NCBI GenBank assembly: GCA_043823435.1 | Contig: JBDRAV010000002.1 | Span: forward strand, 1 to 59,754 | Direction of reading: 5' to 3' | DNA length: 59,754 nt | From: Candidatus Omnitrophota bacterium | Lineage (GTDB): Bacteria > Omnitrophota > Gorgyraeia > Gygaellales > Profunditerraquicolaceae | Shown: one piece after another, positions 1-59,754 of the stretch | Numbering within the stretch: position 1 is the first letter of the stretch | Layout: each line of letters begins with the position of its first letter | The notes under the pieces: generated by a model | What the model was told of the DNA's origin: nothing | Database searches by the model: none | Seen by the model: only the letters and a program-made list of their open reading frames with translations | Made by a program: the position numbers and the translations under genes

Positions 1-1
1 C

Positions 2-724
2 GGCTTCAAGACTATTGAACCCGGGGTAAGGAGCAGGTATTCCCGGGGGAATTACCAGGACGAATCCCTGATGCTTACCGGAGACCTGAATATTCTGGAT
101 GTGCGCTGGATAGTGCAGTTCAGGATAAAGGACGCCGTAAAGCTGCTTTTTGCCACGCGTAACCCCAGCGATAATATCCAGGATATCTCTGAAGTGGTGA
201 TGCGGCGCTTCGTCGGGGATTATTCGGTGGATGAGGTATTGACCACCAAAAGAGAAGAAATAGACGATCTTGCCCAGCAGGAGATACAGAGGATACTGGA
301 TAGTTACAACGTGGGCGTTCAGATCGTTACCATCAAATTGCTGGATGTCAATCCCGCAGAGAAGGTAAGGCCGGCATTTAACGAGGTAAATGAAGCCAAG
401 CAGGAGAAAGAGAAGATGATTAACCAGGCCTGGGAGGCATACAATAAAGTCATTCCTAAAGCCCGCGGCACAGCGGAAAAGACTATCCGCGAGGCAGAGG
501 GGTATGCCATTGATAAGGTAAACCGCGCAAAAGGAGAATCGGAGCGTTTCCTGGCGACATTAAAGGAATACGAGAAGGCGCCCCAGATAACCAAGAAGAG
601 GATGTATCTGGAGACGCTGACGGAAGTCCTGCCAAAGGCAAAGGAGAAATATATCATCGACAAAGAGCAGAATTCGATACTGCCTCTTTTGGATATAAAT
701 AAGAGAGGAGGGGTTCGTCAATGA
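2..724 (+). CDS. hflK: FtsH protease modulator HflK (5' end outside window)
   Basis: Frame open from base 2; ESLMLTGDLNILDVRWIVQFRI, V.PAF.EVNEA.QEKE and YEKAPQITKKRMYLET motifs; overlaps hflC. Confidence 0.93.
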   Translation, partial: GFKTIEPGVRSRYSRGNYQDESLMLTGDLNILDVRWIVQFRIKDAVKLLFATRNPSDNIQDISEVVMRRFVGDYSVDEVLTTKREEIDDLAQQEIQRILDSYNVGVQIVTIKLLDVNPAEKVRPAFNEVNEAKQEKEKMINQAWEAYNKVIPKARGTAEKTIREAEGYAIDKVNRAKGESERFLATLKEYEKAPQITKKRMYLETLTEVLPKAKEKYIIDKEQNSILPLLDINKRGGVRQ

Positions 725-1677
725 AAAACGGAGCATTCGGAACTATTCTCGGGATTATCATCGCGATAGCAGCCGTAATAATATTGGCTTTTGCGACCGG
801 AGCAGTATATATCGTGAACGAGATCCAACAGGTTGTGATTACCCAGTTTGGCAAGCCCGTGGGCGAACCTATCACCTCCGCGGGGATGCATTTTAGAACA
901 CCCCTGATCCAGCAGGCGCATTATTTTGAAAAGAGGCTACTGGATTGGGACGGAGACCCGAACCAGATACCTACCAAAGACAAAAAATATATCTGGGTAG
1001 ATACGACTGCGCGCTGGAAGATAGTAGATGCCCTTAAATTCCTGCAGTCGGTAGGTAATGAGATGGGCGCGCACGGCAGGATAGACGATATCATCAATTC
1101 CGCTACCCGCGATGTTGTTACCAGCCATCTGTTGGTTGAGGCGGTGCGCAATTCCAACCGCATCCTGGAAACCAAACTGGAAGGGGAAGATATGATCGTC
1201 ACGGATGAAGCGCTGGAGCGTATCGGAGTCGGGAGGCATCTTTTAGAGGGCGCTATTTTAGAGAAGTCCAAGGTACTTGCGCCCCAGTACGGCATAGAAA
1301 TAAAGGACGTACGCATAAAGAGGATAAATTACGTGGAGGATGTGCGTAATAAAGTCTACGACCGTATGATCGCTGAAAGGAAACGCGCGGCTGAAAAATA
1401 CCGTTCGGAAGGGCATGGTAAATCAGCGGAGATAGAAGGCCAGGTCGCCAAGGAGTTAAAGCAGATAACATCCGAGGCATACCGGCAGGCCCAGGTGCTA
1501 GTGGGCAAGGCGGACGCGGAAGCGGTCAGCATCTACGGCAAGGCCTATAGCCAGAACCCTGAATTTTATTCTTTCCTGAAGACCCTGGAGACCTATAAAG
1601 ATACTGTCGACGGAAATTCTACGGTGATCATGACTACTGATAGCGACTATTATAAGTACCTCAAGTCTTTAGATTAG
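721..1677 (+). CDS. hflC: FtsH protease modulator HflC
   Basis: N-terminal TM helix, QVVITQFGKP, SPFH domain, VYDRMIAERKRAAE, PEFYSFLKTLETY. Confidence 0.93.
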   Translation: MKNGAFGTILGIIIAIAAVIILAFATGAVYIVNEIQQVVITQFGKPVGEPITSAGMHFRTPLIQQAHYFEKRLLDWDGDPNQIPTKDKKYIWVDTTARWKIVDALKFLQSVGNEMGAHGRIDDIINSATRDVVTSHLLVEAVRNSNRILETKLEGEDMIVTDEALERIGVGRHLLEGAILEKSKVLAPQYGIEIKDVRIKRINYVEDVRNKVYDRMIAERKRAAEKYRSEGHGKSAEIEGQVAKELKQITSEAYRQAQVLVGKADAEAVSIYGKAYSQNPEFYSFLKTLETYKDTVDGNSTVIMTTDSDYYKYLKSLD

Positions 1678-1915
1678 AGGATACGAAAAATATGAACCAC
1701 TGACACTGGTAATTCAGGGTATCCTGATAATCACTACATGCATTATCAGGATAAAATTTGCCATCCAGGATATCATCCATCCGGATGATATCGAACATTA
1801 TGGGATCCCCGTATTAGCTACTCTTATCTGTGGTTTTATCGGGGTATTTATTACAGGCTACTTGAAAAAAGCGCTCCCGGTTTCTGATCCCGTAGTATAT
1901 TTCAGGCCGCGCTGA
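1673..1915 (+). pseudogene. Start-less open frame with two hydrophobic segments; possible remnant of a membrane transporter (cation-efflux-like)
   Basis: 80 open codons (YEPLTLVIQGILIITTCIIRIKFAIQDIIHPDDIEHYGIPVLATLICGFIGVFITGYLKK) with no upstream ATG/GTG/TTG; family call from memory only. Confidence 0.3.
1720..1792. repeat. Two perfect inverted repeats
   Basis: TATCCTGATAAT-10nt-ATTATCAGGATA (1720-1753) and GATATCATCC-ATCC-GGATGATATC (1769-1792). Confidence 0.75.
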
Positions 1916-1974
1916 CTTACTAAGGTTTTTTAAAACGGATTTATGTGGTATAATAAGATTTGAGGTGATGCGAT

Positions 1975-2961
1975 ATGGAGACCTTTGATTTCGGTATAGG
2001 CTGGCCGGTATCGGGCGAGGAAAACGAGCTTTTCGCAAGTACCCTCATGTCAGAATGCGAGGCGCGCAGGTTAAAGTTTATTTTTATAGACGATACTTTA
2101 ATAGACCATTTGACCAGTAAGATAAAGAAGGGTGAGTTCAAATTAAAGTTCTACCTGGATATGGCTTCCGAGACCTTTGACCCCAAGGATGACTTTACGA
2201 AATTTGCCTATTCCCTGAAAGATTCGGGGACGAGGGTGGTGGCTGACCCTGACGACGTGAAGGCGGCGGCGGATAAATCCATAACCCACTTTGACCTGGC
2301 GAACGCAAAGATATCCGTACCTTTTACCGTGCTGATAAGGAACTGGGAGCCGACCAGGCGCCTTACAGATGAGGAGAAGGCCAACCTCGGGTTCCCCTTT
2401 GTGATAAAGCCGGCATTGGGGTACGGCCAGAAGGGCGTTAAGATAATCAGACATAAAGCCACCCTTAAAGAGATAGCAGAGGCCCGGCAGGTGAATAAAG
2501 GTGATAATTTTCTGCTCCAGGAGTTCGTTGAGCCGGAGGAGATAGGCGGGGAACCGGCGTGGTTTCGGATCTTTCACCTGTTCGGAGAGATATTCCCCTG
2601 CTGGTGGAATCCGCAGACCCGCGTTTACCGGCATGTAACACTAAGGGAGACGGATGAACATAAGCTCTTGCCTATTATTCGTATTACCACTGAGATCGCC
2701 CGCATAACGCGCATAGACTGGTTCTCCTGCGAGATCGCCCTCAGCAAGAAAGAAGGAAAGTTTATCACCATAGATTACATGAATGACCAGTGCGCGATCA
2801 ACCCCCAATCTAAATATAAAGACGGGGTTCCGGATGACCTCATACTCCAGATAGCCGAGAGGATGGTGGAGAAGGCCTTTCAGTATACAAGGGAACGGTT
2901 CACGCTGGGCCACAGGGCTGTCTGGTTCCCGAAGATCAAGGTAAGAGATGAGAATGTATAA
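1975..2961 (+). CDS. ATP-grasp fold protein (RimK/GshB-like), substrate unknown
   Basis: FPFVIKPALGYGQKGV, FLLQEFVE, FSCEIA and IDYMNDQ ATP-grasp-type motifs. Confidence 0.7.
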   Translation: METFDFGIGWPVSGEENELFASTLMSECEARRLKFIFIDDTLIDHLTSKIKKGEFKLKFYLDMASETFDPKDDFTKFAYSLKDSGTRVVADPDDVKAAADKSITHFDLANAKISVPFTVLIRNWEPTRRLTDEEKANLGFPFVIKPALGYGQKGVKIIRHKATLKEIAEARQVNKGDNFLLQEFVEPEEIGGEPAWFRIFHLFGEIFPCWWNPQTRVYRHVTLRETDEHKLLPIIRITTEIARITRIDWFSCEIALSKKEGKFITIDYMNDQCAINPQSKYKDGVPDDLILQIAERMVEKAFQYTRERFTLGHRAVWFPKIKVRDENV

Positions 2962-3895
2962 ATTTAACCCTAAAAGGCCGCGGCGCCTGCACAAAGGCAA
3001 TACCATCGGCATAGTCGCTCCTGCCTGGTCCTTTGACTCCGAGAAGTTCAGGATAGGAGTGAATCGGCTTAAAGAGATGGGCTTTCGGGTAAAATATGAA
3101 AATACGGTATTCAGCAAATACTGGTCTATGGCCGGATATGACAAGGAGCGGGCGGCGCAGATCAACCGCATGTTCGCTGATAAGGAGGTAAAGGCGATAT
3201 TCTGCGCCAAGGCAGGTTACGGCTCCATAAGGACCATACCTTATCTTGATAAGAAGATAATCAGGAATAATCCCAAGATATTTATCGGTTACAGCGATAT
3301 CACTATCCTTCTTTACTATTTATACAAGACAGCGCGCATGGTCGTATTCCACGGCCCGGTAGTTTCAGGGGAGATGCGGCCGGATATGAATTCTATCAGC
3401 CTGGATTATCTGCTACGCGCAATCACCCGGCCCGAGCCTATGGGCGAGATACAATACGCTTCCCTTAAGAGACTTCGGCCCGGAAGGGCAAGCGGGGTTT
3501 TAATCGGGGGCAACCTCTCAATGGTGATGAGCGCAATAGGTACCCCTTACGATATCAATACCGACAACAAGATTTTATTTCTTGAGGATATCGGAGAGGA
3601 TTTAGAGGTCATAGATAACTACATCGTACATCTTAAGCTTGCCGGGAAGTTCAAAAGAGTAAAAGGGATAGTTTTTGGAAGGATGGTTGATTGTGTTGAC
3701 GATTCGGGGAATAAATATACCATCGAGAATATAATGAGCGATACCCTCAAAGACATAGATGTGCCGATTATATACGGTTTTCCTTCCGGCCACAGGAAGC
3801 CGGGAGATATTAATATTACTTTGCCTTTAGGGGTTTCCGTTACGCTTGATGCCGATAAACCGGCATTATTCATAAACGGCGCAGCTGTCAGATAA
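2948..3895 (+). CDS. LD-carboxypeptidase, peptidase family S66 (LdcA/MccF-like)
   Basis: GYSDIT (Ser), LFLEDIGE (Glu), GFPSGH (His) triad; GGNLS motif. Confidence 0.9.
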   Translation: MRMYKFNPKRPRRLHKGNTIGIVAPAWSFDSEKFRIGVNRLKEMGFRVKYENTVFSKYWSMAGYDKERAAQINRMFADKEVKAIFCAKAGYGSIRTIPYLDKKIIRNNPKIFIGYSDITILLYYLYKTARMVVFHGPVVSGEMRPDMNSISLDYLLRAITRPEPMGEIQYASLKRLRPGRASGVLIGGNLSMVMSAIGTPYDINTDNKILFLEDIGEDLEVIDNYIVHLKLAGKFKRVKGIVFGRMVDCVDDSGNKYTIENIMSDTLKDIDVPIIYGFPSGHRKPGDINITLPLGVSVTLDADKPALFINGAAVR

Positions 3896-4069
3896 CAAAG
3901 GATATAAAAACCCTATGAATTTCCACTCCCGGTGCGCATCTGACAGGAATTGAACAGGAGATAATCCTTGTCATAGTATGCCGGCGGATGTATAATTAAT
4001 AAATAAACTAAGACCCCGAAGCAATTCCTCGGTCATAACTCTTCAAGGCTACAGTTTCAGGAGATATCT

Positions 4070-4540
4070 ATGCGGGTAAAAGAGGTAATGTCAAAAGAGG
4101 TCATCTCTGTAAAGCGTTCCATGAAATTACGGGAACTCCTGGAACTCTTTAGAAAATTCCATATATTCCCTTTGGTGCCGGTGGTGGAAGAGAATGGCCG
4201 CCTCATAGGAATCGTATCATTCCGTAATTTAATAGACGCGTTCCAGACATACCGGCCGGACGTGCTTAAGCTGGTGCCATTCCTGGATGAAGAGGAGGAG
4301 AACATCTTCAAGATAGATATCTCTGAGGATATGGGAGAGCTAGTTGTGGTGGAAGACATCCTGGAGCATGAATATATATCCATACTGGATGAATCATCAT
4401 TAGAAGAGGCATATAACCTGATGAAGCTGCATCTGAAAGAAGAGTTTCCCGTAGTTGACAGGGCAGGCAGGTTAAGGGGCAGGATAGGTATATTCGATAT
4501 CCTGCAGGCGGTCTTCCGCGAAAAGGGTATCATTAAATGA
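4070..4540 (+). CDS. CBS-domain pair protein
   Basis: MRVKEVMSKEVISV, LVPVVEENGRLIGIVS and FPVVDRAGRLRGRIG CBS signatures. Confidence 0.85.
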   Translation: MRVKEVMSKEVISVKRSMKLRELLELFRKFHIFPLVPVVEENGRLIGIVSFRNLIDAFQTYRPDVLKLVPFLDEEEENIFKIDISEDMGELVVVEDILEHEYISILDESSLEEAYNLMKLHLKEEFPVVDRAGRLRGRIGIFDILQAVFREKGIIK

Positions 4541-5721
4541 ATACTATTCTAGGGCTCGGGTTTATCTTATTTGCCGGTTTATTGTCCGCGAAGGCAATAA
4601 AAAAGATCAAATTCCCTGCGGTAACCGCTTATCTTATCCTGGGCATAGTCATTGGCCCGTCATTATTCGGGCTTGTGCCGGAAGGGATACTGGGGTCTTC
4701 AGGGTTAATCTCAAATATAGTATTGGGTATCATTGCCTTTGGGATAGGGCAGAATTTTTCGCGCTATAACCTGCGCCGCATAGGCAGAGTGGTCTTGTGG
4801 ATATCGATCCTGGAGGCATCATGCGCGTGGATACTGGTAACCTGCATATTTTATTTTCTTCTGCGCCAGCCTTTCTATCTATCTTTGATCTTTGGCTCTA
4901 TCGCATCAGCCACCGCTCCCGCGGCAACAGTAATGGTCATAAGGGAATACCGAGCGAAAGGGAATTTTACCGATACGCTTTTAGGCGTGGTGGCAATAGA
5001 TGATGCCTGGTGCCTGATCATCTTCGCCATATCGCTTGCGATATCACAGGCAATATGCGTGCACATGGTCGCGACTTCTTTTCTGGTAAAAGTATTCCTG
5101 CAATCCCTGATGAGCATCTTCGGGGCCTTTATTCTGGGCGCTTTTTCGGCATCGGTGTTGTCCATATCTTACAGATTTATGCGCACGCCTACGGAACTCT
5201 TGATTCTTACCCTGGGACTGGTATTCTTGAATATCGGCATTGCTATCTGGCTGCATCTTTCGGTCCTTTTATCCAGCATGTTTTTAGGGACGGTGCTGGT
5301 TAATATAAACCGTTATTCCTTTAAATTCTTTGATAGCCTGAAGATGATAGATTCTCCGTTATTCCTACTCTTCTTTGTTCTGGCAGGGGCGAATTTAGAA
5401 ATGGCTATTTTAGGCAGTATCAGCATGCTCGGTTTATCTTATCTTGTCTTCAGGGTGGCGGGGAAGATAATCGGAACGGGCTTAGGGGCAAGGATTGCCC
5501 ATGCTTCATCAAGCGTTAAAAGATACCTCGGCCTTGGCCTGACGCCTCAGGCAGGCGTAGCATTAGGGTGCGCACTCATAGCCAAGAACGATTTTCCTCA
5601 AGCCGGGAATATGATATTTACGACCATAGTAGCTACTACCGTACTTTACGAATTAGTCGGCCCTTTGTTAACTAAATACGCTTTAATAAAAGCCGAAGAT
5701 ATATCAGTTGATTCCCGTTGA
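4537..5721 (+). CDS. Cation:proton antiporter (CPA2/Kef-type membrane domain)
   Basis: About 12 TM helices; ASATAPAAT, VVAIDDA, FFVLAGA, LTPQAGVALG. Confidence 0.9.
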   Translation: MNTILGLGFILFAGLLSAKAIKKIKFPAVTAYLILGIVIGPSLFGLVPEGILGSSGLISNIVLGIIAFGIGQNFSRYNLRRIGRVVLWISILEASCAWILVTCIFYFLLRQPFYLSLIFGSIASATAPAATVMVIREYRAKGNFTDTLLGVVAIDDAWCLIIFAISLAISQAICVHMVATSFLVKVFLQSLMSIFGAFILGAFSASVLSISYRFMRTPTELLILTLGLVFLNIGIAIWLHLSVLLSSMFLGTVLVNINRYSFKFFDSLKMIDSPLFLLFFVLAGANLEMAILGSISMLGLSYLVFRVAGKIIGTGLGARIAHASSSVKRYLGLGLTPQAGVALGCALIAKNDFPQAGNMIFTTIVATTVLYELVGPLLTKYALIKAEDISVDSR

Positions 5722-6826
5722 TCAGATAGAAAGAAAATATGAAGGCATTGAAAGAATTGGTTCCGAAGGCATCAAGTCGATAAAGACAAGGGGAATCCTG
5801 CCGCAGGAATTAATGGAAAAAATAAGGTATGAAATAGACCCGCACAACCGTCTCATCAGCAGGAAAGCAGGTAATGGCGCCGTCCCATATTTATTCAGGC
5901 AGGTTTTGGACGGAGAGTTCAAGACCGATAAGAAAAACAATTTAGCCTACCATATCAAGGCCCCGGTTACCGGCGGCAAAAAAGTCTCCCCCTATCAGGT
6001 AAAATTAAAAGGCAAGTGGAAGCTGGGTAAGGGGCACGATCTAATCTTTACGTTAGATAAATGGAAGAGGCAGGCCTCCGGTGACAGCCTGACTATCCGT
6101 GGGGATATAATAGAAGTCTGCAAGAACGCCCTGCTGTTCGCGGTGACTACGCGTAGTGGCGGGGGAAACCCGTCAGCGTATATCTTAAAGCTTGAGGGGG
6201 CCTGGCAGGCGGATGAATATAACCGTCTTACATTCACGGTGAATAAAGAAAGAGGCGCTCCCGATATCCTCACCTTTCAGGGGGGATGGGAGATAGGTAA
6301 GGGGTACCGGATTATATACAGGTATGAGAAAGAAGACCTTTTGCGTAAAACAAAGAGGACCCATACCCTGGTTTTTAAAGGGGACTGGGAGATAAAGGAT
6401 AAAACCAGGATTTCATACGTAATAGACAGGAGTAGCGGTTCGGTAATGAATTTCAAAACCAGCGCCGGGATATTTAAAGATAATTATATCAAATACGAGC
6501 TGGGGATAGGGAGGTTACGCAAGGCCAGGCCCCTAAGGCGCGCGATTGTACTCTTCGGAAGCTGGAAGATAAAGAGAGGGGCGGGGCTGATCTTTGAGGC
6601 AGAGTGCGGCAGGAGAAAATTGCAGGATATAACCTTTGGCGCAGAGGCCCGGATTACGGATAAGGATACGGTATTATTCCGCCTGAAAAATGGCTTGAAC
6701 AGGAATATCGGCGCGGAATTAGAATTAAAGCGCAGGTTTTTGGGCAGCGAAGGAGAGGCGTATCTACGCCTGCTTCATTCCGGCAGAAAGCCGGAAATTA
6801 CGGCAGGCGCAGGGTGGAGGTGGTAG
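5708..6826 (+). CDS. Hypothetical beta-strand-rich repeat protein
   Basis: 372-aa ORF with repeated [LF]xGxWx[ILA] units; ends AGAGWRW; TTG start uncertain. Confidence 0.7.
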   Translation: MIPVDQIERKYEGIERIGSEGIKSIKTRGILPQELMEKIRYEIDPHNRLISRKAGNGAVPYLFRQVLDGEFKTDKKNNLAYHIKAPVTGGKKVSPYQVKLKGKWKLGKGHDLIFTLDKWKRQASGDSLTIRGDIIEVCKNALLFAVTTRSGGGNPSAYILKLEGAWQADEYNRLTFTVNKERGAPDILTFQGGWEIGKGYRIIYRYEKEDLLRKTKRTHTLVFKGDWEIKDKTRISYVIDRSSGSVMNFKTSAGIFKDNYIKYELGIGRLRKARPLRRAIVLFGSWKIKRGAGLIFEAECGRRKLQDITFGAEARITDKDTVLFRLKNGLNRNIGAELELKRRFLGSEGEAYLRLLHSGRKPEITAGAGWRW

Positions 6827-6832
6827 AATATT

Positions 6833-6967
6833 ATGGCTCAATGGCATCCGGAAGCCGAATGCCCTAAATGCGGCAGCAGGGATACCCGTTTCGTGGAACC
6901 TCATTATGAAATGTCGGTCTATGAGTGCAATATATGCGGATGTCGCTTTGAGACCGAAGAAGATTGA
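6833..6967 (+). CDS. Small zinc-ribbon protein (44 aa), not in ORF track
   Basis: MAQWHPEAECPKCGSRDTRFVEPHYEMSVYECNICGCRFETEED: two CxxC pairs; GGAGG upstream. Confidence 0.7.
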   Translation: MAQWHPEAECPKCGSRDTRFVEPHYEMSVYECNICGCRFETEED

Positions 6968-6968
6968 T

Positions 6969-7160
6969 TGTGTCCATACGCCCGGGCAGGATAAGGTAGC
7001 GCGGATATCCAAAAAGAAACTTGGGGAACCCGGAAAATATAAAGAATCGATTGTCAACGGGATATTGCCGGTAAAGCAATTTTACAAGGCACAGGAGTAT
7101 CGCCAGCGTTATTATGAGAAACGCGGATTAAAGCCGAAATGCACCATTCCTTTAAAATAA
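6969..7160 (+). pseudogene. msrA: C-terminal remnant of methionine sulfoxide reductase MsrA
   Basis: HTPGQDKVARISKKKL..GKYKESIVNGILPVKQFYKAQEYRQRYYEKRG resembles the MsrA C-terminus (FY.AEEYHQ.Y); GCFW catalytic region absent. Confidence 0.65.
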
Positions 7161-7186
7161 GCTATTGCGGCTAAAAGGAGGGAAGG

Positions 7187-7312
7187 ATGAAAGTAGAAAA
7201 GACAGGCGAAAAGTATAAATGCAGCGTCTGCGGTAATGAAGTTGTGGTAATACGGGTAGGCGGAGGGGAACTGGTGTGTTGCCAGAAGCCCATGGAGAAA
7301 ATAGAAGGATAA
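7187..7312 (+). CDS. Desulforedoxin-type Fe(Cys)4 protein (41 aa), not in ORF track
   Basis: [41 protein letters not shown]: YxCxxCGN...[10 protein letters not shown]; AGGAGG RBS. Confidence 0.88.
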
Positions 7313-7332
7313 TCAAGAGGAGGGCTGTTTTT

Positions 7333-7911
7333 ATGAGTAAGCCAGTCAAAGGGACAAAGACCGAGAAGAACCTGCTTGCTGCTTTTGCCGGGGAATCTCA
7401 GGCAAGAAACAGGTATACGTATTTTGCAAGCGCAGCCAGGAAAGAAGGCTATGAGCAGATCGCCAATATTTTTACCGAAACAGCGGAAAACGAAAAGGAG
7501 CACGCCAAGGTGTTTTTTAAGTACCTGGAAGGCGGGGACGTAGAGATAACTGCAAGTTATCCGGCAGGTATTATCAAAGAGACTAAGAGCAATCTCAAAG
7601 AAGCTGCTGCAGGAGAGAATATGGAGTGGACGATACTTTATTCTGATTTCGGCAGGGTCGCCAAAGAGGAAGGGTTTCCCGAGATAGCGCGTTCCTTTGA
7701 GCAGATTGCCAAGGTTGAAAACTTCCACGAGTCAAGATACAGGAAATTAATCAATAATATAGCTAACGGCGAGGTGTTCAAGAAAAAGGCCGCTGTAAAG
7801 TGGCACTGTATTAACTGCGGTTATATTTTTGAAGGAGAGGGTGCGCCCAAGGATTGCCCTGCCTGTAAGCACCCGCAGTCATTCTATGAGATCCTGGCGG
7901 AAAATTATTGA
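7333..7911 (+). CDS. rbr: Rubrerythrin
   Basis: TEKNLLAAFAGESQARNRY, ENEKEHAK, EExHESRY, C-terminal rubredoxin CINCG/CPACKH; start moved to ATG 7333 after AGAGGAGG. Confidence 0.95.
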   Translation: MSKPVKGTKTEKNLLAAFAGESQARNRYTYFASAARKEGYEQIANIFTETAENEKEHAKVFFKYLEGGDVEITASYPAGIIKETKSNLKEAAAGENMEWTILYSDFGRVAKEEGFPEIARSFEQIAKVENFHESRYRKLINNIANGEVFKKKAAVKWHCINCGYIFEGEGAPKDCPACKHPQSFYEILAENY

Positions 7912-8759
7912 AAGAGACAGGAGAGGTAACGGATAATCCCGTTTATGGTTGATTTCGGGGTGGATGCTCCGGCTGTAACGCCTATCTTTTTCAGTCCCTT
8001 GAACCATTCAGGCCCGATATCTTTTTTATTATTAACCCAGTGGCTTCTTTTATTCACTGATTTCGATATTTCGTATAATCTCCTGGTATTTGCGCTCGAC
8101 TTTGAGCCGATGATGACCATCGCGTCATTTTTACGGGACATAGTTTTAATTTCTTCCTGTTTCAGGCGCGTAGGTCTGCAGACAGTATTAAAGAATGCAA
8201 GGTCGCGGATATGTTTTCTTAATACCCCTACGATCTTTAATACCTTGTCGATGTCCTGGGTTGATTGCACTACTACACACCCCTTTTTTATTTTCTTGAT
8301 ATCCGTTAAAGGTATATTGCCGATATCATCTATGACTATCGTCTTTTCCTTTAACTGACCGATGATGCCTTTGACCTCGTCATGTTTTTTATCGCCGATA
8401 ATTATTATTTTCCTGCCGTTTTTCTCCATATCGACGGCTATTTTATGTATCTCTTTTACCATCGGGCAGGTAGCGTCGATTATTTCATAGCCGAACCTTT
8501 CCGCTCTTTTAACCGCATCATGGCTTGCTCCGTGCGCGCGCAGGATAAGTAATTTTCCCCTGCCTCCCGCGAGTTTCTTTATCTTTTTGATTCCTAGCCG
8601 GTGGATCTTATTGACTACGTCTTCATTGTGGACTATATCCCCGAGCATATATACATTTTTCTTTCTGTTAGCAGTATGAACGGCAATATTTATCGCCCGT
8701 TTTACGCCAAAGCAAAACCCCGCGGATTTAGCCAGGTTTATTTTTATTGGTATCCTCAT
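7905..8759 (-). CDS. ispH: 4-hydroxy-3-methylbut-2-enyl diphosphate reductase
   Basis: AGFCFGVKRA, IVHN, RAHG, DATCPMV, NTVC, GSKSSANT, TAGASTP. Confidence 0.95.
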   Translation of the reverse strand: MRIPIKINLAKSAGFCFGVKRAINIAVHTANRKKNVYMLGDIVHNEDVVNKIHRLGIKKIKKLAGGRGKLLILRAHGASHDAVKRAERFGYEIIDATCPMVKEIHKIAVDMEKNGRKIIIIGDKKHDEVKGIIGQLKEKTIVIDDIGNIPLTDIKKIKKGCVVVQSTQDIDKVLKIVGVLRKHIRDLAFFNTVCRPTRLKQEEIKTMSRKNDAMVIIGSKSSANTRRLYEISKSVNKRSHWVNNKKDIGPEWFKGLKKIGVTAGASTPKSTINGIIRYLSCLFQ

Positions 8760-8762
8760 GGC

Positions 8763-9803
8763 TTATAGTTTTAGTATCTGCCGGGAATAATCGGCGATAA
8801 AATTCTTATACTTGGCGCGCATCTTTGTAGAAGCATTTATGGCGAGGGCCCTGTTCAGGAACATATTGATTTCGTTCTTCGCGAACTCCGGGGTGCCTGA
8901 TTCTTTAAGAATCTTGCGTATGGTAAGCAGTTCTTTTATGCCGGCGTTATTCCCGGAGAATATCCTTTTTATGACAGATTTATTCCGGGTAGTTGCCCGT
9001 CGGTAGGCATGCCATATAAGTATGGTTTTCTTTGATTCCATAAGGTCCGTAAGCGAGGATTTACCAATTACCTTAGAGGAAGCAAAGATTCCCAGTATAT
9101 CGTCTTTTATCTGGAAGGCCCTGCCCAGAGATATCCCGAAGTCGTATAATTTACGCGTTTCTTCTTTTTTTGCTCCTGCCAGGGTCGCCCCGATGGTCAG
9201 CGGAGCGGCAAAGGTATAATTAGAGGTCTTCAAGTCGTAAATCTTATAAATTTCATCTTTGGTGATTTTGTCAATAGCTTTAGCCCCGGCCAGAAGCTCA
9301 ATAAACTCACCGCTTCCGGTATAAAACGCAGCTTCCATGAGCCTCTTAAGGGCAGCTTCTTTGCGCGAGGGGTCCTCTTTGACGGATAAGAAAGAGTGTA
9401 TAGCCATGGCATAGAGCACGTCGCCTATCACTATAGTCAGGTCTTCTCCGGTAAATTTGATGTTTTTATACTTTTTCAGCGAGTCGTTTAACATGGCGTG
9501 CATGGAGGGTTTTCCGCGGCGGGTATCGGATTTGTCGATGATATCGTCATGCACGAGCAGGAAATCATGCAGGAGTTCAAGAGAGACAGCTGCCCTGTAT
9601 AGGCCTTCAGGGGTCCTATCGGAATAGCCGCGATAGCCCAGGATGAATAAAATCGGGCGGACGCGCTTGCCTTCGCGCGAAATGAACTCTTTTATATTAT
9701 TGTAAAGGAGGGGGGAGATTTTCTTTAAGGAATAGCCGCGGTCGATATTCCCAATATATTTTTTTAATTCTCCGTCTATCCTGTTTTTTATTCCCAAAAG
9801 CAT
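8763..9803 (-). CDS. Polyprenyl diphosphate synthase (GGPP synthase-like)
   Basis: GKRVRP, LVHDDIIDKSDTRRG (first Asp-rich motif), FQIKDDIL (second); probable start ATG 9803. Confidence 0.92.
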   Translation of the reverse strand: MLLGIKNRIDGELKKYIGNIDRGYSLKKISPLLYNNIKEFISREGKRVRPILFILGYRGYSDRTPEGLYRAAVSLELLHDFLLVHDDIIDKSDTRRGKPSMHAMLNDSLKKYKNIKFTGEDLTIVIGDVLYAMAIHSFLSVKEDPSRKEAALKRLMEAAFYTGSGEFIELLAGAKAIDKITKDEIYKIYDLKTSNYTFAAPLTIGATLAGAKKEETRKLYDFGISLGRAFQIKDDILGIFASSKVIGKSSLTDLMESKKTILIWHAYRRATTRNKSVIKRIFSGNNAGIKELLTIRKILKESGTPEFAKNEINMFLNRALAINASTKMRAKYKNFIADYSRQILKL

Positions 9804-9849
9804 AGATTTATGATAACATAAAGTAAGGATATTGCAATTCAATTAAGAG

Positions 9850-10020
9850 ATGATAAATCTGTCCAAAACGCTCAAGTTAGCTTTTGTCTTCGCAAGTATC
9901 CTCCCTTTTATGTTCGGTTCATTAATCAAGAGAGACGGTTTCTATTTAGCAGGTTTTATCTTTGCTCTTTTTGACATATTGATCTGCGGAGCAGGTAGAT
10001 CCGCTTTATCGAAAAATTAA
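9850..10020 (+). pseudogene. 56-aa hydrophobic ORF, possible N-terminal remnant of a MenA/UbiA prenyltransferase
   Basis: LKLAFVFASILPFMFGSLIKRDGFYLAGFIFAL resembles MenA TM1-2; NDxxD motif absent; divergent from the polyprenyl synthase. Confidence 0.35.
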
Positions 10021-10037
10021 GAAAGGAGGTAGAAAGA

Positions 10038-10226
10038 ATGATAAACAAGGATACATGTATCGCCAACGTGGTATTCTCGACCATAGGCATACTCCTGCTT
10101 TTGGGAGCGGCTTTTGATGTTTTACCGATTGCCGATAACCTGGCTATTTTTCTTGCTGTCGTTTCTTTTATTGCCGGCAGGGCGATTAAAAAGATAGTAA
10201 AGGGCGGCAGCAGTTGCTGTAAATAA
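10038..10226 (+). CDS. Small two-TM membrane protein ending GGSSCCK
   Basis: AAAGGAGG RBS, two hydrophobic helices, followed by a terminator. Confidence 0.7.
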   Translation: MINKDTCIANVVFSTIGILLLLGAAFDVLPIADNLAIFLAVVSFIAGRAIKKIVKGGSSCCK

Positions 10227-10232
10227 AATAAT

Positions 10233-10288
10233 GGGGCCGGGGCCTTCTCTTTATATAGAGAAAAGTCCTGGTCCCGTTCTTTAATTTT
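10233..10288 (+). terminator. Probable intrinsic terminator
   Basis: GGGGCCGGGGC...GTCCTGGTCCC stem (with G-U pairs) followed by a T-rich tail. Confidence 0.55.
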
Positions 10289-10289
10289 A

Positions 10290-10318
10290 TTGAAGATATA
10301 CTTATTTTAGGTTAAAAT
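10290..10318 (+). promoter_or_regulatory. sigma70-type promoter of the antiporter gene
   Basis: TTGAAG-17nt-TAAAAT. Confidence 0.55.
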
Positions 10319-10333
10319 AGTCAAACATGATAT

Positions 10334-12052
10334 ATGAGCGAACATAATATTCTAATTTTTCTTATCCAGGTTTTTATCCTGTTGGGGCTTGCCAGGATTT
10401 CGGGTGAATTATTCCGTATCTGGAAACAACCCGCGCTTACCGCCGAGATCCTCGTTGGAGTGCTCCTGGGACCTACCATCCTGGGTCGTTTCTTTCCTGC
10501 AATCAGGCAATATATATTCCCTTCGGATCCGTATCAGGCGGTCATGCTTGAGACGATCGCGTGGCTGGGAGTATTCTTTTTTCTCCTGGAGATGGGGTTG
10601 GAGCTGGATTTCTCCAGCGCCTGGAGGCAAAGGGGGAATGCCTTAAAGATCGCGCTATCGGATATATTTATTCCTCTGGTTATCGCTTTTGTACCTGCTT
10701 TTTTTATTCCTTCTCATTACCTGGTTGATCCAGGCCAGAGGCTTATATTCGCGCTCTTTATGGCTACGGTCATGACTATCAGCGCCCTGCCTATCGCTGC
10801 TCGCGCCTTGCGCGACCTCGACATCCATAAAACCGACCTTGGCTTCCTTATTATGTCAGCCCTTTCGGTAAATGATATTATCGGATGGCTGATATTTACT
10901 TTGATATTGGGATTCTTTACCCAGACACATATAGAAATATCCAGGATCATCGTAATCCTCTTATCTACCTTGGGTTTCACCGTATTTTGCCTTACGGCAG
11001 GGAGGCGTTGGGCAGACGTAATTGTAGCCAAAATTAAGGAAAATAATATTCCTGAACCGGCCGCTTCACTTACTTTTATCTGCATTCTGGGTTTCCTTTG
11101 TGGAGCGATAACACAGAAGATAGGCATACATGCTTTATTCGGTTTCTTTGTGGCCGGAGTAATGGTCGGAGGCGCTAAGGCCTTGTCGGAGAGGACGCGC
11201 CACGTTATCTCTCAAATGGTTTATGCTATCTTTGTGCCTCTTTTCTTTGCCAGCATCGGCCTGCGAGTAGACTTTTTAAAGAATTTCGATGCCCTTCTTG
11301 TTGTGCTTGTGACTGCGATTGGCATCTTTGGTAGGTTCATAGGTGCTTGGATAGGGGTAAATTTTAGCAAGGTTTCCCGCGTGAACCGGCTGTCTATAGC
11401 GATAGCGCATACTCCCGGCGGCTCCATGGAGATAGTTGTAGGTATTTTAGCATTGCAATATAACCTGATTACCGAGCCTATATTCGTAGCCATTGTTTTT
11501 AGCGCCGTATTCTCTTCGGTCATACTCGGGCCGTGGCTAAAACACGCTGTCTCAAAGCGCGAAGAGATAAACATATTGGAATTCTTCCGGTTCCACACTG
11601 TCATTGCTGATATAAAGTCAACAGAACGAAACGGCGCTATTCAGGAACTTTGTGCAGCCGTTGCAGAACAAGGCAATACGCCTCATTATGAAACCTTGTA
11701 TCACGCGGTTTTGGGAAGGGAAAACACAATGGGTACAGCCATAGAGGAGGGCATTGCGCTTCCGCACGCGCGTATATCGCGCCTAATCAGTCCAATCGTT
11801 GCTTTTGGAAGATCGGATGCAGGGATAGAATGGAACTCTCCGGACGGAAAAGCCACCCATCTTATTTTTCTCATTTTTACTCCCAAGGAAGATGACTGGA
11901 TCCAGGTCCAGATACTGCGCATTATAGCTAAGACCATGAGCGACAGAAAGATCCAAGGCGCGCTTATGGCCGCAAGCGACCGGCATAGCATCTGGCGGGT
12001 CCTGCAGGAGGGATTTACCTTACATCAGGTAGTAAGAAAAGGGAGAAAATAG
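10334..12052 (+). CDS. CPA2 cation:proton antiporter fused to a C-terminal PTS EIIA domain
   Basis: TM domain (SALSVNDIIGW, FVPLFFASIGL) then EIIA signature RENTMGTAIEEGIALPHAR and ATHLIFLI. Confidence 0.88.
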   Translation: MSEHNILIFLIQVFILLGLARISGELFRIWKQPALTAEILVGVLLGPTILGRFFPAIRQYIFPSDPYQAVMLETIAWLGVFFFLLEMGLELDFSSAWRQRGNALKIALSDIFIPLVIAFVPAFFIPSHYLVDPGQRLIFALFMATVMTISALPIAARALRDLDIHKTDLGFLIMSALSVNDIIGWLIFTLILGFFTQTHIEISRIIVILLSTLGFTVFCLTAGRRWADVIVAKIKENNIPEPAASLTFICILGFLCGAITQKIGIHALFGFFVAGVMVGGAKALSERTRHVISQMVYAIFVPLFFASIGLRVDFLKNFDALLVVLVTAIGIFGRFIGAWIGVNFSKVSRVNRLSIAIAHTPGGSMEIVVGILALQYNLITEPIFVAIVFSAVFSSVILGPWLKHAVSKREEINILEFFRFHTVIADIKSTERNGAIQELCAAVAEQGNTPHYETLYHAVLGRENTMGTAIEEGIALPHARISRLISPIVAFGRSDAGIEWNSPDGKATHLIFLIFTPKEDDWIQVQILRIIAKTMSDRKIQGALMAASDRHSIWRVLQEGFTLHQVVRKGRK

Positions 12053-12065
12053 TAATTAATTTAGG

Positions 12066-12093
12066 TTGACAAATCCAAAAAAAGTGGTATACT
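12066..12093 (+). promoter_or_regulatory. sigma70 promoter of the cold-shock gene
   Basis: TTGACA-16nt-TATACT with an extended -10 TG. Confidence 0.8.
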
Positions 12094-12130
12094 AGGCCCA
12101 GTAGTAAATAAGAGATTAGAAAGTCTAGGG

Positions 12131-12168
12131 CCGGGAGGTTTAGAGGATCTAACCTTTCGGTTTTTTTT
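12131..12168 (+). terminator. Intrinsic terminator inside the csp 5' leader
   Basis: CCGGGAGGTT...AACCTTTCGG stem followed by T8, between promoter and start codon. Confidence 0.7.
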
Positions 12169-12216
12169 GTTTCTGTCGTTATTTACTATAATTTTCTAGA
12201 AAGGAGGTAGTAAATA

Positions 12217-12417
12217 ATGGCAAAAGGTAAAGTGAAGTGGTTCTCGAACCAGAAAGGTTACGGATTTATCACCCCTGAATCAGGCAATGATGTGTTTGTG
12301 CATCATAGCGCTATTCAAGGCGATGGTTATAAGTCTTTAGCCGATGGTGAGGAAGTTGAGTTTGAGGTGGAACAAGGACCTAAAGGCGAACAAGCTACAA
12401 AAGTAGTAAAGTTATAA
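12217..12417 (+). CDS. cspA: Cold-shock protein (CspA family)
   Basis: [15 protein letters not shown] (RNP1), DVFVHHSAI (RNP2), [11 protein letters not shown]. Confidence 0.97.
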
Positions 12418-12431
12418 CCTTAAAAAATAAC

Positions 12432-12465
12432 AACCCGGTTCTATTAGGGAGCCGGGTTTATTTTT
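12432..12465 (+). terminator. Intrinsic terminator after cspA
   Basis: AACCCGGTTC...GAGCCGGGTT stem then TATTTTT. Confidence 0.75.
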
Positions 12466-12475
12466 AAGCTAGGAC

Positions 12476-12817
12476 ACAGCTTACTCGTACTTCCCGCTGA
12501 TCATGTAAATTATAAGGCGGTCCCCCCGCATTTATCTAAGGTAGATGAGCGGGGCGTACTCGTAAGTTGTGGGTATCAAACCTACCCTCCTTTTATGTTT
12601 ATTAATAAGGAGGGAGGTTAATCGTCCTTCGCTTTGCTTAAGGAATCGGGGACGATTCTAAAACGAAGTAAAGAACCTAGCCCATACAACTTACTCGCAC
12701 TATCGTGCTCGTAAGTTGTGGGTATCAAGCCTACCCTCCTTTTATGTTTATTAATAAGGAGGGAGGTTAATTCGCCCAAACAACTTACTCATACTGTCGT
12801 ATTCGTAAGTTGTGGGC
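12476..12817. repeat. Modular hairpin array between two cold-shock genes
   Basis: Three ACA(A/G)CTTAC-TC-stem...stem-TC-GTAAGTTGT modules; 64-nt direct repeat 12559-12622 / 12708-12771 with 63 of 64 identical. Confidence 0.9.
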
Positions 12818-12837
12818 TCATTAAACAGGAGGAGTTG

Positions 12838-13044
12838 ATGCACACAGGAAAGATCAAGAAGTTGGTTCGTGACAGGGGTTTTGGGTTTATCAGTGATACG
12901 GACGGCAGGGAAGTATTTTTTCATCAGTCAAGCCTTCTGGATGCTAAATTCGATATTTTGAACGAAGAGCAGTCAGTAGAGTTTGAGATAGAGCAGTCTC
13001 CAAAGGGCCCGCGCGCCATCAACGTACGCATCACGCAACAATAA
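12838..13044 (+). CDS. Second cold-shock domain protein
   Basis: DRGFGFI, EVFFHQSS, VEFEIEQSPKGPRA; ATG 12838 after AGGAGG (the 12718 start in the track runs through repeats). Confidence 0.92.
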   Translation: MHTGKIKKLVRDRGFGFISDTDGREVFFHQSSLLDAKFDILNEEQSVEFEIEQSPKGPRAINVRITQQ

Positions 13045-13059
13045 TAATCTTCTATAGTT

Positions 13060-14346
13060 ATGAAGGTAGCATTGATTGAACCGGCCTCGTCAGCGGCAAA
13101 TGTATATAGTAAGCTGCACATGCCGCTTTTGGGGCCGATATATCTGGGGACCATTCTTAAGGATAAGGGCCATGATGTCCGTATTTACAACGAGGATATA
13201 CACAGGCCCGATTACTCCCGGTTAGATGCCGATATAATAGGTATCTCTATCCTGACCTCAACCGCCAAACGCGGCTATGAGATAGCCGGGAAGTTCCCTA
13301 AAGAGAAAGTAATCATCGGAGGCGTGCACGCCAGCCTCTTACCTGATGAAGCGCTGCAATTCGCCAGGCAGGTAGTTGTCGGAGAAGCCGAAGAGGTAAT
13401 AGCGGATGTGGTGGGGGGGCTGAATAAAGAAGCAATTGTTTATGGTAAGCCGCCGAAGGACCTGGACACCCTGCCCTATCCGGATTTTTCTTTGATCGAG
13501 GGCTATAAATCATTCCCTTTGATCATGCCCATATCTACTTCAAGGGGGTGCCCTTTTGACTGTATTTTTTGTTCCGTGACCAAGATGTTCGGCCGCGAAT
13601 ACCGGTTCCGTAGCTCCGAGAATGTCATCCAGGAGTTGGAATTAAGGAATACAAGGTCATTCTTCTTCTGTGATGATAATTTCACCGCGCATCCTAAGCG
13701 CACGCGTACGTTGCTTGAGCTTATGCTAAAGCGTAAAATCCCGAGCTGGAGCTGCCAGGTGCGTTGCGACGCCGCGAAAGACGATGAGCTCGTGGGGCTG
13801 ATGGCGCGGGCCGGATGCAGCGTGGTCTGCGTGGGTTTTGAATCCATTAATCAGAAGACGCTCCAGTCTTATCAAAAGAAACAAAGCGTTGAGGATATAA
13901 TAAATGCCATCCGTTCTTTCCGCAAGAAGAAGATCAGGATCCACGGGATGTTTGTCCTTGGGGGCGATGATGACAACGAGAATACTATATGGGATACCCT
14001 TAAGTTCGCCGTAAAACAAAAGATAGATACCATCCAGATGATGATTCTTACGCCGGTTCCGGGTACAAAGTTCCATGAGGAGATGAAGAAGCAAAAGCGG
14101 ATCTTAAGCCACGACTGGAGCCTTTATGACGGACAGCATGTTGTCTTTAAGCCTAAATTGTTATCCGCCAAAGAGCTTCAAATGAGCGTAATCGGAGCAT
14201 ACACCAGGTTTTATTCTCTTTCCAAATCCTTATCTCTACTTATAAGGTTGCGTTTTCGTAACGCCATGTTCCGTTTCATAGGATATAGAATTATTCATGA
14301 ATGGATCAGGCGTAACCATAAGATGCATTGGTTATTACAGATTTAA
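13060..14346 (+). CDS. Cobalamin-binding radical SAM protein
   Basis: PLLGPIYLG, IIGGVHAS, TSRGCPFDCIFC, FFFCDDNF, VGFES. Confidence 0.9.
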   Translation: MKVALIEPASSAANVYSKLHMPLLGPIYLGTILKDKGHDVRIYNEDIHRPDYSRLDADIIGISILTSTAKRGYEIAGKFPKEKVIIGGVHASLLPDEALQFARQVVVGEAEEVIADVVGGLNKEAIVYGKPPKDLDTLPYPDFSLIEGYKSFPLIMPISTSRGCPFDCIFCSVTKMFGREYRFRSSENVIQELELRNTRSFFFCDDNFTAHPKRTRTLLELMLKRKIPSWSCQVRCDAAKDDELVGLMARAGCSVVCVGFESINQKTLQSYQKKQSVEDIINAIRSFRKKKIRIHGMFVLGGDDDNENTIWDTLKFAVKQKIDTIQMMILTPVPGTKFHEEMKKQKRILSHDWSLYDGQHVVFKPKLLSAKELQMSVIGAYTRFYSLSKSLSLLIRLRFRNAMFRFIGYRIIHEWIRRNHKMHWLLQI

Positions 14347-14348
14347 AC

Positions 14349-14377
14349 TTGACCATTCAGCGATCCTGCAGTAAAAT
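14349..14377 (+). promoter_or_regulatory. sigma70-type promoter
   Basis: TTGACC-17nt-TAAAAT. Confidence 0.6.
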
Positions 14378-14468
14378 ATTTTAAAATTGCGGGGAAGCGA
14401 AAAGATGGTTAAGAACAGAAAAAAACTTAAGGCAACTCTCTAAAAATATGCGGGTTGCCTTTATTATT

Positions 14469-14686
14469 GCCCGGCAGGGCACGCCAAATAATCAGATATA
14501 TTTGGGCGTTAGCCCGGCAGGGCACGCCAAATAATCAGATATATTTGGGCGTTAGCCCGGCAGGGCACGCCAAATAATCAGATATATTTGGGCGTTAGCC
14601 CGGCAGGGCACACCCAACAATCCCGCCGCAGAAGGCGGCGTACCCACCAATCCGATATGGTGGAGTGGGTATATGTTGGGCGTTAG
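14469..14686. repeat. Tandem 43-bp double-hairpin repeat (three identical copies plus one expanded copy)
   Basis: GCCCGGCAGGGCACGCCAAATAATCAGATATATTTGGGCGTTA at 14469, 14512 and 14555; the fourth unit keeps the arms (CCCAACA/TGTTGGG) around a longer insert. Confidence 0.92.
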
Positions 14687-14700
14687 AGGGGGAGGCAGGC

Positions 14701-15038
14701 ATGCGGTTAGAAGAACTAAAAGGTAAGCTCGTGCTCTTAAAGTTTGCCGAGGAGATAAAAGGTGATTTGTCTCTTTTTCAGATTTACAAAGATGAAATAT
14801 GGGCGGTGGTGACCGGGATTGAAGACGTGGGTATATGGATAGAGAATCCGTCGTATGAGCTCGGGGTCTGGTGGGATGATAAAGGCGACTTAACCCCCCC
14901 GGTAAACAGGTAAAAGAAAAGGTGAAGACCGATATCCTTATTGCCTGGCGTTTTATAAAGGGCCTGATGAGCGTTGAAGATGAGCGCTTCCAGAGAGTAA
15001 AGAGCGATAAGCTTCCGGGGTTCCAGGCCTATAAATAA
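14701..15038 (+). pseudogene. Small hypothetical protein gene interrupted by a frameshift at a C7 tract
   Basis: ORF 14701-14913 stops just after C7 (14894-14900); the -1 frame continues GKQVKEKVKTDILIAWRFIKGLMSVEDERFQRVKSDKLPGFQAYK to TAA 15038. Confidence 0.6.
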
Positions 15039-15051
15039 AATAAGCTTAAAG

Positions 15052-15882
15052 ATGATTATCCGGCTACTATTCCTTATAGTATTACTTATCACTACCCTTG
15101 TCTTCGGTATTAAATATATCGAGACCCGGGGTATATTTTATCCTGCGAGGGATATTACTTGCTATCCGTCCGACCTGGGCATGCCTTTTGAAGACATCTA
15201 TGTAAAAACTAAGGATGGAGTGACAATCAACGGGTGGTTTATCCCGCAGAAGAGCGCAAGATATACGCTGCTCTTTTTCCACGGAAACGCCGGAAATATC
15301 CAGCACAGGCTGGATAAGTTGCTTATCCTTCGGGAAACAGGGGCGAATATATTTATCATAGATTACAGGGGGTTTGGCAAGAGTAGCGGCAGACTTATGG
15401 AGGAGGGTTTTTATCTTGACGCTGATTCCGCCTGCAAGTATCTTACGAAAGCGCGGGGGATAAGTCCCGAAGAGGTCATCCTTTACGGGGAATCATTGGG
15501 GACGGCAGTAGCCATAGATCTTGCTTCAAGAACAAAGGTCGCAGCCGTAATGCTGGAGGGGGCGTTTTCCAGCGGCCGGGATATGGCAAAGAAAATATAT
15601 CCTTTTCTCCCCGTATTCATTTTCGCGAAGAAATTCGATTCCCTGAAGAAGATAAATGGCGTAACGGCTCCCAAGCTGTTCATTCATAGCATAAATGACG
15701 AGATGGTCCCTTTCGCGTTCGCCGGTAAACTTTATCAGGCTGCCCCGGCCCCCAAGGAGCTCGTAGAACTGACCGGGGGGCACAATACTGCTTTCCTGGA
15801 TTCCAGAGAAAAGTATATTTCTTCCATAAGCGGATTTATAAGGAGGCTTCATGAAGGTAAGGATTTATTACCATCACACTGA
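15052..15882 (+). CDS. Alpha/beta hydrolase (BEM46/ABHD13-like)
   Basis: FFHGNAGN, IDYRGFGKS, LYGESLG nucleophile, IHSINDEMVP, GGHN. Confidence 0.9.
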   Translation: MIIRLLFLIVLLITTLVFGIKYIETRGIFYPARDITCYPSDLGMPFEDIYVKTKDGVTINGWFIPQKSARYTLLFFHGNAGNIQHRLDKLLILRETGANIFIIDYRGFGKSSGRLMEEGFYLDADSACKYLTKARGISPEEVILYGESLGTAVAIDLASRTKVAAVMLEGAFSSGRDMAKKIYPFLPVFIFAKKFDSLKKINGVTAPKLFIHSINDEMVPFAFAGKLYQAAPAPKELVELTGGHNTAFLDSREKYISSISGFIRRLHEGKDLLPSH

Positions 15883-16240
15883 TTGCGGTAAGGTGGTCTA
15901 TTACGGGAAATACCTGGAGTTCCTTGAGGAGGCACGTACGGAATTTTTCGACGAGAGAGGATTGTCTATCAAGGAGTTAGAGAACAGGGGGGTGTTATTC
16001 GTAGTTGCGCGGCAGGAGATCGATTATAAATATCCCGCTTTTTACGGGGATATTCTGCATATTGATACCAGGATCTATAATATTTCTTCAGTAAAAATCG
16101 AATTCGAATATGAAATCAGTAACCAGGATAATAAAAAAGTTTCAATAGCAAAAACAGTCATGGTTTGCGTGAGCCGCGATTTCAAGCCGCAGTCCATGCC
16201 GGAAGAGATACGCGAGAAACTCTCCGGAAAGAAGGCGTAA
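15851..16240 (+). CDS. Acyl-CoA thioesterase (YbgC/FadM family)
   Basis: RIYYHHTDCGKVVYYGKYLEFLEEARTE hotdog-fold motif. Confidence 0.88.
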   Translation: MKVRIYYHHTDCGKVVYYGKYLEFLEEARTEFFDERGLSIKELENRGVLFVVARQEIDYKYPAFYGDILHIDTRIYNISSVKIEFEYEISNQDNKKVSIAKTVMVCVSRDFKPQSMPEEIREKLSGKKA

Positions 16241-16243
16241 GTA

Positions 16244-16948
16244 ATGAAAATATCCGTCAAGACTGCCCTGTTTTTTATTTTTTTCTTTAGCGCGATATCA
16301 GGGGCTGGGGCAGATACGGTTTATCTTAAGAACGGACGACAGATAAAAGGTATTATTAAACAGATGAATGATGAATTCCTGGAATTAGGGGTAGGTTCGG
16401 GGACGGTAAAGTTTTACCTCCAGGAGATTTTACGCGTGAAACGCTCTTCGCAGGATGAAAACCAGCTGATGAAGGGCCATTGGGATAGTGAGCGCTTAAG
16501 AAAAGAAGAAGAACTTAAAACCCGCCGGCAGCAGGAAGAGGAAGCCAGGGAAGCTATGCCAAAAGACGCTAAGGCCAGCCGTAGAGGGGACCATCTTTTT
16601 GTAAATGCGCTATTAAACAAGAAGGTGAATGCCAGGCTTCTGGTTGATACCGGTGCTTCGTTTGTTGTGCTTTCTCCCGCCATAGTGAAGAAATTGAATA
16701 TAAACACAGAGAAGAAGGATTCACCCCAAATAAAAATAACGGTGGCAGACGGCAGGGAGATCTTGGGTAAATATTTCAAGCTGGAAAGCATCAGTATAGG
16801 GGAGGCTACGGCAGAAGGCGTTGACGCTTCGATAATCTTTGAAGAGGACGCTTTTACTGATTTTGACGGGATCCTCGGGATGTCATTTCTGAAATTATTT
16901 AAATTCGCAATCGATCTTGATGGAAACAGGCTTATTTTGCAAAAATAA
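16244..16948 (+). CDS. Secreted clan AA (retroviral-like) aspartyl protease
   Basis: Signal peptide; LLVDTGASFVVL and GILGMSFL. Confidence 0.85.
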   Translation: MKISVKTALFFIFFFSAISGAGADTVYLKNGRQIKGIIKQMNDEFLELGVGSGTVKFYLQEILRVKRSSQDENQLMKGHWDSERLRKEEELKTRRQQEEEAREAMPKDAKASRRGDHLFVNALLNKKVNARLLVDTGASFVVLSPAIVKKLNINTEKKDSPQIKITVADGREILGKYFKLESISIGEATAEGVDASIIFEEDAFTDFDGILGMSFLKLFKFAIDLDGNRLILQK

Positions 16949-16974
16949 TGAATTTTTTAGAGGAGGTAATTTAA

Positions 16975-17328
16975 ATGAAAAAAGAACTTATTGTAGTAGG
17001 GGACAGGGTGCTGATTGCGGCCGACACGGGTGAAGACCGTACCGATACCGGGTTATATCTTCCGCAGGGAGTAAAGGAAAAGGAGAAAGTCCATGGCGGG
17101 ATCATAGTGAAGACCGGCCCGGGCTATCCTATACCCGATCCCGGCTCCATGGAGATAGAGCCATGGCAGACCCCAAAATTCGATAACCATTATTTCCCGC
17201 TGCAGGCGCAGGAAGGGGATTATTGTATTTTCTTAAGAAGCTCCGGAGTCGAGATAGAATTCGAAAATAAGAAATATATTATTGTGCCGCATTCAGCGAT
17301 ACTTGTTCTTTTAAGGGAAGGCGCCTGA
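16975..17328 (+). CDS. GroES/Cpn10-family protein (no groEL adjacent)
   Basis: VGDRVLI, TDTGLYLP, IVKTGPG, EIEFENKKYIIV. Confidence 0.8.
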   Translation: MKKELIVVGDRVLIAADTGEDRTDTGLYLPQGVKEKEKVHGGIIVKTGPGYPIPDPGSMEIEPWQTPKFDNHYFPLQAQEGDYCIFLRSSGVEIEFENKKYIIVPHSAILVLLREGA

Positions 17329-17597
17329 TGCGCAGCGATAAATACCTTAAGTCATTTGTGTTTTTAAGCGGCAGCGGATGCCTGTTGCCGGCGTTTATAA
17401 TATTTAATCTTTTATTCGGATGGATTTTCTTGAGCCCTGTGCACTGGATGATTACGGAAGGGGTATTAATTTTATTTTTTGTAATCAAAGGCTTAATTGT
17501 GACGCGCAGGGTGGTCTCATCCGTTTCGCGGCGCGATGACGCGATAGACGTAGAAGCAAAAGTTTTGGATGAAAAAGACAAGCCGGGCAGCGGATAA
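17328..17597 (+). CDS. Small membrane protein
   Basis: Two TM segments; C-terminal DAIDVEAKV; coupled to the upstream gene (TGATG). Confidence 0.65.
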   Translation: MRSDKYLKSFVFLSGSGCLLPAFIIFNLLFGWIFLSPVHWMITEGVLILFFVIKGLIVTRRVVSSVSRRDDAIDVEAKVLDEKDKPGSG

Positions 17598-17689
17598 CCT
17601 TTTTGTTTGACTTTTTGCGCACTTATGTTAGCATAACCTTTTGTTTAAGGCTGTACCATTGATAATAACTTAAAGGGGGGAATGTTTAA

Positions 17690-19855
17690 ATGTCAGCTGT
17701 TAATTTTTTGTGGTTAGCGCCCCTGGGTTCAGTAATAGCGCTTTTATTCGCCTGGTACCTCGCGGCTTCCATTATGAGAAAAGACGAAGGCAATGAGAAG
17801 ATGCGCGAGATCGCCCAGGCAGTCAGGGTCGGGGCAAGGGCATATTTAAAGAGACAGTATATAGGGGTATCTATATTTTTCCTGGCGGTATTCTGTATCC
17901 TTATGGTTTTGGTCATGAATAAATACCTGGTTATCTTTGTACCGTTTGCATTCCTTACCGGAGGCTTATTCTCGGGGTTATCCGGTTTTATCGGCATGAG
18001 TATTGCTACCCAGGCATCAGCGCGCACCACCAATGAAGCGATAAAGGGTTTGAATTGCGGATTAAGGGTGGCGTTTTACAGCGGCGCAGTCATGGGCATG
18101 GTGGTTGTAGGATTAGGGCTCCTGGATTTATCCATCTGGTATTTTTTTCTTAATGCTTATTATGGAAGTTACAGCGTTCCGGCGTGGATGCCTCAATGGT
18201 TATCTGTACACCTGGCGTGGGCTTTTGTGGCGCACCCATTACCCATAGGAACGGATAAGATCACTGCTATTACCTCCACGATGCTTTGTTTTGGCATGGG
18301 GGCGAGTTCACAGGCATTATTTGCGCGTGTGGGTGGAGGTATTTTTACCAAGGCAGCTGATGTGGGAGCGGATTTAGTTGGTAAAGTGGAGGCAGGGATT
18401 CCCGAGGATGACCCGCGCAACCCCGCGGTTATTGCGGATAACGTCGGAGATAATGTCGGTGATGTGGCTGGCATGGGCGCAGACCTCTATGAGTCTTATG
18501 TGGGTTCGATTGTGGCCACTGCGGCGCTGGGTGTGGCTGCGGGTTTAGGGGTTTCAGGAGTGACAGTACCTATGGTAATGGCTGCTGTGGGTGTGATTGC
18601 TTCTATTATCGGAACATTCTTTGTCAGGTGCAAGGAAGAATCAACACAGAAGATATTATTAGTGGCATTAAGAAAGGGTATATTTGTCAGCGCGATACTG
18701 GTTGCGACAATATCTTATTTCCTCGTGAAGTATACCCTGGGCATGGAGCATATAGGAGTTTACTGGTCGGTCCTCTCTGGTTTAATCGCGGGCGTATTGA
18801 TAGGTTTATCTACCGAATATTTTACCTCAAGCCATTTCAAACCCACGCGTTCAATAGCCGAAGCATCTTTAACGGGCCCTGCAACCGTAATCATAGGAGG
18901 TATCTCCGTAGGCATGATGTCAACGGCGATACCGGTAATTGTAATAGGTATTGCAATATTATCGAGCTATTTTCTCTCAGGTGGGGCTACTAATCCTAAC
19001 GCCGGGCTTTACGGGGTGGGGATTGCTGCGGTAGGAATGCTTTCCACTCTTGGCATAACCTTGGCTACTGATGCCTATGGCCCGGTTGCGGATAATGCCG
19101 GAGGCAATGCGCAGATGGCAGGCCTTAACCCCGAGGTCAGGAAGAGAACGGATGCCCTGGATTCGCTGGGCAATACTACTGCGGCGACAGGCAAAGGTTT
19201 TGCTATCGGTTCAGCGGCTTTGACTGCATTAGCTTTGATTGCCGCGTATCGCGACCAGGTGTTTCTGTACGGAAAAAGTCTGACCTTGAATTTAATGGAC
19301 CCTAATGTGTTGGTAGGGTTGTTTATCGGAGGGATGTTGCCTTTCGTATTCTGTTCCATGACTATGAGCGCGGTAGGCAGGGCAGCAGGTAAAATCGTAG
19401 TAGAGGTGCGCAGGCAGTTTAAGGAGATATTGGGCCTTATGGAAGGCAAGGCCAAACCTGATTATGCCCGTTGCGTGATTATAGCTACTTGTGCCGCGCA
19501 AAAAGAGATGATCATTCCCTCATTGATGGCGATAATCGCGCCTATTGCAGTAGGGCTTCTTGTGGGGGTAGAAGCTGTAGCAGGCCTTCTGATCGGCGCA
19601 ACGGTAACCGGATTCGTCCTGGCGGTAATGATGGCGAATTCCGGAGGCGCCTGGGATAACGCGAAAAAATATATAGAAGAAGGCCATTACGGCGGGAAAG
19701 GTTCTCCTGCCCACAAAGCAGGGGTTGTCGGTGATACCGTCGGAGACCCTTTTAAAGATACGTCCGGGCCAAGTCTTAACATTCTCATTAAACTTATGTC
19801 TATGGTTTCAATTGTTTTTGCCTCTTTCGTCATCTCAAACTCCCTCTTCAAATAA
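17690..19855 (+). CDS. hppA: Membrane-integral pyrophosphatase, K+-dependent, Na+ or Na+,H+-translocating type
   Basis: [29 protein letters not shown] (Ala, K+-dependent type), [21 protein letters not shown]. Confidence 0.95.
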
Positions 19856-19856
19856 T

Positions 19857-19915
19857 AGGGACACTTCTTAACCCAATCGAGGGACACTTCTTCAGCCAAT
19901 CGGAGAAGTGTCCCT
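19857..19915. repeat. REP-like palindromic cluster (GGGACACTTCT family), left flank of RAYT
   Basis: AGGGACACTTCTT at 19857 and 19880; AGAAGTGTCCCT at 19904. Confidence 0.85.
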
Positions 19916-19955
19916 TTTAATTAATGGGGAATCAGTTAAAGAATAAGCGATAATA

Positions 19956-20438
19956 TTATATTTCTAGTATGGGATCTAAAAGGCCTGATCCCCTATTTAA
20001 CGTCCTGGATTTCCAACTACTCCATTCGTATCCAAGTGGCGATGAGGTCAAATCCGCTCTAACTGGATTATATTCGATGTAGTTTAGGCAATCTACAAGA
20101 TACTGATCTTTTTGGATAATCATATTCTTAAATCTTCCCTGCCAAAGGTGGCCAACCTTATTATATTTCTTATTGAACCAAATTGTATATGTCAGATCGA
20201 TACCTTGCATAAGCTTTCCTAGATCGTTTATTTTCTTAACTTCAATAATTAGATGGATGTGATTAGGCATCAGACAATAGGCGTATAGCTTGAAGTGGTA
20301 TTTTCTTTTATAATGGACCAGGATTTCCAGATATTTGTTAAAGTCCACATCTTCTAAAAAGATTTTTTGTTTTTGATTACCCCGTTGAATAATATGGTAA
20401 CACACATTTGGTATTATTAATCTAGGGCCCCTAGTCAT
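19956..20438 (-). mobile_element. REP-associated tyrosine transposase (RAYT, Y1 HUH family), apparently intact
   Basis: YHIIQRGN, YCLMPNHIHL (HUH), GHLWQGRF, YIEYNPVRA, YEWSSW; ATG 20438 with GGAGG RBS; flanked by REP-like palindromes. Confidence 0.9.
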
Positions 20439-20455
20439 ATTTATCACCTCCTCTA

Positions 20456-20485
20456 TAATAGACGAAGCAAAAGGGAGTTTCTAAC
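20456..20485 (-). promoter_or_regulatory. Putative ECF-sigma promoter driving RAYT
   Basis: Minus strand GTTAGAAAC-N12-CGTCTATTA; same motif and spacing as at 21234 and 25334. Confidence 0.65.
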
Positions 20486-20502
20486 ATAAAATTTTATATT
20501 AA

Positions 20503-20561
20503 GGGGACACTTCTCGCTTTGACCGAAGAAGTGTCCCTTGATTGTCAGGAGAAGTGTCCCT
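20503..20561. repeat. REP-like palindromic cluster, right flank of RAYT
   Basis: GGGGACACTTCT at 20503; AGAAGTGTCCCT at 20527 and 20550. Confidence 0.85.
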
Positions 20562-20607
20562 AAAAAAGATTTATAATTAGGTTAGTTGGTGCTATAATAC
20601 GGCTATT

Positions 20608-21219
20608 ATGGATGACTTGGGGTTTGTCCATAGATGCGTTAAAGGGGACAAGCAGGCGTGGGATGAACTTGTAGAAAGATATTCTTCTTTAATATATAAT
20701 TACATCCATAGCGTATTGAAGATAAAAGGTCGTATCTTCTCGCAGGAAAATGTCAACGACCTCTTCCAAGAGATCTTCCTTTCTTTAGCCAAAGATAATT
20801 TTAAGAAATTGAGCACCTTTAGGGCCAGGAACGGTTGTAGCCTTGCAAGTTGGCTAAGGCAGGTTACTATAAATTTTACCATTGGTTATATCCGTAAAAT
20901 CAAGCCTGTGCTTTCATTGGATGAAGAGATAGGTGATGATTTTAGCATGGCAGATATACTTGCATCTGATTTGCCGTCCGCAGCTGATGATCTGGATCGG
21001 GAAGAAAAGATTATACACCTGAGGGGTTGTATCGATAGATTAAACACTGACGATAAATATTTTCTTGAGTTGTATCTTTATAAAGGGATTGGACTTGAGG
21101 AATTAAAAGTTTTCTTTAAGGTTTCGCGCGCAGCGGTTGATATGCGTAAGAGCAGGATTGTTGAGCGGTTAAGAGAGTGCTTCAAGGATAAAGGTTTTAT
21201 CTTGTCCGATAAGAAATAA
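20608..21219 (+). CDS. ECF (group 4) RNA polymerase sigma factor
   Basis: GDKQAWDELVERY, NDLFQEIFL, SLASWLRQV (region 2), AVDMRKSRIVERLR (region 4); TGcTATAAT extended -10 at 20590-20598. Confidence 0.9.
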   Translation: MDDLGFVHRCVKGDKQAWDELVERYSSLIYNYIHSVLKIKGRIFSQENVNDLFQEIFLSLAKDNFKKLSTFRARNGCSLASWLRQVTINFTIGYIRKIKPVLSLDEEIGDDFSMADILASDLPSAADDLDREEKIIHLRGCIDRLNTDDKYFLELYLYKGIGLEELKVFFKVSRAAVDMRKSRIVERLRECFKDKGFILSDKK

Positions 21220-21233
21220 ATCCGATTTATGGA

Positions 21234-21263
21234 GTTAGATTTCATACATTTTTACGTCTATTA
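21234..21263 (+). promoter_or_regulatory. Putative ECF-sigma promoter of the anti-sigma/CHAT operon
   Basis: GTTAGATTT-N12-CGTCTATTA; ATG begins 22 nt after the motif end. Confidence 0.7.
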
Positions 21264-21284
21264 TAACAGGAAGGAAATGTTGAT

Positions 21285-21989
21285 ATGCCTGATACATTAG
21301 AGCGGTTAATAAGGATAGTTTATAAAAAGTGGAAACAGGCTCATCGATTAACGCAGGAGTCGCATCCAGATGAAGAAGCATGGGTTTGTTTTTTTGATGG
21401 TAGGCTGTCGGCGCAAGAAGATGAGCGCATAAAGGAGCATTTAATAAGTTGCGAATTTTGTTCAGAGATTGTTGCTGCTGTAGCCAGATCGGAGCCGGTT
21501 CCCGTAAAAACTTTGCCTAAAGATTTAGCAGAGCGCGCGAAGGATTTAGTGGTATCGCAGGAGAGATTTTCTGTCGCAGAAATAATCATTCTACTTAAAG
21601 AAAAGATGCTGGAGATATTGTCTATTACCGGGGATGTGCTGGTCGGGGAGGAATTTGTGCCTGCACCGGTATTGCGTAGCCGCAAGATAAAAGAATTTAA
21701 AGACGAGATCACTATTTTAAAAGATTTCAAAGATATAAGAGTCGAGGTAAAAATACAAAATAAGCTTGGCCAATCCTTTGATCTGTTTGTCTTTGTGAAA
21801 GATAAACAGAGCCACCGTATAATTAAAGACTTAAGAATTACTCTTCTTAAGGGGGACTTAGAACTCGAATCCTATCTTACCGCTTCCGATAAGGTAATCT
21901 TTGAGCATGTGCTGGCAGGAAAATATACCGTTGAGATATCAAATGCCGATAATAAAATTGCCTCGGTATTGCTTGATATCAGAAAATAG
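21285..21989 (+). CDS. Zinc-finger (ZAS) anti-sigma factor, apparently soluble, with a C-terminal beta-rich domain
   Basis: HPDEE...GRLSAQEDERIKEHLISCEFC (HxxxCxxC); no clean TM helix. Confidence 0.8.
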   Translation: MPDTLERLIRIVYKKWKQAHRLTQESHPDEEAWVCFFDGRLSAQEDERIKEHLISCEFCSEIVAAVARSEPVPVKTLPKDLAERAKDLVVSQERFSVAEIIILLKEKMLEILSITGDVLVGEEFVPAPVLRSRKIKEFKDEITILKDFKDIRVEVKIQNKLGQSFDLFVFVKDKQSHRIIKDLRITLLKGDLELESYLTASDKVIFEHVLAGKYTVEISNADNKIASVLLDIRK

Positions 21990-21995
21990 TAGCGC

Positions 21996-24197
21996 ATGGA
22001 AGAGCGTAATGCCCTGATTTTAGAGATTCTAAGGCATGACACCACGTTTAGAATGAGCATTTCTGAACGGAATGATCTTGTCCAGACCGTAAAACACTAT
22101 AGTCAACTCAGCGTATCATTTGCGGAAATAAATAAGTTATGCCGGGAAACAATAGAGATACTTAATAGGGCAAGCAAGAAATCCGCTTTAACCCTCGACC
22201 ATATAAATAATCTTAAAAAAACAGGCCAGATACTCTGGGATCATCTGTTTACCAGGTCGGTAAAAGACAGGTTGACTACGACCATAATTAAAGAGCTGGT
22301 TCTTTCCATAGATGAGGAGTTAATTAATATCCCCTGGGAACTCTTGTATAATGGCAATGAGTTCATGTGTCTTAAATTCAATTTGGGGCGGTTGGTCAGG
22401 ACTAAAGAACAGGTTGCCCCAAGGCAATACCGCAGCTTAAAGGCTACCCTTAAGATGTTGATATTGGCTAACCCGAATAATGACCTAAGATCAGCTTACC
22501 TTGAAGGTGTGTATATAAAGAATCAGTTTGACCGTAGAAGGAACGAGATCGGCATCGATTTCAAATCTACCCATATTGATACGCTGTATGTAAAAAAGAA
22601 TCTGCGGGATTATGATATCGTGCATTTTGCCGGTCACTGCGAATATGATAGTAATAATCCGAAGAATACGGGATGGGTTTTAAGCGATGGAAGATTTACT
22701 ACGGCGGATATTCTGGCTTTAGGCGAAAGCCTTTCTTTCCCGGCCTTGATATTTTCTAACGCATGCCACTCCGCCAAGGCCGTAACCGAAATAGAAGATT
22801 TGGATTACCACGAGAAGAATTATAGCCTTGCATCAGCATTTTTGTTTTCAGGAGTAAGGCATTATATCGGCACTATATGGAAGGTAGAAGACCCGGTGAG
22901 CTTAGCCTTTGCCAGGGAATTCTATACGCATTTGATTAAAGGCAATTCCGTGGGCGAATGCATGCGTCTTTCGCGCCTGAAATTAATTAAAGAATATGGC
23001 ATCGGCACTATATCGTGGGCGAGTTACATCCTTTACGGAAACCCGGATTTTGCATTGTTCAGGCCTAAGCCTCACCCAGCGCCATTAAAATTTAAAAAGG
23101 GTGTTTCTTTATACAAAAAACAGATAGTAAGAGTCCTTTTGGCGGCTTTTGCCTTCTCTATAATTTTGTTTTTTTATACATGGCTGCCTACCAGGAATCC
23201 TACTACCTTGTTTTCTTTTATCAAGTCCAAGAAACTATTCCTAAAGGGGAATAATCAGGAAGTTATACTGATTTGTAGCCGAATCATAGAAAGGGAACCG
23301 TCGTTTCTGGCGGCCTATCCGTTAATAGCGGATACGCATGAAAGGATAGGCGATAGAGATAAGGCGTTAAAATATTATTTTGATTACGCCTTCGCCAGCG
23401 AAAAGAAGCACGATAAAAAACACCTGTCTTCTGCTTATATCGGGATTGCGTGGTCTTATCATCAGCAAGGAGAATATCCTAAGGCCTTAGATTTCTACAA
23501 CAAGGCAGCCGCATTAAGCAGGGAAGCCCGCGACAAGCTGAACGAAGCGGTTGCTCTCAGGAAATTGGCGGTCTGGCATATGGACAAAGAAGATTATGAT
23601 AAGGCGCTAGAATTACTCACAAAAAGTTCCGAGATCAACCGTGAAAGAGGGCGGCAGTATGAACATAAATACAATCTGGCCTGCGATTATTTTGATATGG
23701 GCCTAGTTTTTTCCAATAAGGACGATTTTACTACAGCCAAGGAGTTCTATAATAAGAGCCGCATCATTTTTGAGAAATTAAACCTAAAGAACGAATTAAG
23801 CGATTGCTATTTTAACCTTGGTGAGATATGCATTTTTCAGAAAGAATATCAGAAGGCCATGGATTATTATATGCAGGGGTTGAAGATAGATGAATCGCAG
23901 GACGATAAGCCGAGCCTGGCAAGTGATTATAATATGATAGGAGAATTATATCTGGAGATAAATGATCTCCAGCAGGCCGAGAAATTCTTTAACCACTCGG
24001 TTATTATTTCCAAACAGATAAATGCCCGTCCGGAATTAGCATCGGCGTGCTATAATCTAGGGATTCTGTATAAAAATAATGGCAGAAAGAGCAAAGCGCG
24101 GGATTATCTCAGGCAAGCTCAGGAGATATACCGTATGATGGATACTTCGGATTACCTGGAAATCAGAGAAGAGCTTATAAGCCTTGATAACCAATAG
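21996..24197 (+). CDS. CHAT (caspase-like) protease with a TM helix and TPR repeats
   Basis: IPWELL, IVHFAGH (His), IFSNAC (Cys), YIGTIWKV, WASYILYGNP; TM IVRVLLAAFAFSIILFFYTWL; about 8 TPR-like repeats. Confidence 0.88.
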   Translation: MEERNALILEILRHDTTFRMSISERNDLVQTVKHYSQLSVSFAEINKLCRETIEILNRASKKSALTLDHINNLKKTGQILWDHLFTRSVKDRLTTTIIKELVLSIDEELINIPWELLYNGNEFMCLKFNLGRLVRTKEQVAPRQYRSLKATLKMLILANPNNDLRSAYLEGVYIKNQFDRRRNEIGIDFKSTHIDTLYVKKNLRDYDIVHFAGHCEYDSNNPKNTGWVLSDGRFTTADILALGESLSFPALIFSNACHSAKAVTEIEDLDYHEKNYSLASAFLFSGVRHYIGTIWKVEDPVSLAFAREFYTHLIKGNSVGECMRLSRLKLIKEYGIGTISWASYILYGNPDFALFRPKPHPAPLKFKKGVSLYKKQIVRVLLAAFAFSIILFFYTWLPTRNPTTLFSFIKSKKLFLKGNNQEVILICSRIIEREPSFLAAYPLIADTHERIGDRDKALKYYFDYAFASEKKHDKKHLSSAYIGIAWSYHQQGEYPKALDFYNKAAALSREARDKLNEAVALRKLAVWHMDKEDYDKALELLTKSSEINRERGRQYEHKYNLACDYFDMGLVFSNKDDFTTAKEFYNKSRIIFEKLNLKNELSDCYFNLGEICIFQKEYQKAMDYYMQGLKIDESQDDKPSLASDYNMIGELYLEINDLQQAEKFFNHSVIISKQINARPELASACYNLGILYKNNGRKSKARDYLRQAQEIYRMMDTSDYLEIREELISLDNQ

Positions 24198-24206
24198 GAG
24201 ACCTTT

Positions 24207-24770
24207 ATGAGAATATTGTCGGTTCTGGCAATAATATTATTCTTACTAAATGTTGCAGGTTGTTCTATGCCGATAGCATCTACCCGAGGGTCTTTATACG
24301 GTTTTACCAGGGTAGAGAAGAGGTCCAAAGGTATGTTTAAAGGCAGCAAAACCGTAACTATCCAAGATTTCCGTCAGAACGAGGCATACGATGAAGACAT
24401 AACAGACCTTAAGCAAAGGGTGGATGAATATATTTTACGTCATCCGGAATTAAGCGAATCAGTTAAGAAAGATTTACGGGAAATAAAAGTAACTCATGGG
24501 GCAACCAGCGATGAGGCTATTCTATTATTAGGTAAGCCTGATAAGGTGATGAGGGCATCGGGAGAAGGCCGGTACGGTGCCACGGAGATATGGATTTACA
24601 GGATAAGCAAGTTACGGTTCTTCACTGTATTTATTTTTCCAGTATTTCCTGTCCATGAAGGGCATTACTTGTATTTTAAAGACGGCGTGCTGGTAGAAAT
24701 AGAGCATCGTTCTCTTGAGCAGACTGTCAAGCAGGGGCAGGGGGCGGGGCTTACCGAATCCAAATCTTAG
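24207..24770 (+). CDS. Lipoprotein with a BamE/SmpA-like motif
   Basis: Lipobox VAGC; GATSDEAILLLGKPDKV...EIWIY. Confidence 0.65.
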   Translation: MRILSVLAIILFLLNVAGCSMPIASTRGSLYGFTRVEKRSKGMFKGSKTVTIQDFRQNEAYDEDITDLKQRVDEYILRHPELSESVKKDLREIKVTHGATSDEAILLLGKPDKVMRASGEGRYGATEIWIYRISKLRFFTVFIFPVFPVHEGHYLYFKDGVLVEIEHRSLEQTVKQGQGAGLTESKS

Positions 24771-24863
24771 GAGGGAATCCGATATTTTTATTGAAAAAAA
24801 TAATAAAATATGTAGAATCTTAACTAACGCCACGCAGATGGTATTATAGGGCTGGAAAGATAT

Positions 24864-25280
24864 ATGAAAAGAGCCGTAATTATTTACTTACTCTTGTTTA
24901 TGGGGATATCGGCGGGATACGTTTATGCCCAGAAATCCCAAGAATATAACGCTTCCGGGGGTACCCTTGAAGTAGAGGCAGGAAATATTTTTGTAATCGA
25001 GCTTAAATCTAATCAGGTTATAGGTTTAAAATGGCGGCTCGCCAGTCCGCTTGATACAGACATACTTAAGCTTGTAAGCGTAGAGTTCGTAAGGAGTACA
25101 GCTAGAATAATAGGCATTCCGGGTAAAGAAACATGGACCTTTAAAGCCCTTAAGCCGGGTGAGGTAACGATTTATTTAAAGTATAGCCGTTCCCCGTCGA
25201 CAAAAGTCGCCTCGGAAGAAGAGAAGGTCTACATAGTTACCGTTACAGAACCTTCCAAGCAGAAGAAACAGTCTGAATAA
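24864..25280 (+). CDS. Secreted chagasin/I42-family protease-inhibitor-like protein
   Basis: Signal peptide; FVIELKSN..GLKW, GIPGKETWTFKALKPGEVTIYLKYSR; own sigma70-like promoter TTGAAA-16-TAGAAT at 24791-24818. Confidence 0.75.
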   Translation: MKRAVIIYLLLFMGISAGYVYAQKSQEYNASGGTLEVEAGNIFVIELKSNQVIGLKWRLASPLDTDILKLVSVEFVRSTARIIGIPGKETWTFKALKPGEVTIYLKYSRSPSTKVASEEEKVYIVTVTEPSKQKKQSE

Positions 25281-25333
25281 TACGATTCCGCCCGCACCCT
25301 ATCCGCAATAAATCATTTTGGTTAAAAATTCCT

Positions 25334-25363
25334 GTTAGATTTTCTCGACCTCTTCGTCTATTA
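25334..25363 (+). promoter_or_regulatory. Putative ECF-sigma promoter of the beta-propeller gene
   Basis: GTTAGATTT-N12-CGTCTATTA; ATG begins 22 nt after the motif end. Confidence 0.7.
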
Positions 25364-25384
25364 ATTCAGAAGGGGGGGCTTGAG

Positions 25385-26950
25385 ATGAAAAAACATACGG
25401 TATTTGCGGTAATTGCAGGTTTATTTCTCTTTGGCGCAGGGGTTGAATCTTTGGCAGGAGAATTATCTTGGCAGGATATAAGCAGGGAGGTCTTAGATTT
25501 AAAGACGGTTTTGGTGAATCCCGATAATCCGGATAATATTTATATAGGAGCGCATAACGGGATTTTTAAGACAAGCAATGGGGGCGCAGGTTGGAGAAAT
25601 ATCCTTTCCCTAAAGGGCCGGAACCACCAGATAAATTTTTTATCCTTCAACCTTGGCTATAGAAATTCTCTATACGCAGCCACAGGAAACGGACTTTTTT
25701 ATAGTTTTGACGATGGAGAAACCTGGAAGAAGATTTTTAGAGGCAAAAACTATCTTGAGAGTGAATGTACCTGTGTTGTAGCTTTATCAAACCTTATCTA
25801 TCTCGGCACAAAAGGAGGGCTCTTTATAAGCAAGGACAAAGGCCGCACCTGGCATAAGGATAAAGGCGTGCTGGGCAATAGCCCGATCTTGGCCATAGTC
25901 TATAATGCTAAAGATGCGGCATATATTTATGCCGCCTGTTTAAGCGGGGTATTTATAAGTGGAAACCTGGGGCAATCATGGGAGAGGATTTTCGCTGCCC
26001 TGGTTATAGGAGATGTTTCTGAGAAAAAAGAAGCGGCCGAGGAGCGCGATGATGATGAAGAGAGGTCTTTGGGGGTAAGGCATATTGCCTGCGACCCTCA
26101 TAATTTAAATTGTCTTTACTTAGCTACATCCAGAGGAGTTCATAAGAGCTGTGACAGGGGGCGGAGTTGGGAACAGTTTCCCGGTGACGGCCTGCTTAAC
26201 AAAGAAGTAAAATTCCTTCTTTTTTCTAATAATGGTGATTTTTATGCCGTTAGTAAATCAGGAATATTTGAGTATGCGGCTGGCCGTTGGCAGGAATTAT
26301 CGCTTGGCCTGACAGCGCAGGAGATTAGATCCTTGGCCTCAGATAATCAGAATAATTTATATGCCGCCTGCGATAAAGGTCTATTTAAAACAGTATATTC
26401 GGATTATAAGGAAAGAGGAGATCTAATGTCGTTATATTATATGGATATACCGGAGATCAACGAAGTCCAGCAAGCGGCAATTAAGTATGCGCAGGTAGAA
26501 CCGGATAAGATCATCCGATGGAGAAAGCGCGCGGCAAGAAAGGCAATATTGCCGCGGGTTAGCGTAGGTTTGGATAGGAGCGCGACAGACCTGTGGCATT
26601 GGGAGTCAGGGTCGACCACAAAATCAGAAGATGACATATTAAGGAAGGGGCGTGATGCTATAGAATGGGATATATCTTTAAGCTGGGATTTAAGTGAGCT
26701 TATCTGGAACGATGCCCAGACTTCCATTGATGTGCGTTCGAGGTTGATGGTGGAGCTTCGCGATGACATCCTGGATGAGGTAACAAAATTATATTTCGAA
26801 CGCATAAGGGTCAAGATGGAACTGGATAACATATCTATTGAAGATAGAAGAAAGAGATTTGAAAAGGAACTGAAACTAAAGGAACTGACAGCTTTTCTTG
26901 ATGGTCTTACCGGAGGATACTTTTCATCGCACCTGCCTAACCAGAAATAG
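25385..26950 (+). CDS. Secreted BNR/Asp-box beta-propeller protein with a TolC/OEP-like C-terminal segment
   Basis: Signal peptide; repeated S.D.G.TW boxes; QQAAIKYA...ILPRVSVGLD...WDISLSWDL...VTKLYFER. Confidence 0.7.
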   Translation: MKKHTVFAVIAGLFLFGAGVESLAGELSWQDISREVLDLKTVLVNPDNPDNIYIGAHNGIFKTSNGGAGWRNILSLKGRNHQINFLSFNLGYRNSLYAATGNGLFYSFDDGETWKKIFRGKNYLESECTCVVALSNLIYLGTKGGLFISKDKGRTWHKDKGVLGNSPILAIVYNAKDAAYIYAACLSGVFISGNLGQSWERIFAALVIGDVSEKKEAAEERDDDEERSLGVRHIACDPHNLNCLYLATSRGVHKSCDRGRSWEQFPGDGLLNKEVKFLLFSNNGDFYAVSKSGIFEYAAGRWQELSLGLTAQEIRSLASDNQNNLYAACDKGLFKTVYSDYKERGDLMSLYYMDIPEINEVQQAAIKYAQVEPDKIIRWRKRAARKAILPRVSVGLDRSATDLWHWESGSTTKSEDDILRKGRDAIEWDISLSWDLSELIWNDAQTSIDVRSRLMVELRDDILDEVTKLYFERIRVKMELDNISIEDRRKRFEKELKLKELTAFLDGLTGGYFSSHLPNQK

Positions 26951-27007
26951 GGACACCCTTTGCTTTGGTTGCAAAGACGTCCCCCGATTGGGTTTAAAGA
27001 CGTCCCT
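26949..27007. repeat. REP-like cluster, variant subfamily (GGGACAC / AAAGACGTCCC)
   Basis: AGGGACAC at 26949; AAAGACGTCCC at 26973 and 26996. Confidence 0.75.
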
Positions 27008-27017
27008 CTAAATATGC

Positions 27018-27046
27018 TTGAATTTACTCATTTAAAAGTCTATAAT
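27018..27046 (+). promoter_or_regulatory. sigma70 promoter of the moxR operon
   Basis: TTGAAT-17nt-TATAAT. Confidence 0.75.
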
Positions 27047-27086
27047 GTATCAAACAATCCGGTTAATTAAGAAAGGAGCGAAAGGT

Positions 27087-28013
27087 ATGTATAGCGAGAA
27101 CTTAAGAAAGATAATTGAAAATGTTGAGAAGGTCATTGTCGGAAAGACCGAAACGGTTAAGCTTTTGCTTGTCGGGCTTCTCACTAAAGGCCATATTCTA
27201 ATCGAGGATGTCCCCGGACTCGGGAAGACAACTCTTGCTCTTGCTCTGGCAAAATCCATTAGCGCGGATTTTAAAAGGATCCAGTTCACTCCTGACCTCC
27301 TTCCTTCTGACGTATCGGGAGGGTTTGTTTATAACCCCAAAAGCGGAGAATTCGATTTTAAGAAGGGCCCAGTTTTTACAAACATACTTTTAGCCGATGA
27401 AATTAACAGGACTACCCCGCGTACGCAGTCTGCGCTTCTTGAATGTATGCAGGAATATACCGTGTCTTTGGACGGTAAAACATTCGCCCTTCCGAACCCT
27501 TTTATAGTAATCGCTACCCAGAATCCCATAGAATATCAGGGCACATATCCTTTGCCTGAGGCTCAGATAGATAGGTTCGCGATGAAGATAAGTATGGGTT
27601 ATTTGCGTGTTGAGGAAGAAGTGAAGGTCATATCAGGGCAAAAGATGCAGCATCCTATTGAGAGCCTTCAACCGGCTCTGAAACTGGAGGATATCCTTGA
27701 GCTGCAGGAAGAGGTTAAAAAAATACAGGTTTCCCCTAATGTTATGGATTATATTGTAAAGCTCGTTTCCGGCACACGCACGAGAGATGACGTTAAGTTA
27801 GGTGCAAGCCCCAGGGCTTCTATCGCACTGATGAAAGTCAGCTCTGCGTGGGCGCTCCTTGAAGGCAGAGATTATGTTGTCCCCGAAGACGTAGTCACCC
27901 TTTCGCCCTGGGTATTAAAACACAGGATTGTATTGCAGCCCAAGGCCATGATCGCGGGCAAGAATTCTGAACTTGTAATCTCTGACTTATTAAAAAGCAC
28001 GCCTATCCCTTAA
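27087..28013 (+). CDS. moxR: MoxR-family AAA+ ATPase
   Basis: GHILIEDVPGLGKT, RIQFTPDLLPSD, LADEINR, IATQNP, GTYPLPEAQIDRF, GASPRAS; start at ATG 27087 after AAGGAG. Confidence 0.93.
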   Translation: MYSENLRKIIENVEKVIVGKTETVKLLLVGLLTKGHILIEDVPGLGKTTLALALAKSISADFKRIQFTPDLLPSDVSGGFVYNPKSGEFDFKKGPVFTNILLADEINRTTPRTQSALLECMQEYTVSLDGKTFALPNPFIVIATQNPIEYQGTYPLPEAQIDRFAMKISMGYLRVEEEVKVISGQKMQHPIESLQPALKLEDILELQEEVKKIQVSPNVMDYIVKLVSGTRTRDDVKLGASPRASIALMKVSSAWALLEGRDYVVPEDVVTLSPWVLKHRIVLQPKAMIAGKNSELVISDLLKSTPIP

Positions 28014-28021
28014 AAACGAAT

Positions 28022-29257
28022 ATGCTTAAGGTATACTTCAAGAGATGGCTCTTCCTTTTCCTCATTATTATAGCTAACCTGCTTATAGCGCTTCAGACAT
28101 CCATAGAGTTCTTCGCTTTATTTTTCTGGTTTTTGATATCTCTCGTATTCGTGAGCTTGATATGGATTGCCATAGGATACCTCGGAATAAATTTATCTCT
28201 GGCAAGAAGGACCACGACCAAGTTAGAAGAGGATGATACCGTAGAAATAGAAACAATAGTAAGCAATAAGAGCCTCCTGCCGATATTTAATTTTGTCCTG
28301 GAAGATCATCTTACGTGCGCGGCTCCCGGGGAAAGAGAGAGAAGATTTATATTAGAATATATCGGCCCCCGCTCAACAGCCAGCTTAAAATACCGCTGCC
28401 AGTGCCCATTAAGAGGCAGATACGAAATAGGCCCGATCCATATTTATATTTTTGACCCCTGGGGCCTGTTTTTCCTTAAAAAGACATTTTTCTTATATTC
28501 AGAACTTTATGTTTATCCGCGCACATTTAACATCTCCAAGTTTCCTCCCTTGACAAAGGGGACCGCTCCCTGGTTTGGCATAGAGACCGGCCGTGTCAGC
28601 GGCGATGATCACGAATTTTACGGTATCAGGGAGTATAAGCCGGGGGACCCGATAAAGAGGATCCATTGGTTATCCAGTGCCCGAAAGAATAAGTTAATCG
28701 TCAAACAATTTCAACACCAGGTTTTCTTCAGGGCAACGATCATATTCAATTTAAATAAAGAAAGGAACTACGGCGAAGGAAAGGAGAGCGTAGCGGAATA
28801 CATCATAAAGATAGCCGCCTCCGTGGCCAAATATTTTATTGAACGGAATGTCTCCGTAGAGGTTATAGCGCATATAGGAGAGACGGTATATATACCTTTT
28901 AATAAGGGCCCCGAGCATTTAGAAGATGTTCTTAAGCTTCTTACCATAGCTAAAGCGGAAAGCATGGTCAGCCTGAACGAACTCTTTCAGGAATTTTCAT
29001 CCTATATCCCGAACGATTCCAGTTTGATTGTGATAATGCCGGACGAGGATTGGGAGTTTTTGTCTGCAATGATGTCCCTGAAGGTGAGGAATGTCTCGCT
29101 GCTCCCTCTAATATTGAATTCTTCTTCGTTTCTGCGTTCTCCCGATAAACAAGGCATTATAGAATCCCCCGCATTCAAATCTTCGCAGGCATTTGACTCC
29201 GCTCCTATCTTTTTTGCCCGCGGCGATAATTTAGAGCATAATTTTCTCAAATATTAG
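28022..29257 (+). CDS. DUF58 (vWA-like) protein with N-terminal TM helices
   Basis: EFYGIREYKPGDPIKRIHWLSSARKNKLIVKQF. Confidence 0.9.
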   Translation: MLKVYFKRWLFLFLIIIANLLIALQTSIEFFALFFWFLISLVFVSLIWIAIGYLGINLSLARRTTTKLEEDDTVEIETIVSNKSLLPIFNFVLEDHLTCAAPGERERRFILEYIGPRSTASLKYRCQCPLRGRYEIGPIHIYIFDPWGLFFLKKTFFLYSELYVYPRTFNISKFPPLTKGTAPWFGIETGRVSGDDHEFYGIREYKPGDPIKRIHWLSSARKNKLIVKQFQHQVFFRATIIFNLNKERNYGEGKESVAEYIIKIAASVAKYFIERNVSVEVIAHIGETVYIPFNKGPEHLEDVLKLLTIAKAESMVSLNELFQEFSSYIPNDSSLIVIMPDEDWEFLSAMMSLKVRNVSLLPLILNSSSFLRSPDKQGIIESPAFKSSQAFDSAPIFFARGDNLEHNFLKY

Positions 29258-32059
29258 ATGGAAGAAAAAAACCGCTATTTATTATCTGAGCTTTTATTTA
29301 CCTTCCTCCTGATTGAGTCGGTAATCCTTCTCTTCGGAGGCATCCTCTCGCCTTATGGGGTATATTTTTCTATCGGATTGATAGGCGGGCTTTCTTTTAG
29401 CTGGTTCATTCGGGATAAGCAGATCCCATCAACTAAATTAACCGTAAATATCGCTGTTCTGGGAGTTTTTTTCTGGATAATATACTCGCTGTTACATTCA
29501 TCTTTTCTTTACAAAGAAGTCATTGCCATATTTATACAGGGTTTGATTATTATACAGGTTATCTTCAGCTTTAATATCCGCTATACCGGCTTCCTGACAT
29601 ATGTCCAGGCCTTAAGCATCCCTTTGTTCATGTGCTTTCCCATATTTGCAAAGGATTACAATGAGGGGCAGATCATACTGGTCTTGGTTTATATTATTTG
29701 CTGGATAATAATCCTTAAAATAAAATTTTATGAATTTGTTAAAGCGCAAAGGGAGAAGAAGATCAGGCGCTATTTACAGATTGTTATCTCCATGGCCATT
29801 TTCTTAATCATTTTATCTGTTACATGGACCCTTTTTAATTACATAACGCTGGGAGAAATCGCAAAAAGAGGAATATTGTTTGAAGAAAGCATGGGATCGG
29901 AGGCTGAAAAAGATCTTCTGGAGAAAGAATATTATATCTTGCAGGATGAGATCCAGAAAGAAATATTAGGTATAATCCCCGAGCTTGATTTTCATGAGGA
30001 CAAGCAGGAGACCATTATGCTGCTTAGCTCGTTGCTAAAGGATTCGATTTCTGCCATTGAGGTACAGAAGGCCAGGCTCGGCCTTATCAGCCGCATGAAA
30101 GAACCCGGGCCTGGATTAGAAGCGAAGGGCGGGGAAATATCCGCCGCCATCGAGAAGTACATAGAGAGAAAAATTAAATTCAATATGAATAAGACTAGAG
30201 AAGAGATAATGAATAATCTAAAACAGAATAGATTCAACCTTATGGAGATGTTCTCTCTTTCGGATAAAATAAATAAAATGGAGAGTGCCGATTCAAACCA
30301 GAAAATAAAGAAATACGCAAGAGACATTAAGAAAGGCATTGATAATTCTTCCGCGGCAGGTAATGCAGAAAGAGATTTGTGCAAGCTCGCTGACCAGCTT
30401 AAAGAATGGAAAACATACGATGCCTACCGCGAAAAATCAGATTCTTTAAATAAAGAATCCGACTCGCTGCAGGGGAAGTTAAAAGAAAAATTGAGTGACC
30501 TGCTTTCCGATATTAATAATGCGGAGGGAATTTCGGAACTGAAAGATGCCGAAGAGAAGGCCGGAGAATTAGAAGAAACCCTTCTTCTTGCCGGCAAGGA
30601 CGCGATAAATAAGACTAAGGAAATGCTGGAGTCAAAGTCAAAGACGCCCCTTTCGCAAAAAGCTGAGGGATTAAAAAAAGAGAAGGCCGGAGAATTAGAA
30701 GAAACCCTTCTTCTTGCCGGCAAGGACGCGATAAATAAGACTAAGGAAATGCTGGAGTTAAAGTCGGAGATGCTTCTTTCGCAAAAAGCCGCGGAATTAA
30801 AAAAAGAAATAGATGACCTTAAATTGCCAGAAGATTACCGGGAGGAATTAAAAGAAAAGGTAGGCAGCATTAAAGACGCCATGGATTATCGCGAGTTCTC
30901 GGGAAGCGTATCGAAATACCGCGAAAAGATAAGGGAAGGCAAGATAAGCGTTCCCGAGAAGACAGAGGGGTTATTGGAAACAAAAGCCCATCTTCTTTTT
31001 AATGCAAAGAAAGATGAGATCAGAAAAGAATTGGAGAAAAGTAAGTTACCCGACAAGGGCAAAGAATTTATGAATGACTTAGAAAAGCTGGAGGATGAGA
31101 ATAGCAGAGAGAAGTTAATCGCTGATACCGAGAAATTGAAAGAGAATATAAAAGAATTTTCAGAGCAGGGTTTCATTTCAAATGAATCCAACAATAAATT
31201 AATGGAGGATATGGAGAAGATTAAGGATATTCTTTTATCTAAGATGGAGGCAGGAAATAAATACCTGCAGTCCCAAAGAGACGAAGAAAAAAGCATGGGC
31301 GATTACCAGAAGGAGCTGGAGGAACTAATTGAGAAATCCTCCCTGAATGAAGAAAAAAAAGAAACGTTAAGACAGCTCGCGCAGGCATTAAAGAGGGCGC
31401 AGAGTATTTCTCAGATTGATAATATCAAGGAAGCGGCGGAAAGCGAAATCAAAGATTTACCTACCGATAAAACAAAACAGGAAGATATAGAAATAATTAA
31501 AGAGGCCTTTAATACCTCTATTGAAATCAAGAGGATTTTTATGACAGAGAAGGTCATTTCTGCCTTAAGAGAAAAGACGGAAGATTTGCGGAAGGTAAGC
31601 CCTAAGGTCGCAGAAATAATCCGGGGGGATTTAGAGAAGATAGCAGAGAGCCGCACCGAGAAGGAATTAAAGAAACGGATAGATATTCTCAAGAAGGATG
31701 CGGATTCGCAAAATCAGGAAAAAGAGGAGAAATCGGAAGAGATAAAAAGAGGGGCCGTTGACATATCCATCCTGCCCGCCCGCCCAGTCATCCCTTTGGG
31801 TTCTTCGGTTTCTTTAAGGGTAATAGCCGTTTACAATAAGACATTAATCAAAGAGCTCGGCCCGCAAGTACAATGGTTCTCTTCAGAGCCTTATGTTGCC
31901 TGGGTGGATGAAGCAGGCATAATCCATACTTTAGCCAAAGGAAAGACGCAAATATACGTTAAATACGCTGGGCAAGAGAGCGAAAAGATAGAAGTTACGG
32001 TTGTAGACAATATAGATGAACAGATAAGCAAAGCGGTGGAAAGAGAATCAATAAGATAG
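29258..32059 (+). CDS. Multi-TM N-terminus (DUF3488-like), long charged helical region, C-terminal Big_2-like Ig domain
   Basis: About 6 TM helices in the first 200 aa; E/K-rich helical region of about 600 aa; ISILPARPVIPLG...VQWFSSEP..AWVDEAGIIHTLAKGKTQI. Confidence 0.7.
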   Translation: MEEKNRYLLSELLFTFLLIESVILLFGGILSPYGVYFSIGLIGGLSFSWFIRDKQIPSTKLTVNIAVLGVFFWIIYSLLHSSFLYKEVIAIFIQGLIIIQVIFSFNIRYTGFLTYVQALSIPLFMCFPIFAKDYNEGQIILVLVYIICWIIILKIKFYEFVKAQREKKIRRYLQIVISMAIFLIILSVTWTLFNYITLGEIAKRGILFEESMGSEAEKDLLEKEYYILQDEIQKEILGIIPELDFHEDKQETIMLLSSLLKDSISAIEVQKARLGLISRMKEPGPGLEAKGGEISAAIEKYIERKIKFNMNKTREEIMNNLKQNRFNLMEMFSLSDKINKMESADSNQKIKKYARDIKKGIDNSSAAGNAERDLCKLADQLKEWKTYDAYREKSDSLNKESDSLQGKLKEKLSDLLSDINNAEGISELKDAEEKAGELEETLLLAGKDAINKTKEMLESKSKTPLSQKAEGLKKEKAGELEETLLLAGKDAINKTKEMLELKSEMLLSQKAAELKKEIDDLKLPEDYREELKEKVGSIKDAMDYREFSGSVSKYREKIREGKISVPEKTEGLLETKAHLLFNAKKDEIRKELEKSKLPDKGKEFMNDLEKLEDENSREKLIADTEKLKENIKEFSEQGFISNESNNKLMEDMEKIKDILLSKMEAGNKYLQSQRDEEKSMGDYQKELEELIEKSSLNEEKKETLRQLAQALKRAQSISQIDNIKEAAESEIKDLPTDKTKQEDIEIIKEAFNTSIEIKRIFMTEKVISALREKTEDLRKVSPKVAEIIRGDLEKIAESRTEKELKKRIDILKKDADSQNQEKEEKSEEIKRGAVDISILPARPVIPLGSSVSLRVIAVYNKTLIKELGPQVQWFSSEPYVAWVDEAGIIHTLAKGKTQIYVKYAGQESEKIEVTVVDNIDEQISKAVERESIR
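30554..30805 (+). repeat. In-frame 126-nt tandem duplication (42 aa x2)
   Basis: 81 nt identical (30552-30632 versus 30678-30758); remainder of the unit diverged. Confidence 0.9.
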
Positions 32060-32072
32060 GTCGGGATATTGC

Positions 32073-34241
32073 ATGAAAACAAAGCTTTTTCTTTTAACCT
32101 GTTTCTTATTTTTATTATTACTCTGTCCTTTATATAATTTCGCGGAGCCCGAGTATCGCGAACTAAACACTTCTGCCGGTAAGGTTATTGTCGGTCTGGA
32201 CAGAGAGGGGGCGCTGGAAAAATTTGGCCTCCCTGCCCAGGCGAGTGAGCGCCTCTGGTATTATTCTTCCCCTGAGAGCTTATTTGTTCTTTTTTTCAGC
32301 CAGTCATTTTCGAAGATTTACCTTTACCCCCAGCATCCCCATGGTTCACCGGGTATGCCTTTGGAGTTTCGGGCATTCGGATACCAGTCCGATATGAAAT
32401 TAAGAGATATTACTCAAGATGTGCGGTTATTGATAGACAGGCCAAAAGATTTTATTCTGGGCAAAGGTGGCGTTATAATTCCCAGGAAGGCGGGCGAGTA
32501 TCAGGTATTGGCTAAATATAAGAATATTTTCAGTAATTCTGCCTATATCAAAATAGAAGAATCACTGGAAAGAGAAACAAAAAAAGAGGAATTGATAAGC
32601 ATAAAAATCTTACCTTATAGGCCGGTAATCCCTTATCAGGGCCAATTAGATTTTATGGCGTTAGGGGTATTTCGGGACAGCTCGGGGAGATATACTATAA
32701 GGGATATAACCCGCAAGGCGAAATGGTACGTTAAGCAGGACAAAGAGATAATAAAGAACAAGGACAATAAGTTGTTCGGCCTATCTCTCGGGAAAGCGGA
32801 GCTCTTTTGCAGATACCTAAATTTGGACAGCTATCCTATGGAAGTTTACGTGCAAGAGCAGATCAGCGCATTTAACCAGACCCTTAAGCATATTATGCTT
32901 ATGCCCGAATTGATCTTAGCTGCTTTGGGGAAGAATATAGATTTCAAGGTATTCGCAACGTACAGGAATAACAGTATAGAAGATATAACTCATAAAGTAA
33001 CATGGGAAATCAGTAATAAAAATACGCTGACTTTGATGAAAGGTGGGGAGTTTACGGCAAAGGACATAGGGATTGCCGAAGTAACCGCGGCACTGTACGG
33101 TCTAAAGAGCGGATCGGCAAAAGTAATTGTTGTAGATAAGCAGAAGCAGGCGTTTTTAACTTCGCCTCCGGAAAGCAAGATTAATCCTAAAAGATTATCC
33201 CATGATATTCAAAAGGAAGCAGAAAAGTTAAAAGAGGACTTAGCCAAAGAAGAAAAGAAGTTAACGCTTATAAAAATAACCCCTGATGCCCTTGAGATTT
33301 CGCTCGGCGAGACAAGGGAAGTTAAGGCGTTAGGGATTTATAGCGATAAGTCTGAGGAAGACTTAACACATCTCGGAGAGTGGTCGAGCTCAGACGACAA
33401 GATCGTTAAGGTAGCAGGCGGTAAAATCGGTACTTTCTTGCAAGGCGAGGCGATGATCTATATAAAGTTCAAAGACATAAAGAGCATGCCCGCGGTAGTA
33501 AAGGTGGGAGGGCCTAAATTAGTTTCGATAATTCTTTCGCCGCAAAATTTGCGGATCTCTATGGAAGATAAAACGGATTTTAAGGCAGAAGGATATTTTA
33601 GCGATTCCTCACGCAAGGAGATAACTTCGCTAGTCACCTGGGAATTTAGCAGGCTCGGGATAATCATGATAAAAGAAGATAAAATAATCCCGTTGAAATT
33701 CGGAAAAACCGAGGTCTTTGCCGAATATTCGGGAATAAAAAGCCTCCCAGCAAACATTACTATTATTATTACGATAGGCTGGGTAATGCATATGATTATG
33801 AAGTGGGCGGTTTTCTTATTTTTAGGTATAACGGTGATGTTTATCGCTTTATATGTTTTGACCGAGAAGAAAAAGCGTTATCTGCGCAGTTTCTTGGATA
33901 AAAGCCCCAAGGATTTTGTAATTAATCTCTTTGAGAACATAAAAGGCATATTAGGTATTTTTAATGTGAGCCATAAAGAATGGATGACTCCTTTTTCTTA
34001 TGCCGAAAGGGTCCAGAAGAAGTATTCCATAGAAGGTAATATTTTCTTAAATTTTATCGAGAAATTTGAAGAGGCTAAATACAGTAACCATTCCCTTTCG
34101 CCAGAAGATGCAACCAGGGCTTTAAGCGATTACAACGATTTACTGAAGACCATGCTTGGCCGCCATAATAAGGTTTTGTTGTTTTTTAAATACTGCCTGA
34201 CCCTTTTGCATCGCAGGCCGCTTTTAATACCCAATCCGTGA
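32073..34241 (+). CDS. Exported protein with five Big_2-like Ig domains, a TM helix and a DUF4129-like C-terminus
   Basis: Signal peptide; five I.[IL].P...(G)....A.G.Y.D....D[IL]T..V.W-type units; TM WAVFLFLGITVMFIALYVL; MTPFSYAERV...FEEAKYS. Confidence 0.75.
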   Translation: MKTKLFLLTCFLFLLLLCPLYNFAEPEYRELNTSAGKVIVGLDREGALEKFGLPAQASERLWYYSSPESLFVLFFSQSFSKIYLYPQHPHGSPGMPLEFRAFGYQSDMKLRDITQDVRLLIDRPKDFILGKGGVIIPRKAGEYQVLAKYKNIFSNSAYIKIEESLERETKKEELISIKILPYRPVIPYQGQLDFMALGVFRDSSGRYTIRDITRKAKWYVKQDKEIIKNKDNKLFGLSLGKAELFCRYLNLDSYPMEVYVQEQISAFNQTLKHIMLMPELILAALGKNIDFKVFATYRNNSIEDITHKVTWEISNKNTLTLMKGGEFTAKDIGIAEVTAALYGLKSGSAKVIVVDKQKQAFLTSPPESKINPKRLSHDIQKEAEKLKEDLAKEEKKLTLIKITPDALEISLGETREVKALGIYSDKSEEDLTHLGEWSSSDDKIVKVAGGKIGTFLQGEAMIYIKFKDIKSMPAVVKVGGPKLVSIILSPQNLRISMEDKTDFKAEGYFSDSSRKEITSLVTWEFSRLGIIMIKEDKIIPLKFGKTEVFAEYSGIKSLPANITIIITIGWVMHMIMKWAVFLFLGITVMFIALYVLTEKKKRYLRSFLDKSPKDFVINLFENIKGILGIFNVSHKEWMTPFSYAERVQKKYSIEGNIFLNFIEKFEEAKYSNHSLSPEDATRALSDYNDLLKTMLGRHNKVLLFFKYCLTLLHRRPLLIPNP

Positions 34242-34335
34242 TCTTTACCCGAAATCGCTTGCATTTAAATTATATTTATGATAATTTATAACTCTATTAA
34301 TCTAATATAATTCGTTATTAATAGAAGAATTTAGT

Positions 34336-34656
34336 ATGGTGTTAATCCATTTTACGGACAGCAACTTTAAAAAGGAAGTCCTTGAGTCTGACCTCCCGGT
34401 ACTTGTTGATTTCTGGGCAAGCTGGTGTGGCCCCTGCCGCATGATCGCGCCTATTATCGAAGAATTAGCCGGCGAATACGAACAGAGGGTAAAAATAGGC
34501 AAGATAGATATCGATCAGAACCCGAAGACTCCTACGCACTACGGCGTAATGTCAATACCCACGCTAATGTTTTTTAAGGAAGGTCGTGTCCTAGGGCAGT
34601 TCGTCGGAGCATTAAGCAAGGCCGAGTTAAAGAGAAAGATCGAAGAGGGCCTTTGA
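34336..34656 (+). CDS. trxA: Thioredoxin
   Basis: VDFWASWCGPC, VMSIPTL. Confidence 0.96.
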   Translation: MVLIHFTDSNFKKEVLESDLPVLVDFWASWCGPCRMIAPIIEELAGEYEQRVKIGKIDIDQNPKTPTHYGVMSIPTLMFFKEGRVLGQFVGALSKAELKRKIEEGL

Positions 34657-34710
34657 TGAGCTCCGTCCCTCCTGATAGGGCCGGGTAAAGATTAAGAAAG
34701 GAAGAGCGGG

Positions 34711-35802
34711 GTGAAGAGGATATTCATCGCGGCCACTAATCAGAATGACGGAAAGACTACGGTAGCGCTGGGTCTAATCTTTAATTTCCAGAAGAAATTC
34801 AAGGGCATAGGTTTTATCAAGCCGGTGGGCCAGAGATATCTGGAGGAGGCCGGTTTTAAAGTTGACGAAGATTCCGTATTAATCGAAGATTCGCTGAAGC
34901 TCTGCGGGATAAAGTGCCGGCTTAAAGACATGAGTCCGGTAGCAGTAGAAAAAGGTTTTACAGAGAAATATATAGATGCCCCTGTCCGTAAGGTCATCAC
35001 CAGGCAGATTAAAGAATCATTTAAGCGGGTAGCGCAAAATAAAAACCTGGTTATTATTGAAGGTACCGGCCACGCCGGAGTGGGTTCTGTTTTTGACCAC
35101 TCTAATGCGGCGGTAGCGAAACTCTTGCGTTCAAAGGTGGTGTTGATTTCATCGGGCGGAATCGGCAGGCCTATTGATGAAATCGTCCTGAATAAGGCGC
35201 TCTTTGAGAAAGAAGGGGTTAAGCTCTTAGGCGTAATCGTAAATAAGGTGAAACCGGAGAAATTCGAGAAAGTGAGCCGTCTTATGAAAAAGGGGCTAAA
35301 AAGGAAGGGGATTGATCTCCTCGGGGTCATCCCGTATAAGCCGTCACTTTCTCATCCGACCATTAGGCAAATACTGGAAGAGTCCGATTACGATTTGTTA
35401 TATCCTTCGAGCGATGATTCTTTAAATAACCATGTTGCCAAGATCGTAGTGGGGGCGATGCAGCCGAAAGACGCGGAAAAATATATTACCGACCACAGTC
35501 TGGTTATCACTCCCGGAAACCGCGAAGATATAATCAGGCTTACCCTTGAGCTTTATGCTAAAGGATGCAAAGTCGCCGGCCTGGTATTAACCGGGGACTT
35601 CGTGCCAAGCGGTGAATTTGTAAGTCAGATCAAGGATACCGCTATACCGGTATTATTAGCCAAGTCGGATACGTACACCACTGCCTCGGGAATCCATGAT
35701 TTGACAGTCAAGATCAGGCCGACGGATAAAAAGAAGATCGAGTTGGTAAAGGAATTAATCCGTAATTATGTAGATATAAATAAAATTATTAAGGCGATGT
35801 AA
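34711..35802 (+). CDS. Stand-alone BioD-like AAA plus DRTGG protein (homologue of the long-Pta N-terminus)
   Basis: NDGKTTVALG, FIKPVGQ, IIEGTGH, LVITPGNREDII; GTG start. Confidence 0.8.
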   Translation: MKRIFIAATNQNDGKTTVALGLIFNFQKKFKGIGFIKPVGQRYLEEAGFKVDEDSVLIEDSLKLCGIKCRLKDMSPVAVEKGFTEKYIDAPVRKVITRQIKESFKRVAQNKNLVIIEGTGHAGVGSVFDHSNAAVAKLLRSKVVLISSGGIGRPIDEIVLNKALFEKEGVKLLGVIVNKVKPEKFEKVSRLMKKGLKRKGIDLLGVIPYKPSLSHPTIRQILEESDYDLLYPSSDDSLNNHVAKIVVGAMQPKDAEKYITDHSLVITPGNREDIIRLTLELYAKGCKVAGLVLTGDFVPSGEFVSQIKDTAIPVLLAKSDTYTTASGIHDLTVKIRPTDKKKIELVKELIRNYVDINKIIKAM

Positions 35803-35803
35803 G

Positions 35804-36733
35804 ATGGATATTGTGACTAAAATCAGGGAACGGGCAAAAGCAAAACTGAAGACCGTGGCTTTGCCTGAAATTGAAGATGCACGCGTAAAAGAAGCCGCGA
35901 AGTTCATAGAAAAAGAAGGGATTGCCAGGGTTTTGCTTTTAGGCCGGGGGGCGCTGGATAAGACAAAGAAGGAAGAATACGCCAGGCAGTATTATGAATT
36001 ACGCAAGTCCAAGGGGATAACTTTAGACGATGCGAATAGAATAATGGAAGACCCCCTTTATTACGCTGCGATGATGACGCGTAACGCAGATGTCGATGGG
36101 TTCGTTGCCGGAGCCATCCACACTACTCCGAACGTGGCCAGGGCATCGATATATTGCTTGGGGGTAGATAAAAGGATAGATATCGCCTCAAGTTGTTTCA
36201 TAATGGGCGTACCGGGTTCTTCTTACGGAGAAGAAGGCGCGTTTATATTTGCGGACTGCGGGATTGTCCCTGATCCTAATCCGCGCCAGCTGGCCTGTAT
36301 TGCCGTATCGAACGCCGAATTAGCCAAGAAGGTTTTGGGAATACCTCCCAGGGTCGCGTTATTGAGCTATTCCACAAAAGGTTCGGCAAAGGGCAGAAGT
36401 GTTGATAAGATACTTGAAGCGCTGAAACTGGCAAAGCAGATGCAGCCGGACCTGCTTATTGAAGGGGAATTACAGGTGGATGCGGCGATAGTGCCGGAAG
36501 TGGCCCAGATTAAATGCCCGGATAGTTTGCTTAAAGGCAGGGCAAACGTCTTAATTTTCCCAAATTTAGAAGCAGGAAATATAGGATACAAACTTGTGCA
36601 GAGGTTAGCCAGGACTCGGGCAATCGGGCCTATAATCGTAGGTTTGAATAAACCCTGCAGCGACCTCTCCCGTGGTTGCGTAGTTGAAGATATAATAGAT
36701 TGCGTGGCCGTAACGGCCATAAGGGCCCAATAA
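35804..36733 (+). CDS. pta: Phosphate acetyltransferase (short form)
   Basis: ALPEIEDARV, FADCG, LLSYST, GELQVDAA, FPNLEAGNIGYK, DLSRGC. Confidence 0.93.
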   Translation: MDIVTKIRERAKAKLKTVALPEIEDARVKEAAKFIEKEGIARVLLLGRGALDKTKKEEYARQYYELRKSKGITLDDANRIMEDPLYYAAMMTRNADVDGFVAGAIHTTPNVARASIYCLGVDKRIDIASSCFIMGVPGSSYGEEGAFIFADCGIVPDPNPRQLACIAVSNAELAKKVLGIPPRVALLSYSTKGSAKGRSVDKILEALKLAKQMQPDLLIEGELQVDAAIVPEVAQIKCPDSLLKGRANVLIFPNLEAGNIGYKLVQRLARTRAIGPIIVGLNKPCSDLSRGCVVEDIIDCVAVTAIRAQ

Positions 36734-36738
36734 TATTT

Positions 36739-36855
36739 AGGGACACTTCTTGACTCAAAGCAAGAAGTGTCCCTGACTCAAAGCAAGAAGTGTCCCTGAT
36801 TTTTTTCTAATGTTAAAAGGGGGACACTTCTCCGATTGGCTGAAGAAGTGTCCCT
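36739..36855. repeat. REP-like cluster (GGGACACTTCT family) between pta and ackA
   Basis: Left arms at 36739 and 36821, right arms at 36763, 36786 and 36844; 36821-36855 is the exact reverse complement of 19880-19914. Confidence 0.9.
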
Positions 36856-36875
36856 AAAAAAGGAAGAAGCAAAGA

Positions 36876-37928
36876 ATGAAAATACTCGTTATAAATAGCG
36901 GAAGCTCTTCCATAAAATATAAGCTCTTTGATATGCCCGCAGAGAAGAATCCGGTGCACGGGGTGATAGAGCATATCGCAGAGAGAGGCTCTAAGATAAA
37001 AGACCATTATGCCGGCCTGAAAGTAGTTCTGGGTAGAGTAAAGCGAGTGGACCTGGTCGGTCACCGGGTAGTGCATGGAGCAGAGAGCTTTAAGAAACCG
37101 ACATTAATCAATCCATCCGTTCTGCGCAAGATAAAGGGGTGTTCGCGTTTAGCGCCTTTACATAATCCGGCAAATTTAACCGGGATCATGGCCTGTAAGA
37201 AATTGCTTCCCGGGATCAGGCAGGTTGCGGTATTTGATACGGCATTCCACCAGACGCTTCCCGATTACGCTTATATATACGGTTTGCCTTACGAATATTA
37301 CAAGAGGTTTTGTATAAGGAAATATGGTTTTCATGGCACGAGCCATGAATACGTCGCCCATGAAGCAGCGCGCCGCCTGGGCAAGCCGATCAGCAGGTTG
37401 AAGATAATTACCTGTCATCTTGGAAATGGATGCAGCATTACGGCAGTGGAGAGGGGCAGGTCTATTGATACCAGTATGGGCTTTACTCCGTTGGAGGGCT
37501 TGATCATGGGTACGCGCTGCGGAGATATCGACCCTGCGTTAATCACCTATATCATGCAGAAGAAGAGAATCGGCATTCCTGAGGTTGAGGATATTTTAAA
37601 TAAGAAGAGCGGGCTTATAGGTGTTTCCGGGATAAGTAATGATATGCGTACATTGGAGGCGAGGGCAGGGAAAAAATACGGACGCGCAAAACTGGCAATT
37701 GATATCTTTATCTACCGTATAAAAAAATATATCGGCGCATATACGGCTGCCATGTCAGGGTGCGATTGTCTTGTATTTACGGGAGGTATCGGAGAGAATC
37801 ATAACAGGATCGTGCGCGCAATCTCTAAAGACGTATTTTCTTATATGAAGAAGAAACCAGGGATCATGGTTATCCCTACCAATGAAGAATTAATGATTGC
37901 CCGTAAGGCATATAAATTGGTAAAATAA
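36876..37928 (+). CDS. ackA: Acetate kinase (compact, 350 aa)
   Basis: ILVINSGSSSIKY, VGHRVVHG, APLHNP, VFDTAFH, YGFHGTSH, HLGNG, TNEELMIAR. Confidence 0.95.
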   Translation: MKILVINSGSSSIKYKLFDMPAEKNPVHGVIEHIAERGSKIKDHYAGLKVVLGRVKRVDLVGHRVVHGAESFKKPTLINPSVLRKIKGCSRLAPLHNPANLTGIMACKKLLPGIRQVAVFDTAFHQTLPDYAYIYGLPYEYYKRFCIRKYGFHGTSHEYVAHEAARRLGKPISRLKIITCHLGNGCSITAVERGRSIDTSMGFTPLEGLIMGTRCGDIDPALITYIMQKKRIGIPEVEDILNKKSGLIGVSGISNDMRTLEARAGKKYGRAKLAIDIFIYRIKKYIGAYTAAMSGCDCLVFTGGIGENHNRIVRAISKDVFSYMKKKPGIMVIPTNEELMIARKAYKLVK

Positions 37929-37932
37929 GATA

Positions 37933-38012
37933 GCACCTGGTGCCTAACCAATCGGGCACCTGTTTGGAATTCAAGCTTGTACCTGGTACGAGCTTGAATT
38001 TGCAGACGGTGC
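37933..38012. repeat. Nested palindrome with CTG loops, overlapping a promoter
   Basis: GCAC-CTG-GTGC (37933-37943); AATTCAAGCTTGTAC-CTG-GTACGAGCTTGAATT (37968-38000); the right arm supplies TTGAAT, 17 nt before TATAAT (38017). Confidence 0.8.
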
Positions 38013-38036
38013 TGAATATAATGATAAGGAGAGGAA

Positions 38037-38387
38037 ATGTTAAGGACTATATTGAAGTCTAAAATACACCCTGCGCGCATAACTGAAGCGAACCTGCATT
38101 ACGACGGTAGCGTTACTATCGACGCGGCGTTGATGGAGAAAGCTGATATCTTCGTGCACGAAAAGGTCGAGGTGCTCAATCTTAATAACGGCTTGCGCCT
38201 TGAGACTTATGCCATCGAAGGCAAAAGAGGCTCCGGGGTTATCTGCCTTAACGGTCCCGCTGCGCGCGGCGCCTGTGTAGGAGATAAGGTGATTATACTG
38301 GCTTATGCCATTGCAGAAGATAAAGATGTCAAATCCATAAAACCAAAGATAATCAAGGTCGATGAGCAAAACCGCATTAAGGATTAG
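38037..38387 (+). CDS. panD: Aspartate 1-decarboxylase
   Basis: [18 protein letters not shown] (G-S cleavage site), [15 protein letters not shown]. Confidence 0.96.
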
Positions 38388-38910
38388 GGTATTAGGTGAA
38401 CCGGCATTAAGAAAGAAGGTGAAGCCGGTCAAACAGGTGACTGCTGAGCATCGCGATATTTTAAGCGCAATGGCGCAATTGATGTACGCGGAGTCAGGGA
38501 TCGGACTGGCTGCTTCTCAGGTTGGTATCAATGAGTCTATGATCGTTGTCGATATAGGTGACGGGATCTATAAACTGTTAAACCCGAGGATAGCAAGAAA
38601 AGAGGGTCAACAGGTGATGGAGGAGGGGTGTCTGAGCGTCCCCGGGATTTGCCTGAAGATTAAACGCGCCAAAAAAGTCATAGTCAAAGCAGAAGACCAG
38701 GATTTTAAGCCTGTTACCATAGAGGCAGACGGCCTTTTGGCATGCGTATTTCAACATGAGATAGACCATTTAAACGGAAGGCTGATCATTGATTACGTTC
38801 CGTTATTTACGAAGCTGAAGATAAAAAATAAATTAAAGAAACTCAAAAATAGATCTGAAAATGAAAGATTGCCCGAATCAGAAGCAAAATCTGGAAAACT
38901 GCAATTGTAG
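38362..38910 (+). CDS. def: Peptide deformylase
   Basis: GIGLAA, EGCLS, HEIDH. Confidence 0.95.
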
Positions 38911-39058
38911 TTATGAGCCTTGTTCGCGTAAAGGAATCTGTTGCGCCTGTCTTATCTATCACCGCAAAAATGGCGAAATACCCGCTTGCTTTTTCTCATC
39001 CGGTGCTGAAAAGACCTATGACCGTTCTATAAGAAATTTTATTAAAATCCAGAGATGA
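38861..39058 (+). CDS. Small Cys-rich protein (DUF6485-like)
   Basis: [32 protein letters not shown]...ERTYDRS-type pattern. Confidence 0.75.
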
Positions 39059-39921
39059 AAAACAGATTGCCAGCCTGGTTTAAGCAGGAGATACCGGATG
39101 CCGCAGTACGGGGCAAAATACAAATGCTATCCGAGTTCAGGGTAAATACCGTCTGCAGCCACGCCAAGTGCCCCAATTTAAGTTCATGTTTTAAGAGCCT
39201 GAAGTTTACCTTTATGATTTTGGGGGATACCTGTACCAGGAGTTGCCGGTTTTGCGGCATTAACAAAACAAAGAAATCCGGTTTGGCCATCGATGCAAAT
39301 GAGCCGGACAGGATCAGTCAGATAGCCAGGGTACTTAATTTAAAATTCGTGGTAATAACTTCAGTTACGCGCGATGACCTTGTTGACGCAGGGGCAGCGC
39401 ATTTTGTCAGGACTATAAAATTACTCCGCAATATGAATAAAGATATCAAGATCGAAGCGCTGATACCCGATTTTTCCGGAAGCCATGCCAGCATCAAGGC
39501 GGTAATTGAGGCGGGCCCATCTATATTCGCCCATAATATAGAAACTGTCAAACGGCTATACCAGAGCCTAAGGCCGCAGGCAAACTATGAGACATCATTA
39601 GGCGTGCTAAGCAAGGCGAAGGAGATCAATCCTTCTTTGGTTACCAAGTCTTCGTTGATCTTGGGCATGGGCGAGACGGAAGAAGAGGTCTTATCTACTA
39701 TGCAAGAATTAAGGCAGAGTCAATGCGATATCCTTACTTTAGGCCAGTACCTGGCGCCTTCAGAGAATCATTTTCCGGTAAAGGAATTTATCAGCATGGA
39801 ACAGTTTGAGAATTACCGGCGTATGGGTATGCAACTGGGGTTTAAGGCGGTATTGTCGGGGCCTAAGGTGCGCAGTTCCTATCAGGCAGAAGAGGTCTAC
39901 GATGGGCTTGAATACGTATGA
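39055..39921 (+). CDS. lipA: Lipoyl synthase
   Basis: TVC...[39 protein letters not shown]. Confidence 0.92.
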
Positions 39922-40822
39922 TTTGATTATTATCGGAGCAGGCCCGGCAGGTTTGACCGCCGCGCTTTACGCGGGGCGTTCGCGCCTAAATACGCTTCTA
40001 TTAGAGAAGATAAGCCCGGGGGGAAGGATACTTCTGACTGAAACCATTGAGAATTTTCCCGGTTTCAGGGGAGGGATAAATACATCCGAATTAATTCAGC
40101 GCATGCAGGAGCAGGTTACGGATTTAGGGGTAAAGATCAGGCTGGAAGAAGCGGCGCAGATAGATTTTGAATCAAAGACCGTTAAGAGCGGCTCCGGGGA
40201 GGATTCAGCCAAAGCCATAATTATCGCCACAGGAGCACATCCGCGAAAGCTGGGGGTGCCGGGAGAAGACAAATTGACCGGCAGGGGCGTTTCTTATTGC
40301 GCTACCTGCGATGCCCCTTTGTACAGGGAGAAGGATCTGGTGATAGTAGGCGGAGGTAACGCCATGGCAGAAGAGGCTATTTATCTGACGCGTTTTGCCA
40401 GATCCGTGGCCATAATCCACAGAAGGGATGAGTTACGCGCATCCATGATCCTGCAGGAGGAGCTGAAAGAAAATAAAAAGATAAAGTTTATCTTAAGCAG
40501 CATGATTACCGCGATATCGGGTTCGAGCAGGGTGGAAGGGGTAAAGGTAAAAGATTTGAACACTTCCGTAGAGAGCGAAGTGCAATGTGACGGGATCTTT
40601 ATTTATGTCGGCTATATACCGGATACGGATATTGTAAAAGATAAATTGGAACTGGATGAATCCGGATTTATAATTGCTACGGATGATATGTCTACTTCAT
40701 GCGATGGTATCTTTGCGTGCGGAGACTGTCGCAAGAAAACCCTGTATCAGGTTATTACCGCCTGCGCAGACGGGGCAGTGGCAGCGGATTCAGCATACAA
40801 ATATTTAGCGAGGCAAAAATAA
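39902..40822 (+). CDS. trxB: Thioredoxin reductase
   Basis: IIGAGPAGLTAA, GVSYCATCD, VGGGN, FACGD; start set at ATG 39902. Confidence 0.94.
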   Translation: MGLNTYDLIIIGAGPAGLTAALYAGRSRLNTLLLEKISPGGRILLTETIENFPGFRGGINTSELIQRMQEQVTDLGVKIRLEEAAQIDFESKTVKSGSGEDSAKAIIIATGAHPRKLGVPGEDKLTGRGVSYCATCDAPLYREKDLVIVGGGNAMAEEAIYLTRFARSVAIIHRRDELRASMILQEELKENKKIKFILSSMITAISGSSRVEGVKVKDLNTSVESEVQCDGIFIYVGYIPDTDIVKDKLELDESGFIIATDDMSTSCDGIFACGDCRKKTLYQVITACADGAVAADSAYKYLARQK

Positions 40823-40823
40823 G

Positions 40824-42620
40824 ATGGCTAAATTTCCGACTCACCATAAGAAATTAAGGGATTGGGTGAACAAGATGGCCCGGTTGTGCCAGCCGGATGA
40901 TATAGTCTGGATAGATGGTTCGCAGGAACAGAAAAAGAAGCTGGAAGAAGAGGCTGCAATCGGGGGAGAGGTCTTCCGCTTGAACCAGGAGAAGCTCCCG
41001 GGCTGCCTTTTGCACCGTACCAGCATCGATGATGTAGCCCGTACCGAGCACCTTACATTTATCTGCACAAAGAAGAAGCGCGAGGCAGGGCCGAATAATA
41101 ATTGGATGTCTCCTGGAGTGGCATACAGGAAGACAAAGGCTATTTTTAAAGGCGCGATGCGCGGCAGGACAATGTATGTCATTCCTTTTTCTATGGGCCC
41201 GGTAGGGTCTCCTTTCAGCAAGGTCGGGGTGGAGTTGACTGATTCCCGCTATGTAGTGTTGAACATGCTGATTATGACCCGGGCGGGAGAGTCTGTGCTC
41301 AGGCAATTGGGCGGGGACGGAGAGTTTACAAAATGCCTTCATTCCAAAGCCGAACTCGATATAAATAAAAGGCTGATATTACATTTCCCCCAGGATAATA
41401 CTATTTGGAGTGTCGGTTCAGGTTACGGCGGGAACGTGCTTTTAGGTAAGAAGTGCCTTTCGCTAAGGATTGCCAGTTATATAGCCAGGAGGGAGCGTTG
41501 GTTCGCAGAGCATATGCTTATTATGGGAATTGAAGAGCCCAATGGGCGTATAAATTATATTGCGGCTGCGTTTCCCAGTGCCTGCGGAAAGACTAACCTT
41601 GCGATGTTAGTGCCCCCTGAGGGCTTAAAGAAGAAGGGGTACCGTATCTGGACGGTAGGCGATGATATCGCCTGGATGCGCGTAGATTCCGACGGTGCGT
41701 TATGGGCGATCAATCCTGAATCAGGTTTCTTCGGGGTTGCCCCGGGGACAAATTCCAAAAGCAATCCCAATATGGTCCAGACTATTAAAAACAATACGAT
41801 ATATACGAATGTCCTTTTAAAGCCGGACGGCACAGTCTGGTGGGAGGGGGCTGATGGCGAAGCCCCGCTTCAAGGTATTGATTGGCGCGGCCAGCCCTGG
41901 GAACCGGGTAAGGTTGATGCTAACGGAAAGCCTATTTTAGGGGCGCATCCGAACAGCCGTTTTACGGCCCCTATTTCAAATTGTCCTTCTGCCTCATTCA
42001 GGCTGGAGCAGCATCACGGTGTGCCTATTTCAGCCATTGTTTTTGGCGGACGCAGGATGCATCTTGCGCCTCTGGCGTACGAAGCATTTAACTGGCAACA
42101 CGGCATATTTGTCGGGGCTACGATGGGCTCGGAATTAACCGCTGCCCAGGTAGGCAAGTTAGGCCAGGTGCGCCGGGATCCGATGGCAATGTTGCCTTTC
42201 TGCGGTTATAATATGTCTGATTATTTCAGGCACTGGCTGACTATGGGCAAGAGGATGGCAAAGCCTCCTAAGATCTTCCATGTTAACTGGTTCAGGACTG
42301 ACGAACACGGAAAATTCCTCTGGCCGGGTTTCGGAGAAAACCTGAGGGTCCTGGAATGGATACTTGACCGTTGCGATAATAAAGTGGATGAAGGGGTCAA
42401 GACCCCTATCGGTTGTATCCCCCGGGTTTCTGATATAGATATGACCGGACTCCAGTTGCATCCGGGAGCCCTGGAGAAACTCCTTACCATAAATAAAGAA
42501 AAATGGCTTGAGGAATTAAAAGGCATAAAGGTATTCTTTAAACAGTTCAAGAGAGACCTTCCGCCTGAATTGTGGCAGGAATACAATGAGCTGAAAGAGC
42601 GCCTTGAGTCAAAAGACTAG
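40824..42620 (+). CDS. pckG: GTP-dependent phosphoenolpyruvate carboxykinase
   Basis: SGYGGNVLLGKKC, AFPSACGKTNLAM, VGDDIAW, HPNSRF, RDPMAMLPFCGYN, WPGFGEN. Confidence 0.96.
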   Translation: MAKFPTHHKKLRDWVNKMARLCQPDDIVWIDGSQEQKKKLEEEAAIGGEVFRLNQEKLPGCLLHRTSIDDVARTEHLTFICTKKKREAGPNNNWMSPGVAYRKTKAIFKGAMRGRTMYVIPFSMGPVGSPFSKVGVELTDSRYVVLNMLIMTRAGESVLRQLGGDGEFTKCLHSKAELDINKRLILHFPQDNTIWSVGSGYGGNVLLGKKCLSLRIASYIARRERWFAEHMLIMGIEEPNGRINYIAAAFPSACGKTNLAMLVPPEGLKKKGYRIWTVGDDIAWMRVDSDGALWAINPESGFFGVAPGTNSKSNPNMVQTIKNNTIYTNVLLKPDGTVWWEGADGEAPLQGIDWRGQPWEPGKVDANGKPILGAHPNSRFTAPISNCPSASFRLEQHHGVPISAIVFGGRRMHLAPLAYEAFNWQHGIFVGATMGSELTAAQVGKLGQVRRDPMAMLPFCGYNMSDYFRHWLTMGKRMAKPPKIFHVNWFRTDEHGKFLWPGFGENLRVLEWILDRCDNKVDEGVKTPIGCIPRVSDIDMTGLQLHPGALEKLLTINKEKWLEELKGIKVFFKQFKRDLPPELWQEYNELKERLESKD

Positions 42621-42680
42621 ACAGGGGAATTTTTATAACCAAAGCCGAGAGTATCTATTAAATAATAAATAGGTCATTAA

Positions 42681-42737
42681 GGGGACACTCTTCTGTTTGG
42701 ATTTAAAGACGTCCCCCGATTAGGTTCAAAGACGTCC
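42681..42737. repeat. REP-like cluster, variant subfamily
   Basis: GGGGACAC at 42681; AAAGACGTCCC at 42705 and 42727. Confidence 0.75.
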
Positions 42738-42753
42738 CCAAAGGGGGGAGGAG

Positions 42754-43656
42754 ATGGCGATGGATAATGTCGTTTTATTATCTACTGATTTAAAGGGATT
42801 AAGATTACATAAGCGCGGGAAGGTAAGGGATGTTTATGATTTAGGCGACAGATTACTTATTGTTTCTACTGACAGGATATCATGTTTTGATGTAGTATTG
42901 CCTTCCGGCATACCGCATAAAGGGCGCGTGCTCACGCAACTCTCATGTTTCTGGTTCGATTTCATTAAAGATATCACTGCCCACCACCTTATTACCTGTG
43001 ATATAAATGATTATCCCGAAGAATTACAAAAATATAAGGATATCCTTTCCGGCCGCTCAATGCTGGTTAAAAAGACCAAACCGCTTGCGCTTGAATGTGT
43101 AGTCAGAGGCTACCTTTCCGGTTCCGGGTGGAAGGAATATAAAGAAAAGCAATCAGTCTGCACTATAAAATTGCCCCCCGGGCTTCGCGAGTCGGATAAA
43201 TTACCCGAAGTTTTATTTACCCCTTCGACCAAGGCGGATGTCGGGCACGATTTAAACGTCGACCAGGAGTACGCAGAAGGCCTGGTAGGTAAAGATACCG
43301 CTTCCAGGTTAAGGGAGATAAGCATAGGCATTTATAAGAAGGCTAGCGATTATGCCGCCAAGAAGGGGATTATTATTGCGGATACAAAATTTGAATTCGG
43401 CATATACGAAAATAAGATTATCTTGATTGATGAGGCGCTTACGCCTGATTCATCGCGTTTCTGGCCGGCCGACCACTACGCTGCCGGTAAACCACAGCCC
43501 AGTTTCGACAAACAATTTGTCCGTGATTACCTGGAGAGTTTAGAATGGGACAAGACTCTCCCTGCTCCCCAGCTGCCCGATGAGATCATCGAGAAAACTA
43601 CCCGTAAGTATCTTGAGGCGCACAGAAGATTGACCGGAAAAGAGATAAAAATATAA
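42754..43656 (+). CDS. purC: SAICAR synthetase
   Basis: [57 protein letters not shown]. Confidence 0.96.
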
Positions 43657-43657
43657 G

Positions 43658-44653
43658 ATGGAACTAGTTAAGAAGACTGTTTCTATTTTATTAAGGGTCA
43701 GCGTAAGCGTAATCCTGCTGTTTTTTTTATTCAGCCTTGTAGATAAAAAGAATCTCGTTGAGATCATAAAAAACGCGGATAAACCCCTTTTGGTGCTTGC
43801 GTTTTTTATCTTTTTTGCCAGTTATGCCTTGTGCTTTCTTCGCTGGGATATGCTCCTTAAGGCAGCTGATATCCGTTTGCCTTTCAGCAGGGTGGTTATT
43901 TCGAGTGCAGGGGGAATGTTTTTCAGCCTTTTTCTTCCTTCGACTATCGGAGGGGACCTTGTGCGCAGCATTGACTTAGCCGTGCATACCAAAAAGAGTC
44001 ATGAGGTAGTAGCTACGGTACTTTTAGACAGGCTCAGCGGTTTTATAGGGTTGGTCGCGGTAGCTTTATTGGCCGTTATATTCGGGTGGGGGCTTGTATA
44101 CGATAATCCAGGCGCCTTGATCTCGGTGGCCGTAATCTTTGCTATACTGGCGGCGGTTTTACTGGTATTATTCAACAGTTTCTTATATTCCAAAATAAAT
44201 AAAGTTCTGCATTCTCCGCGCGCGGGCCGGATCCGCGGGTTTATAAAAGACCTGCATCAGGAGATGCACATTTTCAGGCATCATAAAAGTATAGTAGTGA
44301 ATAATCTTGTTCTTTCTCTGTTAATCCAGATTATCATGCCGATCATATTTTATATCATCGCGCTGTCAATAGGCATAAAAATAAATATCGTTTATTTCTT
44401 TGTCTTTATGCCTATAATAAGCTCCATTAGTTTGTTACCTATCTCCCTGGGTGGATTAGGTTTAAGGGATGCCACCACCATATTCTTTTTTGCCAAGGCA
44501 GGAGTCAGCAAGGATATGGCTTTTGCGATGTCGCTGGTTTCTTTTTCCTTCATATTAATTATAGGAATATTGGGAGGCGTTCTCTATGCCCTTACAGTAC
44601 ATCATCGACGCATACAATATAATAAACCACATCACGTTTGCCCCCGCCCGTAA
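43658..44653 (+). CDS. UPF0104 / lysylphosphatidylglycerol-synthase TM-domain (flippase-like) protein
   Basis: LRWDMLL, FLPSTIGGDLVR, VLLDRLSG, LPISLGGLGLRD. Confidence 0.85.
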   Translation: MELVKKTVSILLRVSVSVILLFFLFSLVDKKNLVEIIKNADKPLLVLAFFIFFASYALCFLRWDMLLKAADIRLPFSRVVISSAGGMFFSLFLPSTIGGDLVRSIDLAVHTKKSHEVVATVLLDRLSGFIGLVAVALLAVIFGWGLVYDNPGALISVAVIFAILAAVLLVLFNSFLYSKINKVLHSPRAGRIRGFIKDLHQEMHIFRHHKSIVVNNLVLSLLIQIIMPIIFYIIALSIGIKINIVYFFVFMPIISSISLLPISLGGLGLRDATTIFFFAKAGVSKDMAFAMSLVSFSFILIIGILGGVLYALTVHHRRIQYNKPHHVCPRP

Positions 44654-45065
44654 GAAGATCACAGACCCCCGCAGAGCCCTTCTTGAATTTATAAAGAAGA
44701 GAATGCGGGAAAAAAAATCCAGGAATAAAATAATCTTAGTTTTTGACGGTTATTCCGGCATGTCGGGGAAGCCTCCCGAAGAATACGGCATCGAAGCAAT
44801 ATTTTCCGGGGATGAGACCGCCGACCTAATCATCAGGAGGATGGTTGAAAGTTCAAAGAGGCCGGGGGATATTGCGGTAGTTTCCGATGACCGGGAGATA
44901 CAGTTCTTCATAAAGTCCGCAGGGGCCAGCCCGGTCGGCGTAGAAGAATTCATAAATCCCGAGGCTAAAACGCAGAGGAAGAAAGAGGAGCTGATTAAAA
45001 CAGAGCTTAATTACAGCCAGATCAGCAGGATAAACCAGGAATTAAAAACGCTATGGCTAAAGTAA
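44586..45065 (+). CDS. YacP-like NYN domain protein
   Basis: YIIDAYN, LVFDG, TADLII, VVSDDREIQ. Confidence 0.82.
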   Translation: MPLQYIIDAYNIINHITFAPARKKITDPRRALLEFIKKRMREKKSRNKIILVFDGYSGMSGKPPEEYGIEAIFSGDETADLIIRRMVESSKRPGDIAVVSDDREIQFFIKSAGASPVGVEEFINPEAKTQRKKEELIKTELNYSQISRINQELKTLWLK

Positions 45066-45919
45066 AACCTGTGCTCGGGGTTCGGGGTTCGGTTTTCGAT
45101 GAGAACAGAGAACCGAAAGCCAAGAAGCGAGGTAAAGATTTCATAAAGTTTTTAGGCACGGCAGGCGCCCGTTTTGTAATGATAAGGCAACTACGCTCTT
45201 CGGGAGGGATTTGGGTTGCATATAAAGGCACTAACGTATTGATTGACCCGGGTCCGGGGAGCCTGGTGCGTTGTTCATCCAGCAGGCCCAAACTAGACCC
45301 CACCAGATTAGACGCCGTTATAGTTACGCACCGGCACCTTGACCATGTCAATGACGTAAACGTAATGATAGAAGCGATGACCGCAGGCGGTTTTAAAAGA
45401 AGGGGCGTATTGTTCTGTCCCGAAGATGCCATAAATGAAGACCCTGTAATTCTAAAACACGCAAGAAGTCTGTTAGAAAGGATAGAGATATTAGAAGCCA
45501 ATAAGAATTACCGTGTAGATAATTTTGAATTTCAGACTTCCATGAAGCATATTCATCCGGTATCAACTTACGGCCTGAAATTCAACATTCCCGTCAAAGG
45601 CGGGTTTGCCTCGGGCGGAAGGAATACAAGCGTATCCCTGCTTACCGATACCAGATATTTTAAGGAGTTAGCCGATTTTTATAAAACAGACATATTAATT
45701 ATATGTATTGTTTTTTTTGAGCCGCGTCCTGAAGTAGACCATATGTGCCTCATAGATGCAGAGAACCTGATCAGGCAGATAAAACCAAAGAGGGCGATAC
45801 TCACCCATTTCGGTATGAGTATGTTAAGGGCCAAACCTCAGATACAGGCAGCGGAGTTGTCTAATAAATTGGGCATTGAGGTTGTGGCAGCTTATGACGG
45901 CATGACCCTTGAATTTTAG
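45053..45919 (+). CDS. MBL-fold metallo-hydrolase carrying two repeat-derived in-frame insertions
   Basis: FLGTAG, LIDPGPG, VTHRHLDH, LTHFG, AYDG. Confidence 0.85.
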   Translation: MAKVKPVLGVRGSVFDENREPKAKKRGKDFIKFLGTAGARFVMIRQLRSSGGIWVAYKGTNVLIDPGPGSLVRCSSSRPKLDPTRLDAVIVTHRHLDHVNDVNVMIEAMTAGGFKRRGVLFCPEDAINEDPVILKHARSLLERIEILEANKNYRVDNFEFQTSMKHIHPVSTYGLKFNIPVKGGFASGGRNTSVSLLTDTRYFKELADFYKTDILIICIVFFEPRPEVDHMCLIDAENLIRQIKPKRAILTHFGMSMLRAKPQIQAAELSNKLGIEVVAAYDGMTLEF

Positions 45920-46108
45920 CAGGTTCTACGGCAGGTCGCCTTAGAATCAAGGGCCACTTTAATTAATTAAAGTGTACATGGTTACATTCTGTGGCACATT
46001 GCCACAGAATCAAGGAAAAGTTTCATTAATGAAACTTTTCCTTGACATAACCTGATAATTATGATAGAGTTATAAAGAATACAGCAGGAAAATAAAGGAG
46101 GTGACAAG

Positions 46109-46789
46109 ATGAGTGATTGGCAGGTAGTGTTATTAGAACCAGCCAAAATGGTTATGGCCCAGATAGGTAGTTTCTTGGTCAACATACTTTTGGTGTTAAT
46201 TATTCTTATTATCGGCTGGGTTATTGCCAAAATCATCAAAACGCTGATTACAAGACTTTTGGTAGCGGTAAGGCTGGATCAGTTATCCGAGCGCATCGAT
46301 CTGGATAACATACTGGCAAAAGGCGGTATTGCTAATTCTCTTTCCGAGCTGGTAGGCGTAGTATGTTACTGGTTAGTGCTTCTGATTACCTTTGTGATTG
46401 CTATCAATGCTATAGGGCTTACGGTCGCCGCTGATCTCCTGAACAGTGTAATACGTTATGTACCTAATATTATTGCCGCTGTATTTATCCTGATATTAGG
46501 TATGTTTGTGGCTACCTTATTAAGCAGTATAGTCAAAACCACAGCTAATAACGCAGGCCTCTCTCAATCCAAGCTTTTGAGCAAAGCCGTTGAAGTTGTG
46601 GTGCTTGTCTTTGCTATAGTCATGAGCCTGGAGCAGCTTGGTATTGCTTCTAGGATAATAGAGTTAACTATAACCATACTCTTGGCGTCTTTAGGGTTAG
46701 GTGTGGCTTTAGCATTTGGCTTGGGTTGTCGCGACATTGCTGCAAAGTTTGTTTCCGAGCTGGTTGACAGCTTAAAATCAAAGAAGTAA
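46109..46789 (+). CDS. TM-helix repeat protein (CmpX / MscS N-terminal-like)
   Basis: YVPNIIAAVFILILG, LEQLGI, ALAFGLG; TTGACA-17-TAGAGT promoter candidate at 46042-46070. Confidence 0.75.
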   Translation: MSDWQVVLLEPAKMVMAQIGSFLVNILLVLIILIIGWVIAKIIKTLITRLLVAVRLDQLSERIDLDNILAKGGIANSLSELVGVVCYWLVLLITFVIAINAIGLTVAADLLNSVIRYVPNIIAAVFILILGMFVATLLSSIVKTTANNAGLSQSKLLSKAVEVVVLVFAIVMSLEQLGIASRIIELTITILLASLGLGVALAFGLGCRDIAAKFVSELVDSLKSKK

Positions 46790-46813
46790 TAAGGGCAAAT
46801 ATTATAGTCTGTA

Positions 46814-46850
46814 AATTAACCCCCTATCTAGCGGTAGGGGGTTAATTTTT
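46814..46850 (+). terminator. Intrinsic (possibly bidirectional) terminator
   Basis: AATTAACCCCCTA-8nt-TAGGGGGTTAATT plus TTT. Confidence 0.8.
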
Positions 46851-46955
46851 AAGCCGGGCATTGACCGAGGCGGCATAAGGATTTATAGGATGGTTTGACA
46901 TCCTGCTGGAAGCGGCGCCAAAGACACATAAGAGACTCAAGGGATAACCCTTAAT

Positions 46956-49463
46956 ATGCTGCAGAAGATCAAGAAATACTTATTTATATTCGTGCCGCCG
47001 TTATTGGTTCTGGCAGCAAACATTTATTTCCGCGCCTTCCCTATATATTTCCCCCAGTTAAAAGAGAATGCCAGAGATATCCACTATAAGTCTATAGAAG
47101 AGAAGGTATCGCAGGATGTCCACTCCAAATTCGCGCAGTTCAATCCTATTGCCAAGGATAAACTGATAAAGAACAGGGTCGCAGAGTATAAGAAAACTGA
47201 TATCAAGGCAATTAATGAACAGGTCGATGAAGGTTACAGGTATTTAAAGGGCAGATTCCAGGATAATAGCGGGCAGACGTATCTCATGGAACTTGATTGC
47301 TGGCATTGGGCTAGATACGTGAGCAATGTCTTAAGGCTCGGTCATCCAGGGGACAGGGTCGAAAAGGGCAAGCAGATAGACATCTACATGCTTGCGCCGC
47401 TGGGGAGCCCTTTACATTGGGAGCACTCATTATATTATTTCTCTGCCTTTCTTTATAAGGTATTCTCGGTTTTTAAGATCGTGCCGCTTTATACATTCCT
47501 GTTCTATGTCCCTTTATTCTTTTGCGCAGTTTTTATTATCCTTTTGTATGTGTTTGCGTATCGCTACGGCGGGCATCTGGCGGCGATAACCAGCTGCACG
47601 GTGATAGGCCTTTCGCCTATTTTCCTGCATCGCAGCTGCGCCGGGTGGTTTGACAAGGATATTTTAAGTTTAATCTTCCCGTTATTGGTAATATGGTCGT
47701 ATGTTACATCGGCCGGAGCGCAAAATCTAAAAAGAAAAGTATTCTGGGTCTGCGTATCCACTTTCTGGGTGGGCCTCTTCTCTTACACATGGACACACTG
47801 GTGGTTTGTGTTCGCCATCATTATTATTTACGAAATTATATACATAGTTGTCGCTAGCCTGGCGCATTTCTACCTAAAAAAGGATAATCTGGTTGATTTA
47901 AAGGAACACATCATGTCGGTTGTTATTTTTTCTGTATCCGGGATATTGTGGGTGTTGGTTATCTGCGGCCCCGATCCGATAGCAGAGTTATATAAAGCGC
48001 TCCTATTTGCGGTGACGTTGAATAAACCCCTTATAGCTTCCATCTGGCCGAATGTCTATTCTACCGTTGGAGAGTTGAAGAACGTAGGGATAAACGAGAT
48101 GGCTGATTCTGTGGGCAGTATGCAGATATTCGTTATATCTATCTTCAGTCTCCTGGCGTTGTCTGTAATCGCAATTGTAAAGCGCAGATATTTTGGCACG
48201 AGGCGCGACATTATATTTATCCTTGCGATCTGGACCGCGGTCATGCTTTTTGCCAGTACGCGCGGCATAAGATTCGTAATGTTCCTGTCTTTTAGTTTAG
48301 GCATATCCTTGGGGCTGATGATTTCCGAAATCTACAGGTATTTCATAAGAAAGAATAGACTCCCGGCGATTGCGCTGGTGCTTACAGTGTTTGTTATGCT
48401 TAACGTCAGGGTTTTTGAACGGGCCTATGCCGCAGCCAACAATACTTATCCGCTCATAAACGATACCTGGTATAAGGTCCTTAGCCTTATCGGCGAGAAG
48501 ACCCCGGCAGGCACAATAGTAAATTCATGGTGGGACTTCGGGGATTGGTTCAAGGTGATCGCCAGAAGGCCGGTGATATTTGACGGGCAGAGCCAGCATA
48601 CCCCCCAGGCTTACTGGATGGCCAAGGCGATATTATCCACAGATGAAGATAAAGCGGCAAGGATACTACGCATGCTCAATAACGGCGGGAACAGGGCATT
48701 TGAGATTATAAACGGGTATCTCAAGGATCCGTTGCAGTCGGTACTATTGCTGGAGAGCGCCATCGACAATAGCCCGCAGAAGGCGCAGGAAGCGCTTAAC
48801 GATCTTCTGCCCGTACCTTTGACGCAAAACGTAATGCAGCTGCTTTATAATACTCCCGGGAAGGCATGTTTCGTAGTCGAGAATACCATGATCTCGAAGA
48901 TGGCCGCAATTTCTTATCTTGGCAACTGGGATTTTTCCAAGGTATATATAGCTCAGAATATTAATAAGCTGGAAAAAGAGCAGATTATGGAGCGCCTTAG
49001 AGAACTGGGCAGGAATATCGAAGACGCGCAGCGCTATTATCAGGAGATATTCCTGATAAAACCCGATAATCTTGATAATTGGCTTTCTCATAAGGTAGTC
49101 TTTCACGGTGAACCCGCAAGCGGCAGAGTAGAAGACGGTGAGGTCTTTTTCGCGAACGGGTTTATCTATAACCTTAAGAATAAAACCATACGCTCAAGCG
49201 CAGGGAAGGTCCCTTACAGCCTTTTTGTCCTGCAGGGGAGTAAATTTGTCGAAATTGCCTATCCTAACGCGAATACTAAATTCTCCGCCCTTGTGTTCAA
49301 GGCCGATAATGGTTATAAATGCATCTTTCTTGACCGGGAGCTGGCAAAGAGCATGTTTGTACGCCTGTATTTCTTTAATGGCCTGGGCCTGAAACATTTT
49401 TCTCCTCTTCTCGACTCCGAGGAAGGGGGCAATTATATCAGGGTTTTTAACATTAACTGGTAA
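46956..49463 (+). CDS. STT3/AglB/PglB-family oligosaccharyltransferase
   Basis: ELDCWHW, AGWFDKD, YSTVGEL, NSWWDFG, IFDGQSQ; multi-TM core. Confidence 0.88.
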   Translation: MLQKIKKYLFIFVPPLLVLAANIYFRAFPIYFPQLKENARDIHYKSIEEKVSQDVHSKFAQFNPIAKDKLIKNRVAEYKKTDIKAINEQVDEGYRYLKGRFQDNSGQTYLMELDCWHWARYVSNVLRLGHPGDRVEKGKQIDIYMLAPLGSPLHWEHSLYYFSAFLYKVFSVFKIVPLYTFLFYVPLFFCAVFIILLYVFAYRYGGHLAAITSCTVIGLSPIFLHRSCAGWFDKDILSLIFPLLVIWSYVTSAGAQNLKRKVFWVCVSTFWVGLFSYTWTHWWFVFAIIIIYEIIYIVVASLAHFYLKKDNLVDLKEHIMSVVIFSVSGILWVLVICGPDPIAELYKALLFAVTLNKPLIASIWPNVYSTVGELKNVGINEMADSVGSMQIFVISIFSLLALSVIAIVKRRYFGTRRDIIFILAIWTAVMLFASTRGIRFVMFLSFSLGISLGLMISEIYRYFIRKNRLPAIALVLTVFVMLNVRVFERAYAAANNTYPLINDTWYKVLSLIGEKTPAGTIVNSWWDFGDWFKVIARRPVIFDGQSQHTPQAYWMAKAILSTDEDKAARILRMLNNGGNRAFEIINGYLKDPLQSVLLLESAIDNSPQKAQEALNDLLPVPLTQNVMQLLYNTPGKACFVVENTMISKMAAISYLGNWDFSKVYIAQNINKLEKEQIMERLRELGRNIEDAQRYYQEIFLIKPDNLDNWLSHKVVFHGEPASGRVEDGEVFFANGFIYNLKNKTIRSSAGKVPYSLFVLQGSKFVEIAYPNANTKFSALVFKADNGYKCIFLDRELAKSMFVRLYFFNGLGLKHFSPLLDSEEGGNYIRVFNINW

Positions 49464-49465
49464 GG

Positions 49466-49830
49466 ATGAGTAAGGATATAGAAGTTTCGTTAGTCTTGCC
49501 CTGTTTGAATGAAGAAGAGTCTATCGGGGACTCTATCAATAAGATCAGGGGTGAGGGTATTAGCGCAGAGATTATCGTAGCCTATGGCGGTTCTCTAGAG
49601 CGTTACAGGCAGATCGCCTGAGAGCCTGCGTGTTAAGATATTTACCGGGAGCCAGCGGAAGAGGTTACATGGCGGCATACCCGTGCGGCTTAAGAGGAGG
49701 GGGCGAGCGGGAAATATAGAATTATCGCCGATAGCGACTATGCCTATGATTTATATGATATACCAAAATTACTTGAGGCCCTTAAAGAAGGTTGCGGTTT
49801 TGTCATCTGTTTTTTATTGTGCCTTATAAA
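49466..49830 (+). pseudogene. Degraded GT2 (DPM1-like) glycosyltransferase
   Basis: VSLVLPCLNEEESIG; in-frame TGA at 49619; frameshifted RGYMAAY and IIADSDYAYDLYDIPKLLEALKEG fragments. Confidence 0.75.
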
Positions 49831-49953
49831 TACAAGGTCTCTTAGAGCCGTCCCGGTATCTCTTTTGACCTTAACCGTATTTGTATTGGGGTAGTCCTGC
49901 GGATTCATCAGGAAGCTATCGCCCATTCTTAAAAACTTAGAAGGTAAATAAAG

Positions 49954-51405
49954 ATGAAAGTAACTTTTATAATACCCCCGGTTTTAGACGGAACACAGGA
50001 TGTAGACAGATGTTTCGGATGTAACTACAGTATTTACTTTCTTCCGCTCTTGCCGGTTTTATATTCCGCAACCCTGATTAAAGAAAATTCCGAAGAAGTA
50101 TCGATTATTGATTTCGCGGCCCTTAAGAAAACGAAAGCCGATTTTGAAGAATTTATCCGTTGCGATAAATCCGAAGTGTACGTCTTTTATACCGTATTCC
50201 TCTCCCAAAACACGGATATTGCGGCCAGGGATATCATACGCCGCTTGCGCAAGGAGGCGATATTCATTTACAGCGGCCCCCAGGCAACATACAGGCCGCA
50301 GGTATTCCTGGACAAGGAGGATACTTACGCGGTAAGGGGGGAACCGGAGCTGATAATCAATAAACTCGTCGTTGCGTTAGGAAAAAGGCTTCCCGTATCA
50401 GGCATCAATGGTATTTCTTTCCTGCACGAAGGAAAGGTTGTGCACTCTCAACCGGCAGAACTCTTAAAAGATATAGACCGTTTACCAATTCCGGACAGGA
50501 GGCTCCTGGACCATTCGCCTTATTACAATCCGAAATTGCACACCATGCCCCATACCGCGGCATTGACTTCACGCGGATGTTTCGGCCGGTGCTGGTTTTG
50601 CGTTCCCAATTCCCTGTCTTATTCGCAGGAGCTTGAACAGAAGAAATATTTCGGCATGAAGCCGGCACCCAGGATACATTCCGCAGGGAGAGTCATAGAG
50701 GATTTTTCTCGTATCGCTCACTTAGGTTTTAAGTCCATATCGATTATAGACGATCAGTTTCTTTGGGATGAGGAGAGGACATTGGAGATCTGTAACGGCA
50801 TAAAAAATCTTGGGCTTGAATGGTCGTGCCTGTGCCGCCCGGAAAAAATCACTGATAGGTCAGCAAAGGCGATGAAGGAGGCAGGGTGTTCTTACGTCGA
50901 CCTGGGGACGGAGAGTTTTGATGAGGGGGTGCTCAGGTCGATAAAAAAAGATATCAGCCCTCAGTCCACGATAAAGGCAGCAGAGATCCTGAAGAAAAAT
51001 AAAATCAAGATTGAAGTTAACATTCTCTTCGGCGCAAGCCCTCAGGAGACTGAATCCACGATAAGAGAAACCATCCGGCAGGTAAAAAGGTTGAAAGTCG
51101 ATTATGCATTGTTCAGTATCGCCAACCCTTTCCCGGGAACGGAATTTTACCTGGCGGCAAAAGAAAACGGCTGGCTTGCTTACGGAGATTATGTTCCCGT
51201 GGATCCCGGAAAAAGTTCGATCATCTCTTATCCGCATCTTTCCAAGAGGAGATTGGAGCATTTTCTTGCTTACGCATACCTGAGTTATTATTTAGATCCG
51301 CGTTACATTTTCAAGCAAATCAGGCAATTAAAGAACCCGAGGGATTTCCTGAATAAATTCCTGACCGCATGCAATTTTCTCAGGAAGAATTTCCTGAAAA
51401 AGTAG
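49954..51405 (+). CDS. Cobalamin-binding-type radical SAM protein
   Basis: TSRGCFGRCWFC, IIDDQF, LGTES, NPFPGTEFY. Confidence 0.87.
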   Translation: MKVTFIIPPVLDGTQDVDRCFGCNYSIYFLPLLPVLYSATLIKENSEEVSIIDFAALKKTKADFEEFIRCDKSEVYVFYTVFLSQNTDIAARDIIRRLRKEAIFIYSGPQATYRPQVFLDKEDTYAVRGEPELIINKLVVALGKRLPVSGINGISFLHEGKVVHSQPAELLKDIDRLPIPDRRLLDHSPYYNPKLHTMPHTAALTSRGCFGRCWFCVPNSLSYSQELEQKKYFGMKPAPRIHSAGRVIEDFSRIAHLGFKSISIIDDQFLWDEERTLEICNGIKNLGLEWSCLCRPEKITDRSAKAMKEAGCSYVDLGTESFDEGVLRSIKKDISPQSTIKAAEILKKNKIKIEVNILFGASPQETESTIRETIRQVKRLKVDYALFSIANPFPGTEFYLAAKENGWLAYGDYVPVDPGKSSIISYPHLSKRRLEHFLAYAYLSYYLDPRYIFKQIRQLKNPRDFLNKFLTACNFLRKNFLKK

Positions 51406-51710
51406 CTTTCTGTTCTTATCCGGTCTTTACGCTTTAATCCTCAAGGGGTTTAGAAAATAAGAGGCAGGGTATAAGGGGGCCTGATAAGCGGAAAAATGCC
51501 CTGACAGATTATGTGTGGAATGCAAAAGAAGCAGCATAAAAAGCTTATGGAGGATATGTTAAATGGCACCAGGGTTTTTCTTTATGATTCTCGTTAAATA
51601 GGCCTAAAAGGCAGCTGCAGAGTATTATGTGTGCCAGATAGGCGGTTCAACAGTTACAAAGGATACTCCCGGAACATGTAAGCCCAATATGCGCTAGCCA
51701 GTCTCAACGT

Positions 51711-52952
51711 ATGAAGAAATTTTTTATAAAGACTTTTGGATGTCAGATGAATGTGCGGGATTCAGAGATTATCTCGGGTCTGCTTAAGAAAGAGGGATAT
51801 CGGATGTCAGATGACCCAGGCAAGGCCGATATCATAATCTTTAATACCTGTTCGGTCCGCCAGCACGCCGAGGACAAGGTCTGGTCAGAGGTCGGAAGGA
51901 TTAGAAAGTGCGTAGTTCAAAGTCCAAAGTCCATAGATAAAAAACTAAGAACCCTGAACCATGAACCAATAACTAAGCCCATAATTGGGCTTGTAGGCTG
52001 TATGGCTCAAAATTATAAAGAAAAGGTTTTTGAGCGCGCACCAAGCGTAGATTTTGCCGTAGGCCCATCTGATATATATAAAATCCCAGAGATTATTAAG
52101 CGGTTCTCGGTTCTCGGCTCTCGGTTATCGGGAAAGAATATGTTTGAAACAAAGATCTGGGAGACGGACGGTGAGATTAGGCCCGATGAGATTTATCGTA
52201 CCGGTTTCTATGAAGACAAGGAGCATGCCTATGTAGTTATTTCCGAGGGTTGCTCTAATTATTGTTCTTATTGTGTAGTGCCTTTTGTCCGGGGCCAGAT
52301 TCGTAACCGCGGCTATAAAGATATATTAAGAGAGATAGAAGAGGCTGTTGATAAAGGGGTAACCCGTATTACGCTATTGGGCCAGAATGTGAACGCATAT
52401 AAGTCGGGAGCCGGGAGTAAAGAATTATCTATTGGTAACAAGGAATCAGAAGCCGATTTCATAAAGTTATTAGAATTGGTAAATAACATAAAGGGGATAA
52501 AGGAGTTCGGTTTTATTACATCGCATCCTAAAGATACGGGTATCGCCCTTTTTGAAGCTATGGCCGCAGCGGATAAATTAAAGAAATACCTGCACCTTCC
52601 TGCACAATCAGGTTCGGACAGGATCCTTGAAATGATGAACCGTGGTTACACCAGAAATTTTTATTTGGATTTAGTGGATAATTATCGTAGAATTATAAAG
52701 GGGGGCGTTCTCAGTAGCGACGTAATCGTAGGGTTCCCCACGGAAAGGGAAGATGATTTCTGTGATACCCGCGATCTGGTAAAGGCGGTAGAATTCGACG
52801 TTGCATATATTTTTAAATATTCTCCCCGCCCGCATACGGAAGCAGGGAAGCTGGCTGACGACGTAAAAAAAGAAGAAAAGGAAAGAAGGCACGGAATAAT
52901 ACTGGATTTACAGAAAGAGATCTCGCGTAAAAAGAAATGTTCAAGAAGATAA
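51711..52952 (+). CDS. miaB: tRNA-i6A37 methylthiotransferase MiaB with three in-frame insertions; C-terminal TRAM domain apparently absent
   Basis: TFGCQMN, FNTCSVR, GCMAQ, EGCSNYCSYCVVP, LLGQNVNAY, HLPAQSGSD, SDVIVGFP, YSPRPHT. Confidence 0.88.
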   Translation: MKKFFIKTFGCQMNVRDSEIISGLLKKEGYRMSDDPGKADIIIFNTCSVRQHAEDKVWSEVGRIRKCVVQSPKSIDKKLRTLNHEPITKPIIGLVGCMAQNYKEKVFERAPSVDFAVGPSDIYKIPEIIKRFSVLGSRLSGKNMFETKIWETDGEIRPDEIYRTGFYEDKEHAYVVISEGCSNYCSYCVVPFVRGQIRNRGYKDILREIEEAVDKGVTRITLLGQNVNAYKSGAGSKELSIGNKESEADFIKLLELVNNIKGIKEFGFITSHPKDTGIALFEAMAAADKLKKYLHLPAQSGSDRILEMMNRGYTRNFYLDLVDNYRRIIKGGVLSSDVIVGFPTEREDDFCDTRDLVKAVEFDVAYIFKYSPRPHTEAGKLADDVKKEEKERRHGIILDLQKEISRKKKCSRR

Positions 52953-53695
52953 TACCGGCTTTTGCATTTTTGCTCCTGGCAGGCAACGCCTATTGCATGA
53001 GTTTGAGCCAGGCCAAGGCCTATTTTATAAAAGGCGATTATAAGTCCGCGGTGTCGGAAGGCGAAAGGATCCTGGCCGGTTACACCGGGCACCATGATAA
53101 TCTGGATGAATTGTATTATATCTTGGGCTTAGCGTATCTTAAAGACGGGAATTACCTGCGAGCCTCGGATATTTTTGAAATAATACTTGAAGAGTTTAGG
53201 AACAGTTCATTTAAAGACGAGGCAAGATTGGGACTTGGCGATAGTTATTTTCTGAGGGGAGATTATGTCAAGGCACAAAGCTGTTATGAGCTCCTGCTTA
53301 AATCCAGCCCGGGCACGAAACTTAAACCTTTAATTTATTACCGGTTCAGTCAGGTCGGGATCAAAGGAGGGGATACGCGGCAGGCCAAAGAGTATTTAGA
53401 TAAATTGAAGACGGATTTTCCTTATAGTCCCGAAACAAGATTGTATGATGACCTCTACGCCTTTACTGATATTTACTATACGGTCCAGGTAGGTTCTTTC
53501 GTTAATCTTGCCAACGCCAGGAATCTATGCGATAAATTGACAGGCAGAGGATACGACGCATACTTTGAAGAAGCGGATATGAACGGCACGAAAACCTACC
53601 GCGTAAAAGTAGGCAAGCTGAAATCGCGCCAGGACGCAATAGATTTGAAGAGCCGCTTGTCAAGCGACGGCTATCCCACAAAGATAATTCCCTGA
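52937..53695 (+). CDS. Periplasmic TPR (CpoB/BamD-like) plus SPOR domain protein
   Basis: Signal peptide; TPR helices; YTVQVGSF..LANA...YRVKVG. Confidence 0.82.
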   Translation: MFKKIIPAFAFLLLAGNAYCMSLSQAKAYFIKGDYKSAVSEGERILAGYTGHHDNLDELYYILGLAYLKDGNYLRASDIFEIILEEFRNSSFKDEARLGLGDSYFLRGDYVKAQSCYELLLKSSPGTKLKPLIYYRFSQVGIKGGDTRQAKEYLDKLKTDFPYSPETRLYDDLYAFTDIYYTVQVGSFVNLANARNLCDKLTGRGYDAYFEEADMNGTKTYRVKVGKLKSRQDAIDLKSRLSSDGYPTKIIP

Positions 53696-53700
53696 TAATA

Positions 53701-55542
53701 ATGGCTTATCCTTCCTATCGGATTGACAAAAAAGACATTTATGCTGTTTTTAGCATTCTGGCCTTTGCCTTGCTGGTAAGGGCGGCGTATTTTATCGATT
53801 ACATTAATGTCGGGATATACCCTTTATTGCCTTATTCCGACGGTTATTCTTATTTTCTGTGGGCAAAGGATATCGCAAGCGGAGAGATCCTGGGGAGAAC
53901 GGCATTCATGAAGTGGCCGTTATACGCTTATTTCCTTGGCCTTTTATTTAAGGTAACCGGCAATAGCGTAACCCTGGTATATACATTGCAGTTAGCGTTG
54001 GGAGCGGTTAATTGCGTACTGGTATATTTTATCGCCAGGATAATATTCAACCGCAAAACAGCGCTTTTGGCCGGGCTATCCTGCGCCTGGTATGCGGTGT
54101 TTATTTTTTATGACAGCCTGCTTATATATAGCAGCCTTTCTTTGTTCCTGAACTCTTTATTATTCCTTTTTATATTACGTCTACGCGATAATCCCGCAAA
54201 GAAGAGTTTTTTTCTGTTGGGTATTTTATTAGGAATATGTACGATAACGCAGGCCAGCATATTCCTATTTGGTGCCATGGCTATGATCTTTTTGTTGTGG
54301 CAGAAGAGGGGAAGGGGCAGGGGGGTGGTTCATTGCTTAATCTGCTCCCTCGCCGGACTTTTTATTACCATAGCCCCGGTAACTTTAATGAATTATCTGG
54401 CCGAAAAGGATCCCGTACTGATATCGGGCAATATAGGTATAAATTTTTATTTAGGTAATAATCCCGAGGCGGGCGGTCTATTCAATACACCTTTATTCCT
54501 TACCCCGAACCAGAATGATATGTTCAGGGATTCGAGGGTTATTGCGCAAGCGCGTTCCGGAAGGCGCCTGAAGACATCCGGGGTATCTGCTTTTTGGCTC
54601 GAGAAGGCCGTAAATTTCATTAAACAGTATCCACGCGCTTATCTGGCGTTACTGATTAAGAAGACAGGTTATCTATTTAGCCCCGATGAATTTATACATG
54701 ATCCTGAATACGAGATGGTTTCGGATAAAATAAGGGTTTTTAAATTCCTGTTCACAAACTTAAAGTTTATACTGCCTTTTTCTATATTAGGGATGTTTCT
54801 GGGGATCAGGAGGTTACGGGAGACCGCCCTGCTCTATCTGGTTTTAGCGGCTTTGGCTTTTAGCGTGATCCCGTTTTTTGTTACTACCAGGTACCGTATC
54901 AGTATGGTACCTTTCTTGATCATCTTCGCTTCTTACGGGATCCTCGGTCTATGGGAGGCCTTAAAAGAGAGGAAGCGCCTTCGATTCTTCTCTTTATGTG
55001 CAGCAGCATTATTTTTATTCACACTATTTAATTACCGGTTATTGCATAAAAATAAATCCGGTTATCTGCAGGAGAGTTACCTGGATTTTCATTCTCATTT
55101 AAGCAGGGCGATGTACTATAACGATAAACCGGATTATCAGAAGGCAATGCAGGAGATCGAGGCGGCTTACAGGCTCCGTCCGGATAGCCACTATTGCCTC
55201 ATCTCTTACGGTGTAATATATTATAATATGCATAACTTTAATATGGCAGAAGATAAATTCAGGGAAGCGATAAGGGTTTTTCCACTGTCCGTGGACGCAT
55301 ACTATAATCTTGGCCTTTTATACAATCAGCAGAAACGCTTTGAGGAGGCTATAGCGGTATTAAATGAGGCGCTCTCCATGGACCCCGAGGATGTGGGGGC
55401 GCACTTTGAATTGGGCAGGGCATATAAAGGAAGGGGCAGATACGGGGAGGCCGAAGTCGAATTCAGGGCGTCCTTAGATAGGATTAACCGCTGGCGTACC
55501 GAAGAGAGGGCGCTTATAGCAAAAGAATTATCCGGTTTGTAG
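53701..55542 (+). CDS. GT-C fold (family 39/ArnT-like) glycosyltransferase with C-terminal TPRs
   Basis: SDGYSYFLWA, PLYAYFLG, NFYLGNNP, RYRISMVP; TPRs YYNLG and AHFELG. Confidence 0.8.
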   Translation: MAYPSYRIDKKDIYAVFSILAFALLVRAAYFIDYINVGIYPLLPYSDGYSYFLWAKDIASGEILGRTAFMKWPLYAYFLGLLFKVTGNSVTLVYTLQLALGAVNCVLVYFIARIIFNRKTALLAGLSCAWYAVFIFYDSLLIYSSLSLFLNSLLFLFILRLRDNPAKKSFFLLGILLGICTITQASIFLFGAMAMIFLLWQKRGRGRGVVHCLICSLAGLFITIAPVTLMNYLAEKDPVLISGNIGINFYLGNNPEAGGLFNTPLFLTPNQNDMFRDSRVIAQARSGRRLKTSGVSAFWLEKAVNFIKQYPRAYLALLIKKTGYLFSPDEFIHDPEYEMVSDKIRVFKFLFTNLKFILPFSILGMFLGIRRLRETALLYLVLAALAFSVIPFFVTTRYRISMVPFLIIFASYGILGLWEALKERKRLRFFSLCAAALFLFTLFNYRLLHKNKSGYLQESYLDFHSHLSRAMYYNDKPDYQKAMQEIEAAYRLRPDSHYCLISYGVIYYNMHNFNMAEDKFREAIRVFPLSVDAYYNLGLLYNQQKRFEEAIAVLNEALSMDPEDVGAHFELGRAYKGRGRYGEAEVEFRASLDRINRWRTEERALIAKELSGL

Positions 55543-55544
55543 AA

Positions 55545-56477
55545 TTGAAAAAAAATATTATATTTATTGTCGGCCCTACGGGGATAGGAAAATCCGGAAT
55601 AGCGGTTCATCTCGCCAGGAAGGCCCGTGGCGAGATTATCTCCTGCGATTCCATGCAGGTTTATAAAGGGATGGATATTATGACCTCCAAGACGCCGCTC
55701 GCGCTAAGGGATGGGATTCCCCACCATTTGCTTGGCATAATTTCTCCCGTCAAAGAATATAGCGTCCAGAGCTATTATAAAGATACGGCCCGTCTGGTTA
55801 AAGAGATTTTAAAGCGGGGAAGAGTCCCTATCGTAACCGGCGGAACGGGACTATACATGTCCGTATTGATTGAAGGTATATTTAAAATCAATTCCGAAAG
55901 CAAACTTAAGGCTAAGAAGATAAAAGAAAAGCTTATTCAGAGAGCAGAAAAGGAAGGCAGCAAAGTTATGCATCAGTATTTGGCAAGGATTGACCCGGAG
56001 GCCGCGGCTAAAATCCACCCCAACGATACCAGGCGTATCGTCAGGGCTATAGAGGTCTTTGAGGCCACTGGTAAGCCGATCTCTAGGCTTCAAAAAGAGA
56101 GGAAAGGGTTAGGAGGGGTTTATGCCATAAGGGTCTTTGGCCTGAATATGCCGCGCGAAAGGCTCTATAAAAGGATTGATGAGCGGGTAGAGGAGATGTT
56201 CAACCTGGGGTTACTTTCTGAAATAAAGAAATTGCTTAAGTTAAAATTAAGCAGGACCGCAGGGTATGCCCTGGGCATCAGGGAGGTAAAAGGGTTTCTG
56301 GATGGTTTGTATGATTTGGAAGAGGCAAAGCGTCTACTCAAAAAGAATACCCGTAATTACGCCAAGCGGCAGATGACCTGGTTCCGGAAGGATAGGCGGA
56401 TCAATTGGATAGATATCGGCGATAAGGTTAAGCCGGAAACTATAGCGAACAGGATATTAAAAAAATTATCGCCGTAG
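55545..56477 (+). CDS. miaA: tRNA dimethylallyltransferase
   Basis: GPTGIGKS, DSMQVY, GGTGLY, IHPND, TRNYAKRQMTW; TTG start. Confidence 0.95.
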   Translation: MKKNIIFIVGPTGIGKSGIAVHLARKARGEIISCDSMQVYKGMDIMTSKTPLALRDGIPHHLLGIISPVKEYSVQSYYKDTARLVKEILKRGRVPIVTGGTGLYMSVLIEGIFKINSESKLKAKKIKEKLIQRAEKEGSKVMHQYLARIDPEAAAKIHPNDTRRIVRAIEVFEATGKPISRLQKERKGLGGVYAIRVFGLNMPRERLYKRIDERVEEMFNLGLLSEIKKLLKLKLSRTAGYALGIREVKGFLDGLYDLEEAKRLLKKNTRNYAKRQMTWFRKDRRINWIDIGDKVKPETIANRILKKLSP

Positions 56478-56500
56478 CGCGATAAATAATCGTTCTTTGA

Positions 56501-56662
56501 GCTGTCTGGTTTGTGTAGTTTCTCGCATCACCGCTCGAAATTCCCCAGCGAGGAATTTCTAGCTTCGAGAAACTTCTCGCTCTCGCAGGCTTCGTATTAC
56601 GAAGCGAACCCTGCCCGCTCGAACTTTCTAGATGCTGCTCGAAACCGCCCAAGCCAGCCCGC
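56501..56662. other. Highly structured non-coding element between miaA and hflX
   Basis: Outer arms CTGGTTTG/CAAGCCAG and GTTTC-TC-GCA/TGC-TC-GAAAC; inner hairpins GAAATTCC/GGAATTTC and GCTTCG/CGAAGC; CCGCTCGAA repeated twice. Confidence 0.65.
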
Positions 56663-56702
56663 TAAAAACATTATCAGTTTAATTAAAAGAGATAATTTTA
56701 AT

Positions 56703-57962
56703 ATGGAAAGAGCGCTATTAGTTACAATAAAATTGAGGGGCGAGAAGGATGGCTGGCGGCTTGAAGATATGGCTGAGGAGCTTGAGGAGTTGACCCAAGC
56801 CAGCGCCGTAGAAGCCGCGGATAATATCACGTATATGTGCGATAAGCCCACGCCCAACTTCTTTATCGGAAAGGGCAAGGTAGAAGAGATAGCCCTGATA
56901 GCCGAAGAGGAGGGGATAGATACGGTTATATTCAGCCATGACCTCTCGGGTACGCAGCAGCGTAACCTTGAAGAGCTGATCGGCAGGAAGACTATTGACC
57001 GCACTCAGCTGATTTTAGATATATTCGCCCGGCACGCCAGGAGTCCGGAAGGGAAGACCCAGGTAGAATTGGCGCAATTACAATATATTATGCCAAGGTT
57101 AGTAGGTAAAGGAATAATACTTTCGCGGTTGGGCGGCGGTATCGGTACAAGGGGGCCAGGAGAGCAGAAGCTAGAGGTTGATCGTAGGCGCATAACTAAA
57201 CGCATTGACAGGTTAAAGGATGACTTAGAGCACCTTAAGACGCACCGCCTGACCATAAGAAAGAAGAGGATGGATAATTCAATACCCCAGGTGGCATTGA
57301 TAGGCTATACCAACGCCGGTAAATCCACGCTCATAAATGCCCTTACCGATTCCGGGCAGACCGTATCCGACAGCCTATTTACTACTTTAGACCCTTTACA
57401 TAAAAGTTTTACTCTTCCTAACGGAGTGCATATTGTTATTTCTGATACCGTGGGATTCCTGCACAACCTGCCCCATCATCTTATCGAGGCCTTTAAGGCT
57501 ACGCTGGAAGAAGCCGTAGAATCGGACCTGTTGATTCACGTTCTGGACGTAGCTCATCCGCGCGTATATGAACATAGCCGGGCCGTGTTCAGCGTACTGG
57601 AAGAATTAAAGGTTGATACAAAGTCCATGATTACCGCTCTAAATAAAATAGATTTATTAAATGATAAGGGGCGGCTGGAGAGGTTGAAAAAAGATTTCCC
57701 CGGTTCCATAGCTATCTCTGCGAAATCAAGAGAGAACTTCAATTCTCTGCTGGGAAAGATAGAAGAGAATTTTGCAGGCAGGATGGAGCGCCTTGAGATC
57801 ATGGTTCCCCACTCACGCATGGACCTGATAGATTTATGTTATCGTAAAGGTAGGATAGAAGAGATAGAGTACCTTCAAAGAGGCATAAGAATTAGGCTCA
57901 TCATACCCATGATACTATCTCATAAATTAATGCATAATAACGAGATAGAGCGAATCAGTTAG
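56703..57962 (+). CDS. hflX: Ribosome-splitting GTPase HflX
   Basis: FIGKGKVEE, IDRTQLILDIF, GPGEQKLEVDRR, GYTNAGKST, DTVGF, NKID; start at ATG 56703. Confidence 0.95.
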   Translation: MERALLVTIKLRGEKDGWRLEDMAEELEELTQASAVEAADNITYMCDKPTPNFFIGKGKVEEIALIAEEEGIDTVIFSHDLSGTQQRNLEELIGRKTIDRTQLILDIFARHARSPEGKTQVELAQLQYIMPRLVGKGIILSRLGGGIGTRGPGEQKLEVDRRRITKRIDRLKDDLEHLKTHRLTIRKKRMDNSIPQVALIGYTNAGKSTLINALTDSGQTVSDSLFTTLDPLHKSFTLPNGVHIVISDTVGFLHNLPHHLIEAFKATLEEAVESDLLIHVLDVAHPRVYEHSRAVFSVLEELKVDTKSMITALNKIDLLNDKGRLERLKKDFPGSIAISAKSRENFNSLLGKIEENFAGRMERLEIMVPHSRMDLIDLCYRKGRIEEIEYLQRGIRIRLIIPMILSHKLMHNNEIERIS

Positions 57963-57990
57963 AATATCTAATTAATATTATAAATTTATC

Positions 57991-58019
57991 TTGACAAATA
58001 TGTTATCTTATGTTATATT
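57991..58019 (+). promoter_or_regulatory. sigma70 promoter of the heat-shock locus
   Basis: TTGACA-17nt-TATATT. Confidence 0.7.
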
Positions 58020-58048
58020 CAATTATGACAGGAAACAAGGAGAAGGGT

Positions 58049-58306
58049 ATGGGGTTATTTGATATTTATATTAGTCCTGATGAACCGGTTTATGTAATCA
58101 GTGTAGTAAGCAAGCTTGTGGATCTACCTGTTTGGACCCTGCGACAATTGGATAAGTCCAAGATAGTTTGCCCTAAGAGGATCGGCAAGAAGAGCAGGCT
58201 TTACTCCTTAAAGGATATAAAGCGATTAGAGTATGTGCATTATTTAATGGAAGATAAGCGCGTGAACATACACGGTATAAAAATAATATTAGAAAAAGAA
58301 GAATAA
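58049..58306 (+). CDS. MerR-family (HspR-like) regulator
   Basis: EPVYVISVVSKLV.LP.WTLR.LD, RLYSLKDI, VNIHGIKII; immediately upstream of hrcA-grpE. Confidence 0.8.
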   Translation: MGLFDIYISPDEPVYVISVVSKLVDLPVWTLRQLDKSKIVCPKRIGKKSRLYSLKDIKRLEYVHYLMEDKRVNIHGIKIILEKEE

Positions 58307-58327
58307 TAATATTTTTTTACCTTAATA

Positions 58328-58354
58328 TTAGCACTCATATAATATGAGTGCTAA
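58328..58354 (+). promoter_or_regulatory. CIRCE operator (perfect)
   Basis: TTAGCACTC-ATATAATAT-GAGTGCTAA. Confidence 0.95.
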
Positions 58355-58370
58355 TAGGGTGCAGGTACAA

Positions 58371-58401
58371 TCTTACTTTTGCACCTGGTGCAAAAGTAAG
58401 A
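58371..58401. repeat. Perfect 14-bp inverted repeat with a CTG loop
   Basis: TCTTACTTTTGCAC-CTG-GTGCAAAAGTAAGA. Confidence 0.85.
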
Positions 58402-58456
58402 CTCTCCCGCGATAGGATAAGGGAAGATTGGTAGATCTGCGGGAACATGAGAATGC

Positions 58457-58517
58457 TTGACTATACTGTAAATTATGTTAAAATTAACATTTAGCATTCT
58501 TACGGAAAGAGTGCTAA
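58457..58517 (+). promoter_or_regulatory. sigma70 promoter plus second CIRCE operator (one mismatch)
   Basis: TTGACT-16nt-TAAAAT (TG-extended); TTAGCATTC-N9-GAGTGCTAA at 58491-58517. Confidence 0.88.
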
Positions 58518-58587
58518 ATAACGCAGGTATATAGTTTGTATCGGCTCCTGCCTTGAAAAGTTACGCCTTCATTAAAGGGGAAGAATT

Positions 58588-59328
58588 ATGGTAAGGACTG
58601 TTGATTATGAAACAAGGAGAAAGGCGATCCTTGCTGCTACGATAAATAAATACATTCATAACGCACAGCCTGTATCATCAGAAGATATTGCCAGGGATTT
58701 TGACTTAAGCCCGGCTACCGTAAGGAACATATTCTCCGAACTGGAAGAGACCAATTACCTTACGCATCCTTACACCTCGGGAGGAAGGGTCCCCACGGAC
58801 AAAGGGTACCGCTATTATGTAGATTTCCTGCTTTCTCAGATGGAGCTGATGGAAGAGGAGAAGAAGAGGATCACCGCGGAGTATAAGAAGAAGATCAATC
58901 AGTTAGAGGATATCCTGGATAAGACATCCAGGATCATATCCGCGATTACGCATTATACGGGCATAACCTATTCTCCTGCCTGGCAGGACAGGTTCTCTTA
59001 TAACGGCATAAGCCTGATCTTAAATCAGCCGGAATTCAGGGATCATCAGAGGGTTCTACTTCTTGTCAAGGCCATTGAAGATAAACAACATTTGCTCAAT
59101 ATCATCAACCGCGAATTCAACGGCAGGGTAAGGGTATATATCGGAGAGGAATTAGGGTACCCTGAGATGGAAAGTTGCTCTCTGGTAGTCTCCACTTACC
59201 GCTTGAAAGATAAGTCTTCGGGAAGGGTGGCAGTTTTAGGGCCGATGCGCATGGAATATACGCATACTATTCCCGCGCTAGAATATATATCCGATGCCTT
59301 AACCGAGGCGATGAACAGCATCATTTAA
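58588..59328 (+). CDS. hrcA: Heat-inducible transcription repressor HrcA (short, 246 aa)
   Basis: YI..AQPVSS, SPATVRN, HPYTSGGRVPTDKGYRYYVD, VYIGEE, VLGPMRMEY. Confidence 0.93.
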   Translation: MVRTVDYETRRKAILAATINKYIHNAQPVSSEDIARDFDLSPATVRNIFSELEETNYLTHPYTSGGRVPTDKGYRYYVDFLLSQMELMEEEKKRITAEYKKKINQLEDILDKTSRIISAITHYTGITYSPAWQDRFSYNGISLILNQPEFRDHQRVLLLVKAIEDKQHLLNIINREFNGRVRVYIGEELGYPEMESCSLVVSTYRLKDKSSGRVAVLGPMRMEYTHTIPALEYISDALTEAMNSII

Positions 59329-59337
59329 GGATAAAAT

Positions 59338-59754
59338 ATGCATAATAAGAAAGATAGCCGCGAGGAAGATAAAAAAGAATCCCAGGCCGAAGAAAAAGAA
59401 GAAAAGGCAGTTTCTTTAAAGGAATCCGAATACCTGAAATTGAAGGAAGAGGCGGCTAAGGCAGGTGAGTGCTGGGACAGGATGCTCAGGCTTCAGGCGG
59501 ATTTTGATAATACCCGTAAGCGCCTGGAAAAGGAAAAACAGGATTTTGTAAAGTTTGCCAATGAAGGCATTATATTTGAATTATTGAATGTGCTGGACGA
59601 TTTGGAGCGCACCGTGGAATTAGCGCAATCAAAACACCAGGATTTATCTGCGTTTTTAAAAGGCGTAGAAATGATCCTGGCGCATCTGTATGAAATGTTA
59701 AAAGTTTACGGGGTTAAACCTATTGAGGCGCAGGGCAAAATATTCGATCCCAAT
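59338..59754 (+). CDS. grpE: Nucleotide exchange factor GrpE (runs off the window)
   Basis: LRLQADFDNTRKR, ELLNVLDDLER, GVEMI, GKIFDPN. Confidence 0.95.
   Translation, partial: MHNKKDSREEDKKESQAEEKEEKAVSLKESEYLKLKEEAAKAGECWDRMLRLQADFDNTRKRLEKEKQDFVKFANEGIIFELLNVLDDLERTVELAQSKHQDLSAFLKGVEMILAHLYEMLKVYGVKPIEAQGKIFDPN

Follow-up and report, generated by a model that had tools for sequence, protein, structure and literature searches.

A modular hairpin-repeat array between two cold-shock genes of an Omnitrophota bacterium and the dispersed hairpin family to which it belongs

The csp1-csp2 locus and its hairpin modules

The stretch of DNA analysed here (the window; 59,754 nt, C2:1-59754) comes from a Candidatus Omnitrophota MAG of 786 kb in 21 contigs, 58.5% complete. 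Two cold-shock genes, csp1 and csp2, lie in tandem on the + strand with 421 nt between them, and their spacer holds an array of hairpin modules (12476-12826) that starts immediately 3' of the csp1 terminator tail TTTTTAAG and comprises three A hairpins, two near-identical B hairpins, one C and a nested 65-nt D (Table 1). The last hairpin, A3, ends 2 nt before the csp2 SD and 14 nt before the csp2 ATG, and a promoter scan found no + strand sigma-70-like promoter inside the array. A sub-threshold match to the cspA thermoregulator (RF01766; 43.4 bits vs. a gathering score of 78, E = 1.9e-9) covers the 5' UTR and coding sequence of csp1 (12110-12462) and thus sits outside the array.

Table 1. Features of the csp1-csp2 region, in positions of the window
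Feature	Position	Strand	Basis
csp1 promoter, TTGACA-16-TATACT	12066-12093	+	promoter scan
csp1, 66-aa cold-shock protein	12217-12417	+	ORF list; orthologues in 6 congeners; flanks the array upstream
csp1 canonical intrinsic terminator (stem + T-run)	12432-12465	+	terminator scan; kept in the empty sites of congeners
A1, ACAGCTTAC-TC-GTAC..(65 nt)..GTAC-TC-GTAAGTTGT, with D nested in the apical loop	12476-12570	+	direct reading, repeat search, fold
D, nested 65-nt branched hairpin TTCCCGC..GGCGG..CCGC..GCGGGG	12491-12556	+	nhmmer inventory; flanks of other copies
B copy 1, hairpin CCCTCCTT / AAGGAGGG with conserved A/T-rich loop TTTTATGTTTATTAATAA	12579-12622	+	repeat search, module inventory
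C, optional ~60-nt hairpin module between B and A	12621-12680	+	module inventory
A2, GCCCAT-ACAACTTAC-TC-GCAC-TATC-GTGC-TC-GTAAGTTGT-GGG	12680-12722 (core 12686-12719)	+	repeat search, nhmmer alignment
B copy 2, one mismatch to copy 1	12728-12771	+	repeat search, module inventory
A3, complete form: P1 TTAAT / TC / P2 GCCC / bulge AA / P3 ACAACTTAC / TC / P4 ATAC / loop TGTC / GTAT / TC / GTAAGTTGT / GGGC / TC / ATTAA	12767-12824 (core 12780-12813)	+	covariance-model match 12765-12826, 68 bits
csp2, 68-aa cold-shock protein; SD AGGAGG 12827-12832, ATG 12838, coding region 12838-13044	12827-13044	+	sequence, ORF list

The core of hairpin A is a rod of ~60 nt made up of P1, a TC/TC loop, P2, a 2-nt bulge, P3 (AYRANTTAYG / CRTAANTYRT), a second TC/TC loop, P4 and a variable tip. 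Aligned with its flanks, the full core reads, 5' to 3', TAAAT, TC, GCCC, the 2-nt bulge, ACAACTTAC(G), TC, a variable stem/loop, TC, (C)GTAAGTTGT, GGGC, TC and ATTTA, and it is usually followed on its 3' side by GGAGG-N5-8-ATG, or by ATG directly. The left outer arm of A1 is atypical, showing no P1/P2 pairing and leaving this copy without a proper outer stem. An initial annotation of this DNA had described three modules with differing yet complementary inner stems (GTAC/GTAC, GCAC/GTGC and ATAC/GTAT), a TC/TC 2x2 loop in all three and an alternating duplicated hairpin, our B, and direct reading together with a repeat search bore out each of these points; the longer repeat that contains B measures 68 nt within the array and is 97% identical. 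Its placing of the end of the last module at 12817, about 20 nt before the csp2 ATG (21 nt by our reading), was right for the inner part of the hairpin, but the stem continues to 12824 by way of a second TC/TC loop and a TTAAT/ATTAA helix. Module C, unnamed in that description, is an addition. For the 380-nt region that includes the array, the folding z-score is -9.8 for + strand RNA and -8.4 for - strand DNA; none of 100 shuffled sequences folded as well.

A dispersed family in the genome and the phylum

The modules of the csp array recur throughout the host genome. The pattern ACTTACTC..TCGTAAGT has 13 exact matches there vs. none for the reversed control, the array used as a BLAST query returned 30 matches in the 786 kb, iterated nhmmer resolved 36 distinct A loci on 11 contigs, and a covariance model found at least 37 A copies, per-genome counts from this model being lower bounds. 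Tandem B-A arrays with a period of 92-94 nt also occur at C3:76380-76700 and C13:12541-12767, and the units of the tandem arrays are 97-100% identical. The modules keep a fixed relation to each other, as evidenced by: 1) the 25 copies of B, which always have the same orientation as A and lie directly upstream of it, either at 3 nt or via C; 2) the eight copies of C, seven of which lie between B and A; 3) the 15 copies of D found with nhmmer, five of them in apical loops of main-type A hairpins, ~6 in A-type hairpins with another P3 (ACAATTTATG, AAACTTATG and similar) and ~4 elsewhere, some beside a tRNA gene. At C4:20565-20638, C15:39946-40014 and C13:41460, A hairpins of the host genome carry another kind of apical insert, which we call E (~45 nt, CACCTGCTTATCTGATAACAGGAGCAGG), and in relatives (L054, L055, L123, L142 and others) a variant has the 2-nt bulge of A replaced by an extra small hairpin (GCAGAC-ggccttacggcc-TACAACTTAC..). 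With inserts at the bulge and at the tip, both appear to be insertion points, giving rise to three-way junction forms. A 3.2-kb contig bounded by two A hairpins was considered as a possible transposon and rejected, as it is the rpsB-tsf-pyrH-frr operon.

Beyond the host genome, scanning 185,579 species genomes with a pattern gave 101 stretches; with few exceptions these carry the label Candidatus Omnitrophota, the rest including mislabelled MAGs. A covariance model (R1) of the kind proposed in the initial annotation was built from 59 copies and matched 101 of the 121 genomes (64 of 76 genera) of the host's order, and 92 of 151 genomes (69 of 112 genera) in a sample of the phylum at a cut-off of E <= 1e-6. 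The hairpin family is thus specific to Omnitrophota and spread across the phylum, and no description of such a hairpin repeat in Omnitrophota was found in the searchable literature. The initial annotation had reasoned that a match to a known REP/MITE family scattered genome-wide would make the array a generic repeat, and scatter throughout the genome and the phylum is what we found; an Rfam search, which it had also proposed, returned no family matching the array at E <= 10.

Comparison with congeners traces the history of the csp spacer itself. The order csp1-csp2-radical-SAM is kept in all six same-genus genomes, but in four of them (G001, G002, G003 and G005) the csp1-csp2 spacer is only ~70 nt long and has no element, consisting of the terminator, TTTTTTAAG, a few bases and the SD, vs. 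~200 nt in G004, with the order inverted A, B-like hairpin, A, and 421 nt in the host genome. The empty spacers include those of the closest relatives by radical-SAM identity, G005 (87%) and G002 (84%). Since the csp2 SD is already present in these empty sites, the element did not supply it. Together with the near identity of the B units at the csp locus (98%), the mixture of empty and filled spacers among congeners points to a lineage-specific insertion followed by local amplification. No direct repeat was found on searching for a target-site duplication at the two junctions (after TTTTTAAG and before ACAGGAGG), and the terminal ATTAA/ATTTA of A is a co-varying P1 arm, not a duplication. In the congener G005 (C105, L130), a truncated small GIY-YIG ORF (MPWHVYIIKCKDGKLYTGITNNLERRIKDHNKELRILT*) lies ~170 nt upstream of the csp1 orthologue, on the immediate upstream side of the csp1 promoter, and has no counterpart at this place in the host genome.

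We regard it as very probable that the array is a dispersed repeat that was inserted at the csp locus, and the nested MITE-like element put forward as one alternative in the initial annotation came close to the truth, given a dispersed family with presence/absence polymorphism at one orthologous site. Its other alternative, a locus-specific leader with multiple binding sites for Csp or another protein, or an sRNA, did not hold. Such a regulatory leader, whether carrying Csp sites or acting as an RNA thermometer, would be in keeping with the place of the array between two csp genes, with its end just before the csp2 SD, and weakly with the cspA-thermoregulator match, although this match falls on csp1 and not on the array. 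However, the same modules precede dozens of unrelated genes, and the empty orthologous spacers in four of the six congeners with the same gene pair refute a conserved Csp-specific leader, so that we give this reading almost no credence. Most likely the element is tolerated at the csp locus as a passenger and transcribed as part of the csp2 leader, with no role as a dedicated regulator. It follows that the csp2 leader should not be viewed as a special cold-shock riboregulator, and that annotation pipelines should treat such arrays as repeats.

Compensatory changes, gene starts and the folding molecule

That the structure of hairpin A is under selection, as the initial annotation had proposed on the basis of three modules, is supported by strong covariation across dozens of species. 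In the alignment of the 59 copies, tested on the structure P1-P2-P3-P4 against 500 shuffles with five measures, 91.9% of the cells were paired vs. 80.1 +/- 0.6% in shuffles, two-sided changes were found at 16 pairs in 148 cells vs. 50 +/- 5 cells, and the covariation score was 0.302 vs. 0.104 in shuffles and at most 0.074 with the partners slid; 0 of 500 shuffles reached the observed value on any of the measures. These data indicate that the compensatory changes are real and family-wide.

The manner of pairing bears on the molecule that folds. In helix 1 (P1-P3), 98.6% of cells are paired, and the 1111 cells comprise 1086 Watson-Crick pairs, 10 G.T, 4 A.C and 11 others, which puts G.U at 0.9%; one-sided changes number 7 vs. 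115 two-sided. In an RNA under selection, G-U intermediates are normally frequent and, on the transcribed strand, clearly outnumber A-C. No significant wobble asymmetry by which the folding strand could be chosen was found here (10 vs. 4; 18 vs. 15). Nearly pure Watson-Crick pairing with no excess of wobble favors a constraint of DNA complementarity, i.e. an ssDNA hairpin or a cruciform, and we lean toward a DNA hairpin as the main constraint on A. By the features expected of an Rfam-type RNA, the family also falls short, with no Rfam match, an orthologous spacer that lacks the element, and this low proportion of G.U. The element is strand-asymmetric as well: 46-59 of the 59 copies keep the TC/TC loops, and the bulge lies on the 5' arm without exception; on the opposite strand of A, tandem G.A pairs would stand in place of the TC/TC loops. 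Hairpins that proteins read typically show conserved mismatches of this sort.

The same features bear on whether a reader has to be invoked at all. Palindromic DNA that has no function and no enzyme, being spread and homogenised by slippage, template switching and recombination, would account for the 97-100% identity of tandem units and for chimeric copies such as A1, and it would fit with no partner gene having been found in the genus. Nevertheless, comparison of classes within the phylum shows drift in the other helices but conservation of the TC/TC mismatches, the bulge and the P3 sequence, a pattern that needs selection by something reading the hairpin; we consider the neutral explanation improbable.

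The position of A relative to genes is highly ordered. All copies in the host genome are intergenic and ~32 of the 36 are co-oriented with both neighbors. When the copies of this genome and its relatives are taken together, 78 of 113 have a same-strand ORF start at most 80 nt downstream, at a median of 10 nt, vs. 21 of 113 in the opposite direction. Since 88% of the junctions in the host genome are co-directional anyway, the junction-type test is weak (p = 0.017). In G035, a divergent junction (L019) has two hairpins standing back to back, each toward its own gene start; at L188 of the same genome, the arrangement was resolved on the - side, where the - strand copy abuts the ribosome-binding site and start of its own gene; and in G016 (L189), an inverted A follows the stop of a co-directional gene and a sense A lies directly before the start codon of the next gene. 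By these junctions, orientation tracks the adjacent gene and not only the direction of replication. Some A copies precede or abut RNA genes (tmRNA, tRNA), and crude ORF calls mislabel as antisense those that precede RNA genes. At L199, L212, L227, L235 and L239, A is followed by an apparent structured RNA gene, which in L227 begins with GGGGCTGATT.. ~75 nt after the hairpin, presumably the 5' end of a tmRNA; at C16:27742 of the host genome and at L076, L124 and L128, A abuts the 3' end of a tRNA gene that runs in the opposite direction.

Such positions invite a reading in which the primary function of A lies at the RNA level, with A as a co-transcribed intercistronic or 5'-leader element, e.g. 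an RNase III-type site, a 5' stabiliser or an insulator that frees the ribosome-binding site. Several observations speak for it: 1) A copies run in the direction of the genes, with 0-25 nt between their end and the ribosome-binding site or start codon; 2) at the divergent junction, each hairpin faces its own gene; 3) a rod of ~24 bp with internal loops has the size of an RNase III substrate; 4) the array folds strongly as + strand RNA; 5) several downstream genes begin right after CATTTA with no SD of their own. In this last case, the fold could bring the SD-like GGAGG of B to the start codon. The intergenic hairpins of phage T7 polycistronic mRNAs serve as a model for the insulator, and T4 gene 38 for an SD brought near the start. 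In contrast to RNA families, however, the pairing of A is near-pure Watson-Crick, with the scarcity of G.U and of one-sided changes given above; furthermore, the element is missing from the orthologous spacer of four of six congeners and from 20 of the 121 genomes of the order, some copies lie beside RNA genes or antisense to their neighbors, and no Rfam family matches. We consider a primary role at the RNA level unlikely.

Candidate partner enzymes and comparison with known systems

The window itself contains a Y1_Tnp (RAYT-like) gene of 163 aa on the - strand (19956-20447), 7 kb from the array, and a REP/BIME/REPIN family mobilised by this RAYT would be in line with copies that are short, imperfect, intergenic palindromes in mosaic arrays, and with the inverted A doublets of relatives. 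However, a RAYT was rejected as the partner of A since 0 of 30 Y1_Tnp loci in relatives (94 kb; covariance model, filters off) carried an A hairpin, and the two do not co-occur, A being present without Y1_Tnp in G027, G028 and G032 (at least 14-43 copies) and Y1_Tnp without A in G036, G038 and G040. In addition, A lacks a 5' GTAG, and the RAYT of the window is bracketed not by A but by GGGACACTTCT..AGAAGTGTCCC. We find this alternative very improbable. The bracketing repeat, present on both sides of the gene (19857-20565), is a second, unrelated hairpin repeat, REPtron-like and independent of A/B/C/D; its repeat word has 40 occurrences in the genome vs. 0.4 expected.

Another candidate emerged from small GIY-YIG nucleases in A-rich genomes belonging to other families within the order, where 7 of 29 small GIY-YIG loci have A within 300 nt; nine of 11 hairpins lie in the nearest 17 kb of 72 kb, a ~15-fold enrichment, as determined by the covariance model with filters off (nhmmer, which is insensitive to P3 variants, was negative there). 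In G046 (three times) and G032, the genes form cassettes with the layout stop codon, inverted A, CCCGCCCTTTTGG, ~90-aa GIY-YIG ORF, CCAAAAGGGCGGGG, TTAATTC, A, TCATTAA, SD, ATG, in which the left arm of B precedes the nuclease gene, the right arm of B follows it and inverted A hairpins act as brackets. The nuclease is UPF0213/YhbQ-like (Pfam GIY-YIG and, as best PDB match, 1zg2, E = 1.4e-6). The host B aligns to the fused cassette ends of G046, on the left with AACTTA-CCT..CCTTTT and on the right with ATAGTTTATT..AA.AAGG.GG..TTAATTC, from which the short host units are plausibly gene-less derivatives of such cassettes; the nuclease gene may instead be a secondary invader of a pre-existing hairpin B and not the element's own engine. 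Across the order, at least three sequence types of small GIY-YIG gene can be told apart (LYIVQCRD..LYTGITTD, WHVYIIECKDGKLYTGITNNLERR and ..YIG.TNDLERRL.EHN, the type borne by the cassettes), with a hairpin context that differs by type. Only the ..YIG.TNDLERRL.EHN type was seen with hairpin A.

Searches closer to the host gave a different picture. None of the nine small GIY-YIG loci in seven genomes of the genus has A within 1.5 kb, and no A lies near the one small GIY-YIG gene of the host (C17:4851-5100); a tblastn search using the cassette nuclease found no match in the host genome (58% assembled), nor was a GIY-YIG cassette with A or a pair of orphan arms bracketing a gene found there. Among A-rich genomes, G035, G131 and G079 carry at least 33, 38 and 25 A copies, respectively, with only a UvrC-type GIY-YIG match. 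Taken together, we surmise, tentatively, that a GIY-YIG nuclease could be, or could once have been, the partner of hairpin A.

A system of this kind has a recent precedent in the Ssn nucleases with their NTS/SRM hairpin repeats (Chenal et al. 2025, Nat Commun 16:2388, PMC11893778). By this likeness, the account that we favor is that the csp array is probably a locally amplified cluster of gene-less (non-autonomous) copies of an Omnitrophota modular hairpin element, A/B/C/D, which is Ssn/NTS-like and whose mobilising enzyme is a candidate. In the host lineage, the element would have entered the spacer downstream of the csp1 terminator and upstream of the csp2 ribosome-binding site, and then expanded in tandem. 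Hairpin A would be kept because it must fold as ssDNA and be read by a trans-acting nuclease, for which the cassette GIY-YIG enzyme is the best candidate by analogy with Ssn/NTS. Nicking by this enzyme might start the copying or exchange of cassettes between stop-to-start spacers, and the orientation of the copies might be fixed by a need of the cassette for read-through transcription and a usable downstream ribosome-binding site. A bolder version, which we put forward as possible and on the whole doubtful, is that A and its modules are the cis-elements of an undescribed class of mobile cassettes, with a ~90-aa GIY-YIG protein acting on folded ssDNA as the sole protein, sense insertion into stop-to-start junctions, and the hairpin also serving the host as an intercistronic mRNA module. 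This last property would explain the persistence of A in genomes that lost the nuclease.

Among known hairpin repeats, the REP/BIME/REPIN families of Proteobacteria resemble A in being dispersed intergenic imperfect palindromes with mosaic arrays, inverted doublets, compensatory stem changes and a long life as families; they differ in that A has neither Y1 linkage or co-occurrence nor GTAG, the local RAYT has its own flanking repeat, and A is biased to gene starts whereas REPs are biased to 3' ends. BOX of Streptococcus pneumoniae and Correia of Neisseria are likewise modular, with an internal module that can be reiterated, intergenic, co-transcribed and strain-polymorphic, and they can alter the expression of neighbors. 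Their sequences, however, are unrelated to A, for which no terminal inverted repeats with a target duplication were found, and their range is a species or genus vs. a phylum for A. Integron attC sites share with A imperfect hairpins with paired boxes, extrahelical bases or mismatches, a variable tip (from 4 nt to a branched insert), strand specificity and a place between co-oriented genes; unlike attC sites, as judged by eye, A is scattered at housekeeping junctions with no cassette array beside an integrase, and it does not conform to the R-box RYYYAAC/GTTRRRY.

The closest likeness is to Ssn/NTS. Both systems have oriented hairpin repeats (hundreds to dozens) that carry conserved non-palindromic features and cluster around genes, and in both, a ~90-aa single-domain GIY-YIG gene is bracketed in some genomes by inverted repeat copies, these genomes being, in the case of A, distant relatives of the host; the inner foot of A, CGTC-stem-TCCG, also recalls the CGTC-stem-CYRG of NTS. 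The SRM motif, HGTCWYN(0-2)YYVSBRHN(0-5)WNVSBRGN(0-2)RNCYNB, matches neither A nor D, with 0 occurrences in the array and 2 in the genome vs. 0-8 in shuffles. The Omnitrophota hairpin, comprising four helices, a bulge and two TC/TC loops, is far longer than NTS; it is modular and is placed precisely in stop-to-start spacers; moreover, the cassette nuclease looks UPF0213/YhbQ-like and no GIY-YIG linkage was found in the host genus. The family is a structurally distinct variant of hairpin-repeat systems, resembling REP/BIME and, to a greater degree, Ssn/NTS. Across an uncultivated phylum with streamlined genomes of 1-2 Mb, a hairpin of ~60 nt whose pyrimidine mismatches are invariant has been kept at gene starts, and this family provides another test case, of different structure, for the idea, advanced in 2025 for Ssn/NTS, that tiny GIY-YIG nucleases and ssDNA hairpins shape genomes, with hairpin A as a defined oligonucleotide substrate.

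Follow-up and report, generated by a model that had tools for sequence, protein, structure and literature searches.

A REP-associated tyrosine transposase gene as a very probable member of a competence-type ECF sigma regulon in Omnitrophota

The gene for a REP-associated tyrosine transposase (RAYT) that lies beside an ECF sigma factor gene in the 59,754-nucleotide stretch of Omnitrophota DNA analysed here (the window; Table 1) very probably belongs, judging from its promoter sequence, to a competence-type ECF regulon as one of its conserved members and is not merely the neighbour of the sigma gene. The cellular role and timing of RAYTs have been open since their first description, and their function is stated as unknown in bioRxiv 10.1101/2024.07.17.603846 and PMC5581495; a shared promoter is a testable clue. 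The promoter defined below is conserved in several subfamilies of RAYT and in two or more families of bacteria, and it places RAYTs with the machinery for importing and recombining single-stranded DNA.

Table 1. Features of the RAYT/ECF sigma locus and of its REP repeats (positions in the window)
Feature	Position	Strand	Remarks
REP cluster, downstream of RAYT	19858..19914	.	three 11-nt cores GGGACACTTCT at 19858(+), 19881(+) and 19904(-), 12-nt spacers; last two form a perfect hairpin
RAYT gene	19956..20438	-	160 aa + stop; HUH H60/H62, catalytic Tyr120
RAYT ribosome-binding site GGAGGTG	20445..20451	-	kept in orthologs
ECF-type promoter of RAYT (putative), GTTAGA-N15-CGTCTATT	20457..20485	-	ends 18 nt before ATG; inside REP-bracketed unit
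REP cluster, upstream of RAYT	20504..20560	.	exact GGGACACTTCT at 20504(+), 20527(-) and 20550(-), mirroring the downstream cluster; between RAYT promoter and sigma gene promoter
Sigma-70-type promoter-like site, 5' of ECF sigma gene	20570..20598	+	TTTATA-17-TATAAT, TG before -10
ECF sigma factor, 203 aa	20608..21219	+	putative reader of motif GTTAGA-N15-CGTCTATT
ECF promoter motif, second copy	21234..21262	+	between sigma stop and anti-sigma start; in 11/11 related loci examined
Anti-sigma candidate, soluble zinc-finger (ZAS-like)	21285..21989	+	no transmembrane helix
Protein with CHAT (caspase-like) domain, followed by a single transmembrane helix and TPR	21996..24197	+	candidate signal-sensing protease
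ECF promoter motif, third copy	25334..25362	+	5' of beta-propeller gene
Secreted BNR/sortilin-like beta-propeller protein	25385..26950	+	regulon member that recurs in relatives (13 further sites)
Further cluster of same REP family	36740..36854	.	five cores

The RAYT gene is a genuine, intact REP-associated tyrosine transposase and is divergent from the ECF sigma gene, as had been proposed from the letters of the window alone (the sequence-only reading) on the strength of its NHIHL and YIEYNPVRA motifs. Its open reading frame spans 19956-20447 on the minus strand, with the real start at the ATG at 20438, which is preceded by a ribosome-binding site. The protein matched the Pfam Y1_Tnp model with 63 bits and the NCBIfam REP_Tyr_transpos model with 80.0 bits, exactly on the cut-off of 80, and scored 22.6 bits against the IS200 transposase model (transpos_IS200), below its cut-off of 55. 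Both HUH histidines (in PNHIHL) and the tyrosine of YIEYNPVRA were invariant in 18 orthologs. Although the single sequence found no match among PDB sequences at E ≤ 0.01, a profile built from the 18 orthologs reached E. coli TnpA-REP (PDB 4ER8) as the closest solved relative (E = 1e-9), compared with E = 0.015 for ISDra2 TnpA. In the alignment, HIH corresponds to HMH and Y120 to Tyr 115 of the E. coli enzyme, which we take to be its catalytic residue. One RAYT copy was present in the genome to which the window belongs (58% complete), and 0-14 matches per genome, mostly 1-4, in its relatives. An IS200/IS605 insertion sequence was rejected because the gene is single-copy, the IS200 model stays below its cut-off and it is the REPs, rather than the gene, that have multiplied.

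The palindromes that the earlier reading had noticed on both sides of the gene are REP hairpins of the form GGGACACTTCT-N12-AGAAGTGTCCC. They flank RAYT as mirror-image clusters, and further copies are dispersed through the genome. Eleven copies of GGGACACTTCT were counted in the window against 0.45 expected, a number reached by none of 100 shuffled sequences, and as single-stranded DNA the clusters give hairpin folds with z-scores between -4 and -5. Across the 786-kb genome, the family comprises 56 cores in about 13 clusters, with 20 full hairpins. RAYT and REP sequences vary together among relatives: the core GGGACACTTCT found here is replaced by GGGACACCCTT in three related genomes (G002, G017 and G001).

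Upstream of RAYT we found the same bipartite motif, GTTAGA-N15-CGTCTATT, that precedes the anti-sigma operon, in agreement with the sequence-only reading. The 786-kb genome holds five exact copies of this 14-base match, compared with about 0.1 expected. Four of them precede the RAYT gene, the anti-sigma/CHAT operon, the secreted beta-propeller gene and comM with alike motif-to-gene geometry; the fifth lies upstream of recA, which, downstream of the motif, still has a consensus sigma-70 promoter of its own. Allowing one mismatch gave one site and allowing two gave 2 sites, compared with 11 in the reversed control, which is background. With only six good sites in the genome and two-mismatch matches at background level, the idea that the motif serves the lineage as a general type of promoter was rejected. 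The motif is missing from the sigma gene itself.

We next compared 40 related Omnitrophota genomes, 41 with the own genome. Exact motif copies numbered 0-17 per related genome, and reversed-pattern controls gave none in all 41. Among the best 30 RAYT loci, 20 carried the motif with at most two mismatches, 17-24 nt before the ATG. These loci keep one layout (REP end, AT-rich stretch, -35, N15, -10, ribosome-binding site, ATG), whereas their spacers are unrelated to each other and spacer and flanks vary freely; the spacers are equally free to vary at the anti-sigma loci. Motif-bearing RAYTs span at least three subfamilies and two or more bacterial families, and include paralogs just 37-45% identical. 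That the RAYT and anti-sigma upstream regions resemble each other by chance, without function, is vanishingly improbable. The shortness of the boxes is all that speaks for such a coincidence, and it is refuted by the counts in the own genome and its relatives and by the RAYT loci, where the motif is conserved at orthologous positions.

The occurrence of the motif follows that of the sigma factor. An ortholog of the neighbouring ECF sigma was detected in 29 genomes, and 26 of these contain the motif, compared with 4 of the 12 genomes lacking the ortholog. At RAYT genes specifically, the association with the sigma ortholog was significant (Fisher p = 0.002), and RAYTs in genomes without it lack the motif. 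Placed on a RAYT tree, the motif follows the sigma of the host and not the RAYT clade. In two genomes (G002 and G021), the ortholog is the sole ECF-family sigma, accompanied only by RpoD and a sigma of about 275 aa, and these genomes have 10 and 17 exact sites, respectively. The exceptions are G028, with seven motif sites and no detectable sigma ortholog, and G022, G033 and G038, which have the sigma and no exact site. From position, co-occurrence and the ECF-like CGTC element at -10, we infer that the ECF sigma reads the motif.

An alternative reader, be it another sigma or RpoD with an activator, would make the ECF operon merely one target among others and leave RAYT outside the CHAT/anti-sigma switch. 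The motif does overlap a weak sigma-70-like site (TAGAAA-17-TATTAT), and both the sites in G028 and the motif-less sigma gene could be understood in this way. Nonetheless, we consider such a reader very unlikely. The about 275-aa second sigma is RpoD-like and present in 40 of the 41 genomes regardless of the motif, including all motif-less genomes where it could be scored, and was rejected as the reader; besides it, G002 and G021 have only RpoD and the ECF ortholog. Moreover, at the 11 related loci the motif always lies between the sigma and anti-sigma genes, and a CGTC -10 element with a fixed 15-nt spacer is typical of ECF promoters.

Assignment of RAYT to the ECF sigma/anti-sigma/CHAT regulon, the central claim of the sequence-only reading, is therefore supported by the frequency of the motif at RAYT loci and by its tracking of the sigma ortholog rather than the RAYT lineage, and the predicted topology of the CHAT protein fits. 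The same reading had asked whether gene order and motif recur in relatives, and the order PPase-RAYT-sigma-anti-sigma is indeed shared by six species of the genus, by G016 and by G040, which belongs to another family; on this basis a recent insertion of RAYT was rejected. It had also held that RAYT copies bearing the motif without a neighbouring ECF gene would speak against the wiring. Such copies exist in G017 (517 kb from the sigma gene), at G016:C13 and in G019 (three copies). A sigma factor works in trans, and comM, recA, comEA, radC and spoVG-dprA are headed by the same motif, so these copies do not refute the wiring; they indicate instead that adjacency is not the mechanism.

The RAYTs at the sigma locus are not one orthologous lineage. 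In the RAYT tree, the sigma-adjacent RAYTs of one genus fall into three clades, and the gap that RAYT occupies is empty in G021, G007 and G017. Several family members (G007, G008, G013 and G022) apparently have no RAYT at all, so RAYT is not needed for the regulon to exist. These observations give some weight to a reading in which RAYT and its REPINs are a genomic parasite or commensal whose promoter has adapted to the competence sigma of the host, the enzyme being produced only at times when REPIN copying can draw on single-stranded DNA and the host gaining nothing. This reading accepts membership of the regulon and differs only over the beneficiary. It would explain why the locus has been occupied repeatedly and why the promoter sits inside the REP-bracketed unit and moves with RAYT to other loci, and it suits the fact that an integrase, toxin-antitoxin pairs and ORF6N, all mobile or selfish, share the promoter. 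We regard it as possible, if somewhat unlikely: the motif is about as frequent at RAYT as at comM (21/30 loci) and extends over several RAYT subfamilies and families, the enzyme is intact with invariant catalytic residues, and RAYTs have been argued to be single-copy, vertically kept genes (PMC5581495).

What the motif precedes in the related genomes was checked with Pfam. Besides the anti-sigma gene, it heads spoVG (with dprA downstream in at least 12 genomes), comM, comEA-like genes (12 sites), radC, recA (11/30 loci), ORF6N and toxin-antitoxin or defence genes; the most recurrent members are comEA-like, spoVG-dprA, comM and radC. Further motif-bearing genes encode a Bro-N/DinD-like protein, an integrase, Cas3, GmrSD, a DNA methylase and many toxin-antitoxin components. 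comEA, dprA, comM, radC and recA thus share a single putative control element, a composition matching a programme of natural competence and recombination and not the generic stress output that had been suggested from the window alone. Neither comEC nor pilus genes turned up among the exact-motif sites that were examined; the term competence is accordingly drawn from the DNA-processing genes together with comEA.

The presence of recA, the Bro-N/DinD-like gene, Cas3, GmrSD, the methylase, the integrase and the toxin-antitoxin genes, together with the missing comEC and pilus genes, could also be taken to mean that the regulon answers DNA damage or attack by phages in the manner of SOS, with RAYT induced alongside repair and defence genes. 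LexA is absent from most genomes checked (the genus, G016 and G017) and was on that ground rejected as an alternative controller of recA; its absence leaves room for a replacement system. However, LexA is present in G021 and G010, both of which keep the regulon, and the top recurrent members mark competence rather than SOS regulons. A sensor predicted to have its sensing part outside the membrane is also ill-suited to detecting damaged DNA. An SOS-like response is therefore unlikely.

We propose the following model for the competence-type regulon. RAYT would be transcribed from GTTAGA-N15-CGTCTATT, which has the upstream REP cluster on one side and the ribosome-binding site on the other, with the neighbouring ECF sigma reading this promoter. 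The sigma would be held by the soluble zinc-finger anti-sigma until the membrane CHAT-TM-TPR protein senses a signal from outside and the sigma is freed. In its predicted topology, the CHAT domain has no signal peptide, the transmembrane helix follows at about residues 374-399 and the TPR part comes after the helix; with the sensor part predicted outside the membrane, this fits an outside signal, and we infer that the CHAT protein releases the sigma. Since the same promoter heads genes for the uptake and processing of single-stranded DNA, RAYT would be switched on alongside the competence-type programme (comEA-like, spoVG-dprA, comM, radC and recA, with ORF6N, toxin-antitoxin and defence genes), and its expression would be timed to the presence in the cell of single-stranded DNA, the only form of its substrate. 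Once made, RAYT might mobilise or maintain REPINs, or cut or mark incoming REP-bearing DNA. REP rearrangement induced by the signal, as suggested by the sequence-only reading, would be a conceivable outcome. Taken as a whole, from RAYT promoter and sigma reader to CHAT release and competence-type co-induction, we consider this proposal probable.

In several respects the system resembles the REPIN-RAYT (TnpA-REP) systems of Proteobacteria, as in E. coli (YafM/RayT, 4ER8) and Pseudomonas fluorescens (PMC3116915, PMC5581495, PMC3479197). Shared features are an HUH Y1 enzyme of about 160 aa, its own hairpin repeats on both sides in mirror orientation, genome-wide clusters of the same repeats, and RAYT and REP sequences that change together between relatives. 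Unlike those systems, the RAYT described here comes from Omnitrophota and has a conserved alternative-sigma promoter in common with DNA-uptake and recombination genes. Omnitrophota relatives can also hold several RAYT paralogs, whereas REPIN-RAYT systems have strictly one, and different RAYT clades occupy the same locus within one genus.

In the literature drawn on here, the only hint on RAYT regulation is an E. coli microarray result: citing Sinha et al. 2009, Bertels et al. 2017 (PMC5581495) describe induction of the RAYT gene yafM upon induction of the Sxy competence regulon. In that regulon, too, a RAYT is reportedly expressed together with dprA, comM, comEA and further homologues of competence genes. 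Control in E. coli is exerted by an activator pair, CRP and Sxy, whereas here it would involve an ECF sigma and a conserved cis-element directly 5' of the gene. A search for a CRP-S site (TGCGA-N6-TCGCA, at most two mismatches) found none in the 200 nt upstream of E. coli K-12 rayT, and matches in the 9-kb K-12 rayT locus were at chance level, so the E. coli precedent may be indirect.

The competence sigmas of Firmicutes (ComX/SigX in streptococci, SigH in Staphylococcus and Lactobacillus; PMC3486894, PMC3364868) likewise combine an alternative sigma with a short, sharply defined promoter box and jointly switch on a set of genes that includes recA, dprA, comEA and radC. They belong to another sigma branch and are controlled by peptide pheromones or Clp proteolysis, as opposed to the ECF sigma, ZAS-type anti-sigma and membrane CHAT-TPR protein found here. 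To our knowledge, no RAYT belongs to a Firmicutes competence-sigma regulon. A further parallel is offered by the IS200/IS605 element ISDra2 of Deinococcus radiodurans, whose transposition is triggered by irradiation via single-stranded DNA intermediates. It, too, has a Y1 HUH enzyme, and the activity of this enzyme hinges on single-stranded DNA being available while an episode of DNA processing lasts. However, ISDra2 is a genuine insertion sequence, present in multiple copies and activated when its substrate becomes available, whereas here the coupling would be transcriptional and the REP-associated enzyme does not copy itself.

A wider and tentative idea, which we hold to be rather doubtful, is that natural-transformation programmes of several distant phyla regularly include a RAYT as a working part, which would act on the REP hairpins of single-stranded DNA that is incoming or has been displaced. 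If so, unrelated controls would have converged on coupling RAYT to competence: an ECF sigma in Omnitrophota, at the level of sequence, and Sxy/CRP in E. coli, as reported at second hand in PMC5581495. A RAYT made with ComEA, DprA, ComM and RecA could then recognise, cut or join kin DNA bearing the REPs of its own species or, alternatively, destroy foreign DNA baited by REPs.

The regulon data suggest that REP/RAYT systems and gene exchange are linked. Such a link would bear on the spread and persistence of REP repeats, and it may account for the repeated arrival of different RAYT lineages at one and the same locus. Finally, the position of a REP cluster directly 5' of the promoter of the sigma gene raises the possibility that RAYT could feed back on sigma expression.

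The RAYT gene is the only one in the assembled part of the source genome, which comprises 786 kb in 21 contigs and is 58% complete. Its product scored 63 bits against Pfam Y1_Tnp and 80.0 bits, exactly the cut-off, against NCBIfam REP_Tyr_transpos, and 22.6 bits against the IS200 transposase model (cut-off 55). With a profile from 18 orthologs, the nearest solved relative was E. coli TnpA-REP (PDB 4ER8; E = 1e-9), and IS200/IS605 transposases matched far more weakly (E = 0.015). H60 and H62 of the HUH motif and Y120, which aligns with tyrosine 115 of 4ER8, were invariant among the orthologs. Family scores and invariant residues thus bear out the sequence-only reading that the RAYT is intact, and the palindromes it had seen on both sides correspond to REP clusters in mirror orientation. 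Both clusters were predicted by folding to form stable single-stranded DNA hairpins (z-scores -4 to -5). The gene, itself an already known kind of enzyme gene, forms a textbook RAYT/REP pair with these repeats, of which the source genome holds 56 cores in about 13 clusters, with 20 full hairpins. The cluster between RAYT and the ECF sigma factor gene stops 10 nt ahead of the -35 box in that gene's own promoter, and hairpin extrusion or RAYT binding in this region (20504-20598) could affect sigma expression.

Exact copies of the same bipartite motif, GTTAGA-N15-CGTCTATT, lie upstream of RAYT and in the 65 nt that separate the sigma gene from the anti-sigma gene, as claimed from the sequence; their spacers are unrelated. 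On both strands of the source genome (1.57 Mb), the 14-base motif has five exact copies, compared with about 0.1 expected, and one further copy with one mismatch. Matches with two mismatches numbered 2, versus 11 for the reversed pattern; with so few near-matches, the motif is sharply defined and the regulon small. Most sites have a ribosome-binding site and an ATG after them, within 18-26 nt. recA is separated from its motif by a T-run hairpin and a perfect sigma-70 promoter (TTGACA-17-TATAAT), so transcription from this motif may yield a short RNA or continue into the gene. A frameshift about 99 codons in divides recA (C4:5108-6400), which would make it a pseudogene unless the assembly is in error.

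Features of the RAYT locus and motif sites in the source genome (C, contig; positions without contig lie in the window, C2:1-59754)
Feature	Position	Strand	Remarks
REP cluster, one RAYT flank	19858-19914	+,+,-	11-nt cores GGGACACTTCT, 12-nt spacers
RAYT ORF	19956-20447	-	true start ATG 20438, preceded by GGAGGTG; 160-aa product
Motif before RAYT	20457-20485	-	exact
REP cluster, other RAYT flank	20504-20560	+,-,-	GGGACACTTCT cores, 12-nt spacers; mirror image of 19858-19914
Promoter-like site of sigma gene	20570-20598		sigma-70-type, TG-extended -10; not the motif
Motif before anti-sigma/CHAT operon	21234-21262	+	exact
Motif before secreted BNR/sortilin-like beta-propeller gene	25334-25362	+	exact
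Motif before comM	C15		exact
Motif upstream of recA (by about 110 nt)	C4		exact
Motif before spoVG	C3		one mismatch

Of 41 related genomes, each 1-2 Mb in size, 29 contained a clear sigma ortholog (43-74% identity), and the motif lay between sigma stop and anti-sigma start at all 11 related loci fetched. Exact copies ranged from 0 to 17 per genome across the 41 genomes, compared with 0 for the reversed-pattern control. The motif occurred in 26 of the 29 genomes with a sigma ortholog versus 4 of the 12 without, and two of these four possess a divergent ortholog. Two relatives, G002 (96% complete; 10 exact sites) and G021 (17 exact sites), encode only RpoD, a ~275-aa sigma and this ECF sigma. 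Together, the co-occurrence, the conserved site in the sigma/anti-sigma gap and these sigma sets suggest that the motif is read by the neighbouring ECF sigma. The second small sigma (~275 aa, RpoD-like) was rejected as reader; it is present in 40 of the 41 genomes, including motif-less ones. Seven exact sites, including comM, recA, spoVG and comEA-like genes, were seen in G028, a 94%-complete genome of another family with no detectable ECF sigma ortholog; either its assembly has a gap there or its sigma is highly divergent.

Among the 30 best RAYT loci of relatives, 20 had the motif (≤2 mismatches) upstream, always 17-24 nt from the start codon. The layout is kept: the REP end is followed by an AT-rich stretch of 17-20 nt, then GTTAGA, 15 nt of freely varying spacer, CGTCTATT, the ribosome-binding site and ATG. 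Cross-referencing motif sites with RAYT matches showed that many RAYT copies remote from the sigma gene have an exact motif in front of them: in G017 (same contig, 517 kb from the sigma gene), on G016:C13, in G019 and G036 (three copies each), in G020 and G021 (two each), and in G009, G010, G014 and G023. These include paralogs with just 37-45% identity to the window's protein. The sequence-only reading had taken such copies to speak against wiring of the RAYT into the ECF regulon; they do exist, and rather than refuting the wiring they strengthen RAYT membership. RAYTs of genomes without a sigma ortholog (G026, G030, G031, G037 and G015) lacked the motif. The association between RAYT motif and sigma ortholog (Fisher p = 0.002) is an indication rather than a strict probability, as the genomes are related. 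In the RAYT tree, the motif tracks the host's possession of the sigma, not RAYT clade, with five changes. Overall, sequence and comparative genomics support the proposed wiring, with RAYT regulated in trans as a conserved member of an ECF regulon of competence type.

Pyrophosphatase, RAYT on the opposite strand, sigma and anti-sigma follow one another in this order in six species of the genus and also in G016 (another genus) and G040 (another family). RAYT loci in the pyrophosphatase/sigma gap were L043-L053 (G000, G001, G002, G004, G005, G006, G016 and G040); the pyrophosphatase gene directly adjoins the sigma gene in G021, G007 and G017. Within the one genus, sigma-adjacent RAYTs fall into three different, well-supported clades, and their REP variants differ in accordance with clade. 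The gap thus seems to have been re-occupied or exchanged repeatedly, and recurrent gene order with differing RAYT clades and REPs marks the site as an old, repeatedly used home for RAYT units. Judged from sequence, the window RAYT is not a simple vertically inherited ortholog at its locus. The GGGACACTTCT REP is common to the source genome and G016 (11 hairpins) and occurs in small numbers in G002, G006, G011, G017, G027 and G035; a variant, GGGACACCCTT, flanks RAYTs in G002, G017 and G001. At C16:39093-39121 (-) of the source genome, a two-mismatch motif, TTTAGA-N15-CGTCTTTT, sits immediately next to a REP cluster but is followed by no RAYT, and may be what is left of a RAYT unit since lost.

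To define regulon content, we identified the first genes behind some 140 exact-motif sites from 20 relatives. Recurrent members, besides the anti-sigma/CHAT operon, were SpoVG and ORF6N (14 further sites each), the beta-propeller protein (13), a small, membrane-anchored protein of ComEA type with a helix-hairpin-helix (12) and RadC (4-5). ComM carried the motif at 21 of 30 loci. RecA carried it at 11 of 30, always 80-120 nt upstream. DprA followed the motif directly once and in at least 12 genomes lay 1-3 kb downstream of a motif-headed spoVG, the source genome order being spoVG-aroK-dprA-topA. Occasional members were toxin-antitoxin genes (MazE, BrnT, CopG, Gp49, HTH_37), GmrSD, Cas3, a DNA methylase, an integrase and a Bro-N protein. 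The main alternative to competence is an SOS-like or defence response. ComEA, DprA, ComM, RadC and RecA form a set that is the signature of competence regulons (ComX, SigH, Sxy), and LexA was absent from the genus and from G016 and G017; because of this set and the LexA absence, we read the regulon as a competence-type programme for DNA uptake and recombination. G014:C1 contains a giant gene, of a kind reported for Omnitrophota, whose open frame runs for 31,476 codons without interruption.

Sequence prediction gave no transmembrane helix in the anti-sigma candidate and no signal peptide in the CHAT protein, which has a CHAT domain (residues 75-349) and TPR repeats (440-720) on either side of a single transmembrane helix at about 374-399. 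This topology predicts the protease domain inside the cell and the sensor outside, in agreement with the suggested extracellular signal, and the CHAT protein might cleave the anti-sigma. Downstream of the CHAT gene (24207-25280) are a 187-aa lipoprotein that matches no family and a secreted cysteine-peptidase inhibitor of the chagasin family (I42); the inhibitor shares an operon with the caspase-like protease and may be part of the switch. Most likely, an outside signal would be sensed, the sigma set free and transcription initiated at GTTAGA-N15-CGTCTATT promoters, and RAYT would be produced alongside the proteins that handle single-stranded DNA, from binding and import to protection and recombination. 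Such timing would fit its substrate, since HUH Y1 enzymes, as established for TnpA-REP and IS608/ISDra2 TnpA, act only on single-stranded hairpins. The outcome may be that REPINs are copied or that incoming DNA with REPs is processed, or it may be defence.

Our literature searches found no paper on sigma-factor regulation of RAYTs or on competence control in Omnitrophota, and the apparent coupling of RAYT to an ECF regulon is new as far as the searchable literature shows. Bertels, Gallie and Rainey have speculated on a CRISPR-like RAYT role against incoming DNA (PMC5581495), and E. coli yafM is induced with the Sxy competence regulon according to Sinha et al. 2009, as cited there. The 200-nt upstream region of E. 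coli K-12 rayT (L280, 247440-247640) had no CRP-S site (≤2 mismatches) and contains GC-rich REP-like palindromes; the gene has the dinJ-yafQ cluster on one side and the dinB-yafNOP cluster on the other.

Follow-up and report, generated by a model that had tools for sequence, protein, structure and literature searches.

ECF promoters have been predicted from conserved motifs (PMC7826278), and those of DdvS in Myxococcus xanthus have the form GTAA-N16-CGT (PMC6061681). The DdvS/DdvA system of this organism consists of an ECF sigma and a ZAS-TM-TPR-CHAT anti-sigma, and it controls a CBASS/CRISPR defence island (PMC11506125); type III-E systems contain Csx29 (TPR-CHAT), Csx30 and RpoE (PMC10028731). 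Competence regulons with an alternative sigma have been described in streptococci (ComX/SigX, 'cin-box') and in staphylococci and lactobacilli (SigH) (PMC7665891, PMC3486894, PMC3364868). In its main text, the paper that reclassified ECF sigmas makes no mention of CHAT, Omnitrophica or competence, and the sigma described below could be given no ECF group from it.

The window analysed here, a stretch of 59,754 nucleotides from a Candidatus Omnitrophota bacterium, contains an ECF sigma gene followed by an anti-sigma/CHAT operon and a beta-propeller/MoxR operon, with a divergent RAYT gene on its other side. Based on our comparative analysis, a two-box motif that precedes the RAYT gene and both operons is very probably a promoter read by the neighbouring ECF sigma (20608-21219).

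The two-box motif, the sigma locus and the downstream genes

The features of the locus are as follows.

19956..20438, minus strand: REP-associated tyrosine transposase (RAYT) gene (Pfam Y1_Tnp, 3.7e-17)
20456..20464, minus strand: -10-like box CGTCTATTA of the predicted RAYT promoter, followed by the Shine-Dalgarno (SD) sequence GGAGGTG, with the ATG at 20438
20480..20485, minus strand: -35-like box GTTAGA of the predicted RAYT promoter, exact match
20503..20561, between the RAYT and sigma genes: REP-type hairpin repeats GGGGACACTTCT...AGAAGTGTCCC and a third arm, read from the sequence
20590..20598, plus strand: predicted extended -10 sigma-70-type promoter TGCTATAAT of the sigma gene, conserved in orthologous loci
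20608..21219, plus strand: ECF (group 4) sigma factor, 203 aa (TIGR02937, Pfam Sigma70_r2)
21234..21239, plus strand: -35-like box GTTAGA of the predicted anti-sigma/CHAT operon promoter, exact match
21255..21263, plus strand: -10-like box CGTCTATTA of the predicted anti-sigma/CHAT operon promoter, ATG at 21285
21285..25280, plus strand: four-gene anti-sigma/CHAT operon (Pfam), made up of the next four entries
21285-21989, plus strand: ZAS-type anti-sigma with H-x3-C-x2-C (weak zf-HC2 match, 17.6 bits, below cut-off)
21996-24197, plus strand: CHAT-TPR protease (Pfam CHAT, 6.8e-33)
24207-24770, plus strand: open reading frame for a 187-aa protein whose function was not recognised
24864-25280, plus strand: chagasin-family inhibitor (Pfam Inhibitor_I42, 1.3e-19)
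25334..25339, plus strand: -35-like box GTTAGA of the predicted beta-propeller/MoxR operon promoter, exact match
25355..25363, plus strand: -10-like box CGTCTATTA of the predicted beta-propeller/MoxR operon promoter, ATG at 25385
25385..29257, plus strand: beta-propeller/MoxR operon (Pfam), with further genes downstream
25385-26950, plus strand: BNR/sortilin-like beta-propeller (Pfam)
27045-28013, plus strand: MoxR AAA+ ATPase (Pfam)
28022-29257, plus strand: DUF58 protein (Pfam)

The sigma protein scored 66.4 bits against TIGR02937 (sigma70-ECF; cut-off 42.9) and reached none of the equivalog models; its match to Pfam Sigma70_r2 (27.9 bits) was above the cut-off and that to Sigma70_r4 (18.1 bits) below it. 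The RAYT protein scored 80 bits against the NCBIfam model NF047646 (REP_Tyr_transpos), exactly at the cut-off of 80, and its ATG at 20438 lies 18 nt past the motif end. The GTG at 20447 in the list of open reading frames was rejected as the RAYT start, since it falls within the SD sequence. Hairpins similar to the REP-type repeats (GGGACAC...GTGTCCC) are found at the same place in relatives.

The pattern GTTAGA-N15-CGTCTATTA has exactly three matches in the window, at 20485-20456 on the minus strand and at 21234-21263 and 25334-25363 on the plus strand, all without mismatches even when up to two were allowed. Dinucleotide shuffles gave a chance expectation of 0.11 matches, and three were reached in none of 100 shuffles, which bears out the motif and the three positions reported in the first-pass annotation. 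Its statement that the window holds no further copies agrees with both the pattern search and a position-weight scan, and the ATG does lie 22 nt past the motif end, as it had said, at 21285 and 25385 (both on the plus strand). A genome-wide scan, which the same annotation had proposed as a check, gave six sites of 23-42 bits and none of 14-22 bits in the whole 786-kb assembly (58% complete), with the reversed and complemented controls of the matrix all below 20 bits; chance is thus excluded in the genome as it is in the window. All six sites point at a gene, and neither spacing variants of ±1 nor weaker matrix matches were found in this genome.

When spacings of 9-21 were allowed, 136 of 139 matches had a box spacing of exactly 15. 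In the aligned sites, the information content is confined to the A-tract, the two boxes and the SD sequence, while spacers and flanks differ, and at most sites the ATG is located about 20-26 nt past CGTCTA. The -10 box CGTCTATTA is nearly invariant and contains CGT(C), as ECF -10 elements do. An AAC in the -35 element is common, but not universal, among ECF promoters; the -35 box GTTAGA has none and was treated as a lineage-specific variant.

The sigma gene itself is preceded by a different element. The sequence TGCTATAAT is located 9 nt before the sigma ATG (20608), with no SD sequence. Of 40 orthologous loci, 31 carry a TATAAT-like box 6-9 nt upstream of the sigma ATG, 25 carry TGn, and none shows an SD-like sequence. 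The sigma70-like promoter that had been proposed for this gene is therefore upheld by a conserved TGnTATAAT, and the sigma gene is predicted to be transcribed from it as a leaderless mRNA. The usual signature of ECF autoregulation is absent, since the gene behind the two-box motif is that for the anti-sigma and not that for the sigma.

The three sites of the assembly that fall outside the window (C4:5108, C15:21439 and C3:143623) precede recA, comM and spoVG; the earlier proposal of a local regulon of three transcription units was thus too narrow. Target families were tallied across 14 genomes, and they recur in 122 further sites. Conserved among these families are the anti-sigma/CHAT operon, the beta-propeller/MoxR operon, RAYT transposases, spoVG, recA, comEA-comEC, comM, radC and anti-repressor-like genes. 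The motif was found before the propeller gene in all 14 genomes, before RAYT genes in 12 (20 copies), and before the genes for RecA in 11, ComEA in 10, ComM in 9, RadC in 5 and DprA in 1; six genomes have comEC a short way downstream of the comEA site. The dprA gene of the window's own genome has no motif. Additional targets in relatives are dprA, ORF6N anti-repressor-like genes, toxin-antitoxin genes and other mobile-element genes, and their defence and mobile-element targets include Cas3, methyltransferases and toxins. The ORF6N anti-repressor-like gene matches phrog_4792 of PHROGs at 2e-30. The motif also precedes genes on viral contigs, among them one for a conserved 45-55-aa protein with no PHROGs match. 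No LexA occurs in the window's genus, and only 5 of 12 genomes have one. Based on these targets, the regulon very probably extends beyond the three local operons to conserved genes of DNA uptake, recombination and mobile elements. Three sites without an open reading frame were considered as a new RNA, a candidate rejected when Rfam showed tRNA-Val downstream.

Complementarity between the spacer and the ribosome-binding site

The transposase genes of IS10/Tn10 and IS50 are reportedly protected from outside transcription, as Davis, Simons and Kleckner are said to have described in 1985 (Cell 43:379, pmid 2416461, a reference given in PMC13181058). In IS10 and IS50, the sequence upstream of the transposase gene's own start pairs with the ribosome-binding site; read-through transcripts are silent, and those from the proper promoter are translated.

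The first-pass annotation had noted that the spacers of the motif differ. They are not free, however: at many sites they are anti-Shine-Dalgarno sequences, which had been missed. The new observation is that the promoter spacer is complementary to the downstream ribosome-binding site where the upstream gene is co-directional. The duplex of spacer and SD sequence has -13.0 kcal/mol with a co-directional upstream ORF vs -7.0 with a divergent one (p=1e-8, a value inflated by the non-independence of orthologous sites, with context classes that rest on crude ORF calls). The orientation dependence is also seen within the RAYT, ORF6N, ComEA and RecA families, and SD strength is equal in the two classes (p=0.37). 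When the pairing with the site's own partner was compared with that of permuted partners, z was -8.1 for co-directional, -0.5 for divergent and +0.7 for anti-sigma sites. Spacer:SD pairing was found neither at the anti-sigma site of the window nor at 36 orthologous anti-sigma sites, despite the co-directional upstream gene. At the RAYT site, which has a divergent upstream neighbour, the pairing is weak (-6.9 kcal/mol).

In the window, a feature of this kind stands before the propeller operon.

25343..25385, plus strand: predicted hairpin (MFE -17.4 kcal/mol, z=-2.06)

Its 5′ arm is the promoter spacer (25343-25355), its loop holds the -10 box, and its 3′ arm (about 25372-25385) spans the SD sequence up to the ATG. 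The upstream neighbour of this site is the co-directional chagasin gene, and sites of this class pair regulon-wide. Column-wise covariation is weak in the SpoVG and propeller alignments, where the register shifts and most changes are from C-G to U-G, and we therefore relied on the partner-permutation and context tests. Folding of the top vs the bottom strand, as RNA vs a DNA cruciform, was not discriminating, since the unpaired anti-sigma sites have the same bias.

Compared with protection of the IS10/IS50 type, the complementarity and its orientation dependence are observed here, and the TSS and the effect on translation are predicted. Insulation of the target genes from read-through transcripts is likely the role of the spacer complementarity. 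The hairpins could instead be terminators or 3′-end stabilisers of the upstream genes that arose from tight packing, with the motif still a promoter. We regard this reading as unlikely. In its favour, the upstream genes end a median of 35 nt before the motif at hairpin sites, and at the recA-type sites a U-run after the stem is terminator-like. A U-tract, however, follows only 8 of the 42 strong co-directional hairpins, and the leader from SD to ATG, at +7 to +22 from CGTCTA, is just where the 3′ arm falls. Moreover, the anti-sigma site, the sole case that would need read-through translation, lacks the hairpin despite its co-directional neighbour. The terminator and insulator readings overlap, as both would shield the target from upstream transcription.

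Probable assignment of the motif to the ECF sigma

Sigma orthologues were found in 55 of 61 relatives. The check by conservation upstream of orthologues, also proposed in the first-pass annotation, showed that dozens of orthologous loci keep the boxes: where protein identity is 47-74%, the motif leaves a footprint directly after the sigma gene, where the spacer varies and the GTTAGA box often overlaps the 3′ end of the sigma gene. The motif occurs in 46 of the 61 relatives, typically in 5-17 copies, whereas the reversed control gives 0-2. Across 185,579 species genomes, the strict motif matched at least 119 stretches, and 78 of 80 among the matches listed belong to Omnitrophota. The claim that the motif is the promoter of the adjacent ECF sigma thus gains strong comparative support from the strict spacing, the fixed orientation and ATG distance, the footprint and the co-occurrence with the sigma gene.

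A different alternative sigma (about 275-281 aa, on C16, or one unrecovered in the incomplete assembly) could also be imagined to read the motif and so regulate the ECF system. The ECF dependence rests on comparative evidence, the -35 box is without the AAC typical of many ECF promoters, and one genome (G040, 94% complete) keeps eight sites with no detectable sigma orthologue, which counts against the sigma link. We nevertheless find recognition by another sigma improbable. Motif presence tracks the ECF orthologue in 60 relatives, at 39 of 43 genomes with it vs 6 of 17 (Fisher p=3e-5), and five near-complete genomes that carry 8-17 sites each (G002, G005, G021, G030 and G027) have no ECF-type sigma besides this orthologue. 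RpoD and the sigma of about 275 aa, on the other hand, are also present in two genomes that have no motif (G037 and G038), and a CGTC -10 box with a 15-bp spacer is of the ECF type. No sigma locus was found in the region upstream of the propeller-like site of G040, and a weak sigma-like match between two of its motif sites proved to come from an HTH protein of the XRE type and not from a diverged sigma. Four genomes with a sigma orthologue lack the exact pattern, and at least one of them (G022) shows a C-to-T change within its -10 box.

It is more improbable still that the boxes are an RNA element, with a 5′ GUUAGA and a hairpin presenting CGUCUAUUA in its loop to a translational regulator, or the operator of a DNA-binding protein. 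Many sites do fold so that the loop holds the -10 box and the stem the SD sequence, and G-U pairs, about 16% of the stem pairs, fit an RNA. However, the boxes are equally conserved at the 36 anti-sigma and 40 divergent sites that have no hairpin (z~0), and their spacing is fixed at 15 whatever the stem geometry. The motif sites, including the divergent and intergenic ones, have no conserved upstream sigma-70 promoter from which an RNA could be made; the boxes are dissimilar and form neither a dyad nor a direct repeat, and an operator would not predict a pairing that depends on the orientation of the upstream gene. It is scarcely credible that the copies were left behind by a mobile repeat (MITE or promoter cassette spread by RAYTs) and are not independently selected sites: the genome is rich in REP-like repeats, RAYT genes are always preceded by the motif, and several targets belong to mobile elements, but only the boxes, A-tract and SD sequence are conserved between copies, recA, spoVG, comM and comEA carry the motif across genera and families, and the motif lies outside the REP hairpin sequence.

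We therefore hold, with good confidence, that an ECF promoter, a regulon wider than the locus and a spacer that would act as insulator together explain the observations best.

A candidate circuit and its known counterparts

In the proposed circuit, GTTAGA(ttt)-N12-CGTCTATTA and the short A-tract before it would form the -35/-10 promoter of RNA polymerase with the ECF sigma. The sigma would be transcribed leaderless from its sigma-70-type extended -10 promoter, and its transcript would read through into the anti-sigma gene; a basal sigma/anti-sigma pair would therefore be made. Once the anti-sigma is inactivated, presumably by the CHAT-TPR protease of the same operon, free sigma would fire all motif copies. 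These would include the anti-sigma/CHAT operon, as negative feedback, the adjacent beta-propeller/MoxR operon, the divergent RAYT gene and the distant recA, comM and spoVG. The sigma may thus be constitutive and its targets inducible, as had been suggested from the locus itself. The regulon would be family-wide, with a conserved core that happens to adjoin the sigma gene.

Transcription would start about 6-8 nt past CGTCTA, giving a leader of about 15 nt, little more than the SD sequence. Where the upstream gene is co-directional, the 15-nt spacer would have evolved complementarity to this leader; a transcript derived from upstream would fold into the hairpin and hide the ribosome-binding site, and one started at the motif, without the 5′ arm, would be translated. 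The parts of the circuit that we infer are where transcription starts, that it depends on the sigma, what signal induces it and that the spacer insulates. A joint reading, which we put forward tentatively and with less than even confidence, is that a ZAS-held, CHAT-released ECF sigma may be the master switch of natural competence and recombination in this Omnitrophota family. The programme would take in comEA-comEC, comM, recA, radC and dprA. The switch would also drive RAYTs; genes of prophages and mobile elements, namely anti-repressors and the conserved 45-55-aa protein of viral contigs, would tap it as an induction signal in lineages often without LexA; and the anti-SD spacer would serve as a regulon-wide read-through insulator in tightly packed genomes.

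Omnitrophota are uncultured, small-genome bacteria, and to our knowledge almost nothing is known of their regulation. The analysis offers a complete, testable circuit for them, with a sigma, an anti-sigma, a promoter and a regulon of about 10-17 promoters. Through this circuit, signalling by a caspase-like (CHAT) module would be tied to the uptake and recombination of DNA, to REP/RAYT activity and to genes of mobile elements, and in lineages without LexA it may stand in for an SOS response. With a context-dependent spacer of this anti-SD kind, a compact genome could keep a tightly off regulon silent despite read-through from its neighbours; synthetic ECF switches might borrow the principle, in which the -10 box lies in the loop and the spacer is the silencer arm. 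Since ECF sigmas and their promoters can often be transferred as pairs, this pair could be tried in E. coli and serve there as an orthogonal switch.

With the promoters of ECF (group 4) sigmas, the motif shares the bipartite -35/-10 organisation, the CGT-containing -10 box, the rigid spacer and the A/T-rich upstream tract, as well as its place beside sigma and anti-sigma genes and its control of a small regulon. Unlike those promoters, it has GTTAGA without AAC and stands between the sigma and anti-sigma genes, and the sigma gene has a predicted leaderless sigma-70 promoter of its own, which would give negative feedback without positive autoregulation. An ECF sigma, a zinc-binding anti-sigma and a linked TPR-CHAT caspase-like protease are common to this locus, DdvS/DdvA and type III-E, as are defence and mobile-element genes in the regulon, here in relatives. 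However, the ZAS anti-sigma (21285-21989) and the CHAT-TPR protein (21996-24197) are separate ORFs here, not a single transmembrane protein as in DdvS/DdvA. The locus also has a chagasin-type inhibitor and the propeller/MoxR operon, its core regulon concerns DNA uptake and recombination instead of CBASS or CRISPR, and the window sigma scored 24.9 bits against the type III-E sigma model (cut-off 100).

The competence regulon of Pasteurellaceae is the Sxy/CRP-S regulon. As in competence regulons, one promoter type precedes the 'late competence' set, in a comparison that covers comEA-comEC, comM, dprA, radC and recA. In contrast to them, the sigma is here a classical ECF with a ZAS anti-sigma in another phylum, competence is predicted from the genes, and spoVG, RAYTs and the propeller/MoxR operon are also members. 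Prophage anti-repressors can be controlled by LexA, e.g., Tum of coliphage 186 and those of Gifsy prophages; likewise, the anti-repressor-like ORF6N and viral-contig genes carry the promoter of a putative host stress regulon, although their control element would be an ECF promoter and not a LexA box. Finally, as in IS10/IS50, sequence that would lie before the TSS is complementary to the ribosome-binding site, but here the 5′ arm is the promoter's own spacer, and cellular genes throughout a sigma regulon have the putative device, in step with the orientation of the upstream gene.

Motif copies and neighbouring genes

The first-pass annotation described three copies of a bipartite motif, and our search for GTTAGA-N15-CGTCTATTA recovered exactly these three in the window (0.11 expected from shuffles), with no fourth copy there when up to two mismatches were tolerated. 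The motif copies and surrounding genes are the following.

Features of the motif-bearing region
19956-20438, minus strand: REP-associated tyrosine transposase (RAYT) gene (NF047646, 80 bits)
20485-20456, minus strand: RAYT-side motif copy, exact match
20608-21219: ECF sigma gene (TIGR02937, 66 bits vs cut-off 42.9)
21234-21263, plus strand: anti-sigma-side motif copy, exact match
21285-21989: anti-sigma gene (H-x3-C-x2-C)
21996-24197: CHAT-TPR protein gene (family search)
24864-25280: chagasin-family inhibitor gene (family search)
25334-25363, plus strand: propeller-side motif copy, exact match
25385-26950: BNR beta-propeller gene, with MoxR and then DUF58 downstream (family search)

The start codons at 21285 and 25385 each lie 22 nt past the end of their motif, as originally noted, and that of the RAYT gene (20438) lies 18 nt past it. 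The ECF sigma reached no equivalog model in family searches. REP-type hairpins (GGGACAC...GTGTCCC) are present at 20503-20561, in the gap that separates the RAYT gene from the divergent sigma gene, and are kept in relatives (L006-L013, L031 and L032); because of this conservation, the RAYT-REP-sigma arrangement is considered syntenic across genera.

A scan of the entire own-genome assembly (786 kb, 58% complete) added three sites outside the window.

Additional own-genome sites
C4:5108: about 90 nt upstream of recA; next come a hairpin, a T-run and a perfect TTGACA-N17-TATAAT
C15:21439: 25 nt upstream of comM
C3:143623: upstream of spoVG

The exact pattern is also present in 46 of 61 relatives, typically in 5-17 copies (reversed control, 0-2); thus, the "local regulon of three units" first proposed was too small. 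In the genome-wide weight-matrix scan, six own-genome sites scored 23-42 bits, none fell at 14-22 and controls remained below 20, while changing the spacing by ±1 gave no additional sites in this genome.

Sigma assignment and the sigma gene's own promoter

Judged from its sequence, the motif is very probably an ECF-type promoter, and the proposal that it serves the neighbouring ECF sigma is very likely right, because geometry, footprint, abundance, co-occurrence, sole-ECF genomes and taxonomic range combine in its favour. When distances of 9-21 nt were allowed in 12 relatives, the boxes were exactly 15 nt apart in 136 of 139 matches. Conserved positions were restricted to a short A-tract, GTTAGAttt, CGTCTATTa and the Shine-Dalgarno (SD) sequence; no sigma-70 promoter was found upstream of the motif sites. 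Sigma orthologues were identified in 55 of 61 relatives. At the orthologous loci, the motif is located directly 3' of the sigma gene, frequently overlapping its 3' end, and approximately 20-25 nt ahead of the anti-sigma ATG, with spacers that are unrelated between loci. The motif was found in 39 of 43 genomes with a sigma orthologue vs 6 of 17 without (p=3e-5), and the orthologue is the sole ECF in five genomes (G002, G005, G021, G030 and G027); RpoD and a sigma of ~275 aa also occur in motif-free genomes. A strict 18-base version of the motif, scanned against 185,579 species genomes, gave at least 119 matching stretches, with Omnitrophota accounting for 78 of 80 among the matches listed.

In relative G040 (94% complete), eight motif sites precede spoVG, recA, comEA, comM and other genes (L179-L185, L322); no sigma orthologue was detectable in this genome, and its propeller-like motif site adjoins no sigma locus. 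The exact pattern is absent from four orthologue-bearing genomes, at least one of which shows the variant TGTCTATTA. The three bases after GTTAGA are usually AAA/AAT at RAYT, spoVG and comM and TTT at most other targets, a difference that may tune promoter strength or timing.

The sigma70-like promoter attributed to the sigma gene itself was also supported. TGCTATAAT is located at 20590-20598, 9 nt upstream of the sigma ATG; of 40 distinct orthologous loci, 31 have a TATAAT-like box 6-9 nt upstream of the ATG, 25 have TGn ahead of the box and none has an SD-like sequence. Based on these features, the sigma mRNA is predicted to be a conserved leaderless sigma-70-type transcript. Since there is no terminator between the sigma gene and the anti-sigma gene, read-through from the former would provide basal anti-sigma, to which the ECF promoter would add negative feedback, with no positive autoregulation expected.

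Regulon content

We surveyed all motif sites in 14 genomes, clustering the downstream proteins and assigning families by profile searches.

Motif targets (genomes of 14)
Beta-propeller operon: 14
RAYT: 12 (20 copies)
Anti-sigma operon: 12
SpoVG: 11
RecA: 11
ComEA-like: 10
ComM: 9
ORF6N (PHROG "anti-repressor", 2e-30): 8
RadC: 5
Gp49/RelE-like: 4

Single-case targets include DprA, Cas3, DNA methyltransferases, an integrase, BrnT and AbrB, and 122 more sites in other Omnitrophota are dominated by the same families. In six genomes, comEC lies immediately 3' of the ComEA site. LexA was found in 5 of 12 genomes, none of them in the window's genus. The genes comEA-comEC, comM, dprA, radC and recA are common to known competence regulons, which this putative competence regulon resembles in gene set.

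On own-genome contig C3 (141560-143623, minus strand), dprA lies ~660 nt downstream of spoVG without its own motif, unlike in G010, where dprA carries the motif directly. On C12 (~21400-23214, minus strand), next to the contig end, comEC starts mid-protein right after a large serine recombinase gene; an integrated element therefore seems to have interrupted this DNA-uptake channel gene. At recA (own C4:5108-5200; L070, L075, L087 and others in relatives), the ECF motif is followed by an SD-like GGAAGGAGG pairing with the spacer, a T-run and the perfect sigma-70 TTGACA-N17-TATAAT, with the ATG ~90 nt past the motif. The motif also precedes tRNA-Val (GAC; AAC in G002) directly after 23S-5S rRNA in G001 (L057), G002 (L071) and G021 (L101), in each case at ~position 1500 on the minus strand; the G002 spacer shows complementarity to the 5' portion of the tRNA region that follows, and the 23S gene of G002 contains a group I intron (L071 2360-2721, 57.7 bits).

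Additionally, 18 IMG/VR viral contigs (L323-L340), with which L084, L128 and L141 were grouped, bear the full motif, including A-tract and anti-SD spacer; 19-21 nt further on begins a conserved ORF of 44-55 aa containing ...KKLIEETKRIIRWRLFLDECGL..., for which no PHROG match was found. In host genomes, this small ORF likewise stands after the motif, beside an integrase; the host ECF promoter has apparently been taken over by phages or prophages.

Anti-SD spacers and comparison with known systems

Many of the 15-nt spacers are rich in C and T and complementary to the downstream SD region, an arrangement that would place the -10 box in a hairpin loop (predicted fold, -17.4 kcal/mol at 25334). 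This pairing is site-specific: spacers paired with their own partners at -9.6 kcal/mol, with permuted partners at -8.2 (none of 300 permutations reached the own-partner value) and with random genomic 15-mers at -6.6, in a set that takes in orthologous, non-independent sites.

Spacer:SD duplexes by upstream context (classes drawn from stop-to-stop ORFs; z, own vs permuted partners)
Co-directional upstream ORF, its end close to the motif (median 35 nt): 55 sites; mean -13.0 kcal/mol; 76% at or below -9; z=-8.1; spacer C 29%
Divergent upstream ORF: 40 sites; mean -7.0 kcal/mol; 22% at or below -9; z=-0.5; spacer C 17%
Anti-sigma sites: 36 sites; mean -5.7 kcal/mol; 6% at or below -9; z=+0.7; spacer C 9%

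The co-directional vs divergent difference (p=1e-8, with orthologous sites that are not independent) recurs for RAYT (-13.8 vs -5.4 kcal/mol), ORF6N (-13.9 vs -7.3), ComEA (-12.7 vs -5.8) and RecA (-18.2 vs -9.3); it resides in the spacer, SD strength being equal in both classes (p=0.37). Anti-sigma sites do not pair despite the sigma gene reading into them. The window's three sites fit this pattern: pairing is strong at the propeller site (25334), downstream of the co-directional chagasin gene, weak at the divergent RAYT site (20485, minus strand) and absent at the anti-sigma site (21234). The 3' arm, ~+7 to +22 after CGTCTA, covers the entire predicted leader; a U-tract follows the stem in only 8 of 42 strong hairpins, the recA sites being the terminator-like ones, and column-wise covariation is weak.

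The simplest reading of these sequence patterns is insulation from upstream transcription. A transcript arriving from upstream would hold both arms, hiding the SD or causing termination, while one begun at the motif, at the inferred transcription start, would lack the 5' arm and be translated. Read-through insulation was reportedly described by Davis et al. in 1985 for IS10 and IS50; the Omnitrophota version would apply that principle regulon-wide, through the spacer of a promoter specific to one sigma.

The combination of sigma, zinc-binding (ZAS) anti-sigma and CHAT-TPR protein recalls DdvS/DdvA (PMC11506125) and type III-E Csx29/Csx30/RpoE (PMC10028731). Membership in either was ruled out because anti-sigma and CHAT are encoded by different genes and the score of the sigma on the type III-E sigma model is 24.9 bits, vs a cut-off of 100. 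The ECF reclassification paper, in its main text, names neither a CHAT-linked group nor one from Omnitrophica. Compared with usual ECF promoters, including that of Myxococcus xanthus DdvS (GTAA-N16-CGT; PMC6061681), the -35 box is unusual here, and the motif follows the sigma gene instead of preceding it. The promoter is of a known type, set apart here by its regulon content, by an architecture that would give feedback only and by anti-SD spacers that depend on context.

Follow-up and report, generated by a model that had tools for sequence, protein, structure and literature searches.

A predicted CHAT-gated ECF sigma switch in an Omnitrophota bacterium: sigma factor, soluble anti-sigma factor and CHAT-TM-TPR protein encoded side by side

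The locus and its conservation

The window analyzed was a stretch of 59,754 nucleotides from a Candidatus Omnitrophota bacterium. At positions 20608-24197 the genes for an ECF sigma factor, a soluble ZAS anti-sigma factor and a CHAT-TM-TPR protein were found to be adjacent and co-oriented on the plus strand, and the open reading frames confirmed what had been noticed in an original prediction made from the letters alone. The features of the locus are listed below.

19956..20447, minus strand: IS200-like Y1 transposase-family gene, 163 aa (PF01797, 4e-17)
20459..20485, minus strand: third copy of the ECF-type promoter, facing away from the sigma gene
20570..20598, plus strand: sigma-70-type promoter with extended -10, TTTATA-17-TGcTATAAT, 9 nt 5' of the sigma start codon
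20608..21219, plus strand: ECF-type sigma factor, 203 aa, sigma-2 and sigma-4 (TIGR02937, PF04542)
21234..21260, plus strand: ECF-type promoter in the sigma/anti-sigma spacer, 24 nt 5' of the anti-sigma ATG
21285..21989, plus strand: soluble ZAS anti-sigma factor, 234 aa (profile search, structure prediction, alignments), comprising a helical anti-sigma domain with Zn ligands H27/H52/C56/C59, a disordered yet conserved linker (aa 118-138) with an invariant R131 (nt 21675-21677), and a C-terminal Ig-like beta-sandwich (aa 141-232)
21996..24197, plus strand: predicted HetF-like receptor protease, 733 aa (Pfam, alignments, structure prediction)
22218-23042, plus strand: its N-terminal subdomain and CHAT, aa 75-349 (Pfam)
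22635-22637 and 22764-22766, plus strand: its predicted catalytic dyad, His214 and Cys257
23112-23183, plus strand: its membrane helix, aa 373-396 (AlphaFold)
23199-24191, plus strand: its eight TPRs, aa 402-732, predicted extracytoplasmic
24207..24770, plus strand: gene for an accessory lipoprotein with lipobox LNVAGC, beginning 10 nt past the stop codon of CHAT
24864..25280, plus strand: accessory exported chagasin-family (I42) cysteine-peptidase inhibitor (PF09394 1e-19, signal peptide)
25334..25360, plus strand: second copy of the ECF-type promoter, 24 nt 5' of the BNR gene
25385..26950, plus strand: exported BNR/sortilin-like beta-propeller protein, 521 aa

The sigma factor exceeded the curated threshold of TIGR02937 (66.4 bits, cut-off 42.9, aa 17-191) and that of PF04542 (Sigma70_r2; 27.9 bits, cut-off 24), and its match to PF04545 fell under the cut-off (18.1 bits against 24.1). 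Its size of about 200 aa, the anti-sigma gene directly downstream and a CGTC-like -10 promoter in its own locus place it with the ECF (group IV) sigma-70 factors. The domain matches at this locus, with E values of 1e-18 to 1e-34, and the more than 100 full-length homologues are far above chance.

Conservation was surveyed among CHAT relatives, of which there were at least 499; the 80 best were used, and 66 of their loci were informative in having enough upstream sequence. Sigma and anti-sigma genes were both found at 58 of these 66 loci, with sigma immediately 5' of anti-sigma, an anti-sigma gene without sigma was found at 4 more, and neither was found nearby at the other 4. The CHAT gene was next to an anti-sigma gene at 62/66 loci from several phyla while all other neighbours varied, and relatives flanked by the pair occurred in Omnitrophota, Thermodesulfobacteriota and Nitrospirota. 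All three genes were adjacent and co-oriented in every Omnitrophota genome with a full-length anti-sigma (22/22), and within the same Omnitrophota family the anti-sigma was present in 24/25 genomes, including 10/10 of high quality. An overlap of 4 nt between the anti-sigma and CHAT genes was frequent among relatives. The original prediction had expected the triad to be conserved across genomes, which it was, and its retention in 24/25 family genomes and at 58/66 relatives' loci indicates that this is no chance neighbourhood.

With respect to the genes further downstream, the lipoprotein and the chagasin-family inhibitor lie outside the conserved core, with homologues at 5/80 and 3/80 relatives' loci, respectively. 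The BNR gene, by contrast, is a conserved neighbour on the downstream side and a predicted member of the regulon, and its product is a candidate periplasmic partner. Other genes around the locus were housekeeping genes.

Promoters and the predicted regulon

In the upstream regions of Omnitrophota relatives that were inspected, a TATAAT element stood just 5' of the sigma start codon, chiefly as TGnTATAAT, and 26 of 32 relatives had TATAAT inside the 200 nt upstream of the start. The sigma-70-type promoter of the locus ends 9 nt before the start codon, so sigma is probably transcribed constitutively, into an mRNA with almost no leader.

A different promoter motif, of ECF type, was found as TGTTAGATTT-N-CGTCTA, the locus copy being GTTAGA-N15-CGTCTA. 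Three matches were present in the window versus 0 expected. The motif was located 5' of the anti-sigma gene in 26 relatives, beginning 44-54 nt before the start in all except two, and a copy in the divergent position was seen in 5 relatives. Exact sites numbered 2-17 per genome in 23/26 family genomes, compared with 0-2 for the reversed control. In four divergent triad genomes (three other Omnitrophota families and one divergent family member) the exact motif was not enriched. The spacer promoter would drive the anti-sigma and CHAT genes as negative feedback. The Y1 transposase-family gene sits directly behind the divergent copy, G211, G215 and G221 have homologues that likewise follow the motif, and judging from these positions the gene appears to be a conserved regulon member and not a random insertion.

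Genome-wide, the genes behind the motif were comEA-comEC, spoVG-aroK-dprA-topA, comM, radC and recA, a set that recurs in five genomes and whose identities Pfam confirmed. Since the motif precedes a competence-type gene set, the motif-led genes are predicted to form a competence-like regulon with DNA uptake and recombination as its output. In the Omnitrophota MAG studied, recA is frameshifted and comEC is interrupted by an in-frame stop. A second alternative sigma factor of about 272-282 aa is present besides the locus ECF sigma; the position of the motif and its ECF-like CGTC -10 element suggest that the locus sigma, rather than this second factor, reads it. Streptococcal ComX/SigX offers a comparable arrangement, in which one alternative sigma factor acts through one box on comEA-comEC, dprA, recA, radC and late competence genes. 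The likeness lies in the single sigma, the conserved box and the overlapping competence gene set. ComX, which belongs to another sigma family and reads another box, is switched by peptide-pheromone two-component or Rgg systems instead of an anti-sigma and a protease.

The membrane CHAT protein and the soluble anti-sigma factor

The 733-aa protein matched CHAT (PF12770) over aa 75-349 with 114.8 bits against a cut-off of 24. The His and Cys motifs which the original prediction had described were retained as HFAGH (aa 210-214) and SNAC (aa 254-257), and H214 and C257 were conserved in at least 97% of 140 sequences. With the Pfam cut-off passed and the His-Cys dyad conserved the protein was assigned to the CHAT family, and the peptidase is predicted from its sequence to be active. 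CHAT is followed by a Lys-rich linker, RPKPHPAPLKFKKGVSLYKKQ, and by the sole hydrophobic helix, seen as a Kyte-Doolittle peak at 377-395 and as an AlphaFold helix at 373-396. AlphaFold placed 17 helices across 402-732, which corresponds to eight TPRs and a cap, in line with the roughly eight repeats counted earlier.

In nearly all relatives a signal peptide was absent and just one helix followed, 25-45 aa past CHAT. Lys and Arg around the helix amounted to 7.4 in the N-side flank versus 2.7 in the C-side flank. Domains found fused in relatives were a cytoplasmic nucleotide cyclase N-terminal to CHAT, and F5/8-type-C, trypsin, CsgG/LpoB-like or TPR modules C-terminal to the helix. From the charge bias, the N-terminal cyclase and the exported-type C-terminal domains, the segment is predicted to behave as an N-in/C-out membrane helix with CHAT in the cytoplasm and the TPR domain outside, as had been proposed. 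Across these proteins the CHAT-TM core stays constant and the outside domain is exchanged in the manner of a receptor's sensor.

In the anti-sigma factor, H52-x3-C56-x2-C59 was found together with a fourth ligand about 25 residues upstream, the ligand pattern of a ZAS domain. Among 150 sequences (149 library representatives clustered at 50% identity and the locus anti-sigma) H52 was kept in 146, C56 in 147 and C59 in 149, and position 27 was C or H in 148. The locus protein matched Pfam zf-HC2 weakly, not reaching the gathering cut-off (17.6 bits against 22.2), and precomputed PF13490 matches were present on some homologues. When the family profile was compared with the PDB, the best matches were the ZAS domains of DdvA, RsiW and RslA, at E values of 0.014 to 2 only, and no chain named Csx30 was among the results. 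No membrane helix was detected in the locus protein (maximum Kyte-Doolittle 19-residue mean 1.36, threshold 1.6) or in any of the 149 distant representatives (means below 1.6), which agrees with the claim that the anti-sigma has HxxxCxxC without a clean TM helix and is soluble rather than membrane-anchored. RseA/RseP-type regulated intramembrane proteolysis was rejected on the same grounds. The anti-sigma is predicted to bind and inhibit the adjacent sigma.

The segment PVLR/S, which the original prediction had guessed as a cleavage site, corresponds to anti-sigma aa 128-132, and R131 proved to be the sole linker residue invariant across the family (69/69 loci and 150/150 sequences of the second set), the rest of the linker being variable. 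The preceding position (P2) was aliphatic or Phe in 67/69 sequences and the following one (P1') was S, G or A in 61/69. AlphaFold modelled the flanks confidently while the R131 segment had pLDDT below 50. Within the family this segment is the most conserved stretch of the anti-sigma; across phyla R131 alone survives and the surrounding linker does not.

Precedents, proposed mechanism and alternatives

No description of a sigma/soluble anti-sigma/membrane CHAT wiring was found in the searchable literature, and we regard the arrangement as protease-gated sigma signalling of a form absent from the literature searched, with HetF/PatU3 and DdvA/DdvS as the closest precedents. The original prediction named neither of these, nor the ECF-type promoter and the regulon. 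HetF of Anabaena sp. PCC 7120 consists of CHAT, one TM helix and TPR, the same order as here, and cuts the soluble inhibitory protein PatU3 once, between R117 and S118 (PMC8406250, PMC9457339). The PatU3 cut is Arg|Ser and the candidate site here would by analogy be L-R131|S; an aliphatic-R-S/G motif is invariant in the anti-sigma, the candidate substrate. Unlike the present case, PatU3 is an inhibitor of cell division and differentiation and no anti-sigma, no ECF sigma is involved, and the CHAT region of HetF is larger (antibody against aa 1-555). Sequence similarity to HetF was marginal and orthology was rejected (NF045509, 27.4 bits versus a cut-off of 1200, aa 253-353 only). DdvA of Myxococcus xanthus is a single ZAS-TM-TPR-CHAT chain which controls the ECF sigma DdvS and a CBASS/CRISPR defence island, its CHAT is periplasmic, and self-cleavage followed by RseP intramembrane proteolysis has been proposed (PMC11506125). 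Both systems tie an ECF sigma under a ZAS domain functionally to TPR and CHAT, and the DdvA ZAS domain was the best PDB match of the anti-sigma profile. Here, unlike in DdvA, the ZAS domain forms a soluble protein of its own, CHAT lies in the cytoplasm, the domains come in the opposite order and the predicted regulon is of competence type. A DdvA/DdvS-type anti-sigma was rejected, there being two proteins, no TM in the anti-sigma and CHAT on the N-in side.

Two CRISPR-associated systems were also compared. Type III-E loci comprise Cas7-11, Csx29 (TPR-CHAT), Csx30, Csx31 and CASP-sigma/RpoE, and Csx29 cuts Csx30 (PMC10028731). There a CHAT protease acts on a soluble protein that partners an ECF-type sigma, and its cut, placed within a flexible region, alters how much sigma is available, as is proposed here; Csx29, however, is cytosolic, is activated by target RNA via Cas7-11 and carries its TPR N-terminal to CHAT. 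A Craspase module was rejected (NCBIfam Csx29 27 bits versus 300, CASP-sigma 25 versus 100), and no cas genes were found in the locus neighbourhood, in line with the CRISPR-independent cascade of the original prediction. PADLOC defence models gave only generic TPR, weak BovA and PDC-S39 matches at the locus. CalpL/CalpT/CalpS, a type III CRISPR SAVED-Lon protease, anti-sigma and ECF sigma, is likewise a trio of protease, soluble anti-sigma and ECF sigma in which a single cut frees sigma, although CalpL is a Lon-type serine protease, activated by cyclic oligoadenylate, cytosolic and part of a defence system (bioRxiv 10.1101/2024.05.08.593097).

We propose a CHAT-gated sigma switch, to which as a whole we assign a probability of about 0.58. 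The ECF sigma would be made constitutively from the sigma-70-type promoter and kept inactive by the soluble zinc-binding anti-sigma. The HetF-like receptor protease would span the membrane once, with its caspase-fold CHAT domain in the cytoplasm and its TPR domain in the periplasm, and a signal at the TPR side would cause CHAT to cut the flexible anti-sigma linker after R131 (L/V/I-R | S/G). With the C-terminal beta-sandwich severed from the sigma-binding domain, sigma would be freed and would then read the TGTTAGATTT-N-CGTCTA promoters, the output being the anti-sigma and CHAT genes (negative feedback), the adjacent BNR propeller gene and the competence-type set. Wherever the original interpretation could have been overturned by computation the outcome was in its favour, and it is partly supported: its account of the genes and their topology held, and anti-sigma proteolysis, the direction of signalling, a TPR ligand and a one-step cascade are what we infer.

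An unlikely alternative is a redox or zinc switch like RsrA or RshA, in which the CHAT-TM-TPR protein would be no more than a co-transcribed part of the regulon or a means of resetting the system, such as by clearance of spent anti-sigma or sigma. In the RsrA-SigR type, as here, the gene next to the ECF sigma encodes a soluble anti-sigma whose zinc site is HxxxCxxC, and disulfide formation releases sigma. As all four Zn ligands are conserved (C/H27, H52, C56 and C59, 94-99%), oxidation or zinc loss could release sigma without a protease, and such a switch would also suit an anti-sigma as soluble as RsrA, recA and other DNA-repair-type genes in the regulon, and anti-sigma and CHAT genes behind sigma's own promoter, the usual site of feedback components. 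Against this, the member G099 keeps the triad and the Arg despite loss of the H/C motif, and the partner's catalytic dyad is retained together with the pair from phylum to phylum. A purely redox-based switch would, moreover, give no function to the Arg that never varies in the disordered linker, nor to the beta-sandwich residues that are likewise invariant. We know of no RsrA-SigR type pair with a partner protease, a C-terminal beta-sandwich or an invariant-Arg linker.

It is improbable that the CHAT-TM protein is instead an anchor which tethers sigma/anti-sigma through the beta-sandwich and linker, with conformational release or sequestration in place of a cut and the conserved Arg as a binding rather than scissile residue. 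Within the family, conservation of the linker extends over some 30 residues, exceeding what a cut site by itself would call for, and the DdvA CHAT site is incomplete as solved, its proteolysis being only proposed (PMC11506125). His and Cys are nevertheless conserved as described above, HetF, which is built alike, has proven Arg-specific protease activity (PMC8406250, PMC9457339), and R131 suits a P1 residue more than an interface, since it is kept across phyla and its surroundings are not. Equally improbable is a different substrate (sigma, the BNR precursor, or a divisome or competence component) for a CHAT protein merely co-regulated with the pair: the loci without the pair and the non-anti-sigma substrate of HetF indicate that the CHAT-TM family is not necessarily tied to sigma control, and exported partner genes always accompany the module, but adjacency to the anti-sigma persists across phyla as other neighbours change and the exported partners and the protease domain are in separate compartments.

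Returning to the CHAT-gated switch, we hold tentatively, and at somewhat less than even odds, the broader reading that in several phyla single-pass receptor caspases with a constant cytoplasmic CHAT and helix and interchangeable outside sensors release an ECF sigma through a cut at an invariant Arg of its own soluble anti-sigma, here as a competence master switch. If this is true, comEA-comEC, dprA, comM, radC and recA would be under a receptor-caspase master switch in this Omnitrophota family, and a cue from the envelope or from outside, sensed via the TPR domain, would set off DNA uptake in these bacteria, which are mostly ultra-small and possibly host-dependent.

Gene organization and conservation of the module

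Three adjacent, co-oriented genes had been predicted in this region, and open reading frames were found on the plus strand at exactly the predicted positions. These are given here with the two genes that lie between the CHAT gene and the gene of an exported beta-propeller protein (BNR, 25385-26950).

20608-21219, plus strand: ECF sigma factor, 203 aa; TIGR02937 at 66 bits (cut-off 42.9), Sigma70_r2 over its cut-off
21285-21989, plus strand: anti-sigma, 234 aa; H52-x3-C56-x2-C59
21996-24197, plus strand: CHAT-TM-TPR protein, 733 aa; CHAT domain at aa 75-349, 115 bits
24207-24770: lipoprotein gene, lipobox LNVAGC; homologues in 5 of the best 80 related loci
24864-25280: exported chagasin-family (I42) cysteine-peptidase inhibitor; homologues in 3 of the best 80 related loci

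The features claimed for the encoded proteins were likewise recovered. The CHAT histidine and cysteine motifs are HFAGH (aa 210-214) and SNAC (aa 254-257), while the Lys-rich linker, single hydrophobic helix and approximately eight TPRs correspond, in an AlphaFold model of mean pLDDT 86.5, to a helix at 373-396 and 17 subsequent helices (eight TPRs and a cap) which reach the C-terminus. The anti-sigma was said to carry HxxxCxxC and to lack a transmembrane (TM) helix; the motif is present, and the Kyte-Doolittle maximum is 1.36 with no hydrophobic segment.

The source assembly is a 0.79-Mb MAG, 58% complete. The module is chromosomal and CRISPR-independent, with no cas genes found among its neighbours, and is flanked by housekeeping genes, upstream an H+-pyrophosphatase (H+-PPase) and a Cpn10-like gene and downstream a MoxR/DUF58 operon. 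Membership of a defence system was rejected, as the PADLOC defence models gave no match beyond generic TPR and weak BovA and PDC-S39 hits. Adjoining the Cpn10-like gene, at 16244-16948, is a gene for a 234-aa protein with a retropepsin-like aspartyl protease domain (gag-asp_proteas, 2.6e-16). Just 3' of the BNR gene, 27045-34241 holds co-oriented genes for a MoxR AAA_3 ATPase, a DUF58 protein, a 933-aa protein with no Pfam match and a 722-aa Big_2 protein.

At 59-83% identity the CHAT protein has more than 100 homologues over its full length, and all those with a name are from Candidatus Omnitrophota or Omnitrophica. The 234-aa anti-sigma was present at full length in 22 of 201 sampled Omnitrophota genomes, in every case (22/22) with the sigma gene 5' and the CHAT gene 3'. 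Within the Profunditerraquicolaceae, the family of this genome, it was found in 24 of 25 further genomes and in 10/10 of the high-quality ones, and the typical gene order is H+-PPase, sigma, anti-sigma, CHAT-TM-TPR, BNR propeller. A scan with the CHAT half of the protein against one genome per GTDB species gave at least 499 relatives, the best 80 of which came from records titled Omnitrophota, Thermodesulfobacteriota/'Deltaproteobacteria' and Nitrospirota, among others. Neighbourhoods were counted for those 66 of the best 80 loci in which the upstream sequence extended for 1.5 kb or more: sigma and anti-sigma lay directly 5' on the same strand in 58, anti-sigma without sigma in 4, and neither in 4. 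A 4-nt overlap between the anti-sigma and CHAT genes is frequent. Conservation of the triad, for which a neighbourhood survey was originally suggested, is supported by these counts and extends over several phyla. Nor is the system rare: besides the protease in at least 499 species genomes, a library search with the anti-sigma yielded 466 clusters (50% identity, E < 1e-30), nearly all of 208-283 aa.

The receptor-like build of the CHAT-TM protein

The catalytic dyad, His214 and Cys257, is at least 97% conserved (n = 140 sequences), and almost all relatives have a single hydrophobic helix 25-45 residues after CHAT. No N-terminal signal peptide was seen in the CHAT-TM protein. The 20 residues on the N-side of the helix contain on average 7.4 Lys+Arg versus 2.7 on the C-side, a positive-inside pattern which indicates an N-in, C-out topology. 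Class III nucleotide cyclases are cytoplasmic enzymes, and relatives in Thermodesulfobacteriota and Nitrospirota (for example loci L053 and L062) carry such a domain N-terminal to CHAT. C-terminal to the helix, the modules vary from TPR to two F5/8-type-C domains, DUF4384 with trypsin, a CsgG/LpoB-like domain, a FlgT_C-like domain, a 1900-aa TPR giant, or no module at all. Cyclase domains on one side and exported-type modules on the other independently support N-in/C-out, and together with the charge bias they reinforce the original prediction of a cytoplasmic protease with its TPRs outside. Such a build, in which the cytoplasmic output is constant and the outside module varies, is that of a transmembrane receptor. 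In the family, conservation of the TPR part comes close to that of CHAT (65% versus 72% identity), which speaks for a ligand or partner that is conserved and not fast-evolving. The N-terminal cyclase of the relatives suggests that the same receptor may act in the cytoplasm both through a second messenger and through proteolysis. The cyclase-fused relatives, at L053, L062 and other loci of these two phyla, also have the periplasmic CsgG/LpoB-like domain.

Structural comparison added little on the CHAT fold. Foldseek matches to the full CHAT-TM-TPR model were dominated by TPR proteins such as LGN and were uninformative in this respect, and a CHAT-half profile run against PDB sequences gave only weak matches, to two CHAT chains, 8tl0 and DdvA. 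The chagasin-like inhibitor was rejected as a regulator of CHAT, being exported, of the I42 family and not conserved in the module. Inhibitors of the I42 family act on papain-like enzymes, and this one and the CHAT domain are in different compartments.

The anti-sigma linker and the predicted cleavage

A membrane helix was absent from all anti-sigma representatives (0/149, clustered at 50% identity), and RseP-type intramembrane proteolysis was rejected on this ground. The zf-HC2 match of the protein is weak (17.6 bits versus 22.2). Its zinc site is canonical, with H52, C56 and C59 each at least 97% conserved and position 27 Cys or His in 148/150 sequences. When the family profile was compared with the PDB, the only meaningful matches were to the ZAS domains of DdvA, RsiW and RslA, and these were weak (E = 0.014 to 2). 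In the AlphaFold model (mean pLDDT 77) the N-terminal half (aa 2-115) is helical, pLDDT falls below 50 in the segment 118-138, and aa 141-232 form a confident eight-strand beta-sandwich which is Ig-like or CarboxypepD_reg-like; Foldseek of this model against the PDB returned generic Ig-like sandwiches only (E > 1e-3).

Within the family the low-pLDDT segment is the best-conserved stretch of the anti-sigma, GDVLVGxELVPAPVLRSRxIKDFKDE. Across phyla Arg131 is its sole surviving residue, present in 69/69 locus-derived sequences and in 150/150 of a second set (149 library representatives and the window protein). The preceding residue is aliphatic or Phe in 67/69, and the following one is S, G or A in 61/69. 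A loop that is conserved yet disordered, and in which one basic residue alone is invariant, has the look of a protease recognition and cleavage site, and the segment PVLR/S, originally a guess, has become a stronger candidate.

The nearest precedent in build is HetF of Anabaena, the founding CHAT protein, which has the order CHAT-TM-TPR and inactivates the soluble inhibitor PatU3 by one cut at R117/S118; R117A, R117D and R117H abolish cleavage and S118A reduces it (PMC8406250, PMC9457339). The present protein shares this domain order, and the candidate site L-R131/S132 fits HetF specificity. In logic the nearest systems are Craspase, in which Csx29 cuts Csx30 in type III-E systems (PMC10028731), CalpL, which cuts CalpT in type III systems (bioRxiv 10.1101/2024.05.08.593097), and DdvA of Myxococcus, a single chain made up of ZAS, TM helix and periplasmic TPR-CHAT, by which the ECF sigma DdvS is controlled (PMC11506125). 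Here, by contrast, the anti-sigma is separate and soluble, CHAT is predicted to be cytoplasmic and the sensor to be outside, an arrangement for which full-text searches of the literature returned no example. The main text of the ECF re-classification paper does not mention an ECF group with CHAT neighbours. The triad is a form of protease-gated ECF sigma signalling not found in the literature searched.

We consider it somewhat probable (approximately 0.58) that the module is a receptor protease in which a signal at the TPR side would activate the cytoplasmic CHAT domain, CHAT would cut the anti-sigma after R131, and the sigma, once released, would read promoters of the type GTTAGA/CGTCTA. The intact zinc site would also suit an RsrA-like redox or zinc switch with CHAT in a secondary role; this is unlikely, given that in the lineage of genome G099 the His/Cys motif is lost whereas the Arg and the triad persist. 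It is doubtful that the CHAT protein serves as a non-proteolytic anchor, a role which would account for linker conservation exceeding that of a cleavage site but not for the conserved catalytic dyad. Similarly improbable is that CHAT acts on a different substrate, as HetF does in cleaving a protein that is not an anti-sigma, since adjacency to the anti-sigma is kept while all other neighbours change. Overall, the original prediction of anti-sigma cleavage by CHAT is partly supported.

ECF sigma factors are a major bacterial signalling route, and their release is known to occur by intramembrane proteolysis, by a redox or zinc switch, by partner switching or phosphorylation and, as described recently, through proteases coupled to CRISPR. 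If the receptor-protease reading is correct, these would be joined by a compact route in which one protein, a transmembrane caspase-fold protease, both senses the outside signal and cleaves a soluble anti-sigma within the cell. The HetF paradigm, drawn from cyanobacterial development, would then reach transcription control, and Craspase and DdvA would have a relative that is chromosomal and not a defence system. The hypothesis can be tested through the predicted scissile Arg and the catalytic Cys.

Promoters and the predicted competence regulon

Ahead of the sigma gene lies an extended -10 promoter element, TGcTATAAT, which ends 9 nt before the ATG (20590-20610). TATAAT was also found within 200 nt 5' of the sigma start in 26/32 Omnitrophota relatives, just before the start codon in the regions shown. 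The proximity of this element to the start, here and in relatives, suggests that the sigma is probably constitutive and expressed from a leaderless or near-leaderless mRNA. Between the Y1 gene (19956-20447, minus strand) and the sigma gene lie two REP-like palindromes (GGGGACACTTCT...AGAAGTGTCCC; 20500-20562), and the same GGGACAC...GTGTCCC hairpins occur at this position in many relatives.

A second, bipartite motif, GTTAGA-N15-CGTCTA, occurs three times in the window versus 0 expected, and over 134 sites its consensus is TGTTAGATTT-N-CGTCTATTA. The three copies are as follows.

Copy 1: sigma/anti-sigma spacer, 24 nt before the anti-sigma ATG; position kept in 26 relatives
Copy 2: 24 nt before the BNR gene; position kept in most of the 26 relatives
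Copy 3: divergent, before the IS200-like Y1 gene

The only sigma factors of these genomes are RpoD, one of approximately 272-282 aa, this ECF sigma, and zero to two others. That this ECF sigma is the reader is indicated by the CGTC -10 element, by the fixed spacing and by the motif copy within the locus of the sigma itself. The Y1 transposase-family gene, behind an ECF-type promoter here, recurs behind the motif in three other genomes and has the appearance of a regulon member, domesticated or RAYT-like, and not of a chance insertion.

Exact sites number 2-17 in each of 23/26 family genomes, versus 0-2 for a reversed control pattern. The module is nearly universal in the family, and the three genomes without an exact match still have it. 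Four divergent genomes that bear the triad, of which three belong to other Omnitrophota families and one is a divergent member of this family, showed no enrichment of exact sites, and the claim of a competence output is accordingly restricted to the bulk of the family. Genes behind the motif were collected by recurrence over five genomes, with identities confirmed by Pfam, and comprise the anti-sigma (with CHAT), the BNR propeller, recA, radC, comM, a ComEA-like TM-HhH gene followed by comEC, spoVG-aroK-dprA-topA, Y1-transposase-like genes and ORF6N genes. We take this to be the classical late-competence set, and the predicted output is accordingly DNA uptake and recombination, with negative feedback predicted through the anti-sigma and CHAT. 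The module belongs to a large multi-phylum family whose concrete predicted output in this lineage is natural competence, and provides for the Omnitrophota, an uncultured phylum, a testable regulator, promoter and regulon for DNA uptake and recombination.

In the same genome as the window, recA is split by a frameshift after ...GKTTLTL (contig C4, ~5240-6290), and comEC has an in-frame TAA beside a recombinase-like ORF (contig C12, ~21500-22200); both reflect either errors in the assembly of the MAG or a decay of competence genes in this particular genome. In the related genome G211 (contig C3, 15041-15218) a further copy of the promoter motif precedes a second, short ORF of 115 aa with a ZAS-like HxxxCxxC segment. 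In one relative, genome G215 (contig C19, 12309; locus L174), the same ECF-type promoter stands before a cas3-like gene with Cas3_HD and DEAD helicase domains, and defence genes may thus belong to the regulon in some genomes.
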